Assembly: GCA_964016885.1 (NCBI GenBank)
Contig: OZ024740.1
Coordinates: 258,044,001 to 258,108,000 of the forward strand
Reading direction: 5' to 3'
DNA: 64,000 nt
DNA from: Eledone cirrhosa
Taxonomy: Eukaryota
The notes beneath the pieces were generated by a model. The model did no database searches. It worked only from the letters and a program-made list of their open reading frames with translations, and had not been told where the DNA came from. Below are positions 1-64,000 of the stretch, in pieces. How positions within the stretch are numbered: position 1 is the first letter of the stretch; every line of letters starts with the position of its first letter. A program made the position numbers and the translations under genes.

Positions 1-99
1 CAAACATCATCAAGCAATAATATTTGTGTTTTCATCAGATAAAACAGGAGAACATGATATGAAGGCTAAAAAACACTTGTTGATAGTGCAGTTTTAAAT

Positions 100-104
<5 letters not shown>
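1..104 (-). mobile_element. Partial copy (cut by window edge) of the HHR-bearing short element also found at 34402-34741
   Basis: Near-identical to ~34466-34570; TCATCAG at 32-38 is the HHR core CTGATGA on the minus strand; abuts (TA)n at 105. Confidence 0.7.
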
Positions 105-153
<49 letters not shown>

Positions 154-365
154 GCAAGTTTGAATCATTATTAGATAAAATATATACAGTCTTTCCTCTC
201 ACCAGTCCGTAGAAATCAACCCCATAAATATTCATTTAAACAAGGCTATAAGTTTAAAATGTAACCATGAAGAAATAATAGACAAATGATACAGACTATC
301 TTCCGCGAGGGACAGCCATATAAAACTTATCTGGTCATTCCTTTTAGCCCGTAGAACTTGACTAG

Positions 366-449
<84 letters not shown>

Positions 450-903
450 CATATAAATATATATATATATATATACATAGATATATATACATGGTGGCTG
501 CCAACTCGTTTTCGAGTACGGTCGCTACTTTATATCCATGTAGGAGAACCCCTACCGATGCACTGAACGAGTGTGACATTTTAGTCCAGCCAGCGACTTG
601 AAAATTCTGGTACAAACACGAGACTTGTGACAATTATTGACACATAGTGCTGGGCCCATGATACCATGTGACGACAAGTGCAGAGAGATCTCCAGATATA
701 AAGCAATGCCTGGGCTGTGAAGCTTTTATAGTGAGCAAAGGCACTGCACAAAGCCAGTCCCATTCTCTTAACCAAGATGATATTTACCAAAAAGAAGAAC
801 AAGTCAACATCATTGACTACCATCAGAGTTGCAGGTGTTATATCAGAGTTTTCCTTCTCCTAGAATTCTGCCTAAAGCCAAAAGGCTAAGGGGTCATCTA
901 TAT

Positions 904-966
<63 letters not shown>

Positions 967-1007
967 TGTGAGTATATACAGGTATATATACACCATCCTA
1001 GTGTATG

Positions 1008-1207
1008 TTAGAACAAAGGAGAGACACACAATAACAAGTTATCACTGAAGAGGTCACAGAAGGTGTGATGAAAGTGCTTTGGCAATAAACAACAAAGGAA
1101 ACATCCGGTTATTAAACTAACCAACTGTAAATTTATATTAAATTAATGTGAAGCCCAACAGGTGTGTGTTTTTTATCGGCAGCATGAGTTCCCCAAAGTA
1201 TAACATA
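1008..1207 (+). mobile_element. Non-autonomous Penelope-like terminal (pseudo-LTR) fragment
   Basis: Similar to 44915-45117 of the PLE; ends ATGAGTTCCCCAAAGTATAACAT and contains an HHR motif. Confidence 0.7.
1040..1084 (+). ncRNA. Minimal type I hammerhead ribozyme motif (family A)
   Basis: TCA-CTGAAGA-GGTCAC-AGAAGGT-GTGAT-GAAA-GTGC-TT-TGG: CUGANGA and GAAA cores, stem II GTCAC/GTGAT, short stem III. Confidence 0.7.
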
Positions 1208-1277
1208 ACACACACACGCACACACACACACACACACACACATACATATATTTATTTATATATATATTTATAGACAC

Positions 1278-1310
<33 letters not shown>

Positions 1311-1323
1311 CATTTATTATTAC

Positions 1324-1356
<33 letters not shown>

Positions 1357-1502
1357 GTATATATATACATATAATCGCCGAAGGGCGAGTTGGAATATAA
1401 TCATTAAGGCCAGTTACTACTACGGCGCCATATGAGGTGTCTACGTTTCGTTAGGCCTGAGGACCTACTTGTTCAGCATATGCCGATGAAAGTGTACCGG
1501 AA

Positions 1503-1539
<37 letters not shown>

Positions 1540-1581
1540 TATATATATATATATACGTATATATACGTATATATAGTATGG

Positions 1582-1920
<339 letters not shown>

Positions 1921-1929
1921 GATATATAC

Positions 1930-2038
<109 letters not shown>

Positions 2039-2121
2039 AATGGTAAACAGGAATAACAAAACAAAGGTCACAGTATACGAAAGGAATATATTAGTTTAAT
2101 ACTTGAAATAGCAGGAAGAGG

Positions 2122-2158
2122 ATCTTAACGTTTCGGACGCTAGTCCATCATCAGAAGA
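2122..2158 (-). ncRNA. Minimal hammerhead ribozyme motif (family B) inside repeat copy 2037-2280
   Basis: Minus strand TCTT-CTGATGA-TGGAC-TAGC-GTCC-GAAAC-GTT-AAGA: intact cores, stem II GGAC/GTCC, palindromic stem III AACGTT, stem I TCTT/AAGA. Confidence 0.8.
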
Positions 2159-2351
2159 AGGAATGAGAAATTAATGAAGAAATAGACAGATTGATGGCGG
2201 AATGAGAAACATTTTTTTATGTTGCCATCTCTTGTGCCAGGCCCATTTGGAACCGGCGGCGTTCCACAGTGTTCCTAATGTACACACACACACATATATA
2301 TGTGTGTGTGTTTGCTTGTATGTTTGTGTATGTACACCCACACACAAACAC

Positions 2352-2396
<45 letters not shown>

Positions 2397-2560
2397 ATGG
2401 TTAAACAAGGTTCAATGAATAAAGTTTTACAATAGATTAGAAGCACTCCACATAATTTGTTTTCCGGAGTTATTAATATTATTAATTTAAAATATTAATT
2501 CAGTCATGCCATGACTGAATTTTAACCATCTACTTAGTCAAGGTATGTCATGCATCATCT

Positions 2561-2627
2561 TATTTTATCTGATGAGGACGTACTGTTGAAGATAGCTCAG
2601 TACCTCTGAAATATGTATAATAAAATA
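2561..2627 (+). ncRNA. Hammerhead ribozyme motif (family C)
   Basis: TATTTTAT-CTGATGA-GGACGTACTG...CAGTACCTCT-GAAA-TATGTA-TA-ATAAAATA: 8-bp stem I, stem II GTACTG/CAGTAC. Confidence 0.75.
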
Positions 2628-3534
2628 TACTTGATCACACGAATGTCTATATTTGTTAATATTTTGAATTAATATATATATATATATATAAACAAAATCT
2701 GTTTTCGCTCTTAACGTGGTGGATACCTCAGTGTATTCGTGAGTGAATAATTAAAATAATATCATAATATAATTAATATTCAGTTTGTTTACATGTAAAC
2801 AGCCTCATAAAACACCTCGTGGTATATATGACTACGTTGTCCTTTTGTTCCAGTTGTAGCTGATAGATAACAAACGAAGATTAATTGTTTCGTATGTCTT
2901 GCTCCTTGTCAAGTCTATATTCTACTCGTTAGCTACCGTTTCGAACTGCTGAGAATACATAGTATTCTCAAAGATATACATCGGAAGATTAGCCTCATTT
3001 GCATACCGAGCGATTATACGACCGGCTTTAAAAAAACAAAATATCGAGTACACTTAGGTATTCACGAAATGAAGAGCAAAAACATTTTTTTAATTTTTTA
3101 AATGTAATTTTCAGCAAAGCCGGCGGTATTTATGTGCAGTTGATAGGAGCATGGTGGAAGGTTTCATAGGATCTTGGTGTTAAAGGTTAGGTCATGAAAC
3201 TTTTATGTATCTTTTCAATGTCAGATATGTAGTACGCTGAATCTCCTTGCGAACTAGGTTAAGGAGCATGTGTTTCTAGATGTTCAAACACTAGTCTGTT
3301 AATTTCACGAACATACTGTTCCTTAGATTAAAAGACTAGAGCATTCTTCGCCGAAATCGACAAATGTCAAACAAAGACGTGTGTAATCCTGCGAGGCATG
3401 CCCTCCGACACGCGGGCATAGAAGGAGAAACTAATGGATGGAGTGCATGTAGATAAGTCAATCTCATATACAAGTTGGATTTGAAAACCCAAGAAGAAGG
3501 CATTTAATGCGTGTAAGTTATATGTTGTAGTATG

Positions 3535-3770
3535 TTCTAAGAGTTTAAGTTGTAAATAACGGATTCTGAATTAGGCATGAGGCCAGCAGTCCTGGGAAGA
3601 AGAGTGAATTGGATCAAGTCGACCCCAGTGCGTCGCCGATACCCCACCCCCTCGAGCCCGCAAGGATGAAGGGCAAAGCATTCCGTGGCAAGACTTGAAC
3701 TCAGAACATAAAGAGGCGTGTAAATGAAAAATGAATGAAGAGGGCAGGCCGTTTCAACTGACATGCCACT
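3535..3770 (-). mobile_element. Diverged SINE copy
   Basis: Contains AGGCCAGCAG...GTCGACCCCAGTG...AGGATGAAGGGCAAAG...TTGAACTCAGAAC, matching the reverse complement of the ~200-bp SINE. Confidence 0.55.
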
Positions 3771-3910
3771 CTCAACGACATATTGAGAAGGAGCCTGGAC
3801 ACAGCTGGCATCCCATCACAACAGGAGCCAGGTCGCTTCGACCACGGAGAAGGCAAGTGCCCCGACGGAATTAGCCCCTTCCCCTTCGAATGAGGTAGAT
3901 CCCTCTTCGC
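3770..3910 (+). pseudogene. CRE-like non-LTR retrotransposon relic (restriction-like endonuclease region)
   Basis: Translates with a frameshift to LNDILRRSLDTAGIPSQQEPGRFDHGEGKCP/DGISPFPFE*GRSL, resembling the CRE motif LND..R.L..AG.P...EP.G....DGKRPDG. Confidence 0.55.
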
Positions 3911-4668
3911 ACCAACGTACTTGGACTCCGTACTTCCGAGCTCATCCACAAGATCGGAACGTCAGCAGCCCGTCTTCTGTTACCCTAGAACACTTACCTT
4001 CCCTTCCTTTTCCGTTTTTGGATATCTGCTGTTATTTGAAATAGATTTGTTTATGAGTTTTTAATTTATTTTTATTAATAAATACTCAGTATGTGAGAGT
4101 GGACGTCAATGGGTTTTCACCTGTATATATGTGTGTATAGGAGTGGGTGTGTATTTGTGTGTATATGAGAGGATGCGTGTGATGACTGTATTTTGTACGG
4201 TGAATGTTTCTCCATAAATAAATGCACATATAGAAAAATAATTAAATATATATGTCTATCAGTCTATCTGTATGTCTGTGTGTCTATCAGTCTGTCTGCA
4301 TGTTTGTTTGTCTATCCCTCTGTCTGACTTTTCCCACCTCTCTCACCCTATCATGCTCTCTCCAGGCTCCATATTTGCTGGGGAATCGCAGGAAATCCAT
4401 GATCTGTTTCAATGTTTGTATGTATGTGCGAATCTATTTATGTAGGTGTATATATTGATTTTTAGATTTCAAATATATATTTTGTTAGCACTCTAAAAGC
4501 AGTTAGCTCATTTATACATTAAAGCCATATGTTACTGACTGAGTAATTGTGAGCAACCGAGATTATGGAAAATATATTTCCTATAGCCTCGATAGATTGT
4601 TTTTGCCCACTTCACAGAGCATCTGGATATGGGAGTTAATGGTATTTTTATTCATAAGTTTTATAACG

Positions 4669-4866
4669 AATAATAATGTGTTTCTACTATTGGCACAAGG
4701 CCAGCAAATACCCAGTACAATACTGGTACTTTATTTTATCGACCCCGTAAAGATGAAAGGCAAAGCTAACCTCGGCGGGATTTGAACTCAGAATGGCAAG
4801 GGCCATAACTCTATGAGTCAAATCATGGCGTCGGACCCTCTACCGATACTGCCAGTTCACCGCCCG
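4669..4866 (-). mobile_element. ~200-bp SINE, near full length
   Basis: Reverse complement reads GGGCGGTGAACTGGCAG...GAGTTCAAATCCCGCCGAGG (B-box-like)...GGCCTTGTGCCAATAGTAGAAACAC-(ATT)n; flanked by AAT repeats on both sides; a 3' fragment follows at 4886-4935 (+). Confidence 0.8.
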
Positions 4867-5312
4867 AATAATAATAATGATAATGTAACTGGGTAATTGC
4901 TGGCCTTGTGCCTAAAGTAGAAATAATTATTAATAATACTATTGTAATATTACTATTATTCGATATAAAACTCACGAATGTATTTGCGTATCCAGTATGT
5001 TAGAGCGAACACAAATTGTGTTTCTCATTTTGGAAAAGACAGCCAAGAAATCGTTCGGCATGTAAATTAGCCTAATCAGCCGAAATATACTTTAGAGAAT
5101 ACTATATATTCTCAAGAGTTCTAGTGAGTAGCATAAACGGAAAGATAGACAATCCTGATAAAAGGCATTAACCTTGAAACAATTGTCGCTTGTTTCTCTC
5201 TGCTACCACTAGAAAAACAAAAGGATGACGATTGTCGTCTAGAACACATGTATAATGAAGCTGTTTGCTTGCAAACTAATCGAATATTAATAATATTATT
5301 ATAATATTATTA

Positions 5313-5731
5313 CATTGAACTTTTTCAAATTTCATTTGAAAATGAAAATCAAGGTGGAGAGAGAAGTGTTCCCTTCCCAACAGTTTCGTGAAGATGGTTG
5401 AGAGAGGCGACAATGACCTAAGTGAATAGGCCTGCTCTGAGTATGTGACTGTAAATTGTACGTGGAAAAGTATGAGAGGGCATTCGCCCTGGTGGTCAGT
5501 GTCACTGGCTTTTTTGCGGGATTTCTCCACGAGTGACCCTTGTAGATCACCCCGACTATTGGTGAATTTTCCTTTCTTTTAATTTTTTTTTGTTACATTA
5601 TTTGTTTTTGTTTTTACACACAGAAATGCCTATTTCTACCGTCATGTGTTGTCCTTAATGTTATGTTTGTGTCAACCCCAGGGGTTAATAAAGAAAGCAT
5701 TATTATTATTATCATTATTATTATTATCATT
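5313..5731 (+). mobile_element. 5'-truncated 3' fragment of Tx1-like LINE
   Basis: Similar to 18730-19164 (TTTTTCAAATTTCATTTGAAAA..., 3' UTR hairpins); AATAAA at 5687; (ATT)n tail 5699-5731. Confidence 0.85.
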
Positions 5732-6914
5732 CTTGGAGTCTCAGTCATTGATGTTATTTAACTGGAAAGTTTGTTCAAATGAAAATCAAGCAGCTACATA
5801 CAGCCTTAGATATTCAGGACGTATCGGAGGGTTCTTGCTGTTCCCAGAAAGCATGCTTTTTGAAGTGTTCCAAAAGGGAGCTGGACAAATGTTTTTTAAC
5901 CGTCCTTGAAAACTCTTAGAGATAGTACCTGGTGCTCTTATGACAATAGGAACGACCTTGATCTCATGACAGTCCTAAACCCTTTTTAATTCCCACTTTA
6001 AATCCTGATATCGGTTGATTTTCTACTTCTCCTTTTATTGCACTCTGGTGTCAAAGGGCTAGGCTACATCTACAATAAGGCCCGATTCTTTTTCCTTGTT
6101 AAAAACTACCAGATCAGGCCTATTGTGTTCTAATTTCTTGTCTGTCTGTATCCTGAAATCCTATAGCACCTTCACTGGATCGTTTTCTATCACTGACTCT
6201 GTCTTATGCTCATAACACTTCTCAGAATGTGGTAAATTGTTTAATTTGCATAAATGCCAGTGAATCACTTTTCGTATCATATGTCTCCAGCCTTTATAAT
6301 GAGTCTGGGCTAAGTGTGTACACTCGGATACAATATGAGCCGCAGTCTCCTCTCTCTCTTTTTCACTGATCCTACACAGCGAGCTATCCTCCTCCTTGTC
6401 AATATGGTGTTTCACTCACTTCGTTCTGATGGCTTGCTCTTGTGCAACCATTCCTTCTGTATCTTTTTAAAGGTCTCCTCATTTTAACTAGCTCCATGTC
6501 TGTGGATCTCTGAATTCCGTTTTCTTAAATATGGTGCTATGAAGGGGTTTTGTTGTTATTTCCTCCTTGGACATCCCCTGGTCAATTGTCTTCTTCTTCA
6601 GTACAACTTTGAACATCGGCTCCCTACTCTCAGACACATATTTGTGCAGATTACTTTTCTCCATCTGAACACAGTCCTCTATGCTGATAAGACATGTTCC
6701 ACCTTCAGCTCTCTTTAAGTAGAGTCTATCAACATCACACCTCTTGTGGAATATGCTGTAGGTTGTCATTAGCTTCCTCGTCTTTCTATCAATTTATTTT
6801 TGTTCAGTAACATTCCATTTCAGAATTCCCGTTCTGTACCTAATAATAGACACAGCTCGGGAATTTACTGCACTTATGACATTCCTCCTATTTAGATGTG
6901 CTTTTAGTATAAAA
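5732..6914 (-). mobile_element. 5'-truncated, degenerate R4/Dong-like non-LTR retrotransposon (RLE type)
   Basis: Fragments DVDRLYLKRAEGGTCL, CR....EETAAHIVSEC (CCHC remnant), WRH, HNRPDLVV (PD..D nuclease), VVPIVI; its 3' end runs into the (TAA)n tract at 5699-5731. Confidence 0.8.
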
Positions 6915-8625
6915 TTGGCGGACGTCTAGTGCAACTGGCAACAGGACGGGAGAATTCCCATCTCTGTGAGCCGAGAAGCGGTGGCGCTGCTGAGAAAGTA
7001 TCCGAACAAAGGGGATAACATAGATAATTTTAGGCCCATAACTCTGCTAAACACAGAGTTCAAAATTTTGGCCAAGGTGCTAGCAAAGAGGTTGGCGCCT
7101 GTCGTTGATGGTCTGGTGGGAGAGGCGCATACATGCGCCATTCCAGACAGATCCATGCACCACAACCTACACCTCATGCGATACATCGTGGAGAGGGTAG
7201 CTTAGGAACCTGGCACGGGTGAGTCCTTGATCAATTTAGATCAGTCGAAAGCTTTCGATAGGGTCGGCCATCTTTATCTGGCGACAGTCCTGAGGGCGGC
7301 TGGCTTTGGGCCCGTCTTCAGAGGCTGGATCGCTGCCATGCACAGCGACATCTGCTCTGTGGTGAGAGTTAACGGTCACCTTTCGGAACCGTTCAACATC
7401 ATGCGCTCGGTCCGCCAAGGATGTCTCCTCACGTCCCTCTTGTACGTATTGACTCTCGAGCCATTACTGCACAAACTAGGAAGATCCGTGTCAGCATATG
7501 CGGACGATGTCACCGCAGTGGTGTTGAACGCCAAACACATCGAGGCAATCGACGCTACACTAAGAGAATACGAAGCGATGACAGGAGCAATGATCTACCA
7601 GGAAAAGTCGGTGGGCCTGCAGCGCGGCACCTGGAGAGGCAGGTCCATGGCTGGACGGACGGACCGATTAAATTGCTAGGGGTCTGGTTCGTCCGGACAT
7701 CCAGATGGACAAAAACTGGGACGATGTGACGAGCAGGGTGGCTTCTCTCACCTAGAAATGGGCAGAGAGGAAGCTATCCCGTAAAAGTCGAGCGGAGGTG
7801 GCGAATGCGTACATCGCGTCCGTCATCTACTACCGCCTGACCGTCGTGCCTTGTCCTAAGCCCCACCTGACTGCGCTGGAACGTTTGCTTTTTCGCTTTT
7901 TGTGGAAGGGATGCGCTCCGATGGTCCGGTGGTCCATCTGCTGTCGACATCCGCTACGTGGAGGGCTGCGCATGCCCTGGCTGATGATGCGCAGACACGC
8001 GCTCAGGCTACGACATCTCCACCCTTTCCTCGACGGTGATCAGGTGTGGTCGCTGTTTGCTAGATGCGTCTTTCCACAGCTCGTCTCCTTGACGGAGCTG
8101 CAGCCATGGGTCAACCGAAGACCGAGAGGGAGCGCTTAGAGATTGGAATGTCTTCAGGCGCTCACAGCCCTCGAACAATCGGGCAATATGATTGGTGGAA
8201 ACCCCACCTTGGCGTTCTATAGAGGATTAGTGGAGGGGAAGAGCGACGACGTACTTGGCGAAACTCTAGGCGTCGACGAAAATCAACTAGAAGAACTTTC
8301 GAGCCGGGACCTATGGACAACTCCCAGAAATCCCTGGCCGAGGAGCTTTGCCAGTTCGGGAGAAACTCTACAGGCATGGAAATGCCGTCAATCGGGCATG
8401 TCCGAGATGCGCGCAGGGCGACCAAACCGTCCTGCATGCACTCGTCCAGTGTCCGAACATTGGTGACTTGTGGGTTTATGTCGAACACCTGCTGTCGCGT
8501 GTAGGACGGATCCGGATCATTATTTCTTTTTTTGTTACATCCTCTGTTTTTACTTTTTTACACGTAGAAATGTATTGTCCTTAATGTCTTACTTTGTGTA
8601 AACCGCTGTGGTTAATAAAGAAAAC
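6915..8625 (+). mobile_element. 5'-truncated, internally deleted Tx1-like LINE copy (ORF2 pseudogene)
   Basis: High identity to 16886-19130 with stops, frameshifts and deletions; NFRPITLLN, DQSKAFDRV, RQGC, YADD motifs; AATAAA at 8614. Confidence 0.92.
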
Positions 8626-8626
8626 A

Positions 8627-8694
8627 TACCAGTAATGCACTGGGTAATTGCTGGCCTTGTGCGAAAAGTAGAAACAATTATTATTATTATTATT
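8627..8694 (+). mobile_element. SINE 3' fragment with (ATT)n tail
   Basis: TACCAGTAATGCACTGGGTAATTGCTGGCCTTGTGCGAAAAGTAGAAACA-(ATT)6 matches the 3' ends of the other SINE copies. Confidence 0.8.
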
Positions 8695-11600
8695 GAAGGT
8701 GAAGCCACGCTTCTTATCGCCTCCAGTTGTTTTCCACGTTTTACCTCGTTTTCAAGCATTCTAAACCTTTTATTCAAGTTTTAAACTTGATAAAAGATTA
8801 GAAGTGACCCACCTAATACAGGAGTTCACTCGCATATAATACGTCACCCCTTTACGGGGTGTCGTATTATGTAAAAATAATATTTGAAAACAAATTTCTT
8901 TCAACATGGATAACACAAGAAAGATAGAGAGAGCGCTGTCAGACACACAGAGAGAGGGAGACTTTGTCAGCATATCAACAAGACAGCGTTCCAGCGAAGG
9001 TAAATATAAAAGAAAATATTACGAAGGAAAAGAGGCAGAATATCATTTTTAATGATATTGTTACAGATTTAAAATTACCAAATATTTCTAACACAAACAA
9101 CACCAACAATAACACCAACAACAACACCATCAATAACAATAGCAACAACAAAAATAACAGCGGTAAGGTCGAGAACGACAATAACAATGACATTAACAAC
9201 AGCAACAACAACAATAATAGTAGGAACAGTATCAACAAAAACAACAATAATAAAAACAGCCACAATAACAGTAACAACAGCAACAGTATCAACGAAAACA
9301 ACAACGACAACAGCAACAACAGTACCAACGAAAACATCAACAATGACATCGATACCTGTAACAGCAATCTCAGCACCACCAGCAAGACCAGTAGCGGCAG
9401 CAATAGTGGTACCACTGAAAAAGAACCACTTCTTTTGCAGGTGTGGCCCGAAATATAGAAAACAGTGCTAGTCACAGAGGAGGAGATGGTAGTCGCAAGG
9501 GCCATGGTGACAAGAAACGCCAATAGAATTTCCCTGAAACCTCCACCCGATTTTTTCAAGGACCAGCAGCTACGGACGGTGACTTACCGCACCGTAACCA
9601 AAATGTCACATCGGGTGGAGAGAGCAACGGAGGCTCAAATCCAAAAGGCCTTGGGGTGCGTCTGGGCGCACAAAACCCACATCACCCGAGGCAGAAAGTA
9701 CGCCACAGTAGACGTACTTTTCGCCACACCCAAGAAGCGAATTCTCACTCTTTGGAAACCCTAAAGAGTGAGGAGATAGTCCTACTGCCGGCAGAAAATT
9801 GTGAGGGCCAAAGTGACGCAGGTCCCACCCGACGTGCCCATACCTTGGCTGGCCGCGTCTGTCCTTGCTGGAATCGAGGACAGGACGACCATGCTGCAAG
9901 TAGAGAAAATAGGGAGAGAGAACTCGTCAGGTATAGGCATGCAAATGCTTATACAAACTGACCAGGAATGTATCGACGCTATCCCCAATATCATAGACCT
10001 CGAGGAAGGACTCCAACTCGCTATAAGCGTGGAAGGAAGACGGCCAAAATCTTATCTCTGTTTATCAAAGGGTCACCTCAGGGCCTTTTGCGCGCAGAAG
10101 ACAGCGAAGAAGAAGACCCCTCTCCTTCCTATACCTGGTCCGCTGCTACCAATAGCAGAGCAAGAAACAAAGGCAGAAGCCCCTTCCACGGTGAGTAGGA
10201 GGGCAACGTCCGTGGCACCTGTACCAAGGCAACGGACAATTAAAGCACCAACATCAGTGGCGGCAACACCAGCAGCTACATTTGCAGTAGCTGCACCAGC
10301 AACAAAGTCGTCGGAGAGGGAACCACTACCACCACCATCACTATCACCACCACAAGCATCACTACCAAGGAAACTTGCAGCAACACCACCACCATCACCA
10401 TCACACCACAAGCACCACCGCCAACAACAACCAGACCACCACCAGCATCACCAAAAACACCAACAACGAAAATAAAACAAAACACACACACCCAACAGCA
10501 ACAACGAGAAAACAGCAACAAAATCGCCCCTCCCCCCAAAACGTATACAGCCATAAACGTGGCAAATGAAGAACTCCTACAACACATAAAGCAGCACACA
10601 GACATCACAAAAAAATCTACTACACTCCCACCAACACCAAGAACTCTCCCGACAAACATAAGCATCATTGAAATCTCAATAGAACATTACAAACGTTTAA
10701 AGCAAAAAATCCCCAACGCAGAATAGGCAGTATAAATGTACGTGGCCTCGGGTCATCTTGGAAGCAGGTCCACCTGGTTAACGATTTCAGGTCACCAAAC
10801 ATAGATGTGGTGGCCATCAGATAGACCAGAATTTCCGAAGCACGAGCCTTCGCACAGATCTTCGGCGGCTACGATGTATACGTATCTCCCAGCCGTCCAG
10901 GATCGGGGGAAAGGGTTGTTGTGCTTTTTCGGAGAGGCTTTGATCTCGCCATAAATGCCATCTTTCTGGACCCAGAAGGTAGAGCGGTGGTGCTGGACAT
11001 GACCGGGAGCGAAGGCACTCGACCAATTCTTCAACGCAAAACATGAAGGCTGCGTTGTCAGAGCAAGAGCGCGTGCTCTAAGACACGAGGGGACGAAAGC
11101 CGTTCAATGGGCCTGGTTGGTGGAGGCGCGACGGGGCAACAAATCCACAATTCGGTCTTTGCCTGATCAAAACGGGCGCATGTTGCTCGAACCCGAGCAG
11201 ATGTGTGCGGCTTTTAAACAGCACTTTGCTCAATTGTTCGGGAGCGGCGGCGGGCACGATCGGAGTATGGACTTCGGTGCATACCTCGACGGACTGCGCG
11301 GCTCTCGTCGACCGCAGCGCAGTGCTGGTAAAGCCGATAACAGCAGGTGAAATACGGGGCGCGATGTCTGACTGCACGAGGGGTAAATCGCCTGGTTAAG
11401 ATGGTCTACTCTACGAGCTTTATGCGTACATGCCAGACTTGTTAGGTGACCTCTTGGCAGATGTCTACTGCAACTGGCAGCAAAACGGGAGCATTCCCAG
11501 ATTTGTGAGCTGGGGATCGGTGGCGCTGCTGAGAAAAGACCCGACGTTATAGACAACTTCAGGCCCATAACCCTGCTAAACGCAGAGTTTAATATTTTGG

Positions 11601-13104
11601 CCAAGGTGTTAGCAAATAGATTGCCGTTTATCGTCGTTGATCTGGTGGGAGAGGGGCAGACATGCGCCATTCCGGACAGATCAATCCACGACGCATCTCA
11701 TGCGATACATCATAGAGAGTGTGGTTAAGGAACCTAGTATGGGTGGGTCCCTGATCAACTTGGTTCAATATAAAGCATTTTATAGGGTCGACCATCGGTA
11801 CCTGGCTGCGGTCCTCGATGCGGCCGGCTTCGGGTCCGTTTTTAGGGATTGGATCGCCCAACTCTGACCAACAAGGAGCACCTTCTCTTCCGCTTTTTGT
11901 GGAAGGGACGTGCTACCATGGTCAGACGATCCATTTGCTGTCAACACCCGTTGCGTGGAGAAATGGGCATGCCGTGGCTCATGATGCGCAAACATCCGCT
12001 GAGGCTGCGACATCTCTGGTGCTTCCTTGACGGTGAACAGGCGTGATCGCCGTTTGCCAGGCGCGCTTCCCCCACCTCGTCTCCTTGACGGAGCTGCAGG
12101 AAAAGACCCTGGGATAGCGCTTGGAAGCTGGAATGTCTCCAAGCACTCACCGCCCTGTACCAGCTGGGCACTAGTATCGGTGGAACATCCACCTCGGCGT
12201 TCTATAGAGGGCTAGTGGAGGGAAAGAGCGACGACGTTCTCGGGGAGACCCTGGGTGTCGAAGATGACAGCTGTTCGCTCGCTTCAAGAGAACTTTCAGA
12301 CCGGGGTCTATGGACAACTTCCAGAAATCCCTTGCCTGGCAGTGCTACCTGGGAGCGTTGCCGGTTCGGAGTAACCTCTACAGGCGTGGAGGTGCTGTCA
12401 GCCGAGCCTGTCCGAGATGCGCGCAGGGCGACGAAACCGTGCTGCACGCACTCGTTCAGTGCCCGAGGATTGCTGACTTGTGGAGCTATGTCGAACAGCT
12501 GCCGTCGCGTGTAGGACGGATCCGGTTATCGACTGACTCCATTGTGCAGATAGCCCCGCCATCCTCCTTTAAAGGGGAGGAAAGGCAGGCAGTTTTCATC
12601 TGCCTGGTGGCCATGGCGAAAGAGATTGTGTGGTGGACAAGGTTGAAATGGTTGAAGACGGACACTTTCCTCTCCGGCCAATCCCTGATTAACTCTTTCA
12701 AGTTTCACTTGAAGAGGGTGGAGAGGCAAGTACTGTCTTCTAGTAAGTTTGTTGAAAGGTGGGTGAAAGTGGCGAGTCTGGTCCGAGTGAACGGACCCGA
12801 TCGGAGTATGCGCCTGTAGACTGAGGAGTGGGAAAACTGAGAGAGGGCGCTTGCCCTGGTGGTCAGGGTGGCCGTGGTCTTTTGTGTGGTTTTCGCCACG
12901 AGCGACCCTCGGAAGTTTCCCCCCTTTGGGGGAATTTTTCGTTGTTTTAATTTTTTTTTATATTTCTATCTTGTTATAACCTTTTTACACGGACAAACCC
13001 CACTTTGTATTGTCCTGTACCGTTCTATGCCATCTGTAATGTTTTTCTTTATGTTAGCCTTTGTGGCCAATAAAGAAACCATTATCATTATTATTATTAT
13101 TATT
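8695..13104 (+). mobile_element. Degenerate Tx1-like LINE retaining both ends (related subfamily; broken ORF1 and ORF2, large internal deletions)
   Basis: ORF1 pieces 8964-10475 homologous to 13320-15416 (TVTYRTV, RATEAQIQKALG, ISVEGRRPK); ORF2 pieces 10720-12819; AATAAA at ~13069 and (ATT)n tail to 13104. Confidence 0.9.
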
Positions 13105-13319
13105 GAATGCCATGGTTGACGGAGGCTCGGCTCTGTAAGGTATAGTAATTTTTAACCGTTAAAACAATTGTAAATTGTTTAAAACTTGAACCAAATTGTT
13201 GATAAAGACACCCTCCTCCTCGTGAGAGGGGTCTTTCTGTCCGTTATTTGGCCCTTCGGGGTGAAATAACCAGTTATTGGGGTTTTGTACCCAAAATTTC
13301 ATTTTAAACAAAAAACAAC

Positions 13320-15416
13320 ATGGCTACAAAAAAGAAATTTCATATGTCACTCCCACTCATTCCGTCTTCTTCTTCCTCAATCATCACTACAGCAGAGAGA
13401 AGATTGTCTCTCTCCCTCCCTTCTTTAAATGTGTCTCTCTCCCTCCCTTCTCTTTCGCAAGCGACGAAAGAAAAGAAAAGTCTCGTGCAAAGCGTGCAAG
13501 GTTTCTCCACGACGACGACGACAGCGACGAAACAGGTGTGCGGGAAACACGAAAACCCAGTTCATTCGTCTGACGTCAGGAATAATAGCAGTAGCAGCCG
13601 TAATAACAACAGCAACAGTGACAATGAAAACAACAGTAGCAGCCGCAACAGCATCACCAGCAGCATAAACAACAACAGCATTAGCAGCAGCAACACCAAC
13701 AACAACCACAGCAACAGCGGCGGAGGCAGTAGTCGTAGTACCTGCAGCAACAACAAAAGTACCAGCAGCTCTGACGACAACAACAACAGCAGAGAAAAAC
13801 CAATCTCATTTGCAGGTATTGCGAAAAATTTGGAAACAATCCTCATAACAAATGAGGAATTAGAGGAAGCGAAGAAGATGGTGACAAAGAACGGACACCG
13901 AGCAATCTGCAAGGCAGCGAAAAGTTTTTTCGAAACCCAAGAGCACTGTACGGTCACGTACCGTACAGTAAGTACAAAATCCCGTAGGGTGGAAAGAGCC
14001 ACAGAGGCCCAAATACAAAAAGCCTTGGGGTCTGTGTGGCAGAGGAAAACGCACATCACCCGAGGCAAAAAATACGCCACCGTAGACGTACTTTTTGCCA
14101 CACCCCAGGAGGCAAAGGCCCAATCAGTAATGACCCTAAGGAGCGAGGAAATGGTGTTGGTGCCCTCCTACTGCGGGCAAAAAATTGTGAGGGTCAAACT
14201 GACCCACGTCCCCCCCGGAATGACCCCTTCTTGGCTGGCCGCGTCTGTCCTCGTCGGAATCGAGGACAAAACAACTGTACTGCAAGTACAGAAAAAAGTA
14301 AGAGAAGATTGGGTCGGCTCCTCCATTGAGATGCTAATCCAAACCAACCAGGAGTGCATCGAAGCTATCCCGGATGTGATAGACTTCGATAACGGCACTC
14401 AACTGCCCATAAGTGTTGAGGGCAAACGCCCGAAATGCTTTCGCTGTGGATCGAAGACTCACCTCAGGGCCTTCTGCAACGAGAAGACCCTGAGAAAGGA
14501 GAAAACCCCCCTCCTTCCGAATCCGGCTCCACGGCTACCAGCAACAGGACAAGCGGCAACCAGGAACGATAGGTCCGTGGCACCCATACCCACTCCACGG
14601 AAATCAAAGACAGCAGCAGCAGTGGAAATATTAACAACAACAACAGCAATACCAAATGCAGCTGCAACAGAGACTCCAGTGCAAACATCACCAACAACAA
14701 CAAGTGAAAGAGTGGAGCTGGTACCCCTCCCCGACCTTACAGAATCAGACATGGAGTGTGAGGTGGGAGAGGGATGGCAAAAGGTCGCAAGAAGGCACAA
14801 ACGCAGAAGCAGCGCATCGTCGCCTTTGAAAAGGGAGGAAAGAAATGAGAAAAGGGTAAAGTCTACTGCAAAGAGACCCACAGCAGCAACACCACCAACA
14901 CCATCACCACCCACACCAGCACCACCATCACCACCGGCGACAACCCCACCGCCAACAACACCTTCAACACCACCACCACAAGCACCAACATCGCAAACAC
15001 AACAACAAAACACACACACCCAGCAACAACGACAAGAAAATAGCAGAACCACACCCCACCCCCAGAAAAACAAATGCACGGCAATAAACACACACAACAA
15101 GAAACTAATGACTTACATAATTGAACACACAGACATTTCACAACAGGACTACATAATACCAGCACCAATCAAAACGCCAACTAACATAAGACTGCTAAAA
15201 ATAGCACAGAAACAATACACAAACATTAAAACGAAATTCCCCAACGCAGTTGGTGATTTCAGGGACCTAGGAGGAACCATCAATCGAAGAGTATATTCAG
15301 ACATTCTCTTAGAAGAGCCGACGACCAGCCGAAGGGACGATTCAACGGTCCCTTCACCAGACGATCAAGTGAAAAGGGATGTAAAAACCATCCCTCCTCT
15401 ACCAAAAGTACGGTAA
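13320..15416 (+). CDS. LINE ORF1 protein (nucleic-acid-binding, gag-like CCHC knuckle)
   Basis: 698 aa open frame directly upstream of ORF2; CX2CX4HX4C knuckle CFRCGSKTHLRAFC; Asn/Ser-rich N-terminus; Pro/Thr/Gln-rich C-terminus; basic RRHKRR patch. Confidence 0.88.
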   Translation: MATKKKFHMSLPLIPSSSSSIITTAERRLSLSLPSLNVSLSLPSLSQATKEKKSLVQSVQGFSTTTTTATKQVCGKHENPVHSSDVRNNSSSSRNNNSNSDNENNSSSRNSITSSINNNSISSSNTNNNHSNSGGGSSRSTCSNNKSTSSSDDNNNSREKPISFAGIAKNLETILITNEELEEAKKMVTKNGHRAICKAAKSFFETQEHCTVTYRTVSTKSRRVERATEAQIQKALGSVWQRKTHITRGKKYATVDVLFATPQEAKAQSVMTLRSEEMVLVPSYCGQKIVRVKLTHVPPGMTPSWLAASVLVGIEDKTTVLQVQKKVREDWVGSSIEMLIQTNQECIEAIPDVIDFDNGTQLPISVEGKRPKCFRCGSKTHLRAFCNEKTLRKEKTPLLPNPAPRLPATGQAATRNDRSVAPIPTPRKSKTAAAVEILTTTTAIPNAAATETPVQTSPTTTSERVELVPLPDLTESDMECEVGEGWQKVARRHKRRSSASSPLKREERNEKRVKSTAKRPTAATPPTPSPPTPAPPSPPATTPPPTTPSTPPPQAPTSQTQQQNTHTQQQRQENSRTTPHPQKNKCTAINTHNKKLMTYIIEHTDISQQDYIIPAPIKTPTNIRLLKIAQKQYTNIKTKFPNAVGDFRDLGGTINRRVYSDILLEEPTTSRRDDSTVPSPDDQVKRDVKTIPPLPKVR

Positions 15417-15451
15417 GTGGTCTTTCCCATCTTTTCCACTCTATTTTAAAC

Positions 15452-18400
15452 ATGACCTCACTCAGAATAGGCAGCATAAATGCGCGTGGCTTGGGGTCGT
15501 CATGGAAGCAGGGTCACCTGCTCAACGACCTCAGGTCACTAAACATAGATGTAGTGGCCATCAGCGAGACCAGAATCTCCGAAGCACGGGCCTTCGCACC
15601 GATCTTCGGCGGCTACGATGTGTACGCATCTCCCAGCCGTCCTGGATCGGGTGGAGGAGTTGCTGTGCTTTTTCGGAGAGGTTTGGATCTCGCCATACGG
15701 GCCATCTTCCTGGACCCAGAGGGTAAGCTGGTGGTGCTGGACGTGACCAGCGGAGACGGGCAAGCTTTCAGGCTAGTGGCCGTCTATGCCCCGACAGGAG
15801 CAGGGCGGCCTGATTTCTTCCGGCGTCTGGAGACCTTTCTTGGAACGTCCCGCTCTTTAGTGTTAGTGGGCGACTGGAACGGGATCTTAGATGCACGCTG
15901 GGACTGTGTGGGATTAGCGGATAGGGGTGGAGGGTGCAAGAGCCTCACCAACCTGCTCAGGCGTTTTGAACTGTCTGACAGGTACCGATTGGATTTCCCG
16001 AATGTGCCAATGTGGACTTGGACAAACCGCATAGGGTCATCCAGATCATATCTAGATAGAGTATTTTGTAGGGAAATAGATAGGTCTAGCATAGGCTGTC
16101 CACAATTCAAGATAGTCAGCTACACGGACCACAAATTTGTGATCTGTGTGCTTGACTTAGATAGGCTTCATAGACGAGGACCCGGCTACTGGAAGCTAAA
16201 CGCGTCCTTACCAGCGCGCAAGGCCTACAGAGACCGGATTAGCGAACTAGTTAAGCGGGCGTTGACGGGGGCCATCGTCAACAACAAGTGGTGGTTTGCT
16301 CTGAAAAGAGCGATTAGAATAGAATCGATTAGGTTTAGTAAGGCTTTAGCAATAGAGAAAAATAGAGCAGAGGGAGAACTAGTTAGAAAATTAGACGAGG
16401 CGCTTAGCAAAGGCATTGCGACCGACGTGCTTGCGGCGAAATTGGCCCTTGACCAATTCTTCAATGCAAAGCACGAAGGCTGCGTTGTCAGAGCTAGGGT
16501 GCGTGCTCTCAGACACGAGGGGACGAAAGCCGTTCAATGGGCCCGAGTGGCGGAGGCGCGTCGTGGCAACAAAGCCACGATCCGGTCTTTGGTGGACCAC
16601 GACGGGCGCATGCTACTCGATCCCGGGCAAATGTGTGAAGCTTTTCAGCAACACTTCGCTCAGCTGTTCGGGGGCAGCGGGGGGCCGGGTAGAGGGATGG
16701 ACTTTAGTGTCTACCTCGACGGACTGCCGCGGCTCTCGGCCACTGAGGCGAAGTGTTGCGAAAAGCCGATAACAGCCGCTGAAGTAAGGGAGGCGATGAC
16801 TGGCTGCACAAGGGGCAAATCGCCTGGTTTGGATGGTCTGCCCTATGAACTTTACGTACAGATGCCAGACTTGTTCGGAGGCCTCTTGGCGGACGTCTAC
16901 TGCAACTGGCAACAGAACGGGAGAATTCCCAGTTCTGTGAGCCGAGGAGCGGTGGCACTGCTGAGAAAGGATCCGAACAAGGGGGATAACATAGACAATT
17001 TCCGGCCCATAACTCTGCTAAACACAGAGTTTAAGATTTTGGCCAAGGTGCTAGCAAAGAGGTTGGCGCTTGTCGTTGGTGGTCTGGTGGGAGAGGCGCA
17101 GACATGCGCCATTCCCGACAGATCCATCCACGACAACCTCCACCTCATGCGATACATCGTAGAGAGGGTAGCTAGGGAACCTGGCACGGGTGGGTCCTTG
17201 ATCAATTTAGATCAGTCGAAAGCTTTCGATAGGGTCGACCATCGTTACCTAGCGGCAGTCCTGAGGGCGGCTGGCTTTGGGCCCGTCTTCAGAGGCTGGA
17301 TCGCTGCCATGCACAGCGACATCTGCTCTGTGGTGAGAGTGAACGGTCACCTGTCGGAACCGTTCAACATCATGCGCTCGGTCCGCCAAGGATGTCCCCT
17401 CTCGTCCCTCTTGTACGTATTGACTCTCGAGCCATTACTGCACAAACTGGAGACGTTGAGGGGAGTCCCGCGCGAACTAGGATGCGGAAGATCCGTGTCA
17501 GCATATGCGGACGATGTCACCGTAGTGGTGTCGAACGCCAAACACATCGAGGCGATCGGCACTACACTAAGAGAATACGAAGCGGTGACAGGAGCAATGA
17601 TCAACCAGGAAAAGTCAGTGGGCCTGCAGCTCGGCACCTGGAGAGGCAGGTCCATGCCGTCCAACAGCGTCGTCGGGCGCTGGACGGACGGACCGGTTAA
17701 ATTGCTAGGGGTCTGGTTCGGTCCGGACCTCCAGACGGACAAAAACTGGGACGAGGTGACGAGCAGGGTGGCTTCTCTCACCCAGAAATGGGCGGAGAGG
17801 AAGCTATCCCTGAAAGGTCGAGCGGAGGTGGCTAACGCGTACATCGCGTCTGTCATCTGCTACCGCCTAACCGTCGTACCTTGTCCTAAGCCTCGCCTGA
17901 CTGCGCTGGAGCGTTTGCTCTTTCGCTTTTTGTGGAAGGGACGTGCTCCGATGGTCAGGCGGTCCATCTGTTGTCAACACCCGCTACGTGGAGGGCTGGG
18001 CATGCCGTGGCTGATGATGCGCAGGCACGCGCTCAGGCTACGACATCTCCACCTCTTCCTCGACGGTGATCAGGTGTGGTCGCCGTTTGCTAGACGCGTT
18101 TTTCCCCAGCTCGTTTCCTTGACGGAGCTGCAGTCCTGGGTCAAGCGAAGACCGAGAGGGAGCGCCTGGAGACTGGAATGTCTTCAGGCGCTCACAGCCC
18201 TCGACCAATCGGGCAATGTGATCGGTGGAAACTCCACCTCGGCGTTCTATAGAGGATTAGTGGAGGGGAAGAGCGACGACGTACTTGGGGAAACTCTAGG
18301 CGTCGACGAAAATCAACTAGCCAATCTCTTCGGAAGAACTTTCGGGCCAGGGCCTATGGACAACTTCCAGAAATCTCTGGCCTGGCAGTGCTACCGAGGA

Positions 18401-18871
18401 GCCTTGCCAGTTCGGGATAAACTCTACAGGCATGGAGGTGCCGTCAGCCGGGCATGTCCGAGATGCGCGCAGGGCGACGAAACCGTCCTGCACGCACTCG
18501 TCCAGTGTCCGAAAATTGCTGACTTGTGGGTTTATGTCGAACACCTGCTGTCGCGTTTAGGACGGATCCAGCTATCATCTGAGTCTATCGTGAGGATTGC
18601 CCCGCCCTCCTCCTTTAGCCGGGAAGGGCAGGCAGTTTTTATCTGTCTGGTGGCCATGGCGAAAGAGATAGTATGGTGGACACGTTTGAAAGGGCTGAAG
18701 ACGAGCACTTACCTCTTCGGTGATGCTCTGATTGACTTTTTCAAATTTCATTTGAAAAGGAAAATCAGAGTAGAGAAGGAAGTGCTCTCTTCCCAGCATT
18801 TTGTTGAAAGATGGGTGAGAGAAGCAAGAATGGCCCGAGTGAATGGGCCGACTCTGAGTATATATCTGTAA
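15452..18871 (+). CDS. LINE ORF2: APE endonuclease + reverse transcriptase + C-terminal CCHC finger (Tx1-like)
   Basis: 1139 aa; APE motifs SINARG, ISET, VYAP, GDWN, YLDR, TDH; GPGYWKLN; RT motifs KSPGLDGLP, NFRPITLLN, DQSKAFDRV, RQGCPLS, AYADD; CPRCAQGDETVLHALVQC. Confidence 0.97.
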   Translation: MTSLRIGSINARGLGSSWKQGHLLNDLRSLNIDVVAISETRISEARAFAPIFGGYDVYASPSRPGSGGGVAVLFRRGLDLAIRAIFLDPEGKLVVLDVTSGDGQAFRLVAVYAPTGAGRPDFFRRLETFLGTSRSLVLVGDWNGILDARWDCVGLADRGGGCKSLTNLLRRFELSDRYRLDFPNVPMWTWTNRIGSSRSYLDRVFCREIDRSSIGCPQFKIVSYTDHKFVICVLDLDRLHRRGPGYWKLNASLPARKAYRDRISELVKRALTGAIVNNKWWFALKRAIRIESIRFSKALAIEKNRAEGELVRKLDEALSKGIATDVLAAKLALDQFFNAKHEGCVVRARVRALRHEGTKAVQWARVAEARRGNKATIRSLVDHDGRMLLDPGQMCEAFQQHFAQLFGGSGGPGRGMDFSVYLDGLPRLSATEAKCCEKPITAAEVREAMTGCTRGKSPGLDGLPYELYVQMPDLFGGLLADVYCNWQQNGRIPSSVSRGAVALLRKDPNKGDNIDNFRPITLLNTEFKILAKVLAKRLALVVGGLVGEAQTCAIPDRSIHDNLHLMRYIVERVAREPGTGGSLINLDQSKAFDRVDHRYLAAVLRAAGFGPVFRGWIAAMHSDICSVVRVNGHLSEPFNIMRSVRQGCPLSSLLYVLTLEPLLHKLETLRGVPRELGCGRSVSAYADDVTVVVSNAKHIEAIGTTLREYEAVTGAMINQEKSVGLQLGTWRGRSMPSNSVVGRWTDGPVKLLGVWFGPDLQTDKNWDEVTSRVASLTQKWAERKLSLKGRAEVANAYIASVICYRLTVVPCPKPRLTALERLLFRFLWKGRAPMVRRSICCQHPLRGGLGMPWLMMRRHALRLRHLHLFLDGDQVWSPFARRVFPQLVSLTELQSWVKRRPRGSAWRLECLQALTALDQSGNVIGGNSTSAFYRGLVEGKSDDVLGETLGVDENQLANLFGRTFGPGPMDNFQKSLAWQCYRGALPVRDKLYRHGGAVSRACPRCAQGDETVLHALVQCPKIADLWVYVEHLLSRLGRIQLSSESIVRIAPPSSFSREGQAVFICLVAMAKEIVWWTRLKGLKTSTYLFGDALIDFFKFHLKRKIRVEKEVLSSQHFVERWVREARMARVNGPTLSIYL

Positions 18872-19132
18872 ACTAAAGGTGGAAAACTGGGAGAGGGCAC
18901 TTGCCTTGGTGGTCAGGGTCATTGTGGCTTTTTACTGGGCTTTCTCCACAAATGTCCCTCCGAAGTTTCCCCCCTATTGGGGAATTTTTTCATTGTTATT
19001 TTCATTGTTATTTTTGTTACATCCTCTGTTTTTGTCTTTTTACACGCAGAAATGCCCATTTGTACCGTCCTGCATTGTCCTGCACTGTCCTTAATGTCTA
19101 CTTTATGTAAACCCTTGTGGTTAATAAAGAAA

Positions 19133-19164
<32 letters not shown>

Positions 19165-19165
<1 letters not shown>

Positions 19166-22100
19166 CTGTTGGTGCTGATGTTATTGGGGAAGTGTTTGCG
19201 TTAATGGTGTCTGTGTTTTTTGTTGTGTACGTCTTTGTGATTTGTTGGGGCTTTTTTTTTGGGGGGGGGGGGGATCTATGTATTTTTTGTACTTTTGGGT
19301 TTTCCTTCATCTTTGCTGCTGGAAGACAAAGTGTCTGTGTCTGTGTGTGCGTTTATTGTTTTATCTATGTGTATAATTAGCGGGGTAGGGGGAGTGGGAG
19401 AGCTTTCCTCGTTTTCCCCTTGGATTGGTTTCGGTGTTGGTGGTGGTCCAGCAACATCGACACCACCCCCACAATCCCCGAAACGCAAACACAAGTACAA
19501 ATAAACACACAAATACCTGAAATTGCAGACACCACACCTACAACAAACACAGACATACCCGAAACAATATAACCAATACCATCACCACCACAGTCACCAA
19601 AACGAAAACAAATAAAACCACACCAATAAAATGTTAAAATTTCGCGCTTGTCAGAAGGGCCAACGATAAACCGATGGCCCTCTTAGCACGAAGAGAGGAC
19701 ATTCAAACAGAGGGGAGATCTTTGAAATGAGCACATTTTGCGTGCCAGAAGATTTGCTTCTGGTCCGAATGTCACTCGATTCTTTCAAAGAAATTCGGGA
19801 GAGCTTTCCTCAAGACTTCGGAACCCCGAATGTGAAACCCACATCGAGACTTTTAAAGGGGTTCCCAAAAGAAACCCCAACAAGCATGGAGGTCAAACCA
19901 CCCAACCTTCACAAGATCCCGGGAGGTAAGTAGACCTCCCTTCTCTCTTTTAGCTTGCCAACATGGCCATATTAAGAGTGGGAAGTTTAAATGTTCGTGG
20001 CCTGGGGTCATCCTGGAAGCATGGTCACCTGCTCAACGACCTCAGGTCACTGGAAATGGATGCGATTGCCGTCAGCGAGACCAGAATTTTCGACACGCGT
20101 GCACTAGCCCCCATTTTCGACGACTATCAGATCTCCGCATCTGTTAGCAGACCGCGAATGGGAGGTGGGTGGCAGTGCTGTTTAGGAAAGGACTGGATCT
20201 GGAGGAAAGGTCGATTTTCCTGGACCCGGACGGTGAGTTCGTGGTCTTGGATGTGAGCAGTAGCGAAGGTGGTGCCTTTAGACTGCGGGCCGTCTACGCC
20301 CCTACAGGGGCCGGACGACCGGATTTCTTTAGACGCCTGGAGACTTTTCTGTGTACGTCTCGCTCTTTACTGTTAGCGGGGGACTGGAACGGCATTTTAG
20401 ACGCACACTGGGATTGTGTGGGAGTAGCTGATAAGAGCGGAGAGTGCAAAAGCCTCAAGCACATAATCAGCAGGTTCCAACTGTCTGACAAGTATCGACT
20501 AGATTTCCCCAATGCGCCAGTGTGGACATGGACCAACCGCATGGTGTCATCTAGATTGTATATAGACAGGATCTTCATTAGGAAAATAGATAGAAATAGT
20601 GTAGGCTGCACACTTTTTAAAACGGTCGCTTATTCAGATCAAAAATTTGTGATCTCTATGATCGACCTAGATAAAACGAGTAGGTTGGGACTGGGTTATT
20701 GGAAGCTGAACATGTCATTTCCAGCACGTAAGGCTTACAGGGACCGAGTCAACAATTTAGTTATGCAAAAGTTGACAGGGGGGATCATCAACAACAGATG
20801 GTGGGGGGCTCTTAAAAGAGAGATTAGAATAACTTCGATAGAGTTCAGCAAAGAGCTAGCGTTAGCGAAAAATAGAAAGGAGGGGGAGCTGGTAGATTAG
20901 TTAGACGAGGCTATTTGTAGTGGCATAGCAACTGACGTGCTAGCGGCGAGAATGGCATTATACCATTTCTTCAATGCGAAACACGAAAGTTGCATTGTCA
21001 GAACTAAGGCGTGTACGCTGAGAAAAGAGGGAACCAAAGCTGTTCGATGGGCCCGCGTGGTGGAGGCGCAGCGTGGTAACAAAACCACAATTCGGTCTTT
21101 GGCGGACCGAGACGGACACGAGATAAGCGATTCCAAGCGGATGCGTGAGTCCTTTCGCCAGCACTTTGCTCGGTTGTTCGGGGAGAGGGGCGAGTCAGAG
21201 AGAGAGAGGCGGATTTCAGTCCCTACTTTGACAGCTTGCCGCGCATCTCGAAGGTCGACGCTGAGCGCTGCGAAAGGCCGATTACTTCAGCCGAAATTCA
21301 GGACGCCCTTGTCGGCTACGTGAGGCGCAAGTCACCCGATTCGGATGGCCTGCCCTACGAGCTTTACGTAAATATGCCAGATTTGTTCTCCGATCTCCTC
21401 GAATCATTCTACTGCAACTGGCAGCAGAATGGGAGTATTCCCAGTGTTGTGAGCAGGAGAGTGGTGACGCTGATCAGGAAAGACGAGAACAAGAGGGATA
21501 CATTAGACAACTTCAGGCCCGTAACTCTGCTCAACACAGAGTTTAAGATTTTGGCCAAGGTGTTAGCAAAGAGATTGGCGCTTGTCGTCAAGGGTGCCCT
21601 CTATCTTCCCTTCTGTACATATTGACTCTCGAGCCTTTACTGCGGAAGCTGAAGCTGTTGCAGGACATCCCGCTCGAACCGGGACGTGGAAAGGTGGTGT
21701 CGGCTTATGCGGACTACATCACCGCGATGGTGTCGGAAACCTCAGAAATCGAGGTGGTCGGCACCTTATTGCAGGAATATGAAAGGTTGACAGGAGCCAA
21801 ACTTAACCAGGAAAAGTCGGTGGGCTTGCAGCTCGGAACCTGGAGAGGCAAGCCTATGCCGTCCAACAGCGTCATGGGGAGCTGAACGTACGGACCGGCA
21901 AAGTAGCTCGATGTTTGGTTTGGACCAGTCCTCCAGGTGAAAAAGAATTGGGACGAGGTAACGAGCAGGGTAGCCAGTCTCACCCAAAAATGGGCTGGGA
22001 GGAAGCTATCACTGAAAGGACGCGCGGAGATGGCGAATACGTACATCGTGTCCGTCATCTACTACCGCCTGACCGTCGTGCCTTGCCCCTGTCAGCGCCT

Positions 22101-23359
22101 CGTCAAGTTGGAACGGCTCCTCTTCAAATTCTTGTGGAGGGGACAAGTTTCGTTGGTGAAGCGGTCCATCTGTTGCCAGCAACCTCTACGCGGAGGGCTG
22201 AGCATGCCGTAGCTAATGATGCGCAGACATGCGCTGAGGCTGCGACATCTCCAGCTATTCTGCCTAAACGGTGAACAGGTGTGGTCGCCGTTTATCAGAC
22301 GGGCCTTTCCGCAGCTCGTTTCTTTGACTGAGCTGCAGTCCCGGGTCAAGAAGAGACCGAGACTGGGTACTGACACCTGGAATGTTGTCAGGCACTCACT
22401 GCCCTCTTCCAAGCATGCAATGCGATCAGTGGAACTGCCACTCTCGAGTTCTATAGAGGATTAGTGGTGGGCAAGTGCGATGACGCACTCGGAGAAACTT
22501 TGGGCCTCGACGAAGTCGAACTGACCAGTCTGTACCGGAGGACTTTAGAGCTGGGGACGATGGACAATTTCCAGAAATCCCTCGCTTGGCAGTGCTACCG
22601 GGGTGGGGGAGGGCACTGCCGGTTCGGGATAAACTCTACAGGCACGGAAGTGCTGTCAGACGGACCTGCCCATGATGCGCACAGAACGACGAAAGCATTA
22701 TGCACGCACTTGTCCAATGTCCGTGCATTACTGACTTATGGAGATATGTCGAACAGCTACTGTCGCATGTGGAACGAATCCGGCTATCGGCCGAGTCCAT
22801 AGTGAAGATCGACCGCCGCCTTCCTTAGGTCAGGAAGAGCAGGACATTTTCCTCTGTCTGGTGGCCGTTGCGAAAGAGGTTATATGGTGGACCAGATTAA
22901 AAGGACTGAAGACAAACACTTTTCTCATCGGCCAATCCCTCATCAACTTCTTCAAGTTTCACCCGGAAAGGAAGGTGAGGGTGGAGAGAGAAGTGATGCC
23001 TCGCAGTACATTTGCTAAAAGGTGGATGAATGTGGCGAGAATGGCCCGTGTGAATGGGCCTACTCTGACCCTGCGCCTATAGGCTAGCTAACTTGAGAGG
23101 AGGGGTGCTCTCCCTGGGTGATCTAGAAGTGCAGGGTGGTTCAGGATTGGTGGGGTACCTGAGTCACCCAAGGGTCGTCCACCCCTTATCGGGGAATTTA
23201 TTTGTTATATTTATGCATAATTTATTTTATATTTTTCATATTTTCATTGTTAAATTAGTCTTGCCATTGTGCACTTTTACTCGACCTTATTGTAAATCCC
23301 CACTGTCACTGTTTTTGTATTGTCCCCTACATGTCGGCCCTTGTGGCTAATAAATGAAA

Positions 23360-23421
<62 letters not shown>
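19165..23421 (+). mobile_element. Degenerate, more divergent Tx1-like LINE, 5'-truncated with a probable inverted 5' segment (19165-~19446)
   Basis: ORF2 remnants 19963-23082 (GSLNVRG, GDWN, GYWKLN, NFRPVTLLN, YADY); AATAAA 23349; (ATT)n 23362-23421 followed by (AGA)n. Confidence 0.9.
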
Positions 23422-23422
<1 letters not shown>

Positions 23423-23749
23423 GAAGAAGAAGAAGAAGAAGAAGAAGAAGAAGAAGAAGAAGAAGAAGAAGAAGACGACGACATTTACCTGAAACAGAAT
23501 CGGGAAAATCTTGATGAATGAAGATGGGGAGGAGAAGGTTTTGACAGAATTTTGCTAATTTTGAAATTCAACTTTCTCGTTAGATGCTCCTGATAAATGT
23601 TGGAAATATTTTCATGGAATTAACCTAATTATTTCTATTTATTAAAAAGTTATATTAGCAAACATTTCTGATTCGCAAATGACAAATTTCTTTTTAGAAA
23701 TCAATATGAAAATCAAAGACAACAACAAAAGCAACATAATTAACAAAAT

Positions 23750-23995
23750 ATATGATAGTGATCATAACGATGATGATGATAATGATGCTGATGATGGTGG
23801 TGAGGAGGGGGAGGAGGAGGAGGAGGAAGTGTAGGAAGTGGGGGAAGGGAAGGTTTATGATGATGTTGATGGTGATGATTTGGAGGACGAGAAGATAGAA
23901 GAGAATGAAAAGAAGCTGGAAGATGATATTGAAAATGATGAAGATGATGATGATGATGATGATGATAATGATGATGATGCGAAGAATGAAGATAA
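23750..23995. repeat. Compound (GAT)n/(GAG)n/(GAA)n microsatellite
   Basis: Direct reading of degenerate trinucleotide runs. Confidence 0.85.
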
Positions 23996-24160
23996 TAATT
24001 GTTTCTACTTTTGGCACAAGGCCAGCAATTAAATCAGTGTATTACTGGTACTTTATTTTATCGACCCCGTAAGGATGAAAGGCAAAGCTAACCTTGGCGG
24101 GATTTGAACTCAGACCATAAAGGGCCGTAACCCTTTTCTGCAAAGCATGGCGTCAGACCA
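23993..24160 (-). mobile_element. SINE copy
   Basis: AATAATTGTTTCTACTTTTGGCACAAGGCCAGCAATT...GGCGGGATTTGAACTCAG; near-identical to 4669-4866. Confidence 0.8.
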
Positions 24161-24350
24161 ATGTTCTCTAATTTAAGCTCAAAGTCAGCAGTTTGGTGGA
24201 GGATAAAGCCGATTTTTACGAACCAAGTATTTAGCAAGTACATTAGTTACCTCGGAATGAAAGAATGTAACGTTGAACTCTGCATTATTGGAATTCAGGC
24301 CGTAATGACTCGTGCACAAATGCCACATAACACTTGCCAGATGTTCAAAC

Positions 24351-24409
<59 letters not shown>

Positions 24410-24569
24410 TAAATGGTCCCGCAATTCCCAAAGGAATCGTAGGGGCACCATATTGACATACCTCGTTTGTAGGGTAGATTTAAACCTAGCAGAGCCCATC
24501 CTTCTTAAGGTTTGAACGCACCAGATTTCTTCGAGAGAAATATAGAGGAAGAACCGGCCCCAGTCCTTG

Positions 24570-24712
24570 ACTGGTAGAATTTTTATCGACCTCGAAAGGT
24601 TCAAAGGCAAAGTTGACCTCGGCGGGATTTACATTCGGAGAGCAGATAGCGGAGAGCAGAAATGAATACCGCAAATATCTGATGTTCTAACGACTCAGCC
24701 AATTCGCAGCCT
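24570..24712 (-). mobile_element. SINE 5' portion (related subfamily)
   Basis: TTTTATCGACCTCGAAAGG...AAAGGCAAAGTTGACCTCGGCGGGATTT...CTAACGACTCAGCCAATTCGC. Confidence 0.65.
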
Positions 24713-24715
24713 CTC

Positions 24716-24823
<108 letters not shown>

Positions 24824-25019
24824 CTTGTAAAAAAACTCAAGAGACAAATCGGTAAGTGTAATAGTTATCTTTCTCTCTAACCATCTCTCAAATTACACTG
24901 TTGATAACTTGATCATTAGTCAAACGGGCAGCTATCGATTAGTACTTACGTATGTATCTCACAATTCGTAAAAAAACACAAGTTAAAAGAATAAACTACA
25001 TTATCTCAATAACAGTGTG

Positions 25020-25058
25020 TAGATAGATATATGAATATATATATATATAGATAGATAT

Positions 25059-25119
<61 letters not shown>

Positions 25120-25174
25120 GAGAGAGACAGATAGACTGACAGGCAGACAGACAGACATATAGATAGATAGATAT

Positions 25175-25254
<80 letters not shown>

Positions 25255-25270
25255 GTAGGTAGATAGGTAG
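25020..25270. repeat. (TAGA)n/(CAGA)n microsatellite
   Basis: Direct reading. Confidence 0.95.
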
Positions 25271-25503
25271 GGAGGGAAGGAGGTCGGTAGGTCGCTCGGG
25301 AGAAAGTATTTGTAATTTATTTAAATGAATCAAAAATGTAATACGGCAATGGCTGGTGAGACACGAGGGTGAATGTCGGTAATGTTCGAGAATTCAAATA
25401 TCTTTACATAGAATGTTGTAAACCAGAAACTATTACATTAATTATATACCTACTGAAAACTCCATCATACTTGACGGTAATATACTAAAATATATATATA
25501 TAA

Positions 25504-26693
25504 TCTATAAAGCTCAGTGTGTGGTCATGCTTCTTTCTTACAGAAATCTACGATATAGAATTTCTTCAATTGAAATTTACAATTCAGTATTCGAAATAGT
25601 TTCGATTGCGTCTTAGCACATCTAATGTTTGCAATTTCACCCACAATTACGCAAAAAATAAATAAAACTCAATATTTTACGATTTTTCTCTGTCATTTAA
25701 ACTGCTAAACTCTTTCCACTACCATTCAAAATCTATACAACTTCATACTTTCTGCTACTTTCTCTTTCTAAGCTTGATGGTGATACTTTCCGTTTTACTC
25801 TGTCATATCATCTACTTCCCTCTACCTACATCCCACACATTTTGCTACTTTCTCTTTTATACTTCAAATTATTACATTTTATACGAAACGACAATTAGTC
25901 AAAAGCAACAGATACATTTATTCAACAACAAGCGATAAATCTTTTTTAAAACCTCTTTTCCAAACGCATACAAACACACACTCACTTCAACAACAACAAC
26001 AACAACAACCTGCCTTTTATAGATAATGATAAACAATAATATCCTCTATGAGGTCACTAAACCTGCTAGAAACAGCAGCTAACTCTCCCCCATATCACAC
26101 CACTGCCTACTGTCTTAAATTTAGAAAACACATATCCTCTATGAGCTTACTAAACCTGCTAGAAACAGCAGCTAACTCTCCCCCATATCACACCCATCCC
26201 TACTGTCTTAAATTTAGAAAACATATCTTCTATGAGGTCACTAAACCTGCTAGAAACAGCAGCTAACTCTCCTCCATATCACACCACTCCCTACTGTCTT
26301 AAATTTAGAAAACATATCCTCTATGAGGTCACTAAACCTGCTAGAAACAACAGCTAACTCTCCCTCATATCACAACCCTCCCTACTGTCTTAAATTTAGA
26401 AAACACACAGACAACCATGCAGAACAACTCCATCGCAGCTCTGTTGTTCGGTTGGAATCGTCTACGCGCGTGTTGCGCAAGTACTGTGAAACAATAAATT
26501 TCAACACTTTTTTGCACAGAGATAATATCCATAGGCGAAACTACAATTGTCACTGCTGGTGCAGCTCCTGCTTCCAGGTCTGCAATTCATTCACCCAGTG
26601 CCTGGCAGACAAAAAAGTGCTGCCATAAAATGGGTGGTGCAACCTAACTTTGGTAACTTAATGACCCCGAGCAACGCCGGGCTTTAATGCTAG
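25504..26693 (+). mobile_element. Putative non-autonomous Helitron (3' end clear, 5' end tentative)
   Basis: 3' signature CCCG-AGCAACGC-CGGG hairpin (26666-26681) followed 8 nt later by CTAG|T (26690-26693); candidate A|TC 5' end at 25504. Confidence 0.5.
26040..26406. repeat. Minisatellite, 4 x 91-93 bp
   Basis: Units start at 26040, 26133, 26224, 26315 (TATCCTCTATGAGGTCACTAAACCTGCTAGAAACAGCAGC...AAATTTAGAAAACA). Confidence 0.95.
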
Positions 26694-26810
26694 TATGTAG
26701 ATAAATCTACCAAAATATACGGTAGTGTCCAATCCGTATGAAACTCAATGTAATCTAAATATCGATGAAAATCATAATATATATATACTATCCCCCCTCT
26801 CTCTCTATAT

Positions 26811-26855
<45 letters not shown>

Positions 26856-26959
26856 AGTGTGTGTGTGTGTGTGTGTGTACACCAACACTTATGTACATAA
26901 GCAGATATAGACCTCTGAAACACAACCACAAGCGCACATTGACACACACTCACACGTAC

Positions 26960-27300
26960 ATAAATTTAGTGCCGGTTGCCATTGAGAACCTGAGCATCCT
27001 GGTTCCCCAGACTGCCGCTTTCCTCCGCAAAATCGGAAGCTATCTCACCTGGGGATGGATACATGTGAAGCGGAATGCCTGATGCACCAATTATTGCTGG
27101 TCTTTTTCTGCGTCATTGTTCTCGCCATCTAGTCTGTGGGGCGCAGCTGAGATATTCTCTAAAGACAAGGGTATAGATATCCCTACCCCCGCATCATCCT
27201 TATTACTTTACTATATATTTATCACCCAATATTTTTCTTTATAAATTTTTCCTGTGTGTAAGTATATGCAACTGAATTTGTAATTTTGAATCAATAAAAA
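26960..27300 (+). pseudogene. CRE-like retrotransposon 3' relic
   Basis: LVPVAIENLSILVPQTAAFLRKIG resembles the RLE C-terminal motif F.PVA.ETLG..G......FL..IG; AATAAA near 27293. Confidence 0.45.
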
Positions 27301-27572
27301 TTTCGTATTTATGCACACATAGCATCAATGGCGTGATATCGATATTGGCCTTCCCCCAGATTTATGGTGGATGTTAAAGTGGAGAGTAAAGTTTGGTGGC
27401 CTCATGTCAAGGTTAATAGATTGAGAGCAATAATATAACTGCTTATCATACGGAACGAACACGGGTTATTTTATGTGTAGGATATTCTCAACACTATCTA
27501 TATCTGTTTTATATTTATTTTATAACACTGCAGACAGCAATAAATATATCACAGTGAAATATACGTCTATGT

Positions 27573-27619
<47 letters not shown>

Positions 27620-27669
27620 CGTTCTCACATGACCTTGAGGCAAATAAAAGAAGTTATTAATATGAATCG

Positions 27670-28090
27670 AAGGGCGGGTGGATAGACAGTATCGGTAGAG
27701 CATTGGGAAAAGGATCTGTAGCATAAATATACGTTCTGAGATGAAATCTCGCCGAGGTTAGCTTTACCTTTCATGGATAATGTGAAGAATTGGTAAAGTA
27801 GAGGGATCAATTTAATTGACATTTCCCTCTCCCACAATTGTTGGCCTTGTGCCTAAATCAGAAACCATTATGCTGTCTCGAAGGACGGGTGAACTGGCAG
27901 TATCGGTAAAATGCTTTGCGGCATAGTTACGACCCTTTGCGTTCGGAGTTCAAATTCCGCCAAGTTTAGCTTGGCCTGTTATCCTTAGGAGTTCGATAAA
28001 ACAAAGCATTAGTAATGTACTGGGGTCAATTTAATTGACTTCCCATCCCCCAAAACCGTTGGCCTTTTGACTAAATCAGAGACCATTATT
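27670..28090 (+). mobile_element. Two tandem SINE copies (27670-27871, 27880-28090)
   Basis: Both start GAAGG.CGGGTG.A.. and end GGCCTT.TG.CTAAATCAGA.ACCATTAT; B-box-like GAGTTCAAATTCC in the second. Confidence 0.8.
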
Positions 28091-28299
28091 TATTTCGTTC
28101 TCCATCGACATGTGTCTACAGTTCACTCCATAAGTTTGTTGTTCATTCATCTTGTAAAAAACGTTTATTTTGGAAAATATTTTATTGTATTGTGGTTAAC
28201 TTGATCCTATCTGTGGTCCTTAAACACTAAATCTCCGTTGTTTTGCAAAGCCCCTACACCTCCGATGAATTTTATTTCCCAAAAACATGGAAGGTGCAG

Positions 28300-28890
28300 A
28301 AGAAATAACTGGTGTCCACAAAATGGAACGTGTCACGTTCAACTATTGCAAAAGATGACAACAACAATAACAACTATAATCGTGAATATTGTACCACCTA
28401 CTTCTTTTGGCTTGGGCGGGAAGGAAGTTTTCGTCTGACCGATGGCTATGGTGAAAGAGGTTTTGGGGTGTACGCTACTGAAAGAATTGGAGGCAGACAT
28501 AGTCCTCTTCAAGCCCTCATCAACTTTTTCAAGTTCCATCTGGACAGTAAGGTGACGGTATAGTGGGAAGTGCTGCGTGTTGTTCGTTATATTGTGTAAA
28601 AGGTGGGTGAGTGTAGCTAGGATAGCCAAGGCTTATTCTAAGCAGGTACCAGTAAGGTGAAGAGTCCAGTCAAGAGAATGTCACCTTCATATGGTGTTCT
28701 TGTCCATCAGGATATTTTCTGATTAGTGGGATTCCAAAATTACACCTGCCTCTTATTGGTTAATTCTGTTATAATTATATTGCTATTTTGGTACTTGTTA
28801 CGCTTCTGTATCAATGTAAGTATCTAACTGTCACTGCTCACATGTATTGTCGTTTGAGGTCCGGCCCTAGAGGCCAATGAGAAATAATTT
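28300..28890 (+). mobile_element. Old 3' fragment of Tx1-like LINE
   Basis: IVNIVPPTSFGLGGKEVFV*PMAMVKEV and ALINFFKFHLDSKV match the ORF2 C-terminus of 15452-18871. Confidence 0.75.
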
Positions 28891-29221
28891 TTATCGTTTA
28901 TATATGAAATGTACAACTGATCGTGTATTGATGCTTTTCTGCTGAAGTTGATCCAGATTATAAAATAACTTTTGCGTTCTTATCCGAGATCTTTATTTCT
29001 TTTAATAGTTTTTCCTATTTTTGACCTTATAACTGTTGATGATGTTGTTGCTGTTGCTACTTTTGTTGCTCTCATTCATTCTGTCGTTCATTGCTACGGT
29101 GTTTCTGTTTTATGGGATTTATATATATATATATGTATTAAGTTGTGTGTTAAACAGCCAAAATATATGATAGATTTCTGTATCTCCCCCTCTCTCCCTG
29201 TCTCTCTCTTTCTCTCTCTCA

Positions 29222-29291
<70 letters not shown>

Positions 29292-30099
29292 ATATATATA
29301 CACATGCACACATACATGCATACGTATCTCTATACTCACTCTGCATCTCCTCTCCGTGAATTGAGTACTTCAATGATTAGTGGTCTCCACGATCTCAGCA
29401 CCGAAAAGCTCTATATACACAGACACAAACTCACACAAACGCACACACACTCACATACACACAAACGCACACATACGCCCACGCACACACACATACACTC
29501 ACATACACACACACATACACACATACACACACACATACATACATATATATATATATGTAGAAGTTATATTTAATTTATTGGGATACAACAAGCAAATATT
29601 TTTATAACTGATATAAAGCACTCAACAAATTATCGGAGTAAAACTACGATATATTAACAAATATTTGTTAATATATCGTATATATATATATATATTTTGT
29701 CTTTGCGTGCAATTGTTCTCCCCGTTCCACATATGACGTATTTTCTTCGTTTTTTCCGTTCATTGCCAGAGAACGTCTCTATGCACCACCTAAGAGAACA
29801 TTAGGCTACGACTTCTTTTATACCATAAACGTGGTTCTGTCTTTGCGCGTAATTGTTTTTCACCGCTCCTATTAATGACGTATTATATTCGTTTTTTCCC
29901 GTTCTTTGCCAGGGAACGTTTCCACGAACCAAAGTATCGTCTTCCTGTCTTCCTCCGGTTGCAACGTTTTTTGAAATATTCACTTCTGCGTTTACAGATT
30001 GACTTTGTTAGTTTCAGAAGATCCCGTTGAGGGTGAAAGCAGCGATTCTTTGCTTAAACTTTAATCTGTTATTTTAATAAATATATATATATATATATA

Positions 30100-30645
30100 T
30101 ATCATTATCATCATCATCATGATCCGGCGGCCTCAGCCGAAATCTACTCAACAATTGATCTCCACGTTGGTCTGTCGTTCATTGCCGTTGCCAAGTCCTG
30201 GATTTCAATACCAGAATCTCTAGAGATGACATCAGGATAGGAGAGCTTGTGTCCCCTGTTATTCGTGACTGATTGTGGTTTCCAAAGTAGTAATGGGGAC
30301 ACCTCTCCTCATAGGTGGTACGATGGCAGTGGCTATCAAATCTTACACTCCTTTTACGTACAACGACAGATATGCGTTGGAGGCCGGCAATATATTTCTT
30401 TCAAAGTCAGATGTCGCCAGCTTTTGTGGTGAATGTGTTGAAGCAAGCAAGAATGTTTGAATGAAAGCGTTCCATGTTTCACTTCCATATAGCAAGCCTG
30501 GTTGAAATGTTACTTGGAAGAGTCTGATTTTGGCGTAGTTGGAAAGAACATGTTTGGGCCTTTCTGGTGACAAAATCCTTCGCAGAGTCCATGATCCAGG
30601 ACCAAGGATATCCTCGACTTTCTTGATACCACTGCAGCGGATTAC
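30100..30645 (-). mobile_element. RTE-clade LINE 3' fragment
   Basis: Minus-strand KIRLFQVTFQPGLLYGSETW motif; (TGA)n tail at ~30101-30122. Confidence 0.7.
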
Positions 30646-30662
30646 TTTGTATATATATATAA

Positions 30663-30716
<54 letters not shown>

Positions 30717-30910
30717 AGGATGAATATAAAATGAAAGTGCTTTTGTTAAAAAAGGAATTTATTAGGTGTTGACATATGTTTCTGTAACAGACCGAATACC
30801 TATGTATCGCTGCTTGCGTAATCATATAATGTTAGCAAGTATTCGATAGCAAATGTATAATCAGTTGTCACTTCTTCAGAGATTTTGGATAAACATTATT
30901 GATAACCTGA

Positions 30911-30968
<58 letters not shown>

Positions 30969-31383
30969 AAAAAAAGATGAAATCGAAAATGCAACTGGAG
31001 TCTTATTTTAAAAAATATATATACATTTATTTGGTTCCTTTACCGGTTTCACAGTTCTTCTGCTTTTCAAAAGTAGAGTTAAGATGGAGGGTCTGTGGTT
31101 TTTTTCACATCTTGTTGGTCTTAGAATGTTACTTGTTTTATATGGAAAAGAGTGGCTCGAAACGCCAGATTTTTAGAGAAATAATTTGATTGGTTGGTCA
31201 ATAACTATACTAAATTTCTTCAAACAGTGGGGGGGGGGCTCAGGTTGTTTTTTCATACATGAGTGAAGTTTGGTTGGTTGATGCAGTCACGTGAATAAGC
31301 ACATCAGCTTTCGCGCCAGTTTGTTTGAATTTCTTTTTACTTAAAAAAGGGGCTCACGAAGACTTTTTTTAAATATATATATA

Positions 31384-31800
31384 TTGTAATAATATTGCCA
31401 GAATTAATAACAGAACACACTCACTGTTTGGTTGGTTTTCGCTTCTGTTCAGAAACAGATAAAATAAAGATGGCGTAGATATACAATACAACAGGAGGAA
31501 CATTATAGCACCACAGACAATGTTGCAGGTGTGCAACGAAAGAACTTTGTTAGACTAAATATATATGTGTTTATATCTATATTATATCTGTATTTTTGAC
31601 CGTTGGTCAGTCAATGGTAAACATTGAGGACCGAATGAATGAACTGATACAAAAGACACAGAAGCGAAAACCAACCAAACAGTGAGTGTGTTCTGTTATT
31701 AATGTTGGCAATATTATTACAACAATATGACCCTCCCCAAGTATAACAATATTTGTTTCGACACACGATTTCATATCAAAAACCTAGCAAAACAAATATA
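31384..31800 (+). mobile_element. Non-autonomous PLE derivative with inverted termini
   Basis: 31384-31449 is the reverse complement of 31659-31723; followed by ATGACCCTCCCCAAGTATAACAATAT plus a tail; decayed HHR (GTTGCA-GGTG-TGCAAC-GAAAGAACTT) at ~31512-31552; (TA)n on both sides. Confidence 0.65.
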
Positions 31801-31993
31801 TATATATATATGTATATATTCTCTTTTACTCGTTTACCTGTTCCAGCCATCCGTCAAACTATACATTTCCTATCAGCGAGAACTCCAGCATGGGAAAATC
31901 TCATGAGTACTCCACCAACATGCCAAAATAGAACATAAGAACACATTAGTGAACATAGAAATAAAAATTATATCCACACACAGAAAACACGCA

Positions 31994-32097
<104 letters not shown>

Positions 32098-32774
32098 GCG
32101 CACCGACATATATATATACACACACACATATATATATGCATACATGAAGGCATATATGTATATATTTACATTTACATACATATATGCATGCTTACATTGA
32201 TACATACATACTTACGTACATACATACATGCATACATGTTTGCATACATATCAACGTATGGTAGAAAATAGATTTTAAGAGAGAGTTACGAACCCCCTAA
32301 AATGAGCATTTGTAGAAATCTAGAGTGATGAAATTTATGGAAGAAAATAGACAGAGATAGAGACACAGTGATGTAGAAAGAAAGGAAATGCTAATATATA
32401 CTTCAAAACATAAAATAAAGAAGTGTCGACATTTTGTTAAGTAAATCTATAGATTTATTTACTTGTCACACATAAACAGTTAGGAAACGGCAAAATGCTG
32501 CCACGTTCTTAGATTATGGTCCATCCTTTGTTTACAAGACAACCGTTGAGTTTGTAGACGATTCGGCTCTGGCTACAAGAACCTGGATAGGCATATTTCC
32601 TGTATACTGTCTCAGAAAGACTTCTGTAATGTCAGTCCATGGTGCCAACTGAGATGTTAATAGCGGTAGCTATTTACCATATTAAAACAAAAAACAAACT
32701 GGATTGGACGAAATTCTCACGGGACACAATATGGCCGATGTATCTCACTCTTCGTTTTGCGCATACACCCACAC

Positions 32775-33440
<666 letters not shown>

Positions 33441-33526
33441 ATAATAATAAATTTGAAGACTAAAATCCAAATAGGGCTCGATAAGGATAAATATATATCA
33501 AATATATAAGAACCGTAGAGCAAATA

Positions 33527-33879
33527 TTTATTAAAATAACAGATTAAAATTTAAGCAAAGAATCGCTGCTTTCACCCTTAACGGGATCTACTGAAACTAA
33601 CAAAGTCAATCTGTAAACGCAGAAGTGGATATTTCAAAAAACGTTAAACAATATCTGAATATTTCTACAAAGAACATACCCGTACCAAGCAGGAAAACAT
33701 ACCTAAAACTCCTGATACAGACGAACCAAAGTATCGTATTCCTGTCTTCCTCCGGTTGCAACGTCTTTTGAAATATCCACTTCTGCGTTTACAGATTGAC
33801 TTTGTTAGTTTCAGTAGATCCCGTTAAGGGTGAAAGCAGTGATTCTTTGCTTAACTTTAATCTGTTATTTTAATAAATA
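33527..33879. repeat. Inverted repeat (~120-bp arms, ~113-bp spacer) of a dispersed element also at 29925-30082
   Basis: 33527-33645 is the reverse complement of 33759-33879; the right arm abuts (TA)n. Confidence 0.85.
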
Positions 33880-33896
33880 AATATATATATATATAT

Positions 33897-34061
33897 ATTA
33901 TAGTTTATAAGGTAATTTTAAAAAATATATGATCAACACTACTGTGTTATTTTTGCAAAATGACAATAATTTTTTTTTTTTTTTTTTTTTCCGTCATTTT
34001 GCAAAAAAAAACACAGTAGTGTTGATCATATATTTTTTTCAATTACTTTTTAAACTATAAT
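33897..34061. repeat. Inverted repeat (~68-bp arms) with T-rich loop
   Basis: ATTATAGTTTA...CAAAATGAC versus GTCATTTTG...TAAACTATAAT. Confidence 0.85.
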
Positions 34062-34117
34062 GTAATGCTCAGAAGTATTTTCTTAGAGCTTAATATTTGT
34101 AACTGACTACTAAACTG

Positions 34118-34165
<48 letters not shown>

Positions 34166-34252
34166 CGGCGATGAATTAGTTTAGCGAGGTTTTTTTATTA
34201 ATTCTGTTATTAATTCTGGCAATATTACGCAAATATGACCCTCCCCAAGTAT

Positions 34253-34313
<61 letters not shown>

Positions 34314-34401
34314 ATGTAGGAGGTGAGTTTTATTGTAGTACAATAAAGCAATGCAGATATCGGATAAGAAGCACTCTACAGTTTATGGGACTGGAGTATG
34401 C

Positions 34402-34741
34402 ATAATATAAGATCAAAAGATGGTTAAAGGAGTTCCATATATTTTATTATGCGCATTTCAAAAACAAACATCATCAAACAATAATATTTGTGTTTTCATC
34501 AGATAAAACAGGAGAACATGATATGAAGGCTAAAAAAAACACTTGTTGATAGTGCAGTTTTAAATCAACATATGTTGATTTAAAACTGCACTATCAACAA
34601 GTGTTTTTTTTAGCCTTCATATCATGTTCTCCTGTTTTATCTGATGAAAACACAAATATTATTGTTTGATGATGTTTGTTTTTGAAATGCGCATAATAAA
34701 ATATATGGAACTCCTTTAACCATCTTTTGATCTTATATTAT
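34402..34741. repeat. Perfect spacer-less 340-bp palindrome carrying two divergent HHR motifs (34442-34508 minus, 34635-34701 plus)
   Basis: Axis at CAACAT|ATGTTG (34571/34572); HHR TTTTAT-CTGATGA-AAACACAAATATTAT...ATGATGTTTGTTTTT-GAAA-TGCGCA-TA-ATAAAA. Confidence 0.9.
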
Positions 34742-34966
34742 ATTTATATATATATATATATGTGCAGTTTAAAGTTTAAGCAAAGAATCGCTGCCAAACT
34801 CAGCTTGTCGAAAGGTTTGCGTTACCCATATAGAAAGCGTAATGATACATTAAATTACATTAGTAACCATTCAAACCATCCAGCCACCATAAACACAAAC
34901 CTGGTCATCACATCCTTACGCTCTAACGTTTAACATTTAACCTACTAGTTGCGTACACACACATAA

Positions 34967-35082
<116 letters not shown>

Positions 35083-35109
35083 CCACACCCACACATATAC
35101 AAATATACA

Positions 35110-35226
35110 AATATAGAAAAGCTTCTACAGGACTAGAACTGTTTCATTCATGCGAAATCACCAGGAAGCTCCTGATGATTTCGCATGAATGAAACAGTTC
35201 TAGTCCTGTAAAAGCTTTTCTATATT
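35110..35226. repeat. Near-perfect palindrome of back-to-back HHR-like motifs
   Basis: Arms 35110-35166 and 35170-35226; plus arm CTGATGA-TTTC-GCAT-GAAT-GAAAC-AGTT; mirror arm has CTGGTGA. Confidence 0.75.
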
Positions 35227-35292
35227 AAACATATATACTATGTATTGAGTACCTTACTTACTGTGGTTATCTCCGATAAACCCGGATTAACT

Positions 35293-35345
<53 letters not shown>

Positions 35346-36684
35346 GCAAAAGGAAAACGGAAGCAAGATAGGAAACAACACAGTGTATTGAAGAAATATG
35401 TCAGTTTAACGCTTGATATAGAAGGAAAAGTGTCTTTAGGTTTCGGAAGATAGAATGAGAAATAAAAGTAATAGAAAGAGAGAGTGTGAGGAAGAAGGAA
35501 AGGAAGTAACCATTTGGAGAAAAAAACTCGTGTGTAATCCGCCGGTGTATATATCTATATATATCCGTTTAATACCTCATTGATAATACGTTAATGATCA
35601 CAAATCGCGGAGTATTTCACGTCTATTTACAACTATAGTCAGTAGATCGACGTTTATTTACTTGAATAATATATATATATATATATATATATATGGGGGG
35701 GGGGCATGTATGTGTGTGTGTGTGTGTGCGCGCGCATGTGTGTGTGTCTGTGTCCGTGTGGGTGAGTGTGTATGTGTGGATATGTGTGATTCAATATTAC
35801 AAGACATTGGATAATTACAGTAACGAGACTTGCAAAATTTTGCATGTACGATGACTGGACCCAGCACCAATTGGTTGTAACCTACTTAATCACACAACCA
35901 TGTCTGTGCCTAGTATAATCTTAGATTTCAGTGGTACTTTATTTCATCGACCCCTAAAGTTTAAAGGCAATGTTGACGTCCATTGGCTTTGATCAAATAA
36001 CGCAAAATGGTGTATCAAATAACTCAAATTATTTTATCCGTTGCTTTAACGATTTTGGTAATCCACTGAATATAATTCACATTTTTATCGATATTTTAAA
36101 CATGATTGCTGAGTTAATTAATTTTCTACATAATTGAGCAGTGATTAATTTGTAGGCGGAACAGTCGCATTTCCCGATCACAGTTTTTAATGGTTGTTTA
36201 TTTTATTGGTACATCTGAATTCCTCTGTAATATCGGAATGAAAGCAACCCGTCTGGGGCAGACTGGCTGTTGCAGCGGATGTTGCTGGCCATTTGCCCGA
36301 AAAGCACAGCTGAAACAACGTCTAGACTTAGGTGTACAGTCTTTCACTCTCTTCCCTTACTCCTTTCTTTCTTACGTTGCCTAATAGTCTGTGCTATCTT
36401 TCGTCCTCTTGCTTTCATTTATGTCATTGTTAGTCCTTTCCAATACTACTTCATTTTTATATATGTTTGACTAAATATCAAATTCCATATTATTTTTATG
36501 AATTTTATCCTAGGAATATACTTGAGTATTTTGAAATAATCTACCAGTCATTTATTTTATCGATATCAGAAAAAGGAAAGAAAAAATTAACCTCAACAGA
36601 ATATTATCTCGGTAAGAGAAAGAACATATTCCATGAAGCGTTTTGTCCGAGATTGCTGACGGCAATTGAATGGATCCCCGTCGC

Positions 36685-36970
36685 TTTTCGTGATGAGTGT
36701 TCCACTTCTACCAATGAAACTGTCTGTTCATGAAATTTACGTCTAAGTGGCTGTGCATTACATGCTCACGTGTGCCCTTAACTCTATTCCCTGAAATTTC
36801 AGTATGACAAAGTATGATAACGCTGCTTTTGAATTACAAGTACAGTCCATGCAATCGGTTTCAAAACAGTTTCTATGTACCCAATTTCCCTCACAAGATT
36901 CGTCATTTGTCTAAGATGCCACACAATGGGACGGAATCTGAGAATTGAACTCTTGAACCATTCGTCTATG
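36685..36970 (-). mobile_element. Old SINE of a second (tRNA-headed) family
   Basis: Reverse complement resembles 49615-49892 (GAATTACA, GTGGCTGTG, GATGAGTG segments). Confidence 0.45.
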
Positions 36971-37829
36971 GTTCGTCTACATCAACATACTAATGATTCC
37001 CCCCCCATACACCACGCTAATTAAGTAATGTTTGTCAATTTATTTTGTATTTTGTTCAATTTCTTTCATAAACGTTCGTGTTAAACATATAATTGCCTTT
37101 AAATTTAATTATAGGAAAGTTCAACAACAAATGGCAAATATTTAGTTGGTTGTTGAATTAAATAAAAAGAGACTGGAAGTATATCCAATCAAGTAGACTT
37201 CAATTTCCTGAAATGTTGGTAAGCCTTATCAGCACCTGGCACCTATCTACTGTTTCTTCATTGTTAATGGGACCGGCGTTAGGATTATCTCCAAGTTGGG
37301 TGTCACCTAGAATGCAGACCACAGAGAGGTACATTATTGAACTTTAAAATTGCACAGTTGTATACACATTTTAATAAATATTTGTGATCAATCAATATAT
37401 TGCTTAATATCTCTGCCACGTATCATTGTTGCAAAGATATTCAAAGCCGGTGAAAATTTCAAATGGAGATATGACATATATGATTTTGTGCAGGTGAGTG
37501 TGGACAGTGTAATGAAAACTACAGGCTTAGTAATTGTGTTAATGTGATCAGAACAAAATGTGTCAAAAGCTAGGTTCATTAGCTTAACAAATTGTACGTT
37601 GAAATTGTTTTATCTGAGAGAATGGAGAGCATAATTGATAGAAGAGTGCACACATTGTATAGCTAGCCTAGGGAGCTAGCTCTGTGCGTTATCTATTTCC
37701 AGGTGTTTGAGAAAGACCCGGTAAAACTGTGTTCTTTCAAGGAATTTATTGTCTTTTCTATTGTATAAAGATGGTTGCAAGTTCAATATGTGTTATACTC
37801 AAACAATAATGTATTTGGGTCTCTTGCGT

Positions 37830-38100
37830 GCTGCTGAGTTGTTAGGGCGGTGTGCTTGCAATCATAATTCCATGTGATCGATTCCCAGAAAGGGCGGGGC
37901 ATCGTATCTGAAGGCAAAACACATTATTTCACGTTACTCCAGTTCCCTCAGCTGAAAAAACTCAATTGCAATGACACTGGTGCCAGATATTAGTATCATG
38001 GTATCATGGAGAGAGACAGGCATGCATAGATGTCTACCGATCTTCAAAAAAACACCATGTCAAGGCTTGAAGAGGCATGTCGATGGAAAATTAGCCCATT
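37830..38100 (+). mobile_element. Diverged tRNA-derived SINE
   Basis: GATCGATTCCC B-box-like segment followed by GCAAAACACATTATTTCACGTTACTCCAG, similar to 39985-40110. Confidence 0.5.
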
Positions 38101-38640
38101 TGCTGTGTTAAGAAATGGTAAAATATTTGGCATAATTGGACATCGATCGGTTAGAAACAAAAACATAATTATTTCAAAAAAGAGTAATATTTAGCGTAAT
38201 GTAACCTTCGATATTCTGTGTGATTAATGATAGATCACTGCCTGAAACGCCGAACTATCTTATCTCTCTTCTTCCACAGTGTTTTATAAATGGACTTTGC
38301 AATATATCGTTGATTTGATTGCTGCTGCTTATCAGGATATAAATTAATTCGTTTGATATCATCTAACCACAAGACGCAAATTTACATACGACTGAGGGTC
38401 GATATTTCATTAATAAATATAATAATAGCCCTATGTGTACTTGCCAAACACCTAGTGTATAGTATTATGGATTTTGAAAGATAAGGTCAAGGTCGGATAA
38501 ATTTGAAATCAATATTCAAACAAATTTTCTTTAATAATTTGTCCTATATGTTACTGTTTCCCAATATTACGCTATAGAAGAAATAAAACATAACAAATTT
38601 GCAATGTTTGTAAGCAATCATACACACGCACACGCGCGCG

Positions 38641-38739
<99 letters not shown>

Positions 38740-39029
38740 GAGATAGGGCAAAGAAGGAGAGAGGGGCAGAAACAGATAGGTCTACAAACAGATACATACA
38801 TACATACATTCATACATACATAGATACATACATAGATACATATATACATACATATATATATACCAAGTCTTGAATAATATTCCTTGATTTGTATATAACT
38901 TATATATTATATTTCCTTTCATATATTTCTATAACTAGAAAAATTTCATATCAGCTAAATTAACTTATTAGCTACCTACACACTTAATTAACAAGTTTCT
39001 TACCTATTTATCTAATTAACTGTAAGTAT

Positions 39030-39081
<52 letters not shown>

Positions 39082-39093
39082 ACACACACATCA

Positions 39094-39148
<55 letters not shown>

Positions 39149-39180
39149 AACACACACACACACAGATATATATATATATG

Positions 39181-39218
<38 letters not shown>

Positions 39219-39234
39219 GTATATGTATGTATGA

Positions 39235-39311
<77 letters not shown>

Positions 39312-39839
39312 GTGTCTATGTGTCTATGTGTTATCGAAAGAAGTACCATACCGTACTGAGATAACTAGATAACTATAAATCTAATTATTTTTATATCTCA
39401 TTTGAAGAAATGTTAGCATTATAATTAGACAAAAGCTGATAATTTCGTTTCTAATTAGCATAATGTTTACTTCTCCTTTTAATGAACAAAGCAATCACGC
39501 ACGCTGCAAATTAGCATTATGTTCATAGTTGTCGACCAGAGGAAATCTGTCTAGTGAACAATATGGTTACAAAGACATCTCATTAACTATTTGCTTAACT
39601 ATATATCTAATTATAATATTTCTTACCTGCAAATTTAATTAACAATTAGGTTGCCCGTATATCAAATTAGAAATGAATTTTGAGACTTAATTGACAAGTT
39701 AGCAGCCATTTTCAAAGATGGTTGCATTCAAATAAATAGAAAGAATCACAAAAGTTTTCAATGGCACACATACATACAAATGTGAACAGATTCAAAGATA
39801 TTGACATATACATGTATGAAGCGATATATACTGAAATGC

Positions 39840-39972
<133 letters not shown>

Positions 39973-39984
39973 TGTGTGAATGTG

Positions 39985-40189
39985 CGTGGCTAAGTGGTTA
40001 GAGAATAAAATTCGCAGTCATGGGATTGTGATTTCGATTCCCAGACTGGGCGATGCGTTATGTCCTTGAGCAAAACACTTTATTTCAAGTTGTTCCTTCT
40101 GCCTGGAGTTGCGACCGATAAATAGTATTAGCAATTGGAAAGACCAATGGAAACATTTTCCTTCGGTCCGATTTCCCCAGATAAGGTCT

Positions 40190-40190
<1 letters not shown>
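39985..40190 (+). mobile_element. tRNA-derived SINE with CORE-like central segment
   Basis: A box TGGCTAAGTGG, B box TTTCGATTCC, then TGTCCTTGAGCAAAACACTTTATTTCA. Confidence 0.65.
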
Positions 40191-40247
<57 letters not shown>

Positions 40248-40884
40248 TATATATATGCTAATGTTCATATGCATATATATATGTATATACCTACACACAC
40301 ACACACAAACACAAACACACACATATATATATATATATATTTATTTATATATTGACACATGCAGTAACATCAATAAAAAATGTAACAGTCCATATTGAAG
40401 CCAGAGGAGAAATGTGGGCAATATAAGAATTAAGGAAGCCTTGCTCATACGTAGACTAGATTAAAACTCAGCATACAATACTTGACATAAAAAGATGCAC
40501 CAACACGTAGACACATGCAACCTAAACAACATCTCATACAAAATAACGAAACTTCCATGAAATACTACATCCGCAATTGACGTCATTCTTGTCGTGAATA
40601 ACAATGTAACCATCAAACAATGCTTGAAAGCGGTTTATAAAATTAAATCTAAATTTAATCCTAAAGAGAAGAAAACGGAACAATTTTCCTCTGACAGTTC
40701 CTTATGCTCTGAAGAAATGAATTTTAAATCCTGAAATATTATGAGGAAAGAAACAAACACAAAACAAAACAAAGATTACCATGTAACTTACTTTTTCCTT
40801 ACCTTTATCTTAGCGTCCATTTTGCATTCTTTAGTCATATATCTGTTTCCATATTATATATTATATACAATGCTGCTTCAAGCA

Positions 40885-41067
40885 AACTGCAGCATTGGCA
40901 CTATCGGTAGAACGTTAGACCATGCTTTACAGCATAGAGTTATGCCTCTTTGCATTCTCAGTTCAAATCCCGCCGAGGTTAATTTATCTTTCATTCTATA
41001 GGGGTCGATAAAATAAAGTAGTAGTAATGCACTGGGTAATTGCTAGCCTTGTATCAAACATAGAAAC

Positions 41068-41072
<5 letters not shown>
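40885..41072 (+). mobile_element. SINE copy (~200-bp family)
   Basis: AGTTCAAATCCCGCCGAGG...GGGTAATTGCTAGCCTTGTATCAAACATAGAAACAATT. Confidence 0.8.
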
Positions 41073-41108
<36 letters not shown>

Positions 41109-41541
41109 GTTATACTTTGGCAGCGTCATGTTGCCAATAAGAAATACTCGCACCAGTTGCTTTCACTTCAATTTATTATAAATTTCCGGTTGGCTGGTTC
41201 CACAACCGGATGGTTGTTCATATATTGTCAAAGTTCTTTTGTCACACATTCTGTGGCCTCATCGGTGACTGGGGATTCTTTTCTTCGTTTTGTGCCTCTC
41301 CTTTGTTCTATCCTACGCCATCTTGTTTTTGTGTGTGTTGTGTGCTTAGTTTGCGTACGTGTTACATTCCGGTGTCTGTGTGTGTTTGTATTTGTTTATT
41401 TACATGTTACTAGTTAGTTGTTTGTTCTATGTGTGTGTTTTTTTCATTTTGTCCTTAATTATATGTTGTGATGTTGCTATTCCATTGATGTTTTCTACTT
41501 AATTTTGGTTTGAGTTTATGTTTATTGCCTCTGTGATTTGT

Positions 41542-41847
41542 CTAAACATTGTTTATTTTCTGTGTAGATTTTATTTTTACTTCTAAGTTCTCTAATTTGC
41601 CCATATATTCTATTTTAGCATGTTGGTGGAGTAAAGATGAGTCTTTTCTATCTTGGAGTTCTCGCCAGTGTTCATTTAATCGTTCTCCTATGCTACGAGC
41701 TGTCTCACCTATGTACATTATATTCTTATCTTTACATTGTCCCTCAGTACATCTTATGCTATATACTATGTTTCTAGTTTTACAGTTAATATGGGGGCTT
41801 AGTTTACAGATTATGCATTTCTTATCTATACAGGGAGGTTTTTGCAA
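41542..41847 (-). pseudogene. PLE C-terminal GIY-YIG endonuclease with Cys-rich linker
   Basis: CIDKKCIIC...CKTRNIVYSIRC...C...MYIGETARSIGERLNEH...SLLHQH. Confidence 0.88.
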
Positions 41848-41907
41848 AGGGTATTATTACTAATAAGTGTTTTATGGAGGTACCTGGTCTTTCCACTATC
41901 TTAATAT

Positions 41908-43086
41908 TTAGTTTAAGTTTATGTGCGCCCTTCTAAATTTGTAAGCTAGTTCACCTCTAGAGTTTGTATTGATGAACATTGCACTCTGGTATTTATTACT
42001 ATCATAACATGAGTTTATTTTATTAACCTTATTCCTAGTTCTTTCTATTCTATTCCAAAATTTGCTCCTATACAAGATGCAAGTCCTATTTGTATCATTA
42101 TTTACCATTTTTTCCCATTTGGTTCTGGCTCCTCTATATACTCTGATTTTATCTATCTGATTGTAACCAGAGAACTGCATACGGTGGATGAAGTGTTGTA
42201 TGTGTCTCTCTAGTTCTTTGGGGCTGCACACGCGGGACGCGTTCTTCATCACCCTTACTAAATCCGCAATCAGTATGTTGATTTTGGTGTGATCCGAAAC
42301 AACTGAGTTTCGGTGGATCAGATATTTAGAAGTCATGGGTTTGGCGTAATAGGAATGGAGGATTTGTGTTTTGTTATTAATTGTTTCTAACCAGAGCTCT
42401 GTGTCTAGTACAGGTAATCGATGGTTACGGTGTTTGCTTGGGTAGTCTATAGTAACTTTGATACTCTGGTGGATGGAGTTAGCTATTTGCTGGATGCTTT
42501 CCATGGTGTTTTTCTCTAATTCCTGACTGTTTTCTAGTGGGGGTGTGTTTACTACGATGTTTATATCATCAACGTAGCGGGAGTACATCAGGGTTAAGAG
42601 ATTGTTGTCTTCTAATTGTTTCTTAAGTTTATTGTCCCACCATACCATAAATAGGTTAGCTATGTCACCTGCAATGCTTACGCCAATGGCTGCTCCCTCC
42701 TCTTGGGCATATGTTTTTCCATTAACTTTGGACATATGTTCCTTAAGTGTTAGTTTTATACTGGCCCCCACCGCATGTGCAATCATTTTGTTTAATTCAT
42801 CATGGTTTTCGGGGGTCCGTATGGCTCTGGTCCACCCGTTCCATCTTTCTGTGTTAGTTTTCTTTTCCATTGAAGTAATGGTAGGTGGTCTTGCTGGCCT
42901 TGAGGGGCAGGGGTTGCTAAGGTCATATGTATTTAGGTAATCATTATTAAATGTGAGTTTAAGTAGGAGTCCCAGCGCACTGGTATCAATCCCACGGAAT
43001 TCAACATTGCTCTCACTGATCATTTCCACGAATTTCTCCACAGCACAATCCACGTCAAAGGATGGGTATAGGGACATTACATCCAT
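41908..43086 (-). pseudogene. PLE reverse transcriptase (392-aa open segment; homology continues across stops/frameshifts to ~43440 and 41490)
   Basis: MDVMSLYPS (motif A), QEEGAAIGVSIAGDIANLFMVWWD (motif B'), YSRYVDDI (motif C), LPVLD, YAKPM. Confidence 0.9.
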
Positions 43087-44946
43087 ACTACCTATTATAG
43101 TCTGTTAGGTCCCTAGACAGGTTATTTTCGCTGATTCTCCTGAGGAGGTCCTCCGTGTTGTCACACATATCCGGAGACATTTCGATGATGGGGCGTACGA
43201 TCAGGGAGAGGAAGTAGGAAAGTCTGTAGTTGCTAGCAATGTTAGCAGACTGGCCGTGTTGGTGGTCCTGTGACTGGGTCCCTGTTCGTCTTATGGTCTT
43301 TTCGAAGCCCATACAACGCTGGCACGTCATTGTTCCAGGCCTGGAAGTTGTTGGCAGTCCGTTTATTGGGCTGCATTATGTTTGTCCACCTCATCATATG
43401 AGCATTGAGGGTTTTCTCCCTATCCTCATGCTCTTGTGGTTTACTTTTATTGCGTGAATTACTCAAATTTAATGGAAAAACATATGCCCAAGAGGAGGGA
43501 GCAGCCATTGGTATTAGCATTGCAGGTGACATAGCTAATCTGTTTATGGTATGGTGGGAAAAAAACTTAAAGGACAATTAGAAGACAATAATCTCTTAAC
43601 CCTGATTATGTACTCCCAATACGTTGCTGATATAAACATCGTAGTATAAACACCCCCACTAGAGAACAGTCAGGAATTAGAGAAAAACACCATGGAAAGC
43701 ATCCAGCAAATAGCTAACTCCATCCACCAGAGTATCAAAGTTACTATAGACTACCCAAGCAAACACCCCAACCATCAATTACCTGTACTAGACACAGAGC
43801 TCTGGTTAGAAACCATTAATAACAAAAAACAAATCCTCCATTCCTATTACGCCAAACACATGACTTTCAAATATCTGATCCACCGAAATTCAGATGTTTC
43901 GGATCACACCAAAATCAACATACTGATTGCTGATTTAGTAAGGGTGATGAGGAACGTGTCCCGCATGTGAAACCCCAAAGAACTAGAGAGACACATACAA
44001 CACTTCATCCACCGTATGCAGTTCTCTGGTTACAATCAGATAGATAAAATCAGAGTATATAGAGGAGCCAAAACCAAATGGGAAAAAAAATGGTAAATAA
44101 TGATACAAATGGGACCTGCCCCTTGTGTAGGAGCAAATTTTGGAATAGAATAGAAAGAACTAGGAATAAGGTTAATAAAATAAACTCATGGTATGATAGC
44201 AATAAATACCAGAGTGTAATGTTCATCGATACAAACCCTAGAGGTGAACTAGCTTACAAATTTAGAAGGGCTCTAGATAAACTTAAACTAAATATTAAAA
44301 TAGTGGAAAGACTAGGTAACTCCACAAAACACTTATTCGTAATACATACCCTTTTCAAAGACCTCCCTTTATAGATAAGAAATGCATAATCTGTAAAGTA
44401 AGCCCCCATATTAACTGTAAAACTAGAAACATAGTATATAACATAAGATGTACTGAGGGACAATGTAAAGATAAGAATATAATGTACATAGGTGAGACAG
44501 CTCGTAGCATAGGAGAACGGATAAATGAACACTCGCGAGAACTCCAAGATAGAAAAGACTCATCAGTAATCCACTAACATGCTAAAATAGAACATAAGGA
44601 CAAATTAGAGAACGTAGAAATAAAAATAAAATCTACACACAAAAAAGACGCAATGTTTAGACAAATCACAGAGGCAATAAACATAAATGAACTCAAACCA
44701 AAATTAAATAGAAAACATGAATGGAATAGCAACATCACAACTTACAATTAAGGACAAAATGAAAACACACACACATAGAACAAACAACTAACTAATAACA
44801 TGTTTTTAAACAAATAAATAAACAAATAAAAACACACACAGACACCGGGATGTAACATATGCGCAAACTAAGCACACAACACACACAAAAACAAGATGGC
44901 ATAGGACACAATAAAGGAGAGGCACACAACAAAGAAAAGAATCCCC

Positions 44947-44990
44947 AGTCACTGATGAGGTCACAGAATGTGTGACGAAAGAACGTTGAC
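44947..44990 (+). ncRNA. Hammerhead ribozyme motif (family A) in PLE terminal repeat; mutated mirror copy at 41227-41270 (-)
   Basis: GTCA-CTGATGA-GGTCAC-AGAATGT-GTGAC-GAAA-GAACGT-TGAC; cores intact but stem III/cleavage triplet altered. Confidence 0.75.
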
Positions 44991-46652
44991 AATATATTAA
45001 CAACCATCCGGTTGTGGAATCAACTAACCAACTGGAAATTACATAATAAATTGAAGTGAAAGTAACTGGTGTGTGTGTTTCTTATTGGCAACATGACCCT
45101 CCCAAAGTATAACAATATCGGTTACAACACACGTTTTCAGATAAAGAATCTTGCTAAACAAATTCAGAAACGAAATATATATATATATATATATTGTTAT
45201 ACTTTTGCTACAAATTAAAATACAATCTACATTTGATATTTCATTTCAGTTTATTATTTAGTTCAGTAATTAATCCAGTCCCTTGTTAGTTTATAACCCG
45301 TTTGGGTGGTTAATTGTAAATTGTCAAATCTTTTTTGTCGCACCCCCTATGACTTTCTCAATGCCTATTCAGAAGAAAAAGAAATTAAATAATCGGATAG
45401 ATAAATCGGCCCAACGAAACAATATTTCCTGTTGTCTCTCCATTGCTGATACAATCTACCAGTCTTGCTTCTTCGCCGATAATTCTCTATTAAATTCTAC
45501 GCAATGTTTTAACTATATGTTATGAAATCGCAGACATGTGGATTCTACATTATTTAACAAATCTGTCGTATAAAACTAACAAGACTACCTGGAATCATAT
45601 GAATGTGCTGTGGGATTTAGTCTACAACACATCATATAATCTCTATGAGATCACTGGATAAATCGCGCGTCTGTTAACATATTGTATGGCTATTGTGTGA
45701 ATGTAAGGATGGATATGCAGGGAAAGAGAAATAAAGAGAGAAACACAGTGAGAATTTTGGGAGGAGAATGAGGGGTAAGGATAGAAATGAAAGGTAGAGA
45801 TAAAGAAAAGAATGAGTTGAAAAATAAATCCCTGTGTGCTTTTGTGTGAATATTTTATGTGTGAGTGTGAAGAACGACTTCTATATGGTGAGAGAGGGTG
45901 AATATAGCAATGCAAAGCGAGAGGAGATGATGACAAAGTGGAAAACAGGGTGCAGTAGAGTGTGAGATGGTAAGTAAAAAGGGGTGAAGGAAGTAATAGA
46001 TAAAGAAAAAAACTTAATTTGAGATAAAAACAGCGTGGGACGAAAGACAAAATGTTTGTGTGTATGTGTAAGGGAGTAAGTGGGAACGAGAGAGAATATG
46101 CGTGAGCAAATGTAAGAGTTAAAACGATAACAATGAGAGGGAAGGAGCAGAGTAAACGAGATATAATTAGAGTGAAAGAGAAAGAAAAGGAGTGAGGGAG
46201 TAAAATGTATAAGTGGACCCAGGAAGTGTGAGAGGAAGATGGAGAGAAAGATGACAGTAGAGGAGGAATAGTAACAACGTACAAGGGAAGTTTTCACAAA
46301 AAAAAAAAAAAAAAAAAAAATACGAACAAAAACATATGGAATGCTAGACTGAAGCAATTAGCTTTTAAAATAACAACAACAACAATAACAATAATGAAAA
46401 TAACAAAGACAACAACATCAACAATAATGACAATAGCAATAACAATAATAACAACAAGAAAAGGGAGGCAATAACAACATCAACAAGACAATTATGATAA
46501 GATCACTATGCGAGTAGATGGTGTCATACTGCCCTCGCTATGAAAGACTAATTAACAGAGCTAGGCCTCGTTCCACGTAATTTCTGCGGGTAAGGGAAAT
46601 ACACGGAACAATTTAAAAAAAAAAATGTTACACACATACAGACAAACCCACG

Positions 46653-46788
<136 letters not shown>

Positions 46789-46844
46789 TACATATACACA
46801 TATATATATATATATATACATGTATATATATTATATATATATAT

Positions 46845-46926
<82 letters not shown>

Positions 46927-46945
46927 ATATATTATATATATATAT

Positions 46946-47017
<72 letters not shown>

Positions 47018-47605
47018 ATATATAAATATGAAACAAAAGGAAAATGAATATAAATAAGTATATGTATGTGTGTGTGTGTGTGTAATGAATGAATAAAAAG
47101 TAAAAGATGAAAATGAAACAGGATTAGAATAAAGGGTGGTTAATATAAGCGGGTGGGGAAGTAGCGATAACCTAATGGTATTTTGCCACGTTTTCGACTT
47201 AGGCCGGGGGTGGTGGGGATTAGAAACTTTATAGAAACAGAAACAGAATGAAAAAAGAAAACCCTGAAAAGTAGGGGTATGGCTAGCTATATAATGGTCG
47301 AATGCTTCGTGCGAAAAAGAAGTCTCTAACAGATCGAAAATGTCGTCGGTATGGTGGTCGTTTGTTGAAAGGGACACGACTGACATGGCGGTACAAAATG
47401 GTGACAACTGGTTATTTATTTTACTAAATCACCGTATGTTTTTTTCTTTTTCGCTTATTACAATTCTATATCAAAGAAGGATTCACTGACCTGGCAGTGT
47501 CAAACGCCTCTTGATTTGTCGCCTGTTTATTTATTTTTTCATTTTGTTTTCTTGATTTCTTTCATTTGTCTTTCAAATCCTACACCACACCGCATAACTG
47601 TATAA

Positions 47606-47690
<85 letters not shown>

Positions 47691-47789
47691 TATGTATACG
47701 TACATACATATATGTACGTATGTACGTATACATACTTATATTTAAATATCAGCCGTACTAAGAATGAAAAATGAAATTTCATTTTTTCC

Positions 47790-47824
<35 letters not shown>

Positions 47825-47837
47825 CATTCATACACAA

Positions 47838-47914
<77 letters not shown>

Positions 47915-49167
47915 TATATCTTTTACATTGTTATCGGTTCCAGCCTAAGAACTGTGGCCATGCTGGTGCACCAATTAGATGTTGTGATGGAGTCAAAGAT
48001 GTTACTCAAGCCGGAGTCAAATAATGTTAATGCAAAAAAAACAAAAAAAATACACACACACTCACACTTACATATACACACATATATACGTACATATGTA
48101 CATACACCCGTATAGTGCTTTAATTTCTCTAAATTTCTCCCCCCCCCCTCCTCTAACAACTCACGTTTAATCTAGTTTAGGTCTTCCTCCTCCAACCAAT
48201 GTACATCAACTCCTCCTCTTTGATATAACCACTCTCTCACATCATGACTTATTTCAGTGCACTATCTTCCAGTTCTCTCTCCCTCTCTTGCTATTACTCT
48301 CTTTCTCTCCCACTCCCCCTCTCTCCGTCTATTCATTTACTCACCTCTACTCGCTTTGCTTATCCACCCGATTAACCACTTCATTGTTGTCTTCGTTCCT
48401 CCGTCCCACCCGCATCATGACCAATCCGCTACGTTACTGGTGTCCCACGCCTTACACCTGCCTCATCACCGTTACTGTCGACACTCTGCAGTCTCGACTA
48501 ACCTCTGCCAGGAATATTCTGCCCCCAGCATCCACTATCACCTCAAGTGTTTTCCCTCTAACCAATGATAGATTCTCTTCTAGGTCGTTTGAGCTACGAG
48601 AAATAACAGCAATCATCCTTCTACCAATAACAACCTACCTTCTTTTAAAAAGAAACCACACCATTGGATAATGTAGTCTTAGATATACTGCATCTGAATA
48701 AAAGACATGATTTTTACAATTAGAATGTGTTTGCTTATCATACGATCGCTAAAGAACAACAACAGCATCAACAATAACAATAATATTAGAGTCTGTGTTA
48801 GAGCTTCTACTTGGTTTCATGGCATGCTAGTCATAGCATTTGGTACTCCTTCATATATCTTATATATACCTAACCGTCCATATAGCTATTGTTGGAGTGA
48901 CAAAATTGTATTATTTATCTTTATTTAGATGTTAAGAAGAAACTATATTATGAATACTCTTGTCTATGGAATGTTCTTCCAGTTACACATTAATTCCACG
49001 AGCAAGAAGTTCCGTTGACTGAAACAACTGGAGCAATCATGGCCGAGACTAGACTGGATCTTGTCTCACCTGGGGCTAAACCCTTAAAGATTAAGGAAGT
49101 CGATCGAAGAACAGTTAAATTTCCTTTAAATTACACACTGTCATCTTTAAAAGAGGGTTATATAGTA

Positions 49168-49526
49168 CAGGGTGTATCAAAACGAATCATACGATTTTTG
49201 AAACTAGTGATCATATAATCAAGCGGTAACTTGTACAATGCATATCTGTATATAAAGGGTTATACTTTTTGATGATTTTCATGAATTTTAATACGGTTAT
49301 TTACAATTTTTACATGTCTTTCAATCTGCTTCCAGATGTCGATCATGCCAAAAAAGCGGTCTGGGTTTTCCGCCTCAACAAGTGTGAATCATAAGAAGGG
49401 GATATTGAGCATTTGTAGAAATTGTTATAAAACTGTATATTTGTACAGGTTACCACATGATTATATGTTCATTTCTTTCAAACACATAATCATTTGAAAT
49501 CGAATGATTCTATTTCATACACGCAG
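49168..49526. mobile_element. Tc1/mariner-type MITE
   Basis: TA|CAGGGTGTATCAAAACGAATCATACGATTT ... AAATCGAATGATTCTATTTCATACACGCAG|TA: ~30-bp imperfect TIRs with TA on both sides. Confidence 0.65.
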
Positions 49527-49614
49527 TATAATTTAGTCCGGGCGGGATATGCAATACATGCAGGATGGTCGTGGCAGGAACATATGCGATTGGGGGTCTC
49601 CTGGGTTAGATTAA

Positions 49615-49892
49615 AGGCGCCTGTCTTGGTTGTTAGGGTGCTAGGAATCGTATGGTCGTGTGTTCGATCCTCGGCTCTACGTTGAGTCCTTGAGCAAGTT
49701 ACTTTATTTCATATTCCCTGTAAGAAAATAGCTGTAAATGTAATTCAAAGACCCAGCCTTGTCACACAATGTGTCACGTTCGATCTATTTAACAACTATG
49801 TTAAAAGTACACGTGGCTGTGGAATGTTTAGTGACTTGCATGCATTTCACGAACAAGGTCCTCTGATACGCAGACAACTACAGCACTCATCG
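49615..49892 (+). mobile_element. tRNA-derived SINE
   Basis: B box GTTCGATCC, then GTCCTTGAGCAAGTTACTTTATTTCA. Confidence 0.6.
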
Positions 49893-50019
49893 TTAATACC
49901 GACGGTGGCCCAACAACCAACAACTATTCATAAATAAATAGATTCGATTTGTTGTTAGGTTTCCCAAGTAAACTTCCTTTTTGTGCGAGTGTGTGTGCAT
50001 GTGAGCGAGTGTTTTTGTG

Positions 50020-50815
50020 TGTGTATGAAGGAGCTTCTTTAGGATGCTGTTTCTTGATCCGACATTAGCTTTATAATTGCAATATGGTCCTTGTATGTAA
50101 GGGACTGGTGCAGAGTGATCCCAAGTTAGATAGGCTTGGGCGTTGCTTCTGGGATACACTGCAGAGATCATCTGCATAAAGAAATCTCCTAGTATTTGGA
50201 TTGGGGGATGATCATTTGTATAGATATTGAAGAGGTGGGGAGCAAACACATTACATTGGGGGAGGTCATTCTTCAGTAACTGCCATCGGCTGCATTTGCC
50301 ACTGAGGTCTACAAAACATCGTCTGTTGGACATGTTCCTGACGAGAAGAGTGACCTTTCCTAGTCATCTAAAAGAGCTTCTCCGTGAGGATCCTGGAGGT
50401 GACAGGGTCATATGCTGCAGAGATGTCAACGAATGAAGCACCTCTAATCCAACGCTTCTCAAACCCATCTTCAGTGAATTGGGTCAGTTTCAGTAGCGAA
50501 CTAGTGCAAGACTTTCCAGTTCTGAAACCTACAGGTTCTGGATTGAGATTTGCATCTATGGACGGAACAAGGCGGTTTAAGATTAGGCGTTCAAAGAGCG
50601 TGTAGGTGTGGGGGTGAGGGAGATTGTCATCTAGCACTTAAGGCTGGCGTGCGCTTTACTTAGCTACAGTAATGGTGTTACTTTCACTTTCCTCCTTATA
50701 TTTGCAATCTTGTTGGAGCTCATGCAATCATTGAGCATCTCAAGGAGACATGTGAGGGCAGATTCTAAATCTGCTAAACAAGCATGTCGCTGAGACCTGC
50801 AACCTTGCTCTTTTT
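50020..50815 (-). pseudogene. Degenerate LINE RT fragment (Ingi/Vingi-like)
   Basis: LFERLILNRL, GFRTGKSCTSSLLKLTQFTEDGFE, FVDISAAYD, LPQCNVFAPHLFNIYTND. Confidence 0.7.
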
Positions 50816-50831
50816 CAATGTATTTAATTAA

Positions 50832-50868
<37 letters not shown>

Positions 50869-51419
50869 CAAAATATGAGGAAATAATAGACAAAAATATA
50901 CCTATTTTTTCTTCAAAGTCCCGTGAGCTCTGACTCTACACTTTAAAAGTGCATCATCGCTGTGAGGTTGATACGGCCTTCAAGAGACCCCTCGGGAAAA
51001 ATGACTGTTCCTTAACGCGTTTAGAGCAAGTGAGAAAGTCTCATAGGCGGAGGGAAAGATTTACAAGTGATAGGTGGTAAAAAAAAGGGGATTGTTTCTT
51101 TCGTAGCAAGTGAGAATTTCTCGAGAGGCGAGGAGAGAGATAGACACATGATACAGTGGTCACAGAAGGGTAGTAAGGTGAACAGTGAGCGAATACCGTA
51201 TTTGCTAGAAAAAGCGTTAATACACTCATAGTTAACTCGACCATAGCAGAGTTTGGGACAATATAATAATTGTTTCTACTTTTGGCACAAGGCCAGCAAT
51301 TAACTAGTACATTACTGGTACTTTATTTTAACGACGTGTGCGCGTGCGTGTGTGTGTCTGTCTGTGTCTGTATATATATACACACACACACACATGTGTA
51401 TACATGATATACATAATCT

Positions 51420-52570
51420 ATTGTTATATTATTATACATAGGGAGCGTCATGCTGTCCTAATATTGCCAAAAAATAGTAAAATCCACTCACTTCTTGCTT
51501 TGATTGATTTGGTTTTCGTTTCAGTATAGTTTTTATTTTTATAAATAATTTTAACTGACAATCAATATCTATCATTGATTAAAAATATAAATATAAATAT
51601 AATTTATTTAATGTTCTTTCGTCATACATTTCTGTGACATCTTCAGTGATTATTGCTGTATTTCCTCTAGTTGTTTCTCTATAACGTTTATTTTTTGTTT
51701 CTGCTTGCGCATGCGTTTGGATGCGTGCATTCTGACTGGTCTGTGCTCGTGTTTTCGTGCCTTAGTCTGCGTGTGTTTATGTTTTTATATTCTATCTATG
51801 GTCACTAGTGTGTGTTTGAGTATGGTTGTTTCTATTCCACTCATGTTTTCTGTTCGGACTAGTTTTCTGTAGCCTCCCTAGTTTCGAGTCATTCCTATGT
51901 TTAGATGTTCTAACGTCTATGTTGTCTATTTTACCACCAAGTTTTAGTCTGGTGTGTTCCAATAGTACAGAATTGTCTTGTTGTCCTGTTAGTTCACTCC
52001 AGTGTTCGACCCTCTCCTATGCTACTGACTGTCTCTACTATGTATGGCGTTGTCATGTTTCTGCAGGCACCCTCTGTACATCTTATGCTATAGACTACAT
52101 TTCTAGTTCTACAATGTATTTGTGGACTCAACATATTACATATTACTTATTTGTACAGTGAATTTTCTTAAAGGAGTAAATTTTACTGATCAGGGATTTT
52201 ATGGTAGTTCCTGGCTTTCCTCCAACTTTAATGTATAAATAGATTTTTCTTGGAGCCTTCCTAAATCGACTCGTTAATTCACCATTAAAGGTTGCATCCA
52301 CAAACATGACAATCTGGTATCACCGATTGTCCTACCATGAATTAGTTTTCCTTATTTTTCCTAGTCCTATCTATGTTATTCCATGATCCTGTACAGCGGG
52401 GAAATCCCTTTCATTTCCATCTGTATGAGGTTCATGTATTTCGCCGTGGCCCCTTTGTACACCCTGATTCTGTCACTTTCGTTGTAGCCAGAGAACTGCA
52501 TACGATGGAGGAAGTGTTGTACGTGTCTTTCTAGTTCAGTTGGATCACATATGCGGGACACACTTTTATA
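51420..52570 (-). mobile_element. 3' remnant of a PLE related to the 41-45 kb element, with HHR at 51607-51651
   Basis: VSRICDPTELERHVQHFLHRMQFSGYN matches the 41908-43086 protein; minus-strand ATCA-CTGAAGA-TGTCAC-AGAAATGT-ATGAC-GAAA-GAAC. Confidence 0.8.
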
Positions 52571-52822
52571 TATACAAATAAGAATGTGTTCGAATATTCT
52601 TACGGTTGCATGTATACATTTTTCTGTACAAGCATACGTTAAAATAAAGACAATCATACGTGCAACTAATAATATATATAGATATATAGATACAATATGT
52701 CCGTATATGTATGCATCTTTGTGTGTGTAGGACGAATATATAATGATATATTCACGAGTGTCGTTTACTGTATTTGCATATATATAAACATAGACACACC
52801 ACAGACATATATATATATATTT

Positions 52823-52889
<67 letters not shown>

Positions 52890-52896
<7 letters not shown>

Positions 52897-53746
52897 AATT
52901 TATATCTAGTAACATTTATATACACACAGAGGCATATCAATGCTAGCAAATATATAGGTTTTGTCTTATTAACAATGTGGTTCAATGCATGGGGTTGCAG
53001 AACAATAATATGAGAGACGTAAAATAGAAAATTATAAAATTAACTTACTTACTAAAAAATCACTTCCAACTAATTAGTTTCTGGAATGGAGTAAACATAT
53101 TTTCCGAAGAAATTTATAGAAAATCATTCCGTCATCAGGAAAGACTTTTTCCGTATAGGTCTCCAGGCATAGCGAGGACACTGGAAACTTATAAAAAAAA
53201 TAATTCAGTGGTATGAAAATAGCGATGCGTGGACTGGATTCCAAGCCATTGAGAAAATCACTGCCACTACGTCCGTGGCAAATTCAAAAAGAATCAATCA
53301 CGTGACATCGAGGTCAATCAGTGGAAAGAGAGTGGTTATTAAGACAGCGGCCAGCTTACTACCATAGTAGCAGTCATGGCCAAATATTGCTCGACAAATG
53401 AATTGGAGATAATTATAAGGAATTTATATCTAGTAACATTTATATACACACAGATGCATATCAATGCTAGCAAATATATAGGTTTTGTCTTATTAACAAT
53501 GTGGTTCAATGCATGGGGTTGCAGAACAATAATATGAGAGACGTAAAATAAGAAAATTATAAAATTAACTTACTTACTAAAAAATCACTTCCAACTAATT
53601 AGTTTCTGGAATGGAGTAAATATATTTTCCGAAGAAATTTATGGAAAATCATTCCATCATCAGGAAAGTCTTTTTCCGTATAGGTCTCCAGGCATAGCGA
53701 GGACACTGGAAACTTATTAAAAAAATAATTCAGTGGAATGGAAATA
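52890..53746 (-). mobile_element. Non-coding element with two ~330-bp direct repeats, each with an HHR (retrozyme / pLTR-like)
   Basis: 52890-53220 is repeated at 53414-53746; HHRs at 53063-53143 and 53588-53668; (TA)n on both flanks. Confidence 0.8.
53588..53668 (-). ncRNA. Hammerhead ribozyme motif (family D); twin at 53063-53143
   Basis: CTTTC-CTGATGA-TGGAATG...CATTCCA-GAAA-CTAATTAG-TT-GGAAG: stem I CTTTC/GGAAG, extended stem II, palindromic stem III ACTAATTAGT, GUU cleavage triplet. Confidence 0.85.
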
Positions 53747-53809
53747 TATATATATATATATATATATATAAGAGTGAGAAATGAAATTTCGTTTTCATTT
53801 TTATTACAA

Positions 53810-53864
<55 letters not shown>

Positions 53865-54563
53865 CGAAGGAAGTGGTAAGGAACCAGGTGGACCATAACG
53901 CACCAAAGTACTCAATACTTAGGGTAGTAGAGTGGGTAATAGGAACGAGTAGGACCCCGACGGCTGAGCTCAAGCCATTTCGACGGCTAATTCTGGACTA
54001 AAGGAACATTTTTATCCTGGTATATGAATAGCCGAGCTTCTCAGGTGTAATTCCATATATGGTAAAAGTGATTGTCACAAGGATTGGTCAAAAGTTTGTT
54101 GTTGAGACACATAATTCTATCATGGCAATTTGTGGAAGGAGGAGGTAGCTGAACCTGACAGTAGAAGAAAGAGGGAGAGGGAATGGAGGAAACCCAGTCG
54201 TGCGTTGATAGTGCCAACTAGAGCAGGATTCTAAGGGCAGGAGGTCAAGCAAGTATACTAGGGAGGGGTAGGGGGAGTAAGTCGAAACAATAAGTAAATC
54301 AATATGGAGTAAATATATAGAAGAATACAAAGAATGTTAAAAATATTAAAAAAAAATTCTGGTTACTATTCCCTAACCACAATCATCAAGTCTCTCACTG
54401 GTACTGCTAACCTATAGAAAAGTTTACTAGGTGGGACGGAATTGTAGTGAGACAATTTTATGAGTTAGTAGTAATCAACCGAGTATATCTTACAGTGACA
54501 GGTCAACAAGTAGGGGGCCAAAATACTAAAGAAACTACCACGAAATAATAATTCAGAGTCCCG

Positions 54564-54646
54564 AAACTAATACGAAATAATTGTTTCTACTTTAAGCACA
54601 AGGCCAGCAATTACCCAGTGCAAAACATAAACTAATACGAAATAAT
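54564..54646 (-). mobile_element. 5'-truncated SINE with 18-bp target-site duplication
   Basis: AAACTAATACGAAATAAT at 54564-54581 and 54629-54646 flank TGTTTCTACTTTAAGCACAAGGCCAGCAATTACCCAGTGCA. Confidence 0.75.
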
Positions 54647-55249
54647 AATTCAGAATCCCGAAAATGAATACTAATACTATCTCTAAGGGTGCCGCTACGA
54701 TACAAAAATTCTAGTACAAGCTACATAAATGCTCGTACGATATATATAAAAAATTTGATACGGAAAATTAATTCAGAATCCCCCCCACCCCCACCCCCCA
54801 AAAATAAATACTGATATACGAGACACTAAAGCAGAGATACCACTAAGAAATGTAGAAAGCACGGAAATGGGGCAGCCATCGGATAAGAAAGCAAGTATCT
54901 GGGGTCTATCACATCTGCTATAAAAAGCGGAGTCGGCCAATTCTATCATAGAATAGGGGATGGGAGTAGGGGTACTGAGGCTACAAAGGAGCGAGGGGCT
55001 GCCTCGGGGTGGGCGAGAAAGTGAAAAGGATGACGACAAAGAAGGAGGACTTGGGTGGAAGGACTAGGAAGGCATGGGGGGGGGGAGAAGGAAATATAGA
55101 GGAAACCATAAAAAGATATAAAAGACGATCTTACGTCTACCTTTGCAAGCAGGGGTAACGCATTACAAAATCGGCAAGTGGGGTGTTTCACCCCTTGTCT
55201 ACCCCCCCCCCCCCCCGGGGTCATTATGGGGTTTGAGGGCGAGGTAAGT

Positions 55250-55658
55250 CCTACGCAATCTGTGTTTGCATGCAGTTATCAGTTCGTCTTTTTTTGTTTA
55301 GGAGTTGGTCCGTCGAAAACAGCATTTGTAAAGTTTCCTCCGAGCATAAATTGCACGGACGGCGTCCTCCCGTGTAAGTGTTGGCTCTGGACAGTAAGCT
55401 CCAAGTGAGATCATAGGTAATATTGTTATCTTTGAGGTCCCAGATGTGGCCCGAAAGTGTGGTGGCGTGACGCCGGGCCGGGTTTCGGAAAGTATGTCTG
55501 TGTTGGTATAGCCGGGTCTTGAAGTCACATGCGGTTAATCCAGATGCAGAGATCGTAATGTGATCTACCAGTGCAACGTGAGGACGGACACCTCCAACAA
55601 AGCTTATATAGGATTAACCGCATGTGACTTCAAGACCCGGCTATACCAACACAGACAT
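55250..55658. pseudogene. Inverted/split GIY-YIG endonuclease of a second PLE lineage (Hydra-clade-like)
   Basis: Plus 55542-55658: RCRDRNVIYQCNVRTDTSNKAYIGLTACDFKTRLYQHRH; minus 55541-55250: GLTACDFKTRLYQHRHTFRN...LSGHIWDLKDNNITYDLTWSLLSRANTY...CNLCSEE...LLNKK/DELITACKHR. Not in the ORF track (no start codon). Confidence 0.8.
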
Positions 55659-55749
55659 ATATGAAAGTATAGAAATTATTGTAAGCGTGAAGCCAACAGT
55701 ATTTCATAATATATAAGTGACTATAACAAAATGGAAAATAATATATATA

Positions 55750-55875
55750 TATCGTTTCTGAATTTGTTTAGCAAGATTATTTATCTGAAATCGTGTGTTG
55801 AAACCGATATTGTTATACTTTGGGAGGGTCATGTTGCCAATAAGAAACACACGCACCAGTTGCTTTCACTCCAAT

Positions 55876-55928
<53 letters not shown>

Positions 55929-56187
55929 CAAAATAGCGTAGGACAGAAGAAAGGAAAGGCACAGAAACAAAGAAAGGAATCACCAGTCACTGAAGAGGTC
56001 ACAGAGTGTGTGACGAAAGGACTATGACTATATATAAACAACTATCTGGTTGTGGAACCAACCAACCAACCAGAAATTTATAAGTTTGTAGATTTTTAAA
56101 TTTATAAATTTATAAATATATAATAAATTGAAGTGAAAGCAACTGGTGCGTGTGTTTCTTATTGGCAACATGACCCTCCCAAAGTAT

Positions 56188-56195
<8 letters not shown>
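55750..56195. mobile_element. Inverted pair of PLE terminal fragments (family A)
   Basis: 55808-55880 is the reverse complement of 56119-56195; both match 45045-45117; embedded in (TA)n. Confidence 0.8.
55985..56029 (+). ncRNA. Hammerhead ribozyme motif (family A), best-preserved copy
   Basis: AGTCA-CTGAAGA-GGTCAC-AGAGTGT-GTGAC-GAAA-GGAC-TA-TGACT: stem I AGTCA/TGACT, stem II GTCAC/GTGAC, CUA triplet. Confidence 0.85.
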
Positions 56196-56275
<80 letters not shown>

Positions 56276-56347
56276 GGATGTGCGCGTATAGGTTCTATAT
56301 ACTCTATATAGAGCATGTAATGTCTATGTATACTATATCTCTCTCTT

Positions 56348-56383
<36 letters not shown>

Positions 56384-56474
56384 TAGAAGGGGTATTTAAT
56401 TTGTTGGAAATCCGACAAATATAAATGTTTATAACTGATTTAGAGCAATCAACAGTTTACTGGAGTAAATATTC

Positions 56475-56820
56475 AATGATATTAAATAAATGGAAACTAT
56501 ATTTATAAAACCATATTTATTTTATTATATATATTGGTACGCTTTTATCAGATAAAATATAAAGTTTCTTTTATAAATATAGACATACCCATGAAAATCA
56601 TACCTTATCGGTTGGATATTCACTCGATAGGTTTGGATATTCACTATCCAGTGAATATCCAACCGATAAGTTATGATTTTCATGGGTATGTCTCTATTTA
56701 TAAAACAAACTTTGTATTTTATCTGAGGAAAGCGTACCAATGTGTCTTGGTTCCCTTCAAATATATTTAATAAAATAAATATGGTTTTATAAATATAGTT
56801 TCCATTTATTTAATATCATT
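56475..56820. repeat. Imperfect long inverted repeat with a decayed family C HHR (56715-56777)
   Basis: 56475-56528 pairs with 56767-56820 and 56533-56625 with 56650-56741; TATTTTAT-CTGAGGA...CAAA(for GAAA)...TA-ATAAAATA. Confidence 0.8.
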
Positions 56821-56821
56821 G

Positions 56822-56925
<104 letters not shown>

Positions 56926-57116
56926 GTATACAAACATCGAGAGAGTGAGAAAGATGGATGAATATATATCACCAATATGTATGTCAATATGTACATATTG
57001 ACATTACATGTTCTATATGAAGTATTTAGAATCTATACACACACATGTATATATGTGTGTGTATATGCACATTATATATTCAACTTGCACAGATGCATAC
57101 ATACAACCACATTTTG

Positions 57117-57151
<35 letters not shown>

Positions 57152-57856
57152 ATGAATGCGTTTACATATATATAGAGAGAGAGTGAGAGCGAGAGAGATG
57201 GGGAGAGAAAGCGAGATATATAGATGGATAGAGGGTCACATGGACAGACAGTCATATATATATATACAGAGAGAGAGAGAGTATGAGAGAGAGAGAGAGA
57301 TGAATAGATATATATATAGATAGAGAGGTAGATAGATATAAAGAGGAAACAGATAGATAGATGGGTAAGTATATAATTTGATAAACACAAACATAGATAG
57401 AGGGAAGAAGAGTGAGTGTGAGAGAGAAAAATATGCACACATGGATAAATATATAGATAGATACATATAAGCACCATATTCCATATAGAAACACACCTAC
57501 CCTAAATATCATATTTATATTCCCAATATATAGAGACCATACATCATATATAATAATAGTTTCGACAATATTGCTTTTAGATAAATAGTAAAGAGTGATT
57601 GCAGTAATTTATTCTCGCTCTCTACGTCTCCATAAAGCATAAGAAATTGTAGGAATATGAGAGGAATTGAAAGAGTCAGTGCCACATGTAGCTTATCTAA
57701 GATCTAAACATTTACAGCCATATAAAAGCTGGGAACCTACAGCATTCAGCGCAATCTATTCACAATAAAAGTATCTAAATAGTTTTCACTTCTGTGAATC
57801 TCCTAGATAAATATATGTACGTTTAGCTATTGTATTCCTCCTATATTCCACCGTGT

Positions 57857-57962
<106 letters not shown>

Positions 57963-58035
57963 CATTTATGAATATGTGGGCGCGTGCGTGGGTCTGGGTG
58001 TGAGCTCGTTGATCTATTACTTTAATTGCTTATAT

Positions 58036-58098
<63 letters not shown>

Positions 58099-58099
58099 G

Positions 58100-58132
<33 letters not shown>

Positions 58133-58329
58133 ATGCATACATCCATTAACACACACTCAACATATAGATGAGTATATGTGTATGTAAGTATGTGTATATG
58201 TATTTATGTATTTATGTATGTATATATGTATGAATGTATGTAAGTATATATATGTATGTTAGTGCACAGTCTTTCCTCAGTAGGAAAGAATTAATTAATA
58301 ATTATTAATAATGGTATACCGTGCAATGG

Positions 58330-59078
58330 ACATACTCGATAACGAGGCGGCAGCCATCATATATGAATGTATGTATATCTGTATATCCAGAGCTTACATC
58401 TGCTATGGAGTTACCATCAACGTCGCAAATACCAAGGTCCTGCTTTAACCACGACCGGGACACCACCCACCATCTGGATTCAAAATCACCATCTGATGAG
58501 TGGACATAGTGAATATTGAACCATTTCCATACCTTAGCAGCGTATTAACATCAAATGCAACTGCTGTAAAAGACGTCGATAACGGGATCAAGGCCGCCCA
58601 TGCAGGAAGCTATTCAAAAGAATCTTAGGAATTCTGGACTAAAACAAACCAATAAGCTTATGGTCCACCGAGCAGTTGTAATCTCGACTCCCCTTTACGC
58701 CTGTGAGACCTGGGTTGTCTACCGAGGTGACGTCCACAAACTTGAACGATTCCATCTCGTGAAAGTTCGGCAAATCCTACTGATTTCGTGGCAGGACCGG
58801 ATCACGAACAACGAAGTTCTCCGTGCGAATATCGGAAGCCTAGAAACAATGATGACTCGCGACTGACTTCCGTGGATGGTGGAAAAAGCAATGAAAAGGC
58901 AACATCCTTCGAAAACACTGAAATCTAAATAGAAGAAACGAAGAAAGCCCAAAGTAATACCAGAACTGCCCGTCTCCTGAACCCTCCTAACCTACCATTC
59001 GGTGGTTCTGGTCGTCTCTTCAGATCCAACATAGAACTCATTTCACAATAAACGTCAACGAGTTCCGCCAACGATGAT
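58330..59078 (+). mobile_element. RTE (BovB-like) LINE 3' fragment
   Basis: YGVTINVANTKVL, FPYLSSVL, KLMVHRAVVISTPLYACETW, ISWQDRITNNEVL; short GATGATG tail. Confidence 0.75.
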
Positions 59079-59872
59079 GTATGTTTCTCTTTCTCTTAAT
59101 TTCGAGTATATTTTTTTGACCGGCCACCTTTCTGGTGGCAAGGTTATAAAAGAAAAGAAATTGTCATCCCTTGAATCGCACAAATATTTTGCAAATTTTG
59201 AAGGGGCTAGCTATCGCAGCCACATGTAATCTATGAATTAGGGAGCTGCGCTCTTTGTCTGCAAATCCAAGTTCAGTCATACTTTGGTCCAAGCGAGTTT
59301 GTATACTGTAACTCCAATAATTGTTTCTAGTTTTTGGCGCAAGGCCAGCAATTACCCAGTGCATTACTGGTGCTTTATTTTATCGACCCCATAAGAATGT
59401 AAGGCAAAGTTAAGCTCGGTAGGATTTGAACTCAGACCGTAAACGTCCGTATCTCCAACCTGTAAAGCATGGCGTCCTACTCTCTACCGATAATGCCAAT
59501 CTACCAATGATAATGGGTATAATAATAATAATGGGTATGAAACTGAAGGCGTATCTTGGATACTGGATCTGCAAACTCCTCATCAATGGTCCGTATATAT
59601 CCGCCTTCTGTATTTTTCTTACAACGTTGACATCAAATGGGCAGCTGATCTCTACGACGGAGCACCTTTTTAATGTGTGGTCCCAAACGACACTATCACA
59701 CCGGTTGTGCTTTAATTTGGTGGCAGTTTTTATTTTCAGGTTCCACCAGTATTCTTTAGTGCCATCTCAACATATTCCTCCTCATTTGTTTTTAATTTTG
59801 TATTCATTAGTGCGTTCCAGATGGTTCTAGTTATCACATCGTGTCTGATAGGGTAGTAGTAACGAGACGATA
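59077..59872 (-). mobile_element. 5'-truncated second copy of the R4/Dong-like element, interrupted by a SINE (59316-59505)
   Basis: 59084-59305 and 59525-59870 are homologous to 59883-60470; SINE sequence inserted at CTCCAATAAT. Confidence 0.85.
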
Positions 59873-62800
59873 TGTATGTATGTTATCTCTTTCTCTTAAT
59901 TTCGAGTATATTTTTTTTGACAGGCCACCTTCCTGGTGGCAAGGTTGTAAAAGAAAAGAAATTATCATCCCTTGAATCGCAAGAATGTTTTGCAAATTTT
60001 GAAGGTGCCAGCTATCGCAGCCAATTGTAGACTATGAATTAGGGAGCTGCGCTTTTTGTCCGCAAATCCAAGTTCAGTCATACTTTGGTCCAAGCGGGTT
60101 GGTATATAACACATAGCTCCAATAATGATGGGTATGAAGCTAAAGGTGTATCTTGGATACTGGATTTGTAAACTCCTCATCAATGGTCCGTAGATGTCCT
60201 CCTACTTCTGTATTTTTCTGACAACGTTTACATCAAGTGGGCAGCTGAACTCCACAACAGAACACGTTTTCAATGTGTGGTCCCAAACAACAATATCAGG
60301 CCGGATGTCCTTTAATTTGGTGGCTGTTTTTATTTTCAGGTTCCACCAGTATTCCTTAGTGCCATCTGTCTCAATATATTCTTCCTCGTTTGTTGTTAAT
60401 TTTGTTTTCCGAAGTGCGTTCCAGATGGTTCTAGCTATCCCATCGTGTCTCATGGGGAGGTAGTAGCGAGATGACATTCTTTTGCAGCTGGCAACAATGT
60501 GGCTTACTTCCTCGATCTTTGTTTTACATAGCCTACATTTATTGTCAGCTGCTGGCCCTCCTCTTTTGTGCAGCAGATATTTGGTAGGGAGTTCTTGTTC
60601 CTGTATTGCATAGAGATATCCCTCCAGGTGTGATGTCATAAACTTGTCGGAACTCCATGCCAGGCTTTTTGAGTCTATGGTCTATGGTCTATGTTTTGCG
60701 TCTCAGTATCCATGCACAACTTTTTCTGTAAATTGATCAATTTTTTTAATCTTGTTTGAATATGGAATAGGATCTTCCGATTTCTCTGGGTGAGAGATTT
60801 ATATCAGGCTTTATTCCATTTCTCTCCTCCAGATCAGTCGCTATTCTAATGATTTATTTTTTCATGCTCATAAACCTGGGCAAGATGGTTGCCAACCTTT
60901 TTCTTCTTTTGAAGGTGTTGCTTCAGTGTTACTATCCGGGTCTCATATGTTATTAATATTGATTTTAGACCCCGGCCACCTTCCTTGCGTGAGAAGTATA
61001 GCTTATCCACATCACCATTGATGTTAAAGTTCCCAGTAACACTGAGAAGTTTGCGAGTTCTAACATCCATCTCACTTAGTTCTTGCAATGACCAGTTCAG
61101 CAGGCCAAATGTTGGCGTTAGAATTGGCATAGAATAAGTATTGTGGGCAATGTACGCTGACAGTTCTGATGACCATATTTTCTTTACTCTTCTGAGGTAT
61201 TCAGTTCTGGTTCTCTCCTTATTTATGGGTCCATCATATCTGACATTCTCATCCTGTCCAAGATATCTGTAGTTGTCACCTGACTGTAGAGGTTGTATTG
61301 TCAGGCCGTTCATCTCTAGATTTCTAGAGGAGGGCAAAGCTCTTCCACGTTTTACTGCCAAATATGCACACTTGGACTCACCAAATTTCATTTTGATGTC
61401 GGTTGAAAATTGTGTAATAAGGTCCAATTGTTTCTTGATGTCATTGATATTTGGCCCATACAACTTCAGGTCATCAACAAATAAAAGATGGGAGATACTT
61501 CTGGACCCACTTCTTTGTCCACCTTGTTTCCTGAGTAGGTAAGATAGTGGATTCAGTGAGAGAACGAAGAGTAGCACTGACAAACTATCACCCTGAAAGA
61601 TGCCCTTCTGGTAATGTATCTTATCAGTCTTAACTTGCTCCTTCTCACCTCTAAGGATCAAATTGGTGTACCAGTTCTAGGTCAGGCGTTCAACAGCAGC
61701 TACCAATGGTTGTGGGATTTTGGCTAACTGTAAAGCCTTAATAATCCACCCATGAGGTACACTATCAAATGCTTTTTGATAGTCCAGCCACACCACAGTC
61801 ATGTTTCTGCGATTCTTTGTTGTTTTTTCTTGAATCATTTTGTTAGTTAGTAGGGGATCTATGCAACCCCACACCCCCCTCTTTCCACCAGCTTGCTCAG
61901 GTGTTATGATGTTGTGGTAGCACAGTGATCCTGTAAGAACAGGTTAAGGCACCCAGTATATAATGTATACATGATGTTTTTGGCAGGCTATTGGGCGGTA
62001 ATTTTTAGCAAGGGTGGTTTGGCTATTTTGGGGAATGAGGAGAGTAGTGGCAGTTGATAACCATCTGGGCAGTTCTTGTGTGCCTTTAATGGTTTCTGTA
62101 AACAGCCGTATGAGATCTTGCCGATAGAAAGTGAAATTCTTCAACCTGTATCCTGTAATGAGGTCTGGGCCTGGCGATTTCCTTTTCGACATTTTCTGTA
62201 GAGCTGTTTCCAATATTGACCCATCTATGTCATATTGTTTTGTCTGGACATGTTGGCAGTAGTCCTGTTCCAGTTCTTTTAGCCAATTAGTTTGTCTGAT
62301 GAATCCGTCATCCGTTTCCCATACAGATCTCCAGTAGCTGTTAACCTGTTCTTTTGAAGGGGTGTCATTTACAGGGATTGAGCTTTTGCCACCGAAGCTG
62401 CGATAAACTGATTTAGGATCTCTGGCAAACAATCTATTTAGCACTTGTCGTTTATGTGCTGTTGACTTATATTTTAGTCTTTCTGTTGTAGCTGTGAGTT
62501 GTTGTTTCAACTGGTGTAATTTGGAGTTCAAAGTTTTAAATTTTGTATCTCCAAATCGTCTCTCTAACATTTTTTTTTAGGTCTTCCTGGTGTCGTGTGA
62601 AGTTGCTCTCTATGTTGCATTTCATAACGACTGCGATGTGTGAGATACTTCGTCTCAGGGACAAAATTTTGGTTTTTAAATTTCGCATCCACGCTGGTTC
62701 AGGCTTTCTGTTTGTATCTTGATTGCGTGGTTTTAGATGTGTGTTATATGATAGCAATTTGACAGCTGAAATATATAACAAAATATTAAGCGTTTCAAAT

Positions 62801-63950
62801 GTCGTTTCTACCCATTTAGATCGTATAGCCTTCAGATAATTGCCAGCTATTTCGTTCACTGCTTCCAATTCCAATTTAGTGAGTTCTTTACTGATTCTGG
62901 TGTTGTATGGTCTGTCACTCACATTAAGGCTGTGTATCTCTTGAAACATATCGTTCCATATCACTTGTAAGGTGTCCACAAGTTTTTGGTGTTCTGTTTG
63001 TTCAGTAGAGTCATGAATTTCAGCAAAATTGTTGGTGAGCTGTTCACTGTTATATTTAGCTGGCCATTCTATTTGTCTGTCAGTGGATGTGGGGTGGTTG
63101 TCTACAAGGGCTGTATTTCTAGTATCACTCAATTCCGTTAGATGTATCAATTTACATCTAATAAAGTTTTTAGCCTTTGCATAAAACCGAACTTTTGGGA
63201 TTCAGATTGTTTGTATGCTTCATAAAATTCTTTGTTAAGCTCGTAGCTCCACTGTATACAACGGTTGTAGTTGCGATTTGGTCGAAGGAGACTTCTACTT
63301 TTTGCCATGATGAGTTCGTCTATTCACTAATATTTCGTATTTATTTTTCAAAATAGTCGATGATCATCTTTAAAAGTTTCGACAAAGTTCTGTCAGAATC
63401 AAATTTAAAGTTATTCACAGCTTGGGTAATATTTCTTTTCAGTTAGTTTTTAATTCTACAACTGTGCTTTAAACGTTGTTCTTGAATCGTTTGAATCGAG
63501 AACAAAAAGAACCCTTACTTAGTATATTCCTTTATGAATGTAATATAATATAACAACGCTGTATTTATATGTTAAAGTTTATGTATCATTCATATAAATA
63601 GGTGTTCTACAACTTATTCACAACATATTCACAGTTCAAACACTTATGTTTTTGTTTCTGAATCGAAAACGTTACTTGTATATTTCTTTATAAATGTAAT
63701 ATAATATCGTTGCATTTATATGTTGAAGTGAATGTATCGTTCATATATCATAAGTGTATGTATCGTTCATATAAATAGGTGTTTTACAACACACTTACTG
63801 TTCAAACACTTATGTAGAATTATTGTATGTAATCTTACCGCGTAATGTAGCTCAACTTTTTCCAATATATGGTATGTTGCCTTCATGTAAGCTGTAATTA
63901 CACACGTCCGATTATCGGACGCTGACCACAACGGTCGCCATTATATGTCT
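59873..63950 (-). mobile_element. Near full-length, frameshifted R4/Dong-like non-LTR retrotransposon (single ORF ~63308-59965: RT + CCHC + RLE)
   Basis: KSPGPDLI, NYRPIAC, WLDYQKAFDSVPH, GIFQGDSLS, HLLFVDDLKLY, LYFSRKEGGRGL, CRLCKTKIEEVSHIVASC, RHD, RPDIVVWD; (TATG)n at both ends. Confidence 0.9.
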
Positions 63951-64000
63951 ATGTATGTATGTATGTATGTATGTATGTATGTATGTATGTATGTATGTAT
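63950..64000. repeat. (TATG)n microsatellite
   Basis: Direct reading. Confidence 0.95.

Follow-up and report, generated by a model that had tools for sequence, protein, structure and literature searches.

A Tx1-like LINE family targeting (ATT)n microsatellites in Eledone cirrhosa

The genome of Eledone cirrhosa contains a Tx1-like LINE family that is target-specific for (ATT)n microsatellites, a finding that is real and well supported. We describe it from a window of 64,000 nucleotides (the whole stretch of DNA analysed; contig OZ024740.1, positions 258,044,001 to 258,108,000) and from a search of 3.0 Gb of the genome. Very probably, this lineage inserts in pre-existing (ATT)n and leaves a tract on each side, likely through an APE nick of the (AAT)n strand and pairing of the (AUU) 3' end with the primer. 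An earlier note, made from the letters of the window, had proposed an (ATT)n-specific Tx1 family whose tail is also its target. The targeting itself holds, both at heads across the genome and at paralogous empty sites, which carry a pre-existing tract. Tails do serve as targets, but so does any other (ATT)n tract, and a Dong-like LINE and a SINE use these tracts too.

Organisation of the window

The anatomy of the window was established from self-BLAST, tblastn with the intact copy D, reading of the sequence and lists of tracts. Its plus strand carries five Tx1-like LINE segments, A to E (5314-23361), the number counted by the earlier note, and their coordinates are now set. The order is A, a tract, an antisense LINE piece, B, a SINE 3' fragment with (ATT)6, C, a tract, D, (ATT)10, E, (ATT)20 and (AGA)18:

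5314..5698, plus strand: copy A, 3' fragment of a Tx1-like LINE, 78% identical to D
5699..5731, plus strand: (ATT)n tract with two ATC interruptions, common to the tails of A and of the antisense Dong-like element
5732..6914, minus strand: Dong/R4-like LINE, 5'-truncated and degraded, with RT C-terminus, zinc motif and restriction-like endonuclease region
6915..8627, plus strand: copy B, 5'-truncated and internally deleted, 93% identical to D
8628..8694, plus strand: 3' fragment of an abundant SINE with (ATT)6 tail (body 8628-8676, tail 8677-8694)
8695..13080, plus strand: copy C, degraded and internally deleted at several places, with a native 5' end, about 83% identical to D
13081..13104, plus strand: ATT ATC (ATT)6, serving as tail of C and as left half of the target of D
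13105..19134, plus strand: copy D, full-length, intact and young, 6,030 bp, 98-99.9% identical to its 39 best sisters
13320..15416, plus strand: ORF1 of D, 698 aa, CCHC zinc knuckle (translation)
15452..18871, plus strand: ORF2 of D, 1,139 aa, APE endonuclease, RT and zf-RVT (Pfam; catalytic motifs present)
19114..19134, plus strand: 3' end of D, short predicted hairpin with loop CUUGU, then AATAAA
19135..19164, plus strand: (ATT)10, tail of D, flanking E on the left
19165..19452, minus strand: 5' inversion of copy E, made of the adjoining part of ORF1 and overlapping the forward part by 3 bases
19449..23361, plus strand: forward part of copy E, most divergent subfamily, degraded, 73-78% identical to D
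23362..23421, plus strand: (ATT)20 tail of E, then (AGA)18

Tails of the form AATAAA-(T)GAAA-NN-(ATT)n, reported earlier for four copies, were seen in A, C, D and E. Copy B ends in AATAAA-GAAAACAT without a tract and adjoins the antisense piece head-to-head. The 5' ends of C and D do lie right after (ATT)n, (ATT)6 in both cases; B has no ATT tail of its own, and the landing site of C is the SINE tail at 8677-8694. The description of the whole as an ATT-joined array therefore applies to C-D and D-E, which run tail to head, but not to A/B, parted by the Dong/R4-like LINE, or to B/C, parted by the SINE fragment. The antisense LINE, which we take to be of Dong/R4 type from its motifs and from the reported abundance of Dong-R4 in octopus rather than from a tree, was absent from the earlier reading and resembles R4-like ORFs at 60202-61676 of the same window. 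Ahead of copy A lies a degenerate ATT-rich stretch.

The segment at 19165 begins at the (ATT)10 tail of D, as the earlier note had it, but is an inverted piece of the ORF1 region of E with no native 5' end. Its 288 bases, the first of E, match in reverse a stretch that, in about 30 other copies, immediately precedes the part corresponding to E's forward portion. The head of E is a 5' inversion of the twin-priming-like type, twin priming being the mechanism of 5' inversion, as in L1. Over an ORF2 stretch common to B, C, D and E, pairwise identity is 74-93%, in agreement with the earlier view that these are different subfamilies and not one segmental duplication, and the older C and E flank the young D.

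A young family with many intact copies

Family D is young and recently expanded, with many intact copies. The exact 30-base 3' end of D occurs 3,369 times in the genome and its exact 21-base head 1,687 times. The median pairwise distance among the fetched copies is 0.75%, with very young copies about 0.2% or less apart, and both ORFs are open in 17 of 37 complete sequences (D included). Pfam assigned Exo_endo_phos, RVT_1 and zf-RVT to ORF2 of D, in which the APE and catalytic motifs were located; ORF1 had no Pfam match, and its zinc knuckle reads CX2CX4HX4C in the translation. D shows features of the Tx1 clade (L1 group): APE, RT and a C-terminal zinc domain in ORF2, and a separate ORF1 with a CCHC knuckle, the latter being typical of Tx1. 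ORF2 scored 328 bits to Xenopus Tx1 ORF2, 182 to human L1 ORF2p and 79 to R2 (scores from two separate searches), and its nearest named protein is from Argonauta hians (69%).

Heads of full-length copies lie at (ATT)n tracts

The earlier note had called for a genome-wide examination of 5' flanks for (ATT)n enrichment. The flanks are not random: (ATT)3 stands in phase upstream of 1,641 of the 1,687 exact D heads (97.3%). All 39 fetched full-length copies have 6-18 ATT units directly upstream (median 10), and the downstream tract has a median of 14 units in the 37 with a located tail. One full-length copy differs at its 3' end, where a single ATT is followed by (CTT)n. As background, 3.0 Gb contain 44,770 ends of (ATT)6 tracts with C, G or T as the next base, a lower bound on tracts that amounts to about one per 67 kb. 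Placement of D heads at tracts by chance is excluded because ends this sparse contrast with at least six units upstream of 39/39 copies.

Three sister subfamilies behave like D at their heads. C-type heads were within 12 bases of a tract in 30 of 30 cases (the first 30 of 240). The F-type, which has the ORF2 of D and another 5' half, had all eight found heads at ATT (11 loci), as did the E-type for 12 of 13 (20 loci), the 13th having two units. The junction ATT|GAA shared by C and D, to which the earlier note had drawn attention, is a coincidence: GAA was found in 2/30 C-type heads and GGTT or GTT in 24/30, and F-type and E-type heads begin with other sequence.

Truncated D-type copies were more varied. 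The sample comprised the first 30 matches to the 3' end plus 40 more, refetched or additional, that were selected because no exact head lay 6 kb upstream; 25 junctions were listed and three dropped (two F-type 5' parts and a second copy in one locus). The remaining 22 junctions were with ATT (nine), directly with a Dong-like body (five), with (CTT)n (one), with a short ATTAT carrying a 13-base near-duplication (one) and with unrelated DNA (six). Copies with an ATT junction were all under 900 bp, and none of the seven longer ones had one. Internal deletions are frequent in truncated copies, and later deletion may explain part of the non-ATT junctions. A target-specific Tx1 family has been defined, in the portion of PMC4494074 consulted, by one target in over 20% of flanks; here the figure is 97.3% for exact heads and 41% (9/22) for truncated junctions, both above that threshold.

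The tract precedes the insertion

Empty and filled sites were compared in one tandem repeat family, with a unit of 2,674 bases (2.67 kb), that holds two D copies. Twenty-two empty units have 9 triplets (8 of these with one CTT), one has 10 and one has 7; scoring left out four older units (L404-L407) without a match to the motif. Filled units have 10+17 and 10+7 triplets around the D copies and 7+about 12 around an F-type copy in a unit between, with both flanks intact and none lost. Totals are thus (ATT)7-10 in empty units versus 17-27 units split round the element in filled ones, a two- to threefold amount of repeat. Between the two D copies, divergence is 1.06% and no exclusive variant is common to both, versus 17 in a control triplicate with identical flanks, and we therefore count three independent insertions in one tract. 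In this repeat family, the tract pre-exists the insertion and is split and lengthened by it, with a net gain of about 8-18 units. Post-insertion slippage can be a source of tract length.

These sites bear on the proposal that insertion is random and the element brings (ATT)n on both ends, neighbours being added later. Full-length heads nearly always have at least six units, as such an element would, and many LINEs make microsatellite tails (PMC3812793, in the part available). Yet the proposal is contradicted by (ATT)7-10 at the exact insertion point of empty paralogous sites, with three independent insertions. Moreover, a target duplication of unique sequence was found in none of 37 full-length D copies, and the young D of the window lies within the tail of the old C. 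We consider this explanation scarcely credible.

Stacks probably arise by repeated insertion into tracts

Across the genome, 10,435 Tx1-type tails have at least six units. Of 39 D heads, 16 stand behind a Tx1 tail and two behind a SINE tail. Stacking results from tract targeting, and extra self-recognition is not needed. We rejected a recognition of the own tail beyond the repeat, as the two-fold excess of Tx1 tails (16/39 vs 6-7 among the first 30 tracts) comes from a non-random, best-match sample, and tails, with a median of 14 units, exceed the average tract (median 7) in length.

Arrays might instead owe their growth chiefly to tandem duplication, or to tracts crossing over unequally. This would fit a three-copy tandem on contig C28, whose copies are 0.05-0.13% divergent (the lowest 1% of pairs), as well as three dispersed copies with identical flanks, which are plain duplicates. 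The C28 triple has only one shared exclusive variant, however, and is either very young or duplicated. Against a general role, divergence in two other tandem pairs matches that of random pairs (52nd and 67th percentiles), with 0-1 shared exclusive variants, and the window copies are only 74-93% identical. We judge duplication improbable as the main source of arrays and retain new insertion into tracts as the preferred reading.

A Dong-like LINE and a SINE occupy the same tracts

Among 30 consecutive (ATT)6+ tracts inspected by eye, 23 adjoin a Tx1-like LINE, a Dong-like LINE or a SINE. The exact 3'-end motif of the Dong-like LINE has 7,496 matches in the genome; its tails lie in a tract, in reverse orientation, in all of the first 30, and, of 15 5' ends that fell within the fetched flank, 11 are at ATT. 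Dong-R4 elements are described as abundant in octopus in the sections of PMC13282606, PMC8967140 and PMC9115989 that we drew on.

The SINE head motif occurs 32,961 times, a count inflated by tandem head arrays. Sixteen of 30 SINE loci have a 13-19 base duplication that starts with (A)TTAT and runs into other sequence; the remainder comprise four with pure ATT, one with a 9-base match, five with no duplication and four with no tail. The SINE is mostly at short ATTAT sites and is less strict than the LINE. The 3' ends of the SINE and of Tx1 are both predicted to form a short hairpin with the same CUUGU loop, on stems of AACC/GGTT, GGCC/GGCT or GGCC, and AGCC/GGCC in Tx1 and GGC/GCC in the SINE. 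The stem is 3-4 bp and changed on both sides; it is weak (-2 to -8 kcal/mol), and Tx1 was the only LINE partner compared. The shared 3' end, together with an ATTAT insertion site, suggests that the SINE is likely mobilised by a Tx1-like LINE as partner. ARAGORN found no tRNA gene in four SINE loci.

Proposed mechanism

Insertion in a pre-existing tract could proceed as follows. The endonuclease, with a putative sequence specificity for (ATT)n tracts, would nick the bottom strand in (AAT)n in the ATTAT phase, and the (AUU) 3' end of the RNA would pair with the nicked primer and help priming. A second nick 13-19 bp away, a spacing taken from the duplications at loci of the SINE, the likely partner, would duplicate about 5-6 units. 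The RNA would be cut just past AATAAA in the downstream tract, or would read through, and a variable number of AUU would be copied into the new tail. In-phase joining of full-length cDNA via ATT homology would account both for the exactness of the junction and for full-length copies being so frequent. One target would become two with each insertion, likely providing two new landing sites. Any tail (own, sister subfamily, SINE or Dong-like) could serve, one-directional stacks would grow, and the Dong-like LINE, with its different endonuclease, would fill the same tracts from the other strand.

The endonuclease mainly sets the target in such elements, according to the available parts of PMC4494074, PMC7265360 and PMC1950540. 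With the SINE at short ATTAT sites, the nick alone may be insufficient to explain the strict choice of long tracts. A possible, though doubtful, explanation is that the enzyme has a weak ATTAT preference and that strictness comes from long (AUU)n RNA-DNA pairing, at the 3' and perhaps a co-transcribed 5' end, together with selection against off-tract insertions. Such pairing is consistent with a SINE of the same hairpin inserting at short ATTAT sites, with truncated LINE copies being at ATT in 9/22 cases and bearing one 13-bp near-duplication at a short site, and with a head junction that is always in phase. Very young copies, however, already lie in tracts without exception, so selection would have had little time to act, and this explanation alters the determinant of targeting while leaving the fact of targeting unchanged. 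A broader and rather speculative idea, which we think unlikely, is a three-way self-feeding niche in which an APE LINE, an unrelated LINE with a restriction-like endonuclease on the opposite strand, and a SINE would between them generate and use up most of the genome's long (ATT)n tracts. LINE strictness would there be set by the length of the RNA (AUU)n and not by the nuclease, one enzyme being tract-specific in cis and nearly promiscuous in trans.

A strict LINE beside a lax SINE offers a direct way to ask whether the nuclease or RNA-primer pairing sets specificity, and the many intact copies open the family to assay; Tx1L-EN, in the text seen of PMC1950540, provides a precedent for assaying sequence-specific nicking. 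There are also consequences for genome structure: insertions add repeat units at empty sites, and three elements adjoin most of the tracts inspected (23/30).

Comparison with known systems

A quick RT tree with 51 rows, drawn from 152 homologues (40 rows) and 80 metagenome loci (11 rows), placed D with the Argonauta protein and a group of 40-44% relatives on a branch of its own; the tree is midpoint-rooted with no L1 outgroup, and its deep forks are weak (SH-aLRT 81-82). D is apart from Xenopus Tx1L and two (TC)n-flanked elements (L262/L267; starred branch), in a set of rows without named Kibi/Koshi sequences, and also from a U2-flanked element. Among the metagenome relatives (80 loci), none is close, identity over the best segment being 23-41%, and long ATT tracts were not observed at the boundaries of any.

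Microsatellite targeting is known in the Tx1 group; the (ATT)n target and the lineage appear new in comparison with the literature consulted. The portions consulted of a literature including PMC13282606, PMC8967140, PMC4758252, PMC9115989 and PMC3747384 contain neither an (ATT)n-specific Tx1 family nor an octopus pairing of a SINE with Tx1. An (ATT)n Tx1 family may exist in sources outside this scope, such as Repbase, Dfam, the supplement of PMC4494074 or Kojima and Fujiwara 2004. Octopus L1-Tx1 families are given by class only in the passages available of PMC13282606 and PMC8967140. Microsatellite-specific APE retrotransposons are few, and the family extends their list by one target, likely acquired independently.

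Known microsatellite targets, as listed in the accessible text of PMC4494074 and PMC3812793, are TC for Kibi, TTC for Koshi, TTCC/TTTC for crocodilian Tx1 and TAA for Dong, with Waldo and Mino as further cases. Like the Kibi (TC)n, Koshi (TTC)n and crocodilian (TTCC)n/(TTTC)n families of these extracts, D is a Tx1-type APE-RT LINE with a microsatellite on both sides. Unlike them as described there, its target is (ATT)n, its RT branch is separate, its copies number in the thousands and no poly(A) is left in the DNA. Membership of the Kibi/Koshi lineage was considered and set aside, the target being (ATT)n rather than (TC)n/(TTC)n and the RT branch lying apart from the (TC)n-flanked elements.

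Dong, of the R4 lineage, lies in TAA repeats of Bombyx, Anopheles and Biomphalaria (PMC3812793, in part), the same microsatellite as for family D, and a Dong-like family is present in this genome. Unlike the APE-bearing D family, the Dong-like LINE has a restriction-like endonuclease region and the opposite orientation. A parallel to such co-occupancy is given by SART and TRAS, two LINE families in (TTAGG)n in opposite orientations, of which SART1Bm needs three or more units (PMC7265360, in part): here too, two LINE families share one simple repeat in opposite orientations. SART and TRAS are telomeric, R1-clade elements with poly(A) tails, going by the same partial source, whereas here two unrelated endonuclease types meet at dispersed microsatellites and the tail equals the target. 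Finally, SINEU-3 is inferred, in the section of PMC4494074 seen, to be moved by Tx1-Mar from their shared target, a Mariner element, with tandem insertions round the duplicated target. A SINE that is likely moved by a Tx1 family, with overlapping target choice and tandem insertions, is likewise seen in Eledone; in contrast to that pair, as far as the section describes it, a shared 3' hairpin adds support here, and target choice is laxer in the SINE than in the LINE.

Possible exchange and observed joining of LINE bodies

Members of the F-type subfamily (L103, L106, L110 and others) share 93-96% similarity with copy D, the intact full-length Tx1-like element of the window, across ORF2 and the 3' end. 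Their 5' UTR and ORF1 differ from those of D, with the switch at position 2264 of D, suggesting that subfamilies have exchanged 5' halves.

Truncated Dong-like bodies and truncated Tx1 bodies were also found joined head-to-head without ATT, at L102/L366, L113, L117, L120 and L138 and at window 6914/6915, one such join showing a 4-base microhomology. Either deletion or joint insertion could have produced these joins.

Flanks of ATT tracts and Tx1 tails

ATT tracts are adjoined by (CTT)n or (AGA)n at L054, L063, L081 and window 23422-23475, and one full-length copy is followed on its 3' side by a single ATT and then (CTT)n. Separately, Tx1 tails are repeatedly followed by the end of another antisense element, one outside the main Dong-like family (3' flanks of L075, L089 and L093).

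Other repeats in the window and genome

The window holds further repeats:

4669-4866, minus strand: near full-length SINE, (ATT)4 preceding its head, tail a short ATT
near 23992, 40896, 51263 and 59316: additional SINE copies
26039-26405: minisatellite, four copies of a 91-base unit
41109-45113 and 52013-52561: divergent RT element, two inverted copies (92%, 1.65 kb) and an older piece
60202-63201, minus strand: broken R4/Dong-like LINE of a family other than the main Dong-like one, with RT and restriction-like endonuclease frames

By its motifs, the divergent RT element is Penelope-like. Elsewhere in the genome, the first 45 bases of the SINE form long tandem arrays (G000:C1:1982013-1982309 and C1:10316722-10355255), which constitute a SINE-head satellite. 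A 2,674-base tandem repeat occurs on contig C1128 and at C2:180.97-180.99 Mb and C2:169.42-169.46 Mb, in dozens of units 98-99% identical, each with a retroposon-like tail closed by (ATT)9.

Relatives in metagenomes

The metagenome Tx1 relatives L258, L262 and L267 are flanked by (TC)n or by a U2-like sequence; those with U2-like flanks are Keno-like elements and those with (TC)n flanks Kibi-like.

What the first reader, a model, noticed from the sequence alone, without database searches (positions are those of the whole stretch)
8627..8694. The high-copy SINE shares its 3' terminus and target with the Tx1-like LINE: candidate LINE-SINE pair
Seen: SINE ends GGCCTTGTGCCTAAATCAGAAACCATTAT (27843-27871) and GGCCTTGTGCGAAAAGTAGAAACA(ATT)6 (8653-8694); LINE ends GCCTTTGTGGCCAATAAAGAAACCATTAT (~13057-13085) and GGCCCTTGTGGCTAATAAATGAAATC(ATT)n (~23336-23421). 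Both fit CCTT(T)GTG-N10/11-GAAA-NN-(ATT)n. SINE insertions sit at AATAAT sites (4669/4867, 23993, 51264, 54564 with an 18-bp TSD, 59316). Known: SINEs borrow the 3' end of a partner LINE for recognition by its RT; described partners are mostly L2, CR1, RTE, I/Jockey or L1. Inference: the intact element at 13105-19164 may be the mobilising partner of this SINE.
Basis: partly seen in the sequence, partly recalled or inferred. Interest (0 to 1): 0.75.

Follow-up and report, generated by a model that had tools for sequence, protein, structure and literature searches.

The report
Octopod SINE borrows Tx1 LINE tail
A very abundant short jumping repeat in this likely octopod genome ends in the same 25-base signal, predicted to fold as a small RNA hairpin, and lands at the same ATTAT sites as a group of Tx1-like long retrotransposons, so that group likely copies it, a tail-sharing partnership I found in print for plant and algal relatives but not for animal ones.

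Summary
Confirmed with corrections. The SINE (~187 nt, roughly 270,000 short-tail copies) and the Tx1-like LINEs share a C-CTTGT-G loop with a 3-4 bp stem, 16-17 nt before ATT (spacer N9/10, not N10/11). SINE ends matched 9 of 10 Tx1-group ends (z 2.6-5.9) and none of 7 other element ends, including an ATT-tailed CR1. SINE insertions carry 10-20 bp duplications starting ATTAT (60 of 136 at 12 bp or more; control 30 of 674). ATTAT lies at the 5' junction of 19/30 young SINEs, 30/30 and 16/19 Tx1 copies, but 1/28 CR1 copies. The SINE has a young subfamily (5,842 copies within 2 mismatches), so ages overlap. The specific claim about element 13105-19164 is not supported: the quoted LINE ends belong to neighbouring families, the long-tail SINE fits sister families better, a second young family with long ORF2s exists, and full-length copies sit in long ATT arrays (28/30) whereas young SINEs do not (1/30). 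The hairpin is weak and recognition is untested. This scan reported the same pairing on other DNA of this genome.

The parts
8627..8694 (+). 5'-truncated SINE (last 50 nt, 8627-8676) plus (ATT)6, joined directly to the 3' end of a truncated Tx1-like copy
   Evidence: 98% to SINE positions 138-187
8651..8676 (+). SINE terminal signal: TGGC-CTTGT-GCGA stem-loop (one stem mutation in this copy), spacer, GAAACA
6915..8626 (+). truncated Tx1-like copy of an older A-lineage subfamily, ends AATAAAGAAAAC
8695..13104 (+). decayed Tx1-like copy, family C; end 13057-13085; 5' boundary inferred from the same sequence following ATT tails at three other loci
13105..19164 (+). intact Tx1-like LINE, family A: 5' UTR from 13105, ORF1, ORF2, 3' UTR, (ATT)10
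13320..15416 (+). ORF1, 698 aa, one CCHC knuckle at residue 373, no Pfam hit
15452..18871 (+). ORF2, 1139 aa: APE endonuclease, RT (YADD), zf-RVT
19108..19134 (+). LINE-A terminal signal AACC-CTTGT-GGTT, AATAAA, GAAATC
19960..23421 (+). decayed Tx1-like copy, family B, end GGCC-CTTGT-GGCT AATAAAT GAAATC (ATT)20
5314..5727 (+). short 3' fragment of a further Tx1-like copy (D)
27672..27871 (+). long-tail SINE subfamily copy (first of a tandem pair; second 27880-28088)
4669..4867 (-). full-length short-tail SINE between ATT repeats
23993..24159 (-). short-tail SINE, 5'-truncated
40894..41073 (+). short-tail SINE, diverged
51264..51335 (-). short-tail SINE 3' fragment
54564..54646 (-). short-tail SINE 3' fragment with 18-bp TSD starting ATTATT
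59316..59505 (-). short-tail SINE inserted at an ATTATT site inside an R4-like ORF

Best explanation
The SINE and a group of ATT-targeting Tx1-like LINEs share a 3' terminus and an ATTAT insertion motif, so ORF2 proteins of that group likely copy the SINE, probably by binding a predicted small hairpin 16-17 nt before the AUU repeats. Shown: shared C-CTTGT-G loop at a fixed distance from ATT, 10-20 bp SINE TSDs that start ATTAT, same polarity, overlapping ages. Inferred: a Pol III SINE RNA (A- and B-box-like motifs) ending ...GAAACA-AUUAUU is bound by Tx1 ORF2p; the endonuclease nicks the AATAAT strand, the RNA's AUUAUU pairs with the freed 3' end and primes reverse transcription, and a second nick about 15 bp away makes the TSD. 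The SINE keeps the loop and its spacing but not the LINE's AATAAA poly(A) signal. Its tail probably came from a B/C-type family (GGCC stem); which family moves today's copies is open, with A and the young B-type family as candidates.
For: Terminal similarity only to the Tx1 group among 17 element ends. Loop and stem kept across families with paired changes: pair 3 is A-T in A and G-C in B, C and the SINE; pair 2 is C-G in LINEs and G-C in the SINE; the first three pairs are intact in 87, 86, 84 of 88 LINE ends and 258, 261, 257 of 273 SINE ends picked by the loop motif. TSD of 12 bp or more in 60 of 136 SINE copies against 30 of 674 mismatched controls; 12 of 13 TSDs of the youngest copies begin ATTAT, median 15 bp; one Tx1-B copy has a 16-bp non-repeat TSD starting ATTAT (L271). 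ATTAT at the 5' junction: SINE 19/30, A 30/30, B 16/19, CR1 1/28, random 144/3000. Young SINEs (5,842 within 2 mismatches over 176 nt) coexist with young Tx1 families. SINEs directly follow Tx1 tails in 10 of 45 B-family and 4 of 45 A-family ends. One SINE copy ends in the last 13 nt of family B (L341).
Against: The shared stretch is only about 25 nt. The hairpin is thermodynamically unremarkable in SINE, A and B ends (z 0.88, 0.51, -0.46, 0.26; only C reaches -3.5), the fourth pair is broken in half the SINE ends (135 of 273 paired), and the covariation rests on about three independent events; the SINE/LINE difference can also be read as loss of one C-G pair. Full-length young Tx1 copies sit in long arrays (A 28/30 with four or more units; young B-type 4/4 resolved) while young SINEs do so at background rate (1/30; genome 48 of 2907 ATTAT sites). 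The same terminus is carried by sister families with ATCT tails, so it marks the lineage, not the ATT group. LINE TSD lengths are mostly unreadable inside repeats. Only the LINE families I sampled were compared.
Confidence: 0.78

Rival explanations
1. The intact family at 13105-19164 (A) is the specific and main partner.
For: Intact ORFs, 97.6-99.9% identical full-length copies; loop-to-ATT spacing of 16 nt equals the SINE's; raw score with the young short-tail SINE (19.5) is similar to B-type ends (18-26); older truncated A-lineage copies also occur at short ATT runs.
Against: Lowest z among intact-motif ATT families (2.8, 3.3); 28/30 in long arrays against 1/30 for the SINE; most SINE copies predate the young A burst; a second young family with long ORF2s exists.
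Confidence: 0.2
2. Tx1 ORF2p moves the SINE in a relaxed way through AUU pairing alone; the hairpin is a relic of how the SINE got its tail and is not recognised.
For: Weak folding; few independent compensatory changes; crocodilian SINEU is inferred to use Tx1 without a shared tail (PMC4494074).
Against: Loop, closing pair and spacing are kept in both SINE subfamilies and in all main Tx1 families while AATAAA and the sequence upstream are not.
Confidence: 0.25
3. An unsampled LINE family with a hexamer ATTATT target is the real partner.
For: Target stringency differs between the SINE and all full-length Tx1 copies seen; 44,775 zf-RVT candidates exist and only 150 were scored, 60 examined.
Against: A pattern joining the SINE stem to AATAAA found 3 places in the genome, all SINE copies; among recurring sequences before (ATT)3 runs in the loci held, only this SINE, Tx1, CR1, a Penelope-like end and reverse-strand Dong-like pieces appeared.
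Confidence: 0.12
4. The ATT-tailed CR1 family, or the Dong-like elements that share ATT arrays, mobilise the SINE.
For: The CR1 family is young (97-100% best identities) and ends in (ATT)n with its own hairpin; Dong elements target TAA repeats (PMC3812793).
Against: No tail similarity (z -0.6 to 0.1); CR1 has ATTAT at 1 of 28 5' junctions and no long TSD was seen by eye in the 28; Dong-like elements face the other way and end in (AAT)n.
Confidence: 0.04

Closest known systems
SINEU / Tx1-Mar of crocodilians (Kojima 2015, PMC4494074; abstract, passages and section 15 read)
   Same: An animal SINE inferred to be mobilised by target-preferring Tx1 families from shared targets and overlapping ages.
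   Different: SINEU has snRNA heads and poly(A) tails, and no LINE sharing the SINEU-1 3' terminus was found; here the head is tRNA-like, the tail is ATT and the terminus is shared.
Stringent L1-clade pairs: maize LINE1-1_ZM with ZmSINE2/3, Chlamydomonas L1-1_CR with SINEX-3_CR (PMC3747384; passages and part 1 of the tables section read)
   Same: L1-superfamily LINE and tRNA SINE share a 3' end with a hairpin whose loop is kept and whose stem varies.
   Different: Plants and algae, longer shared ends (45-80 nt), poly(A)/(T) tails; that survey's table lists no animal L1/Tx1 pair.
Kibi (TC)n, Koshi (TTC)n and crocodilian (TTCC)n/(TTTC)n Tx1 families (PMC4494074 section 15; PMC3812793 passages)
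   Same: APE-type Tx1 elements that insert into a microsatellite.
   Different: Target here is (ATT)n; the passages read name TAA repeats only for Dong, and name no SINE partner for Kibi or Koshi.
Stem-loop recognition by L2 ORF2p, ZfL2-1/ZfL2-2 (PMC4176376; abstract and section 20 read)
   Same: Model for general stem plus specific loop recognition.
   Different: L2 clade, shown by assay; here the stem is only 3-4 bp and binding is untested.

Membership tests
L1/Tx1 superfamily LINE | ORF2 with APE endonuclease, RT and C-terminal zinc motif; closer to L1 than to R2 | tested here: met
   Pfam Exo_endo_phos, RVT_1, zf-RVT; human L1 ORF2p 182 bits against R2 79 bits
Tx1 clade | ORF2 closer to Tx1 elements than to vertebrate L1 | tested here: met
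   260-326 bits to four fish proteins that their sources name 'transposon TX1' against 182 bits to human L1; names are automatic annotations
Tx1 clade | RT tree placement with curated Tx1 and L1 references | tested here: inconclusive
   Quick tree only, no curated references; window families form one clade (SH-aLRT 99) with an Argonauta protein, apart from CR1, RTE and Dong-like rows
Tx1 clade | ORF1 with CCHC knuckle rather than Transposase_22 | tested here: met
   One CX2CX4HX4C, no Pfam hit; PMC5203782 passages call such ORF1 consistent with Tx1
Tx1 clade | target preference | tested here: met
   30 of 30 full-length A copies follow ATT repeats; some are neighbours in one array
tRNA-derived SINE | short, non-coding, high copy, TSD-flanked | tested here: met
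   187 nt, 54 3'-complete copies in 600 kb, TSDs
tRNA-derived SINE | tRNA-derived head with A and B boxes | tested here: inconclusive
   A-box-like TGGCAGTATCGG and B-box GTTCAAATC found by pattern; ARAGORN 0 genes; no meaningful Rfam match
SINE superfamilies (CORE, Meta, Deu, Ceph) | conserved central domain | not tested
   No reference domain sequence was on hand; section 9 of PMC4824008 gives none in its text
Stringent SINE-LINE pair | shared 3'-terminal sequence | tested here: met
   about 25 nt only
Stringent SINE-LINE pair | conserved 3' stem-loop | tested here: inconclusive
   Covariation present but few events and weak energy
Stringent SINE-LINE pair | same target and TSD | tested here: inconclusive
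   Same ATTAT motif and polarity; array length differs; one readable LINE TSD of 16 bp
Stringent SINE-LINE pair | 3' tail needed for mobilisation by the partner ORF2p | not testable with these tools
   needs a cell assay

The most novel reading that the evidence does not exclude
An animal Tx1 lineage recognises its RNA stringently through a CUUGU-loop hairpin, and a tRNA-type SINE that captured this signal escaped the LINE's confinement to long ATT arrays by priming on a bare ATTATT hexamer, which would explain why it reached some 270,000 copies and would name the engine of the octopod SINE expansion.
Probability: 0.4. Interest if true: 0.72.

Novelty: new variant of a known kind. Interest (0 to 1): 0.52.

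Why it matters
SINE-LINE tail sharing is textbook, but the L1 superfamily is the exception: a survey found 3 L1-tailed SINEs among more than 800 L1-clade families, all in plants or algae (PMC3747384), and the one Tx1 case I found rests on target choice alone (PMC4494074). A tail-sharing Tx1 pair in an animal, with young intact LINEs and young SINEs, gives a direct test of whether stringent 3' recognition persists in animal L1/Tx1 proteins. It would also suggest which enzyme drove part of the SINE expansion reported for octopuses (SINEs 11.6% of the O. vulgaris genome, PMC13282606). The contrast in target stringency lets one separate endonuclease choice from RNA-DNA priming.

Tried and rejected
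DNA search with a near-master SINE copy returned no candidates because its words are too common; a pattern search answered instead. Pattern for a LINE with the SINE's exact stem plus AATAAA: 3 hits, all SINEs. ARAGORN and Rfam gave nothing for the head. Sequencing runs: no RNA holder listed; laying three contig runs gave nothing on expression and did not reach the tail. Automatic LINE 5'-junction calling was noisy: many rows were tandem stacks or ran off the reference, so the 19 B-family junctions were chosen by eye (8 of the 20 regions and 11 truncated copies). The careful RT tree did not finish. An R4-like element in the window was considered as ATT-tailed and rejected: it ends in (ACAT)n. 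Eight literature searches were answered and showed no octopod SINE-Tx1 pair; Repbase Reports, subscription journals and the original octopus SINE paper (Ohshima and Okada 1994, seen only as a reference) were not searchable, and no supplements were read; consensus annotations there may already note the pairing.

Full report
Setting. The window lies in a 3.0-Gb animal genome of 1796 contigs. The closest named relative of the LINE's ORF2 is an Argonauta hians protein (73% over the searched region), so an octopod host is likely; this is inference.

Observation. The four quoted ends and the cited insertion sites are in the sequence. The piece at 8627-8694 is the last 50 nt of the SINE plus (ATT)6, sitting between a truncated Tx1-like copy and the next one in a head-to-tail stack that runs from about 5314 to 23421. 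The spacer in the shared motif is 9-10 nt.

The SINE. Thirty genomic copies define a unit of about 187 nt; a second, older subfamily has a longer C-rich stretch before the same end. Sixty evenly spaced 10-kb stretches held 54 short-tail copies with a complete 3' end, about 270,000 genome-wide; 46 of them with at least 100 nt aligned are 82-99% identical to the majority sequence, median 92.5%, which mixes subfamilies. A young subfamily exists: 5,842 places match one copy over 176 nt with at most 2 mismatches, 33 exactly. A- and B-box-like motifs are present, but no tRNA or Rfam match was found.

The LINE. ORF1 (698 aa) has a CCHC knuckle and ORF2 (1139 aa) has APE, RT and zf-RVT domains. ORF2 scores 260-326 bits against four proteins named 'transposon TX1' by their sources and 182 against human L1 ORF2p. 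A quick RT tree of 62 rows puts families A, B, C and the ATCT-tailed sisters in one clade; it had no curated references. Twenty full-length A copies are 97.6-99.9% identical to the window copy. Family B averages 96.5% between 29 copies, and a further B-type family has four copies 98.8-99.4% alike with open frames of 1073-1150 aa.

Shared terminus. All these ends read stem-CTTGT-stem, a 6-7 nt A-rich spacer, GAAA plus two bases, then ATT. In 3'-anchored alignments of real copies against 150 dinucleotide shuffles each, two SINE ends matched nine Tx1-group ends: eight at z 2.6-5.9 and one diverged copy at z 0.8-1.2; seven other ends (CR1, two RTE, two Dong-like, R4-like, Penelope-like; labels partly from recalled protein motifs) gave z -0.9 to 0.8 (the table has 16 element rows). 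The long-tail SINE fits B and C ends (24-35.5) better than A (23); for the short-tail SINE the differences are small (18-26, A 19.5). The stem varies in pairs: AACC/GGTT in A, GGCC/GGCT in B, AGCC/GGCC in C, TGGC/GCC(A/T) in the SINE. Folding energy is not unusual except in C, and the covariation stands for about three events. The SINE keeps the loop and its distance to ATT but lacks AATAAA, as a Pol III transcript could (inference).

Footprint. SINE copies have duplications of 12 bp or more in 60 of 136 cases against 30 of 674 mismatched pairs (part of that listing was cut from view, the totals were not). Among the 30 youngest loci, 13 have an exact TSD of 10-24 bp (median 15; the two longest run into the SINE head), 12 begin ATTAT and none has added ATT units. 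ATTAT lies within 26 nt of the 5' junction in 19/30 young SINEs, 30/30 full-length A, 16/19 hand-picked B junctions, 1/28 CR1 and 144/3000 random places. The CR1 family is the best control because it is young and also ends in (ATT)n. Dong-like elements use the same arrays in the opposite direction. RTE families end in (TGAA)n or (TGAGTC)n. One B copy shows a 16-bp non-repeat TSD that starts ATTAT; the others sit in repeats and cannot be measured.

The mismatch. Four or more ATT units precede 28/30 full-length A copies (some are neighbours in one array), 9/19 B junctions and 4/4 resolved copies of the young B-type family, but only 1/30 young SINEs, near the genomic rate of 48 in 2907 ATTAT sites. 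So the motif and polarity agree but the stringency does not. A short AUUAUU end that primes on a hexamer, against a longer AUU run in LINE RNA, would explain it; this is untested, and an unsampled partner family is not excluded.

Mechanism. Most likely (0.78) the SINE RNA is taken up in trans by ORF2p of the ATT-targeting Tx1-like group and inserted by target-primed reverse transcription at ATTAT(T) sites. The sequence similarity, footprints and ages are shown; transcription, binding, nicking and priming are inferred from known LINE biology (PMC4176376 for stem-loop recognition in L2). The tail probably came from a B/C-like family. That family A alone is the partner is less likely (0.2).

Known relatives and novelty. 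SINEU/Tx1-Mar shares targets but no tail (PMC4494074; abstract, passages, section 15). L1-clade pairs with shared hairpin tails are listed only for maize, sorghum and Chlamydomonas (PMC3747384; passages, first part of the tables). Microsatellite-targeting Tx1 families are known for other repeats (PMC4494074, PMC3812793 passages). Passages of PMC4758252, PMC4824008 (also section 9), PMC13282606, PMC8967140, PMC10294476 and PMC5203782 name no partner for an octopod SINE. Eight searches found no such pair; Repbase and subscription papers were out of reach. The scan's own notes list the same pairing on other DNA of this genome (nothing nearby); my hairpin reading was noted before I saw them, and they are not independent support. 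Verdict: a real lineage-level SINE-LINE pair, a new variant of a known kind, interest 0.52. Correction to the summary's count: one search compared nine Tx1-group ends (eight matched) and seven others, 16 in all.

Noticed in passing
window 5314-23421: Head-to-tail stack of five Tx1-like copies from at least three families, each following an ATT run; tandem stacks recur genome-wide.
   Followed up: partly
L394-L398, L404-L407: A second young Tx1-like family with open ORF2 frames of 1073-1150 aa, its own 5' end, and short (ATT)5-6 3' runs; two of five copies are directly followed by a SINE.
   Followed up: partly
L341:1501-1523: A full SINE whose last 13 nt are those of LINE family B, possibly a template-switch chimera; one case.
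   Followed up: partly
window 8600-8640; L118, L257: SINE pieces joined to a Tx1 3' end with little or no ATT between them; either insertion with target deletion or template switching.
   Followed up: no
window 24450-24750 (-); several of 90 core hits in L171-L230: A SINE with the same central core but another tail (CT-rich, then GGAAGAAATC); partner unknown.
   Followed up: no
L223, L154: Sister Tx1-like families with nearly the same terminal hairpin and AATAAA but (ATCT)n tails.
   Followed up: partly
window 5728 onward; L034, L042, L080: At least two or three Dong-like families (label recalled) occupy the same ATT arrays in the opposite direction, ending in (AAT)n.
   Followed up: partly
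L281-L310: Young CR1-like family with (ATT)n tail and a stronger 3' hairpin, no ATT preference at the 5' junction.
   Followed up: yes
window 59077-63201 (-): R4-like RT element ending in (ACAT)n, with a tandem duplicate of its 3' part into which a SINE inserted at ATTATT.
   Followed up: partly
window 41109-45113: Inverted pair (91.8% over 1.65 kb) of a Penelope-like element around an RT ORF at 41908-43104; label from a recalled GIY-YIG-like motif.
   Followed up: no
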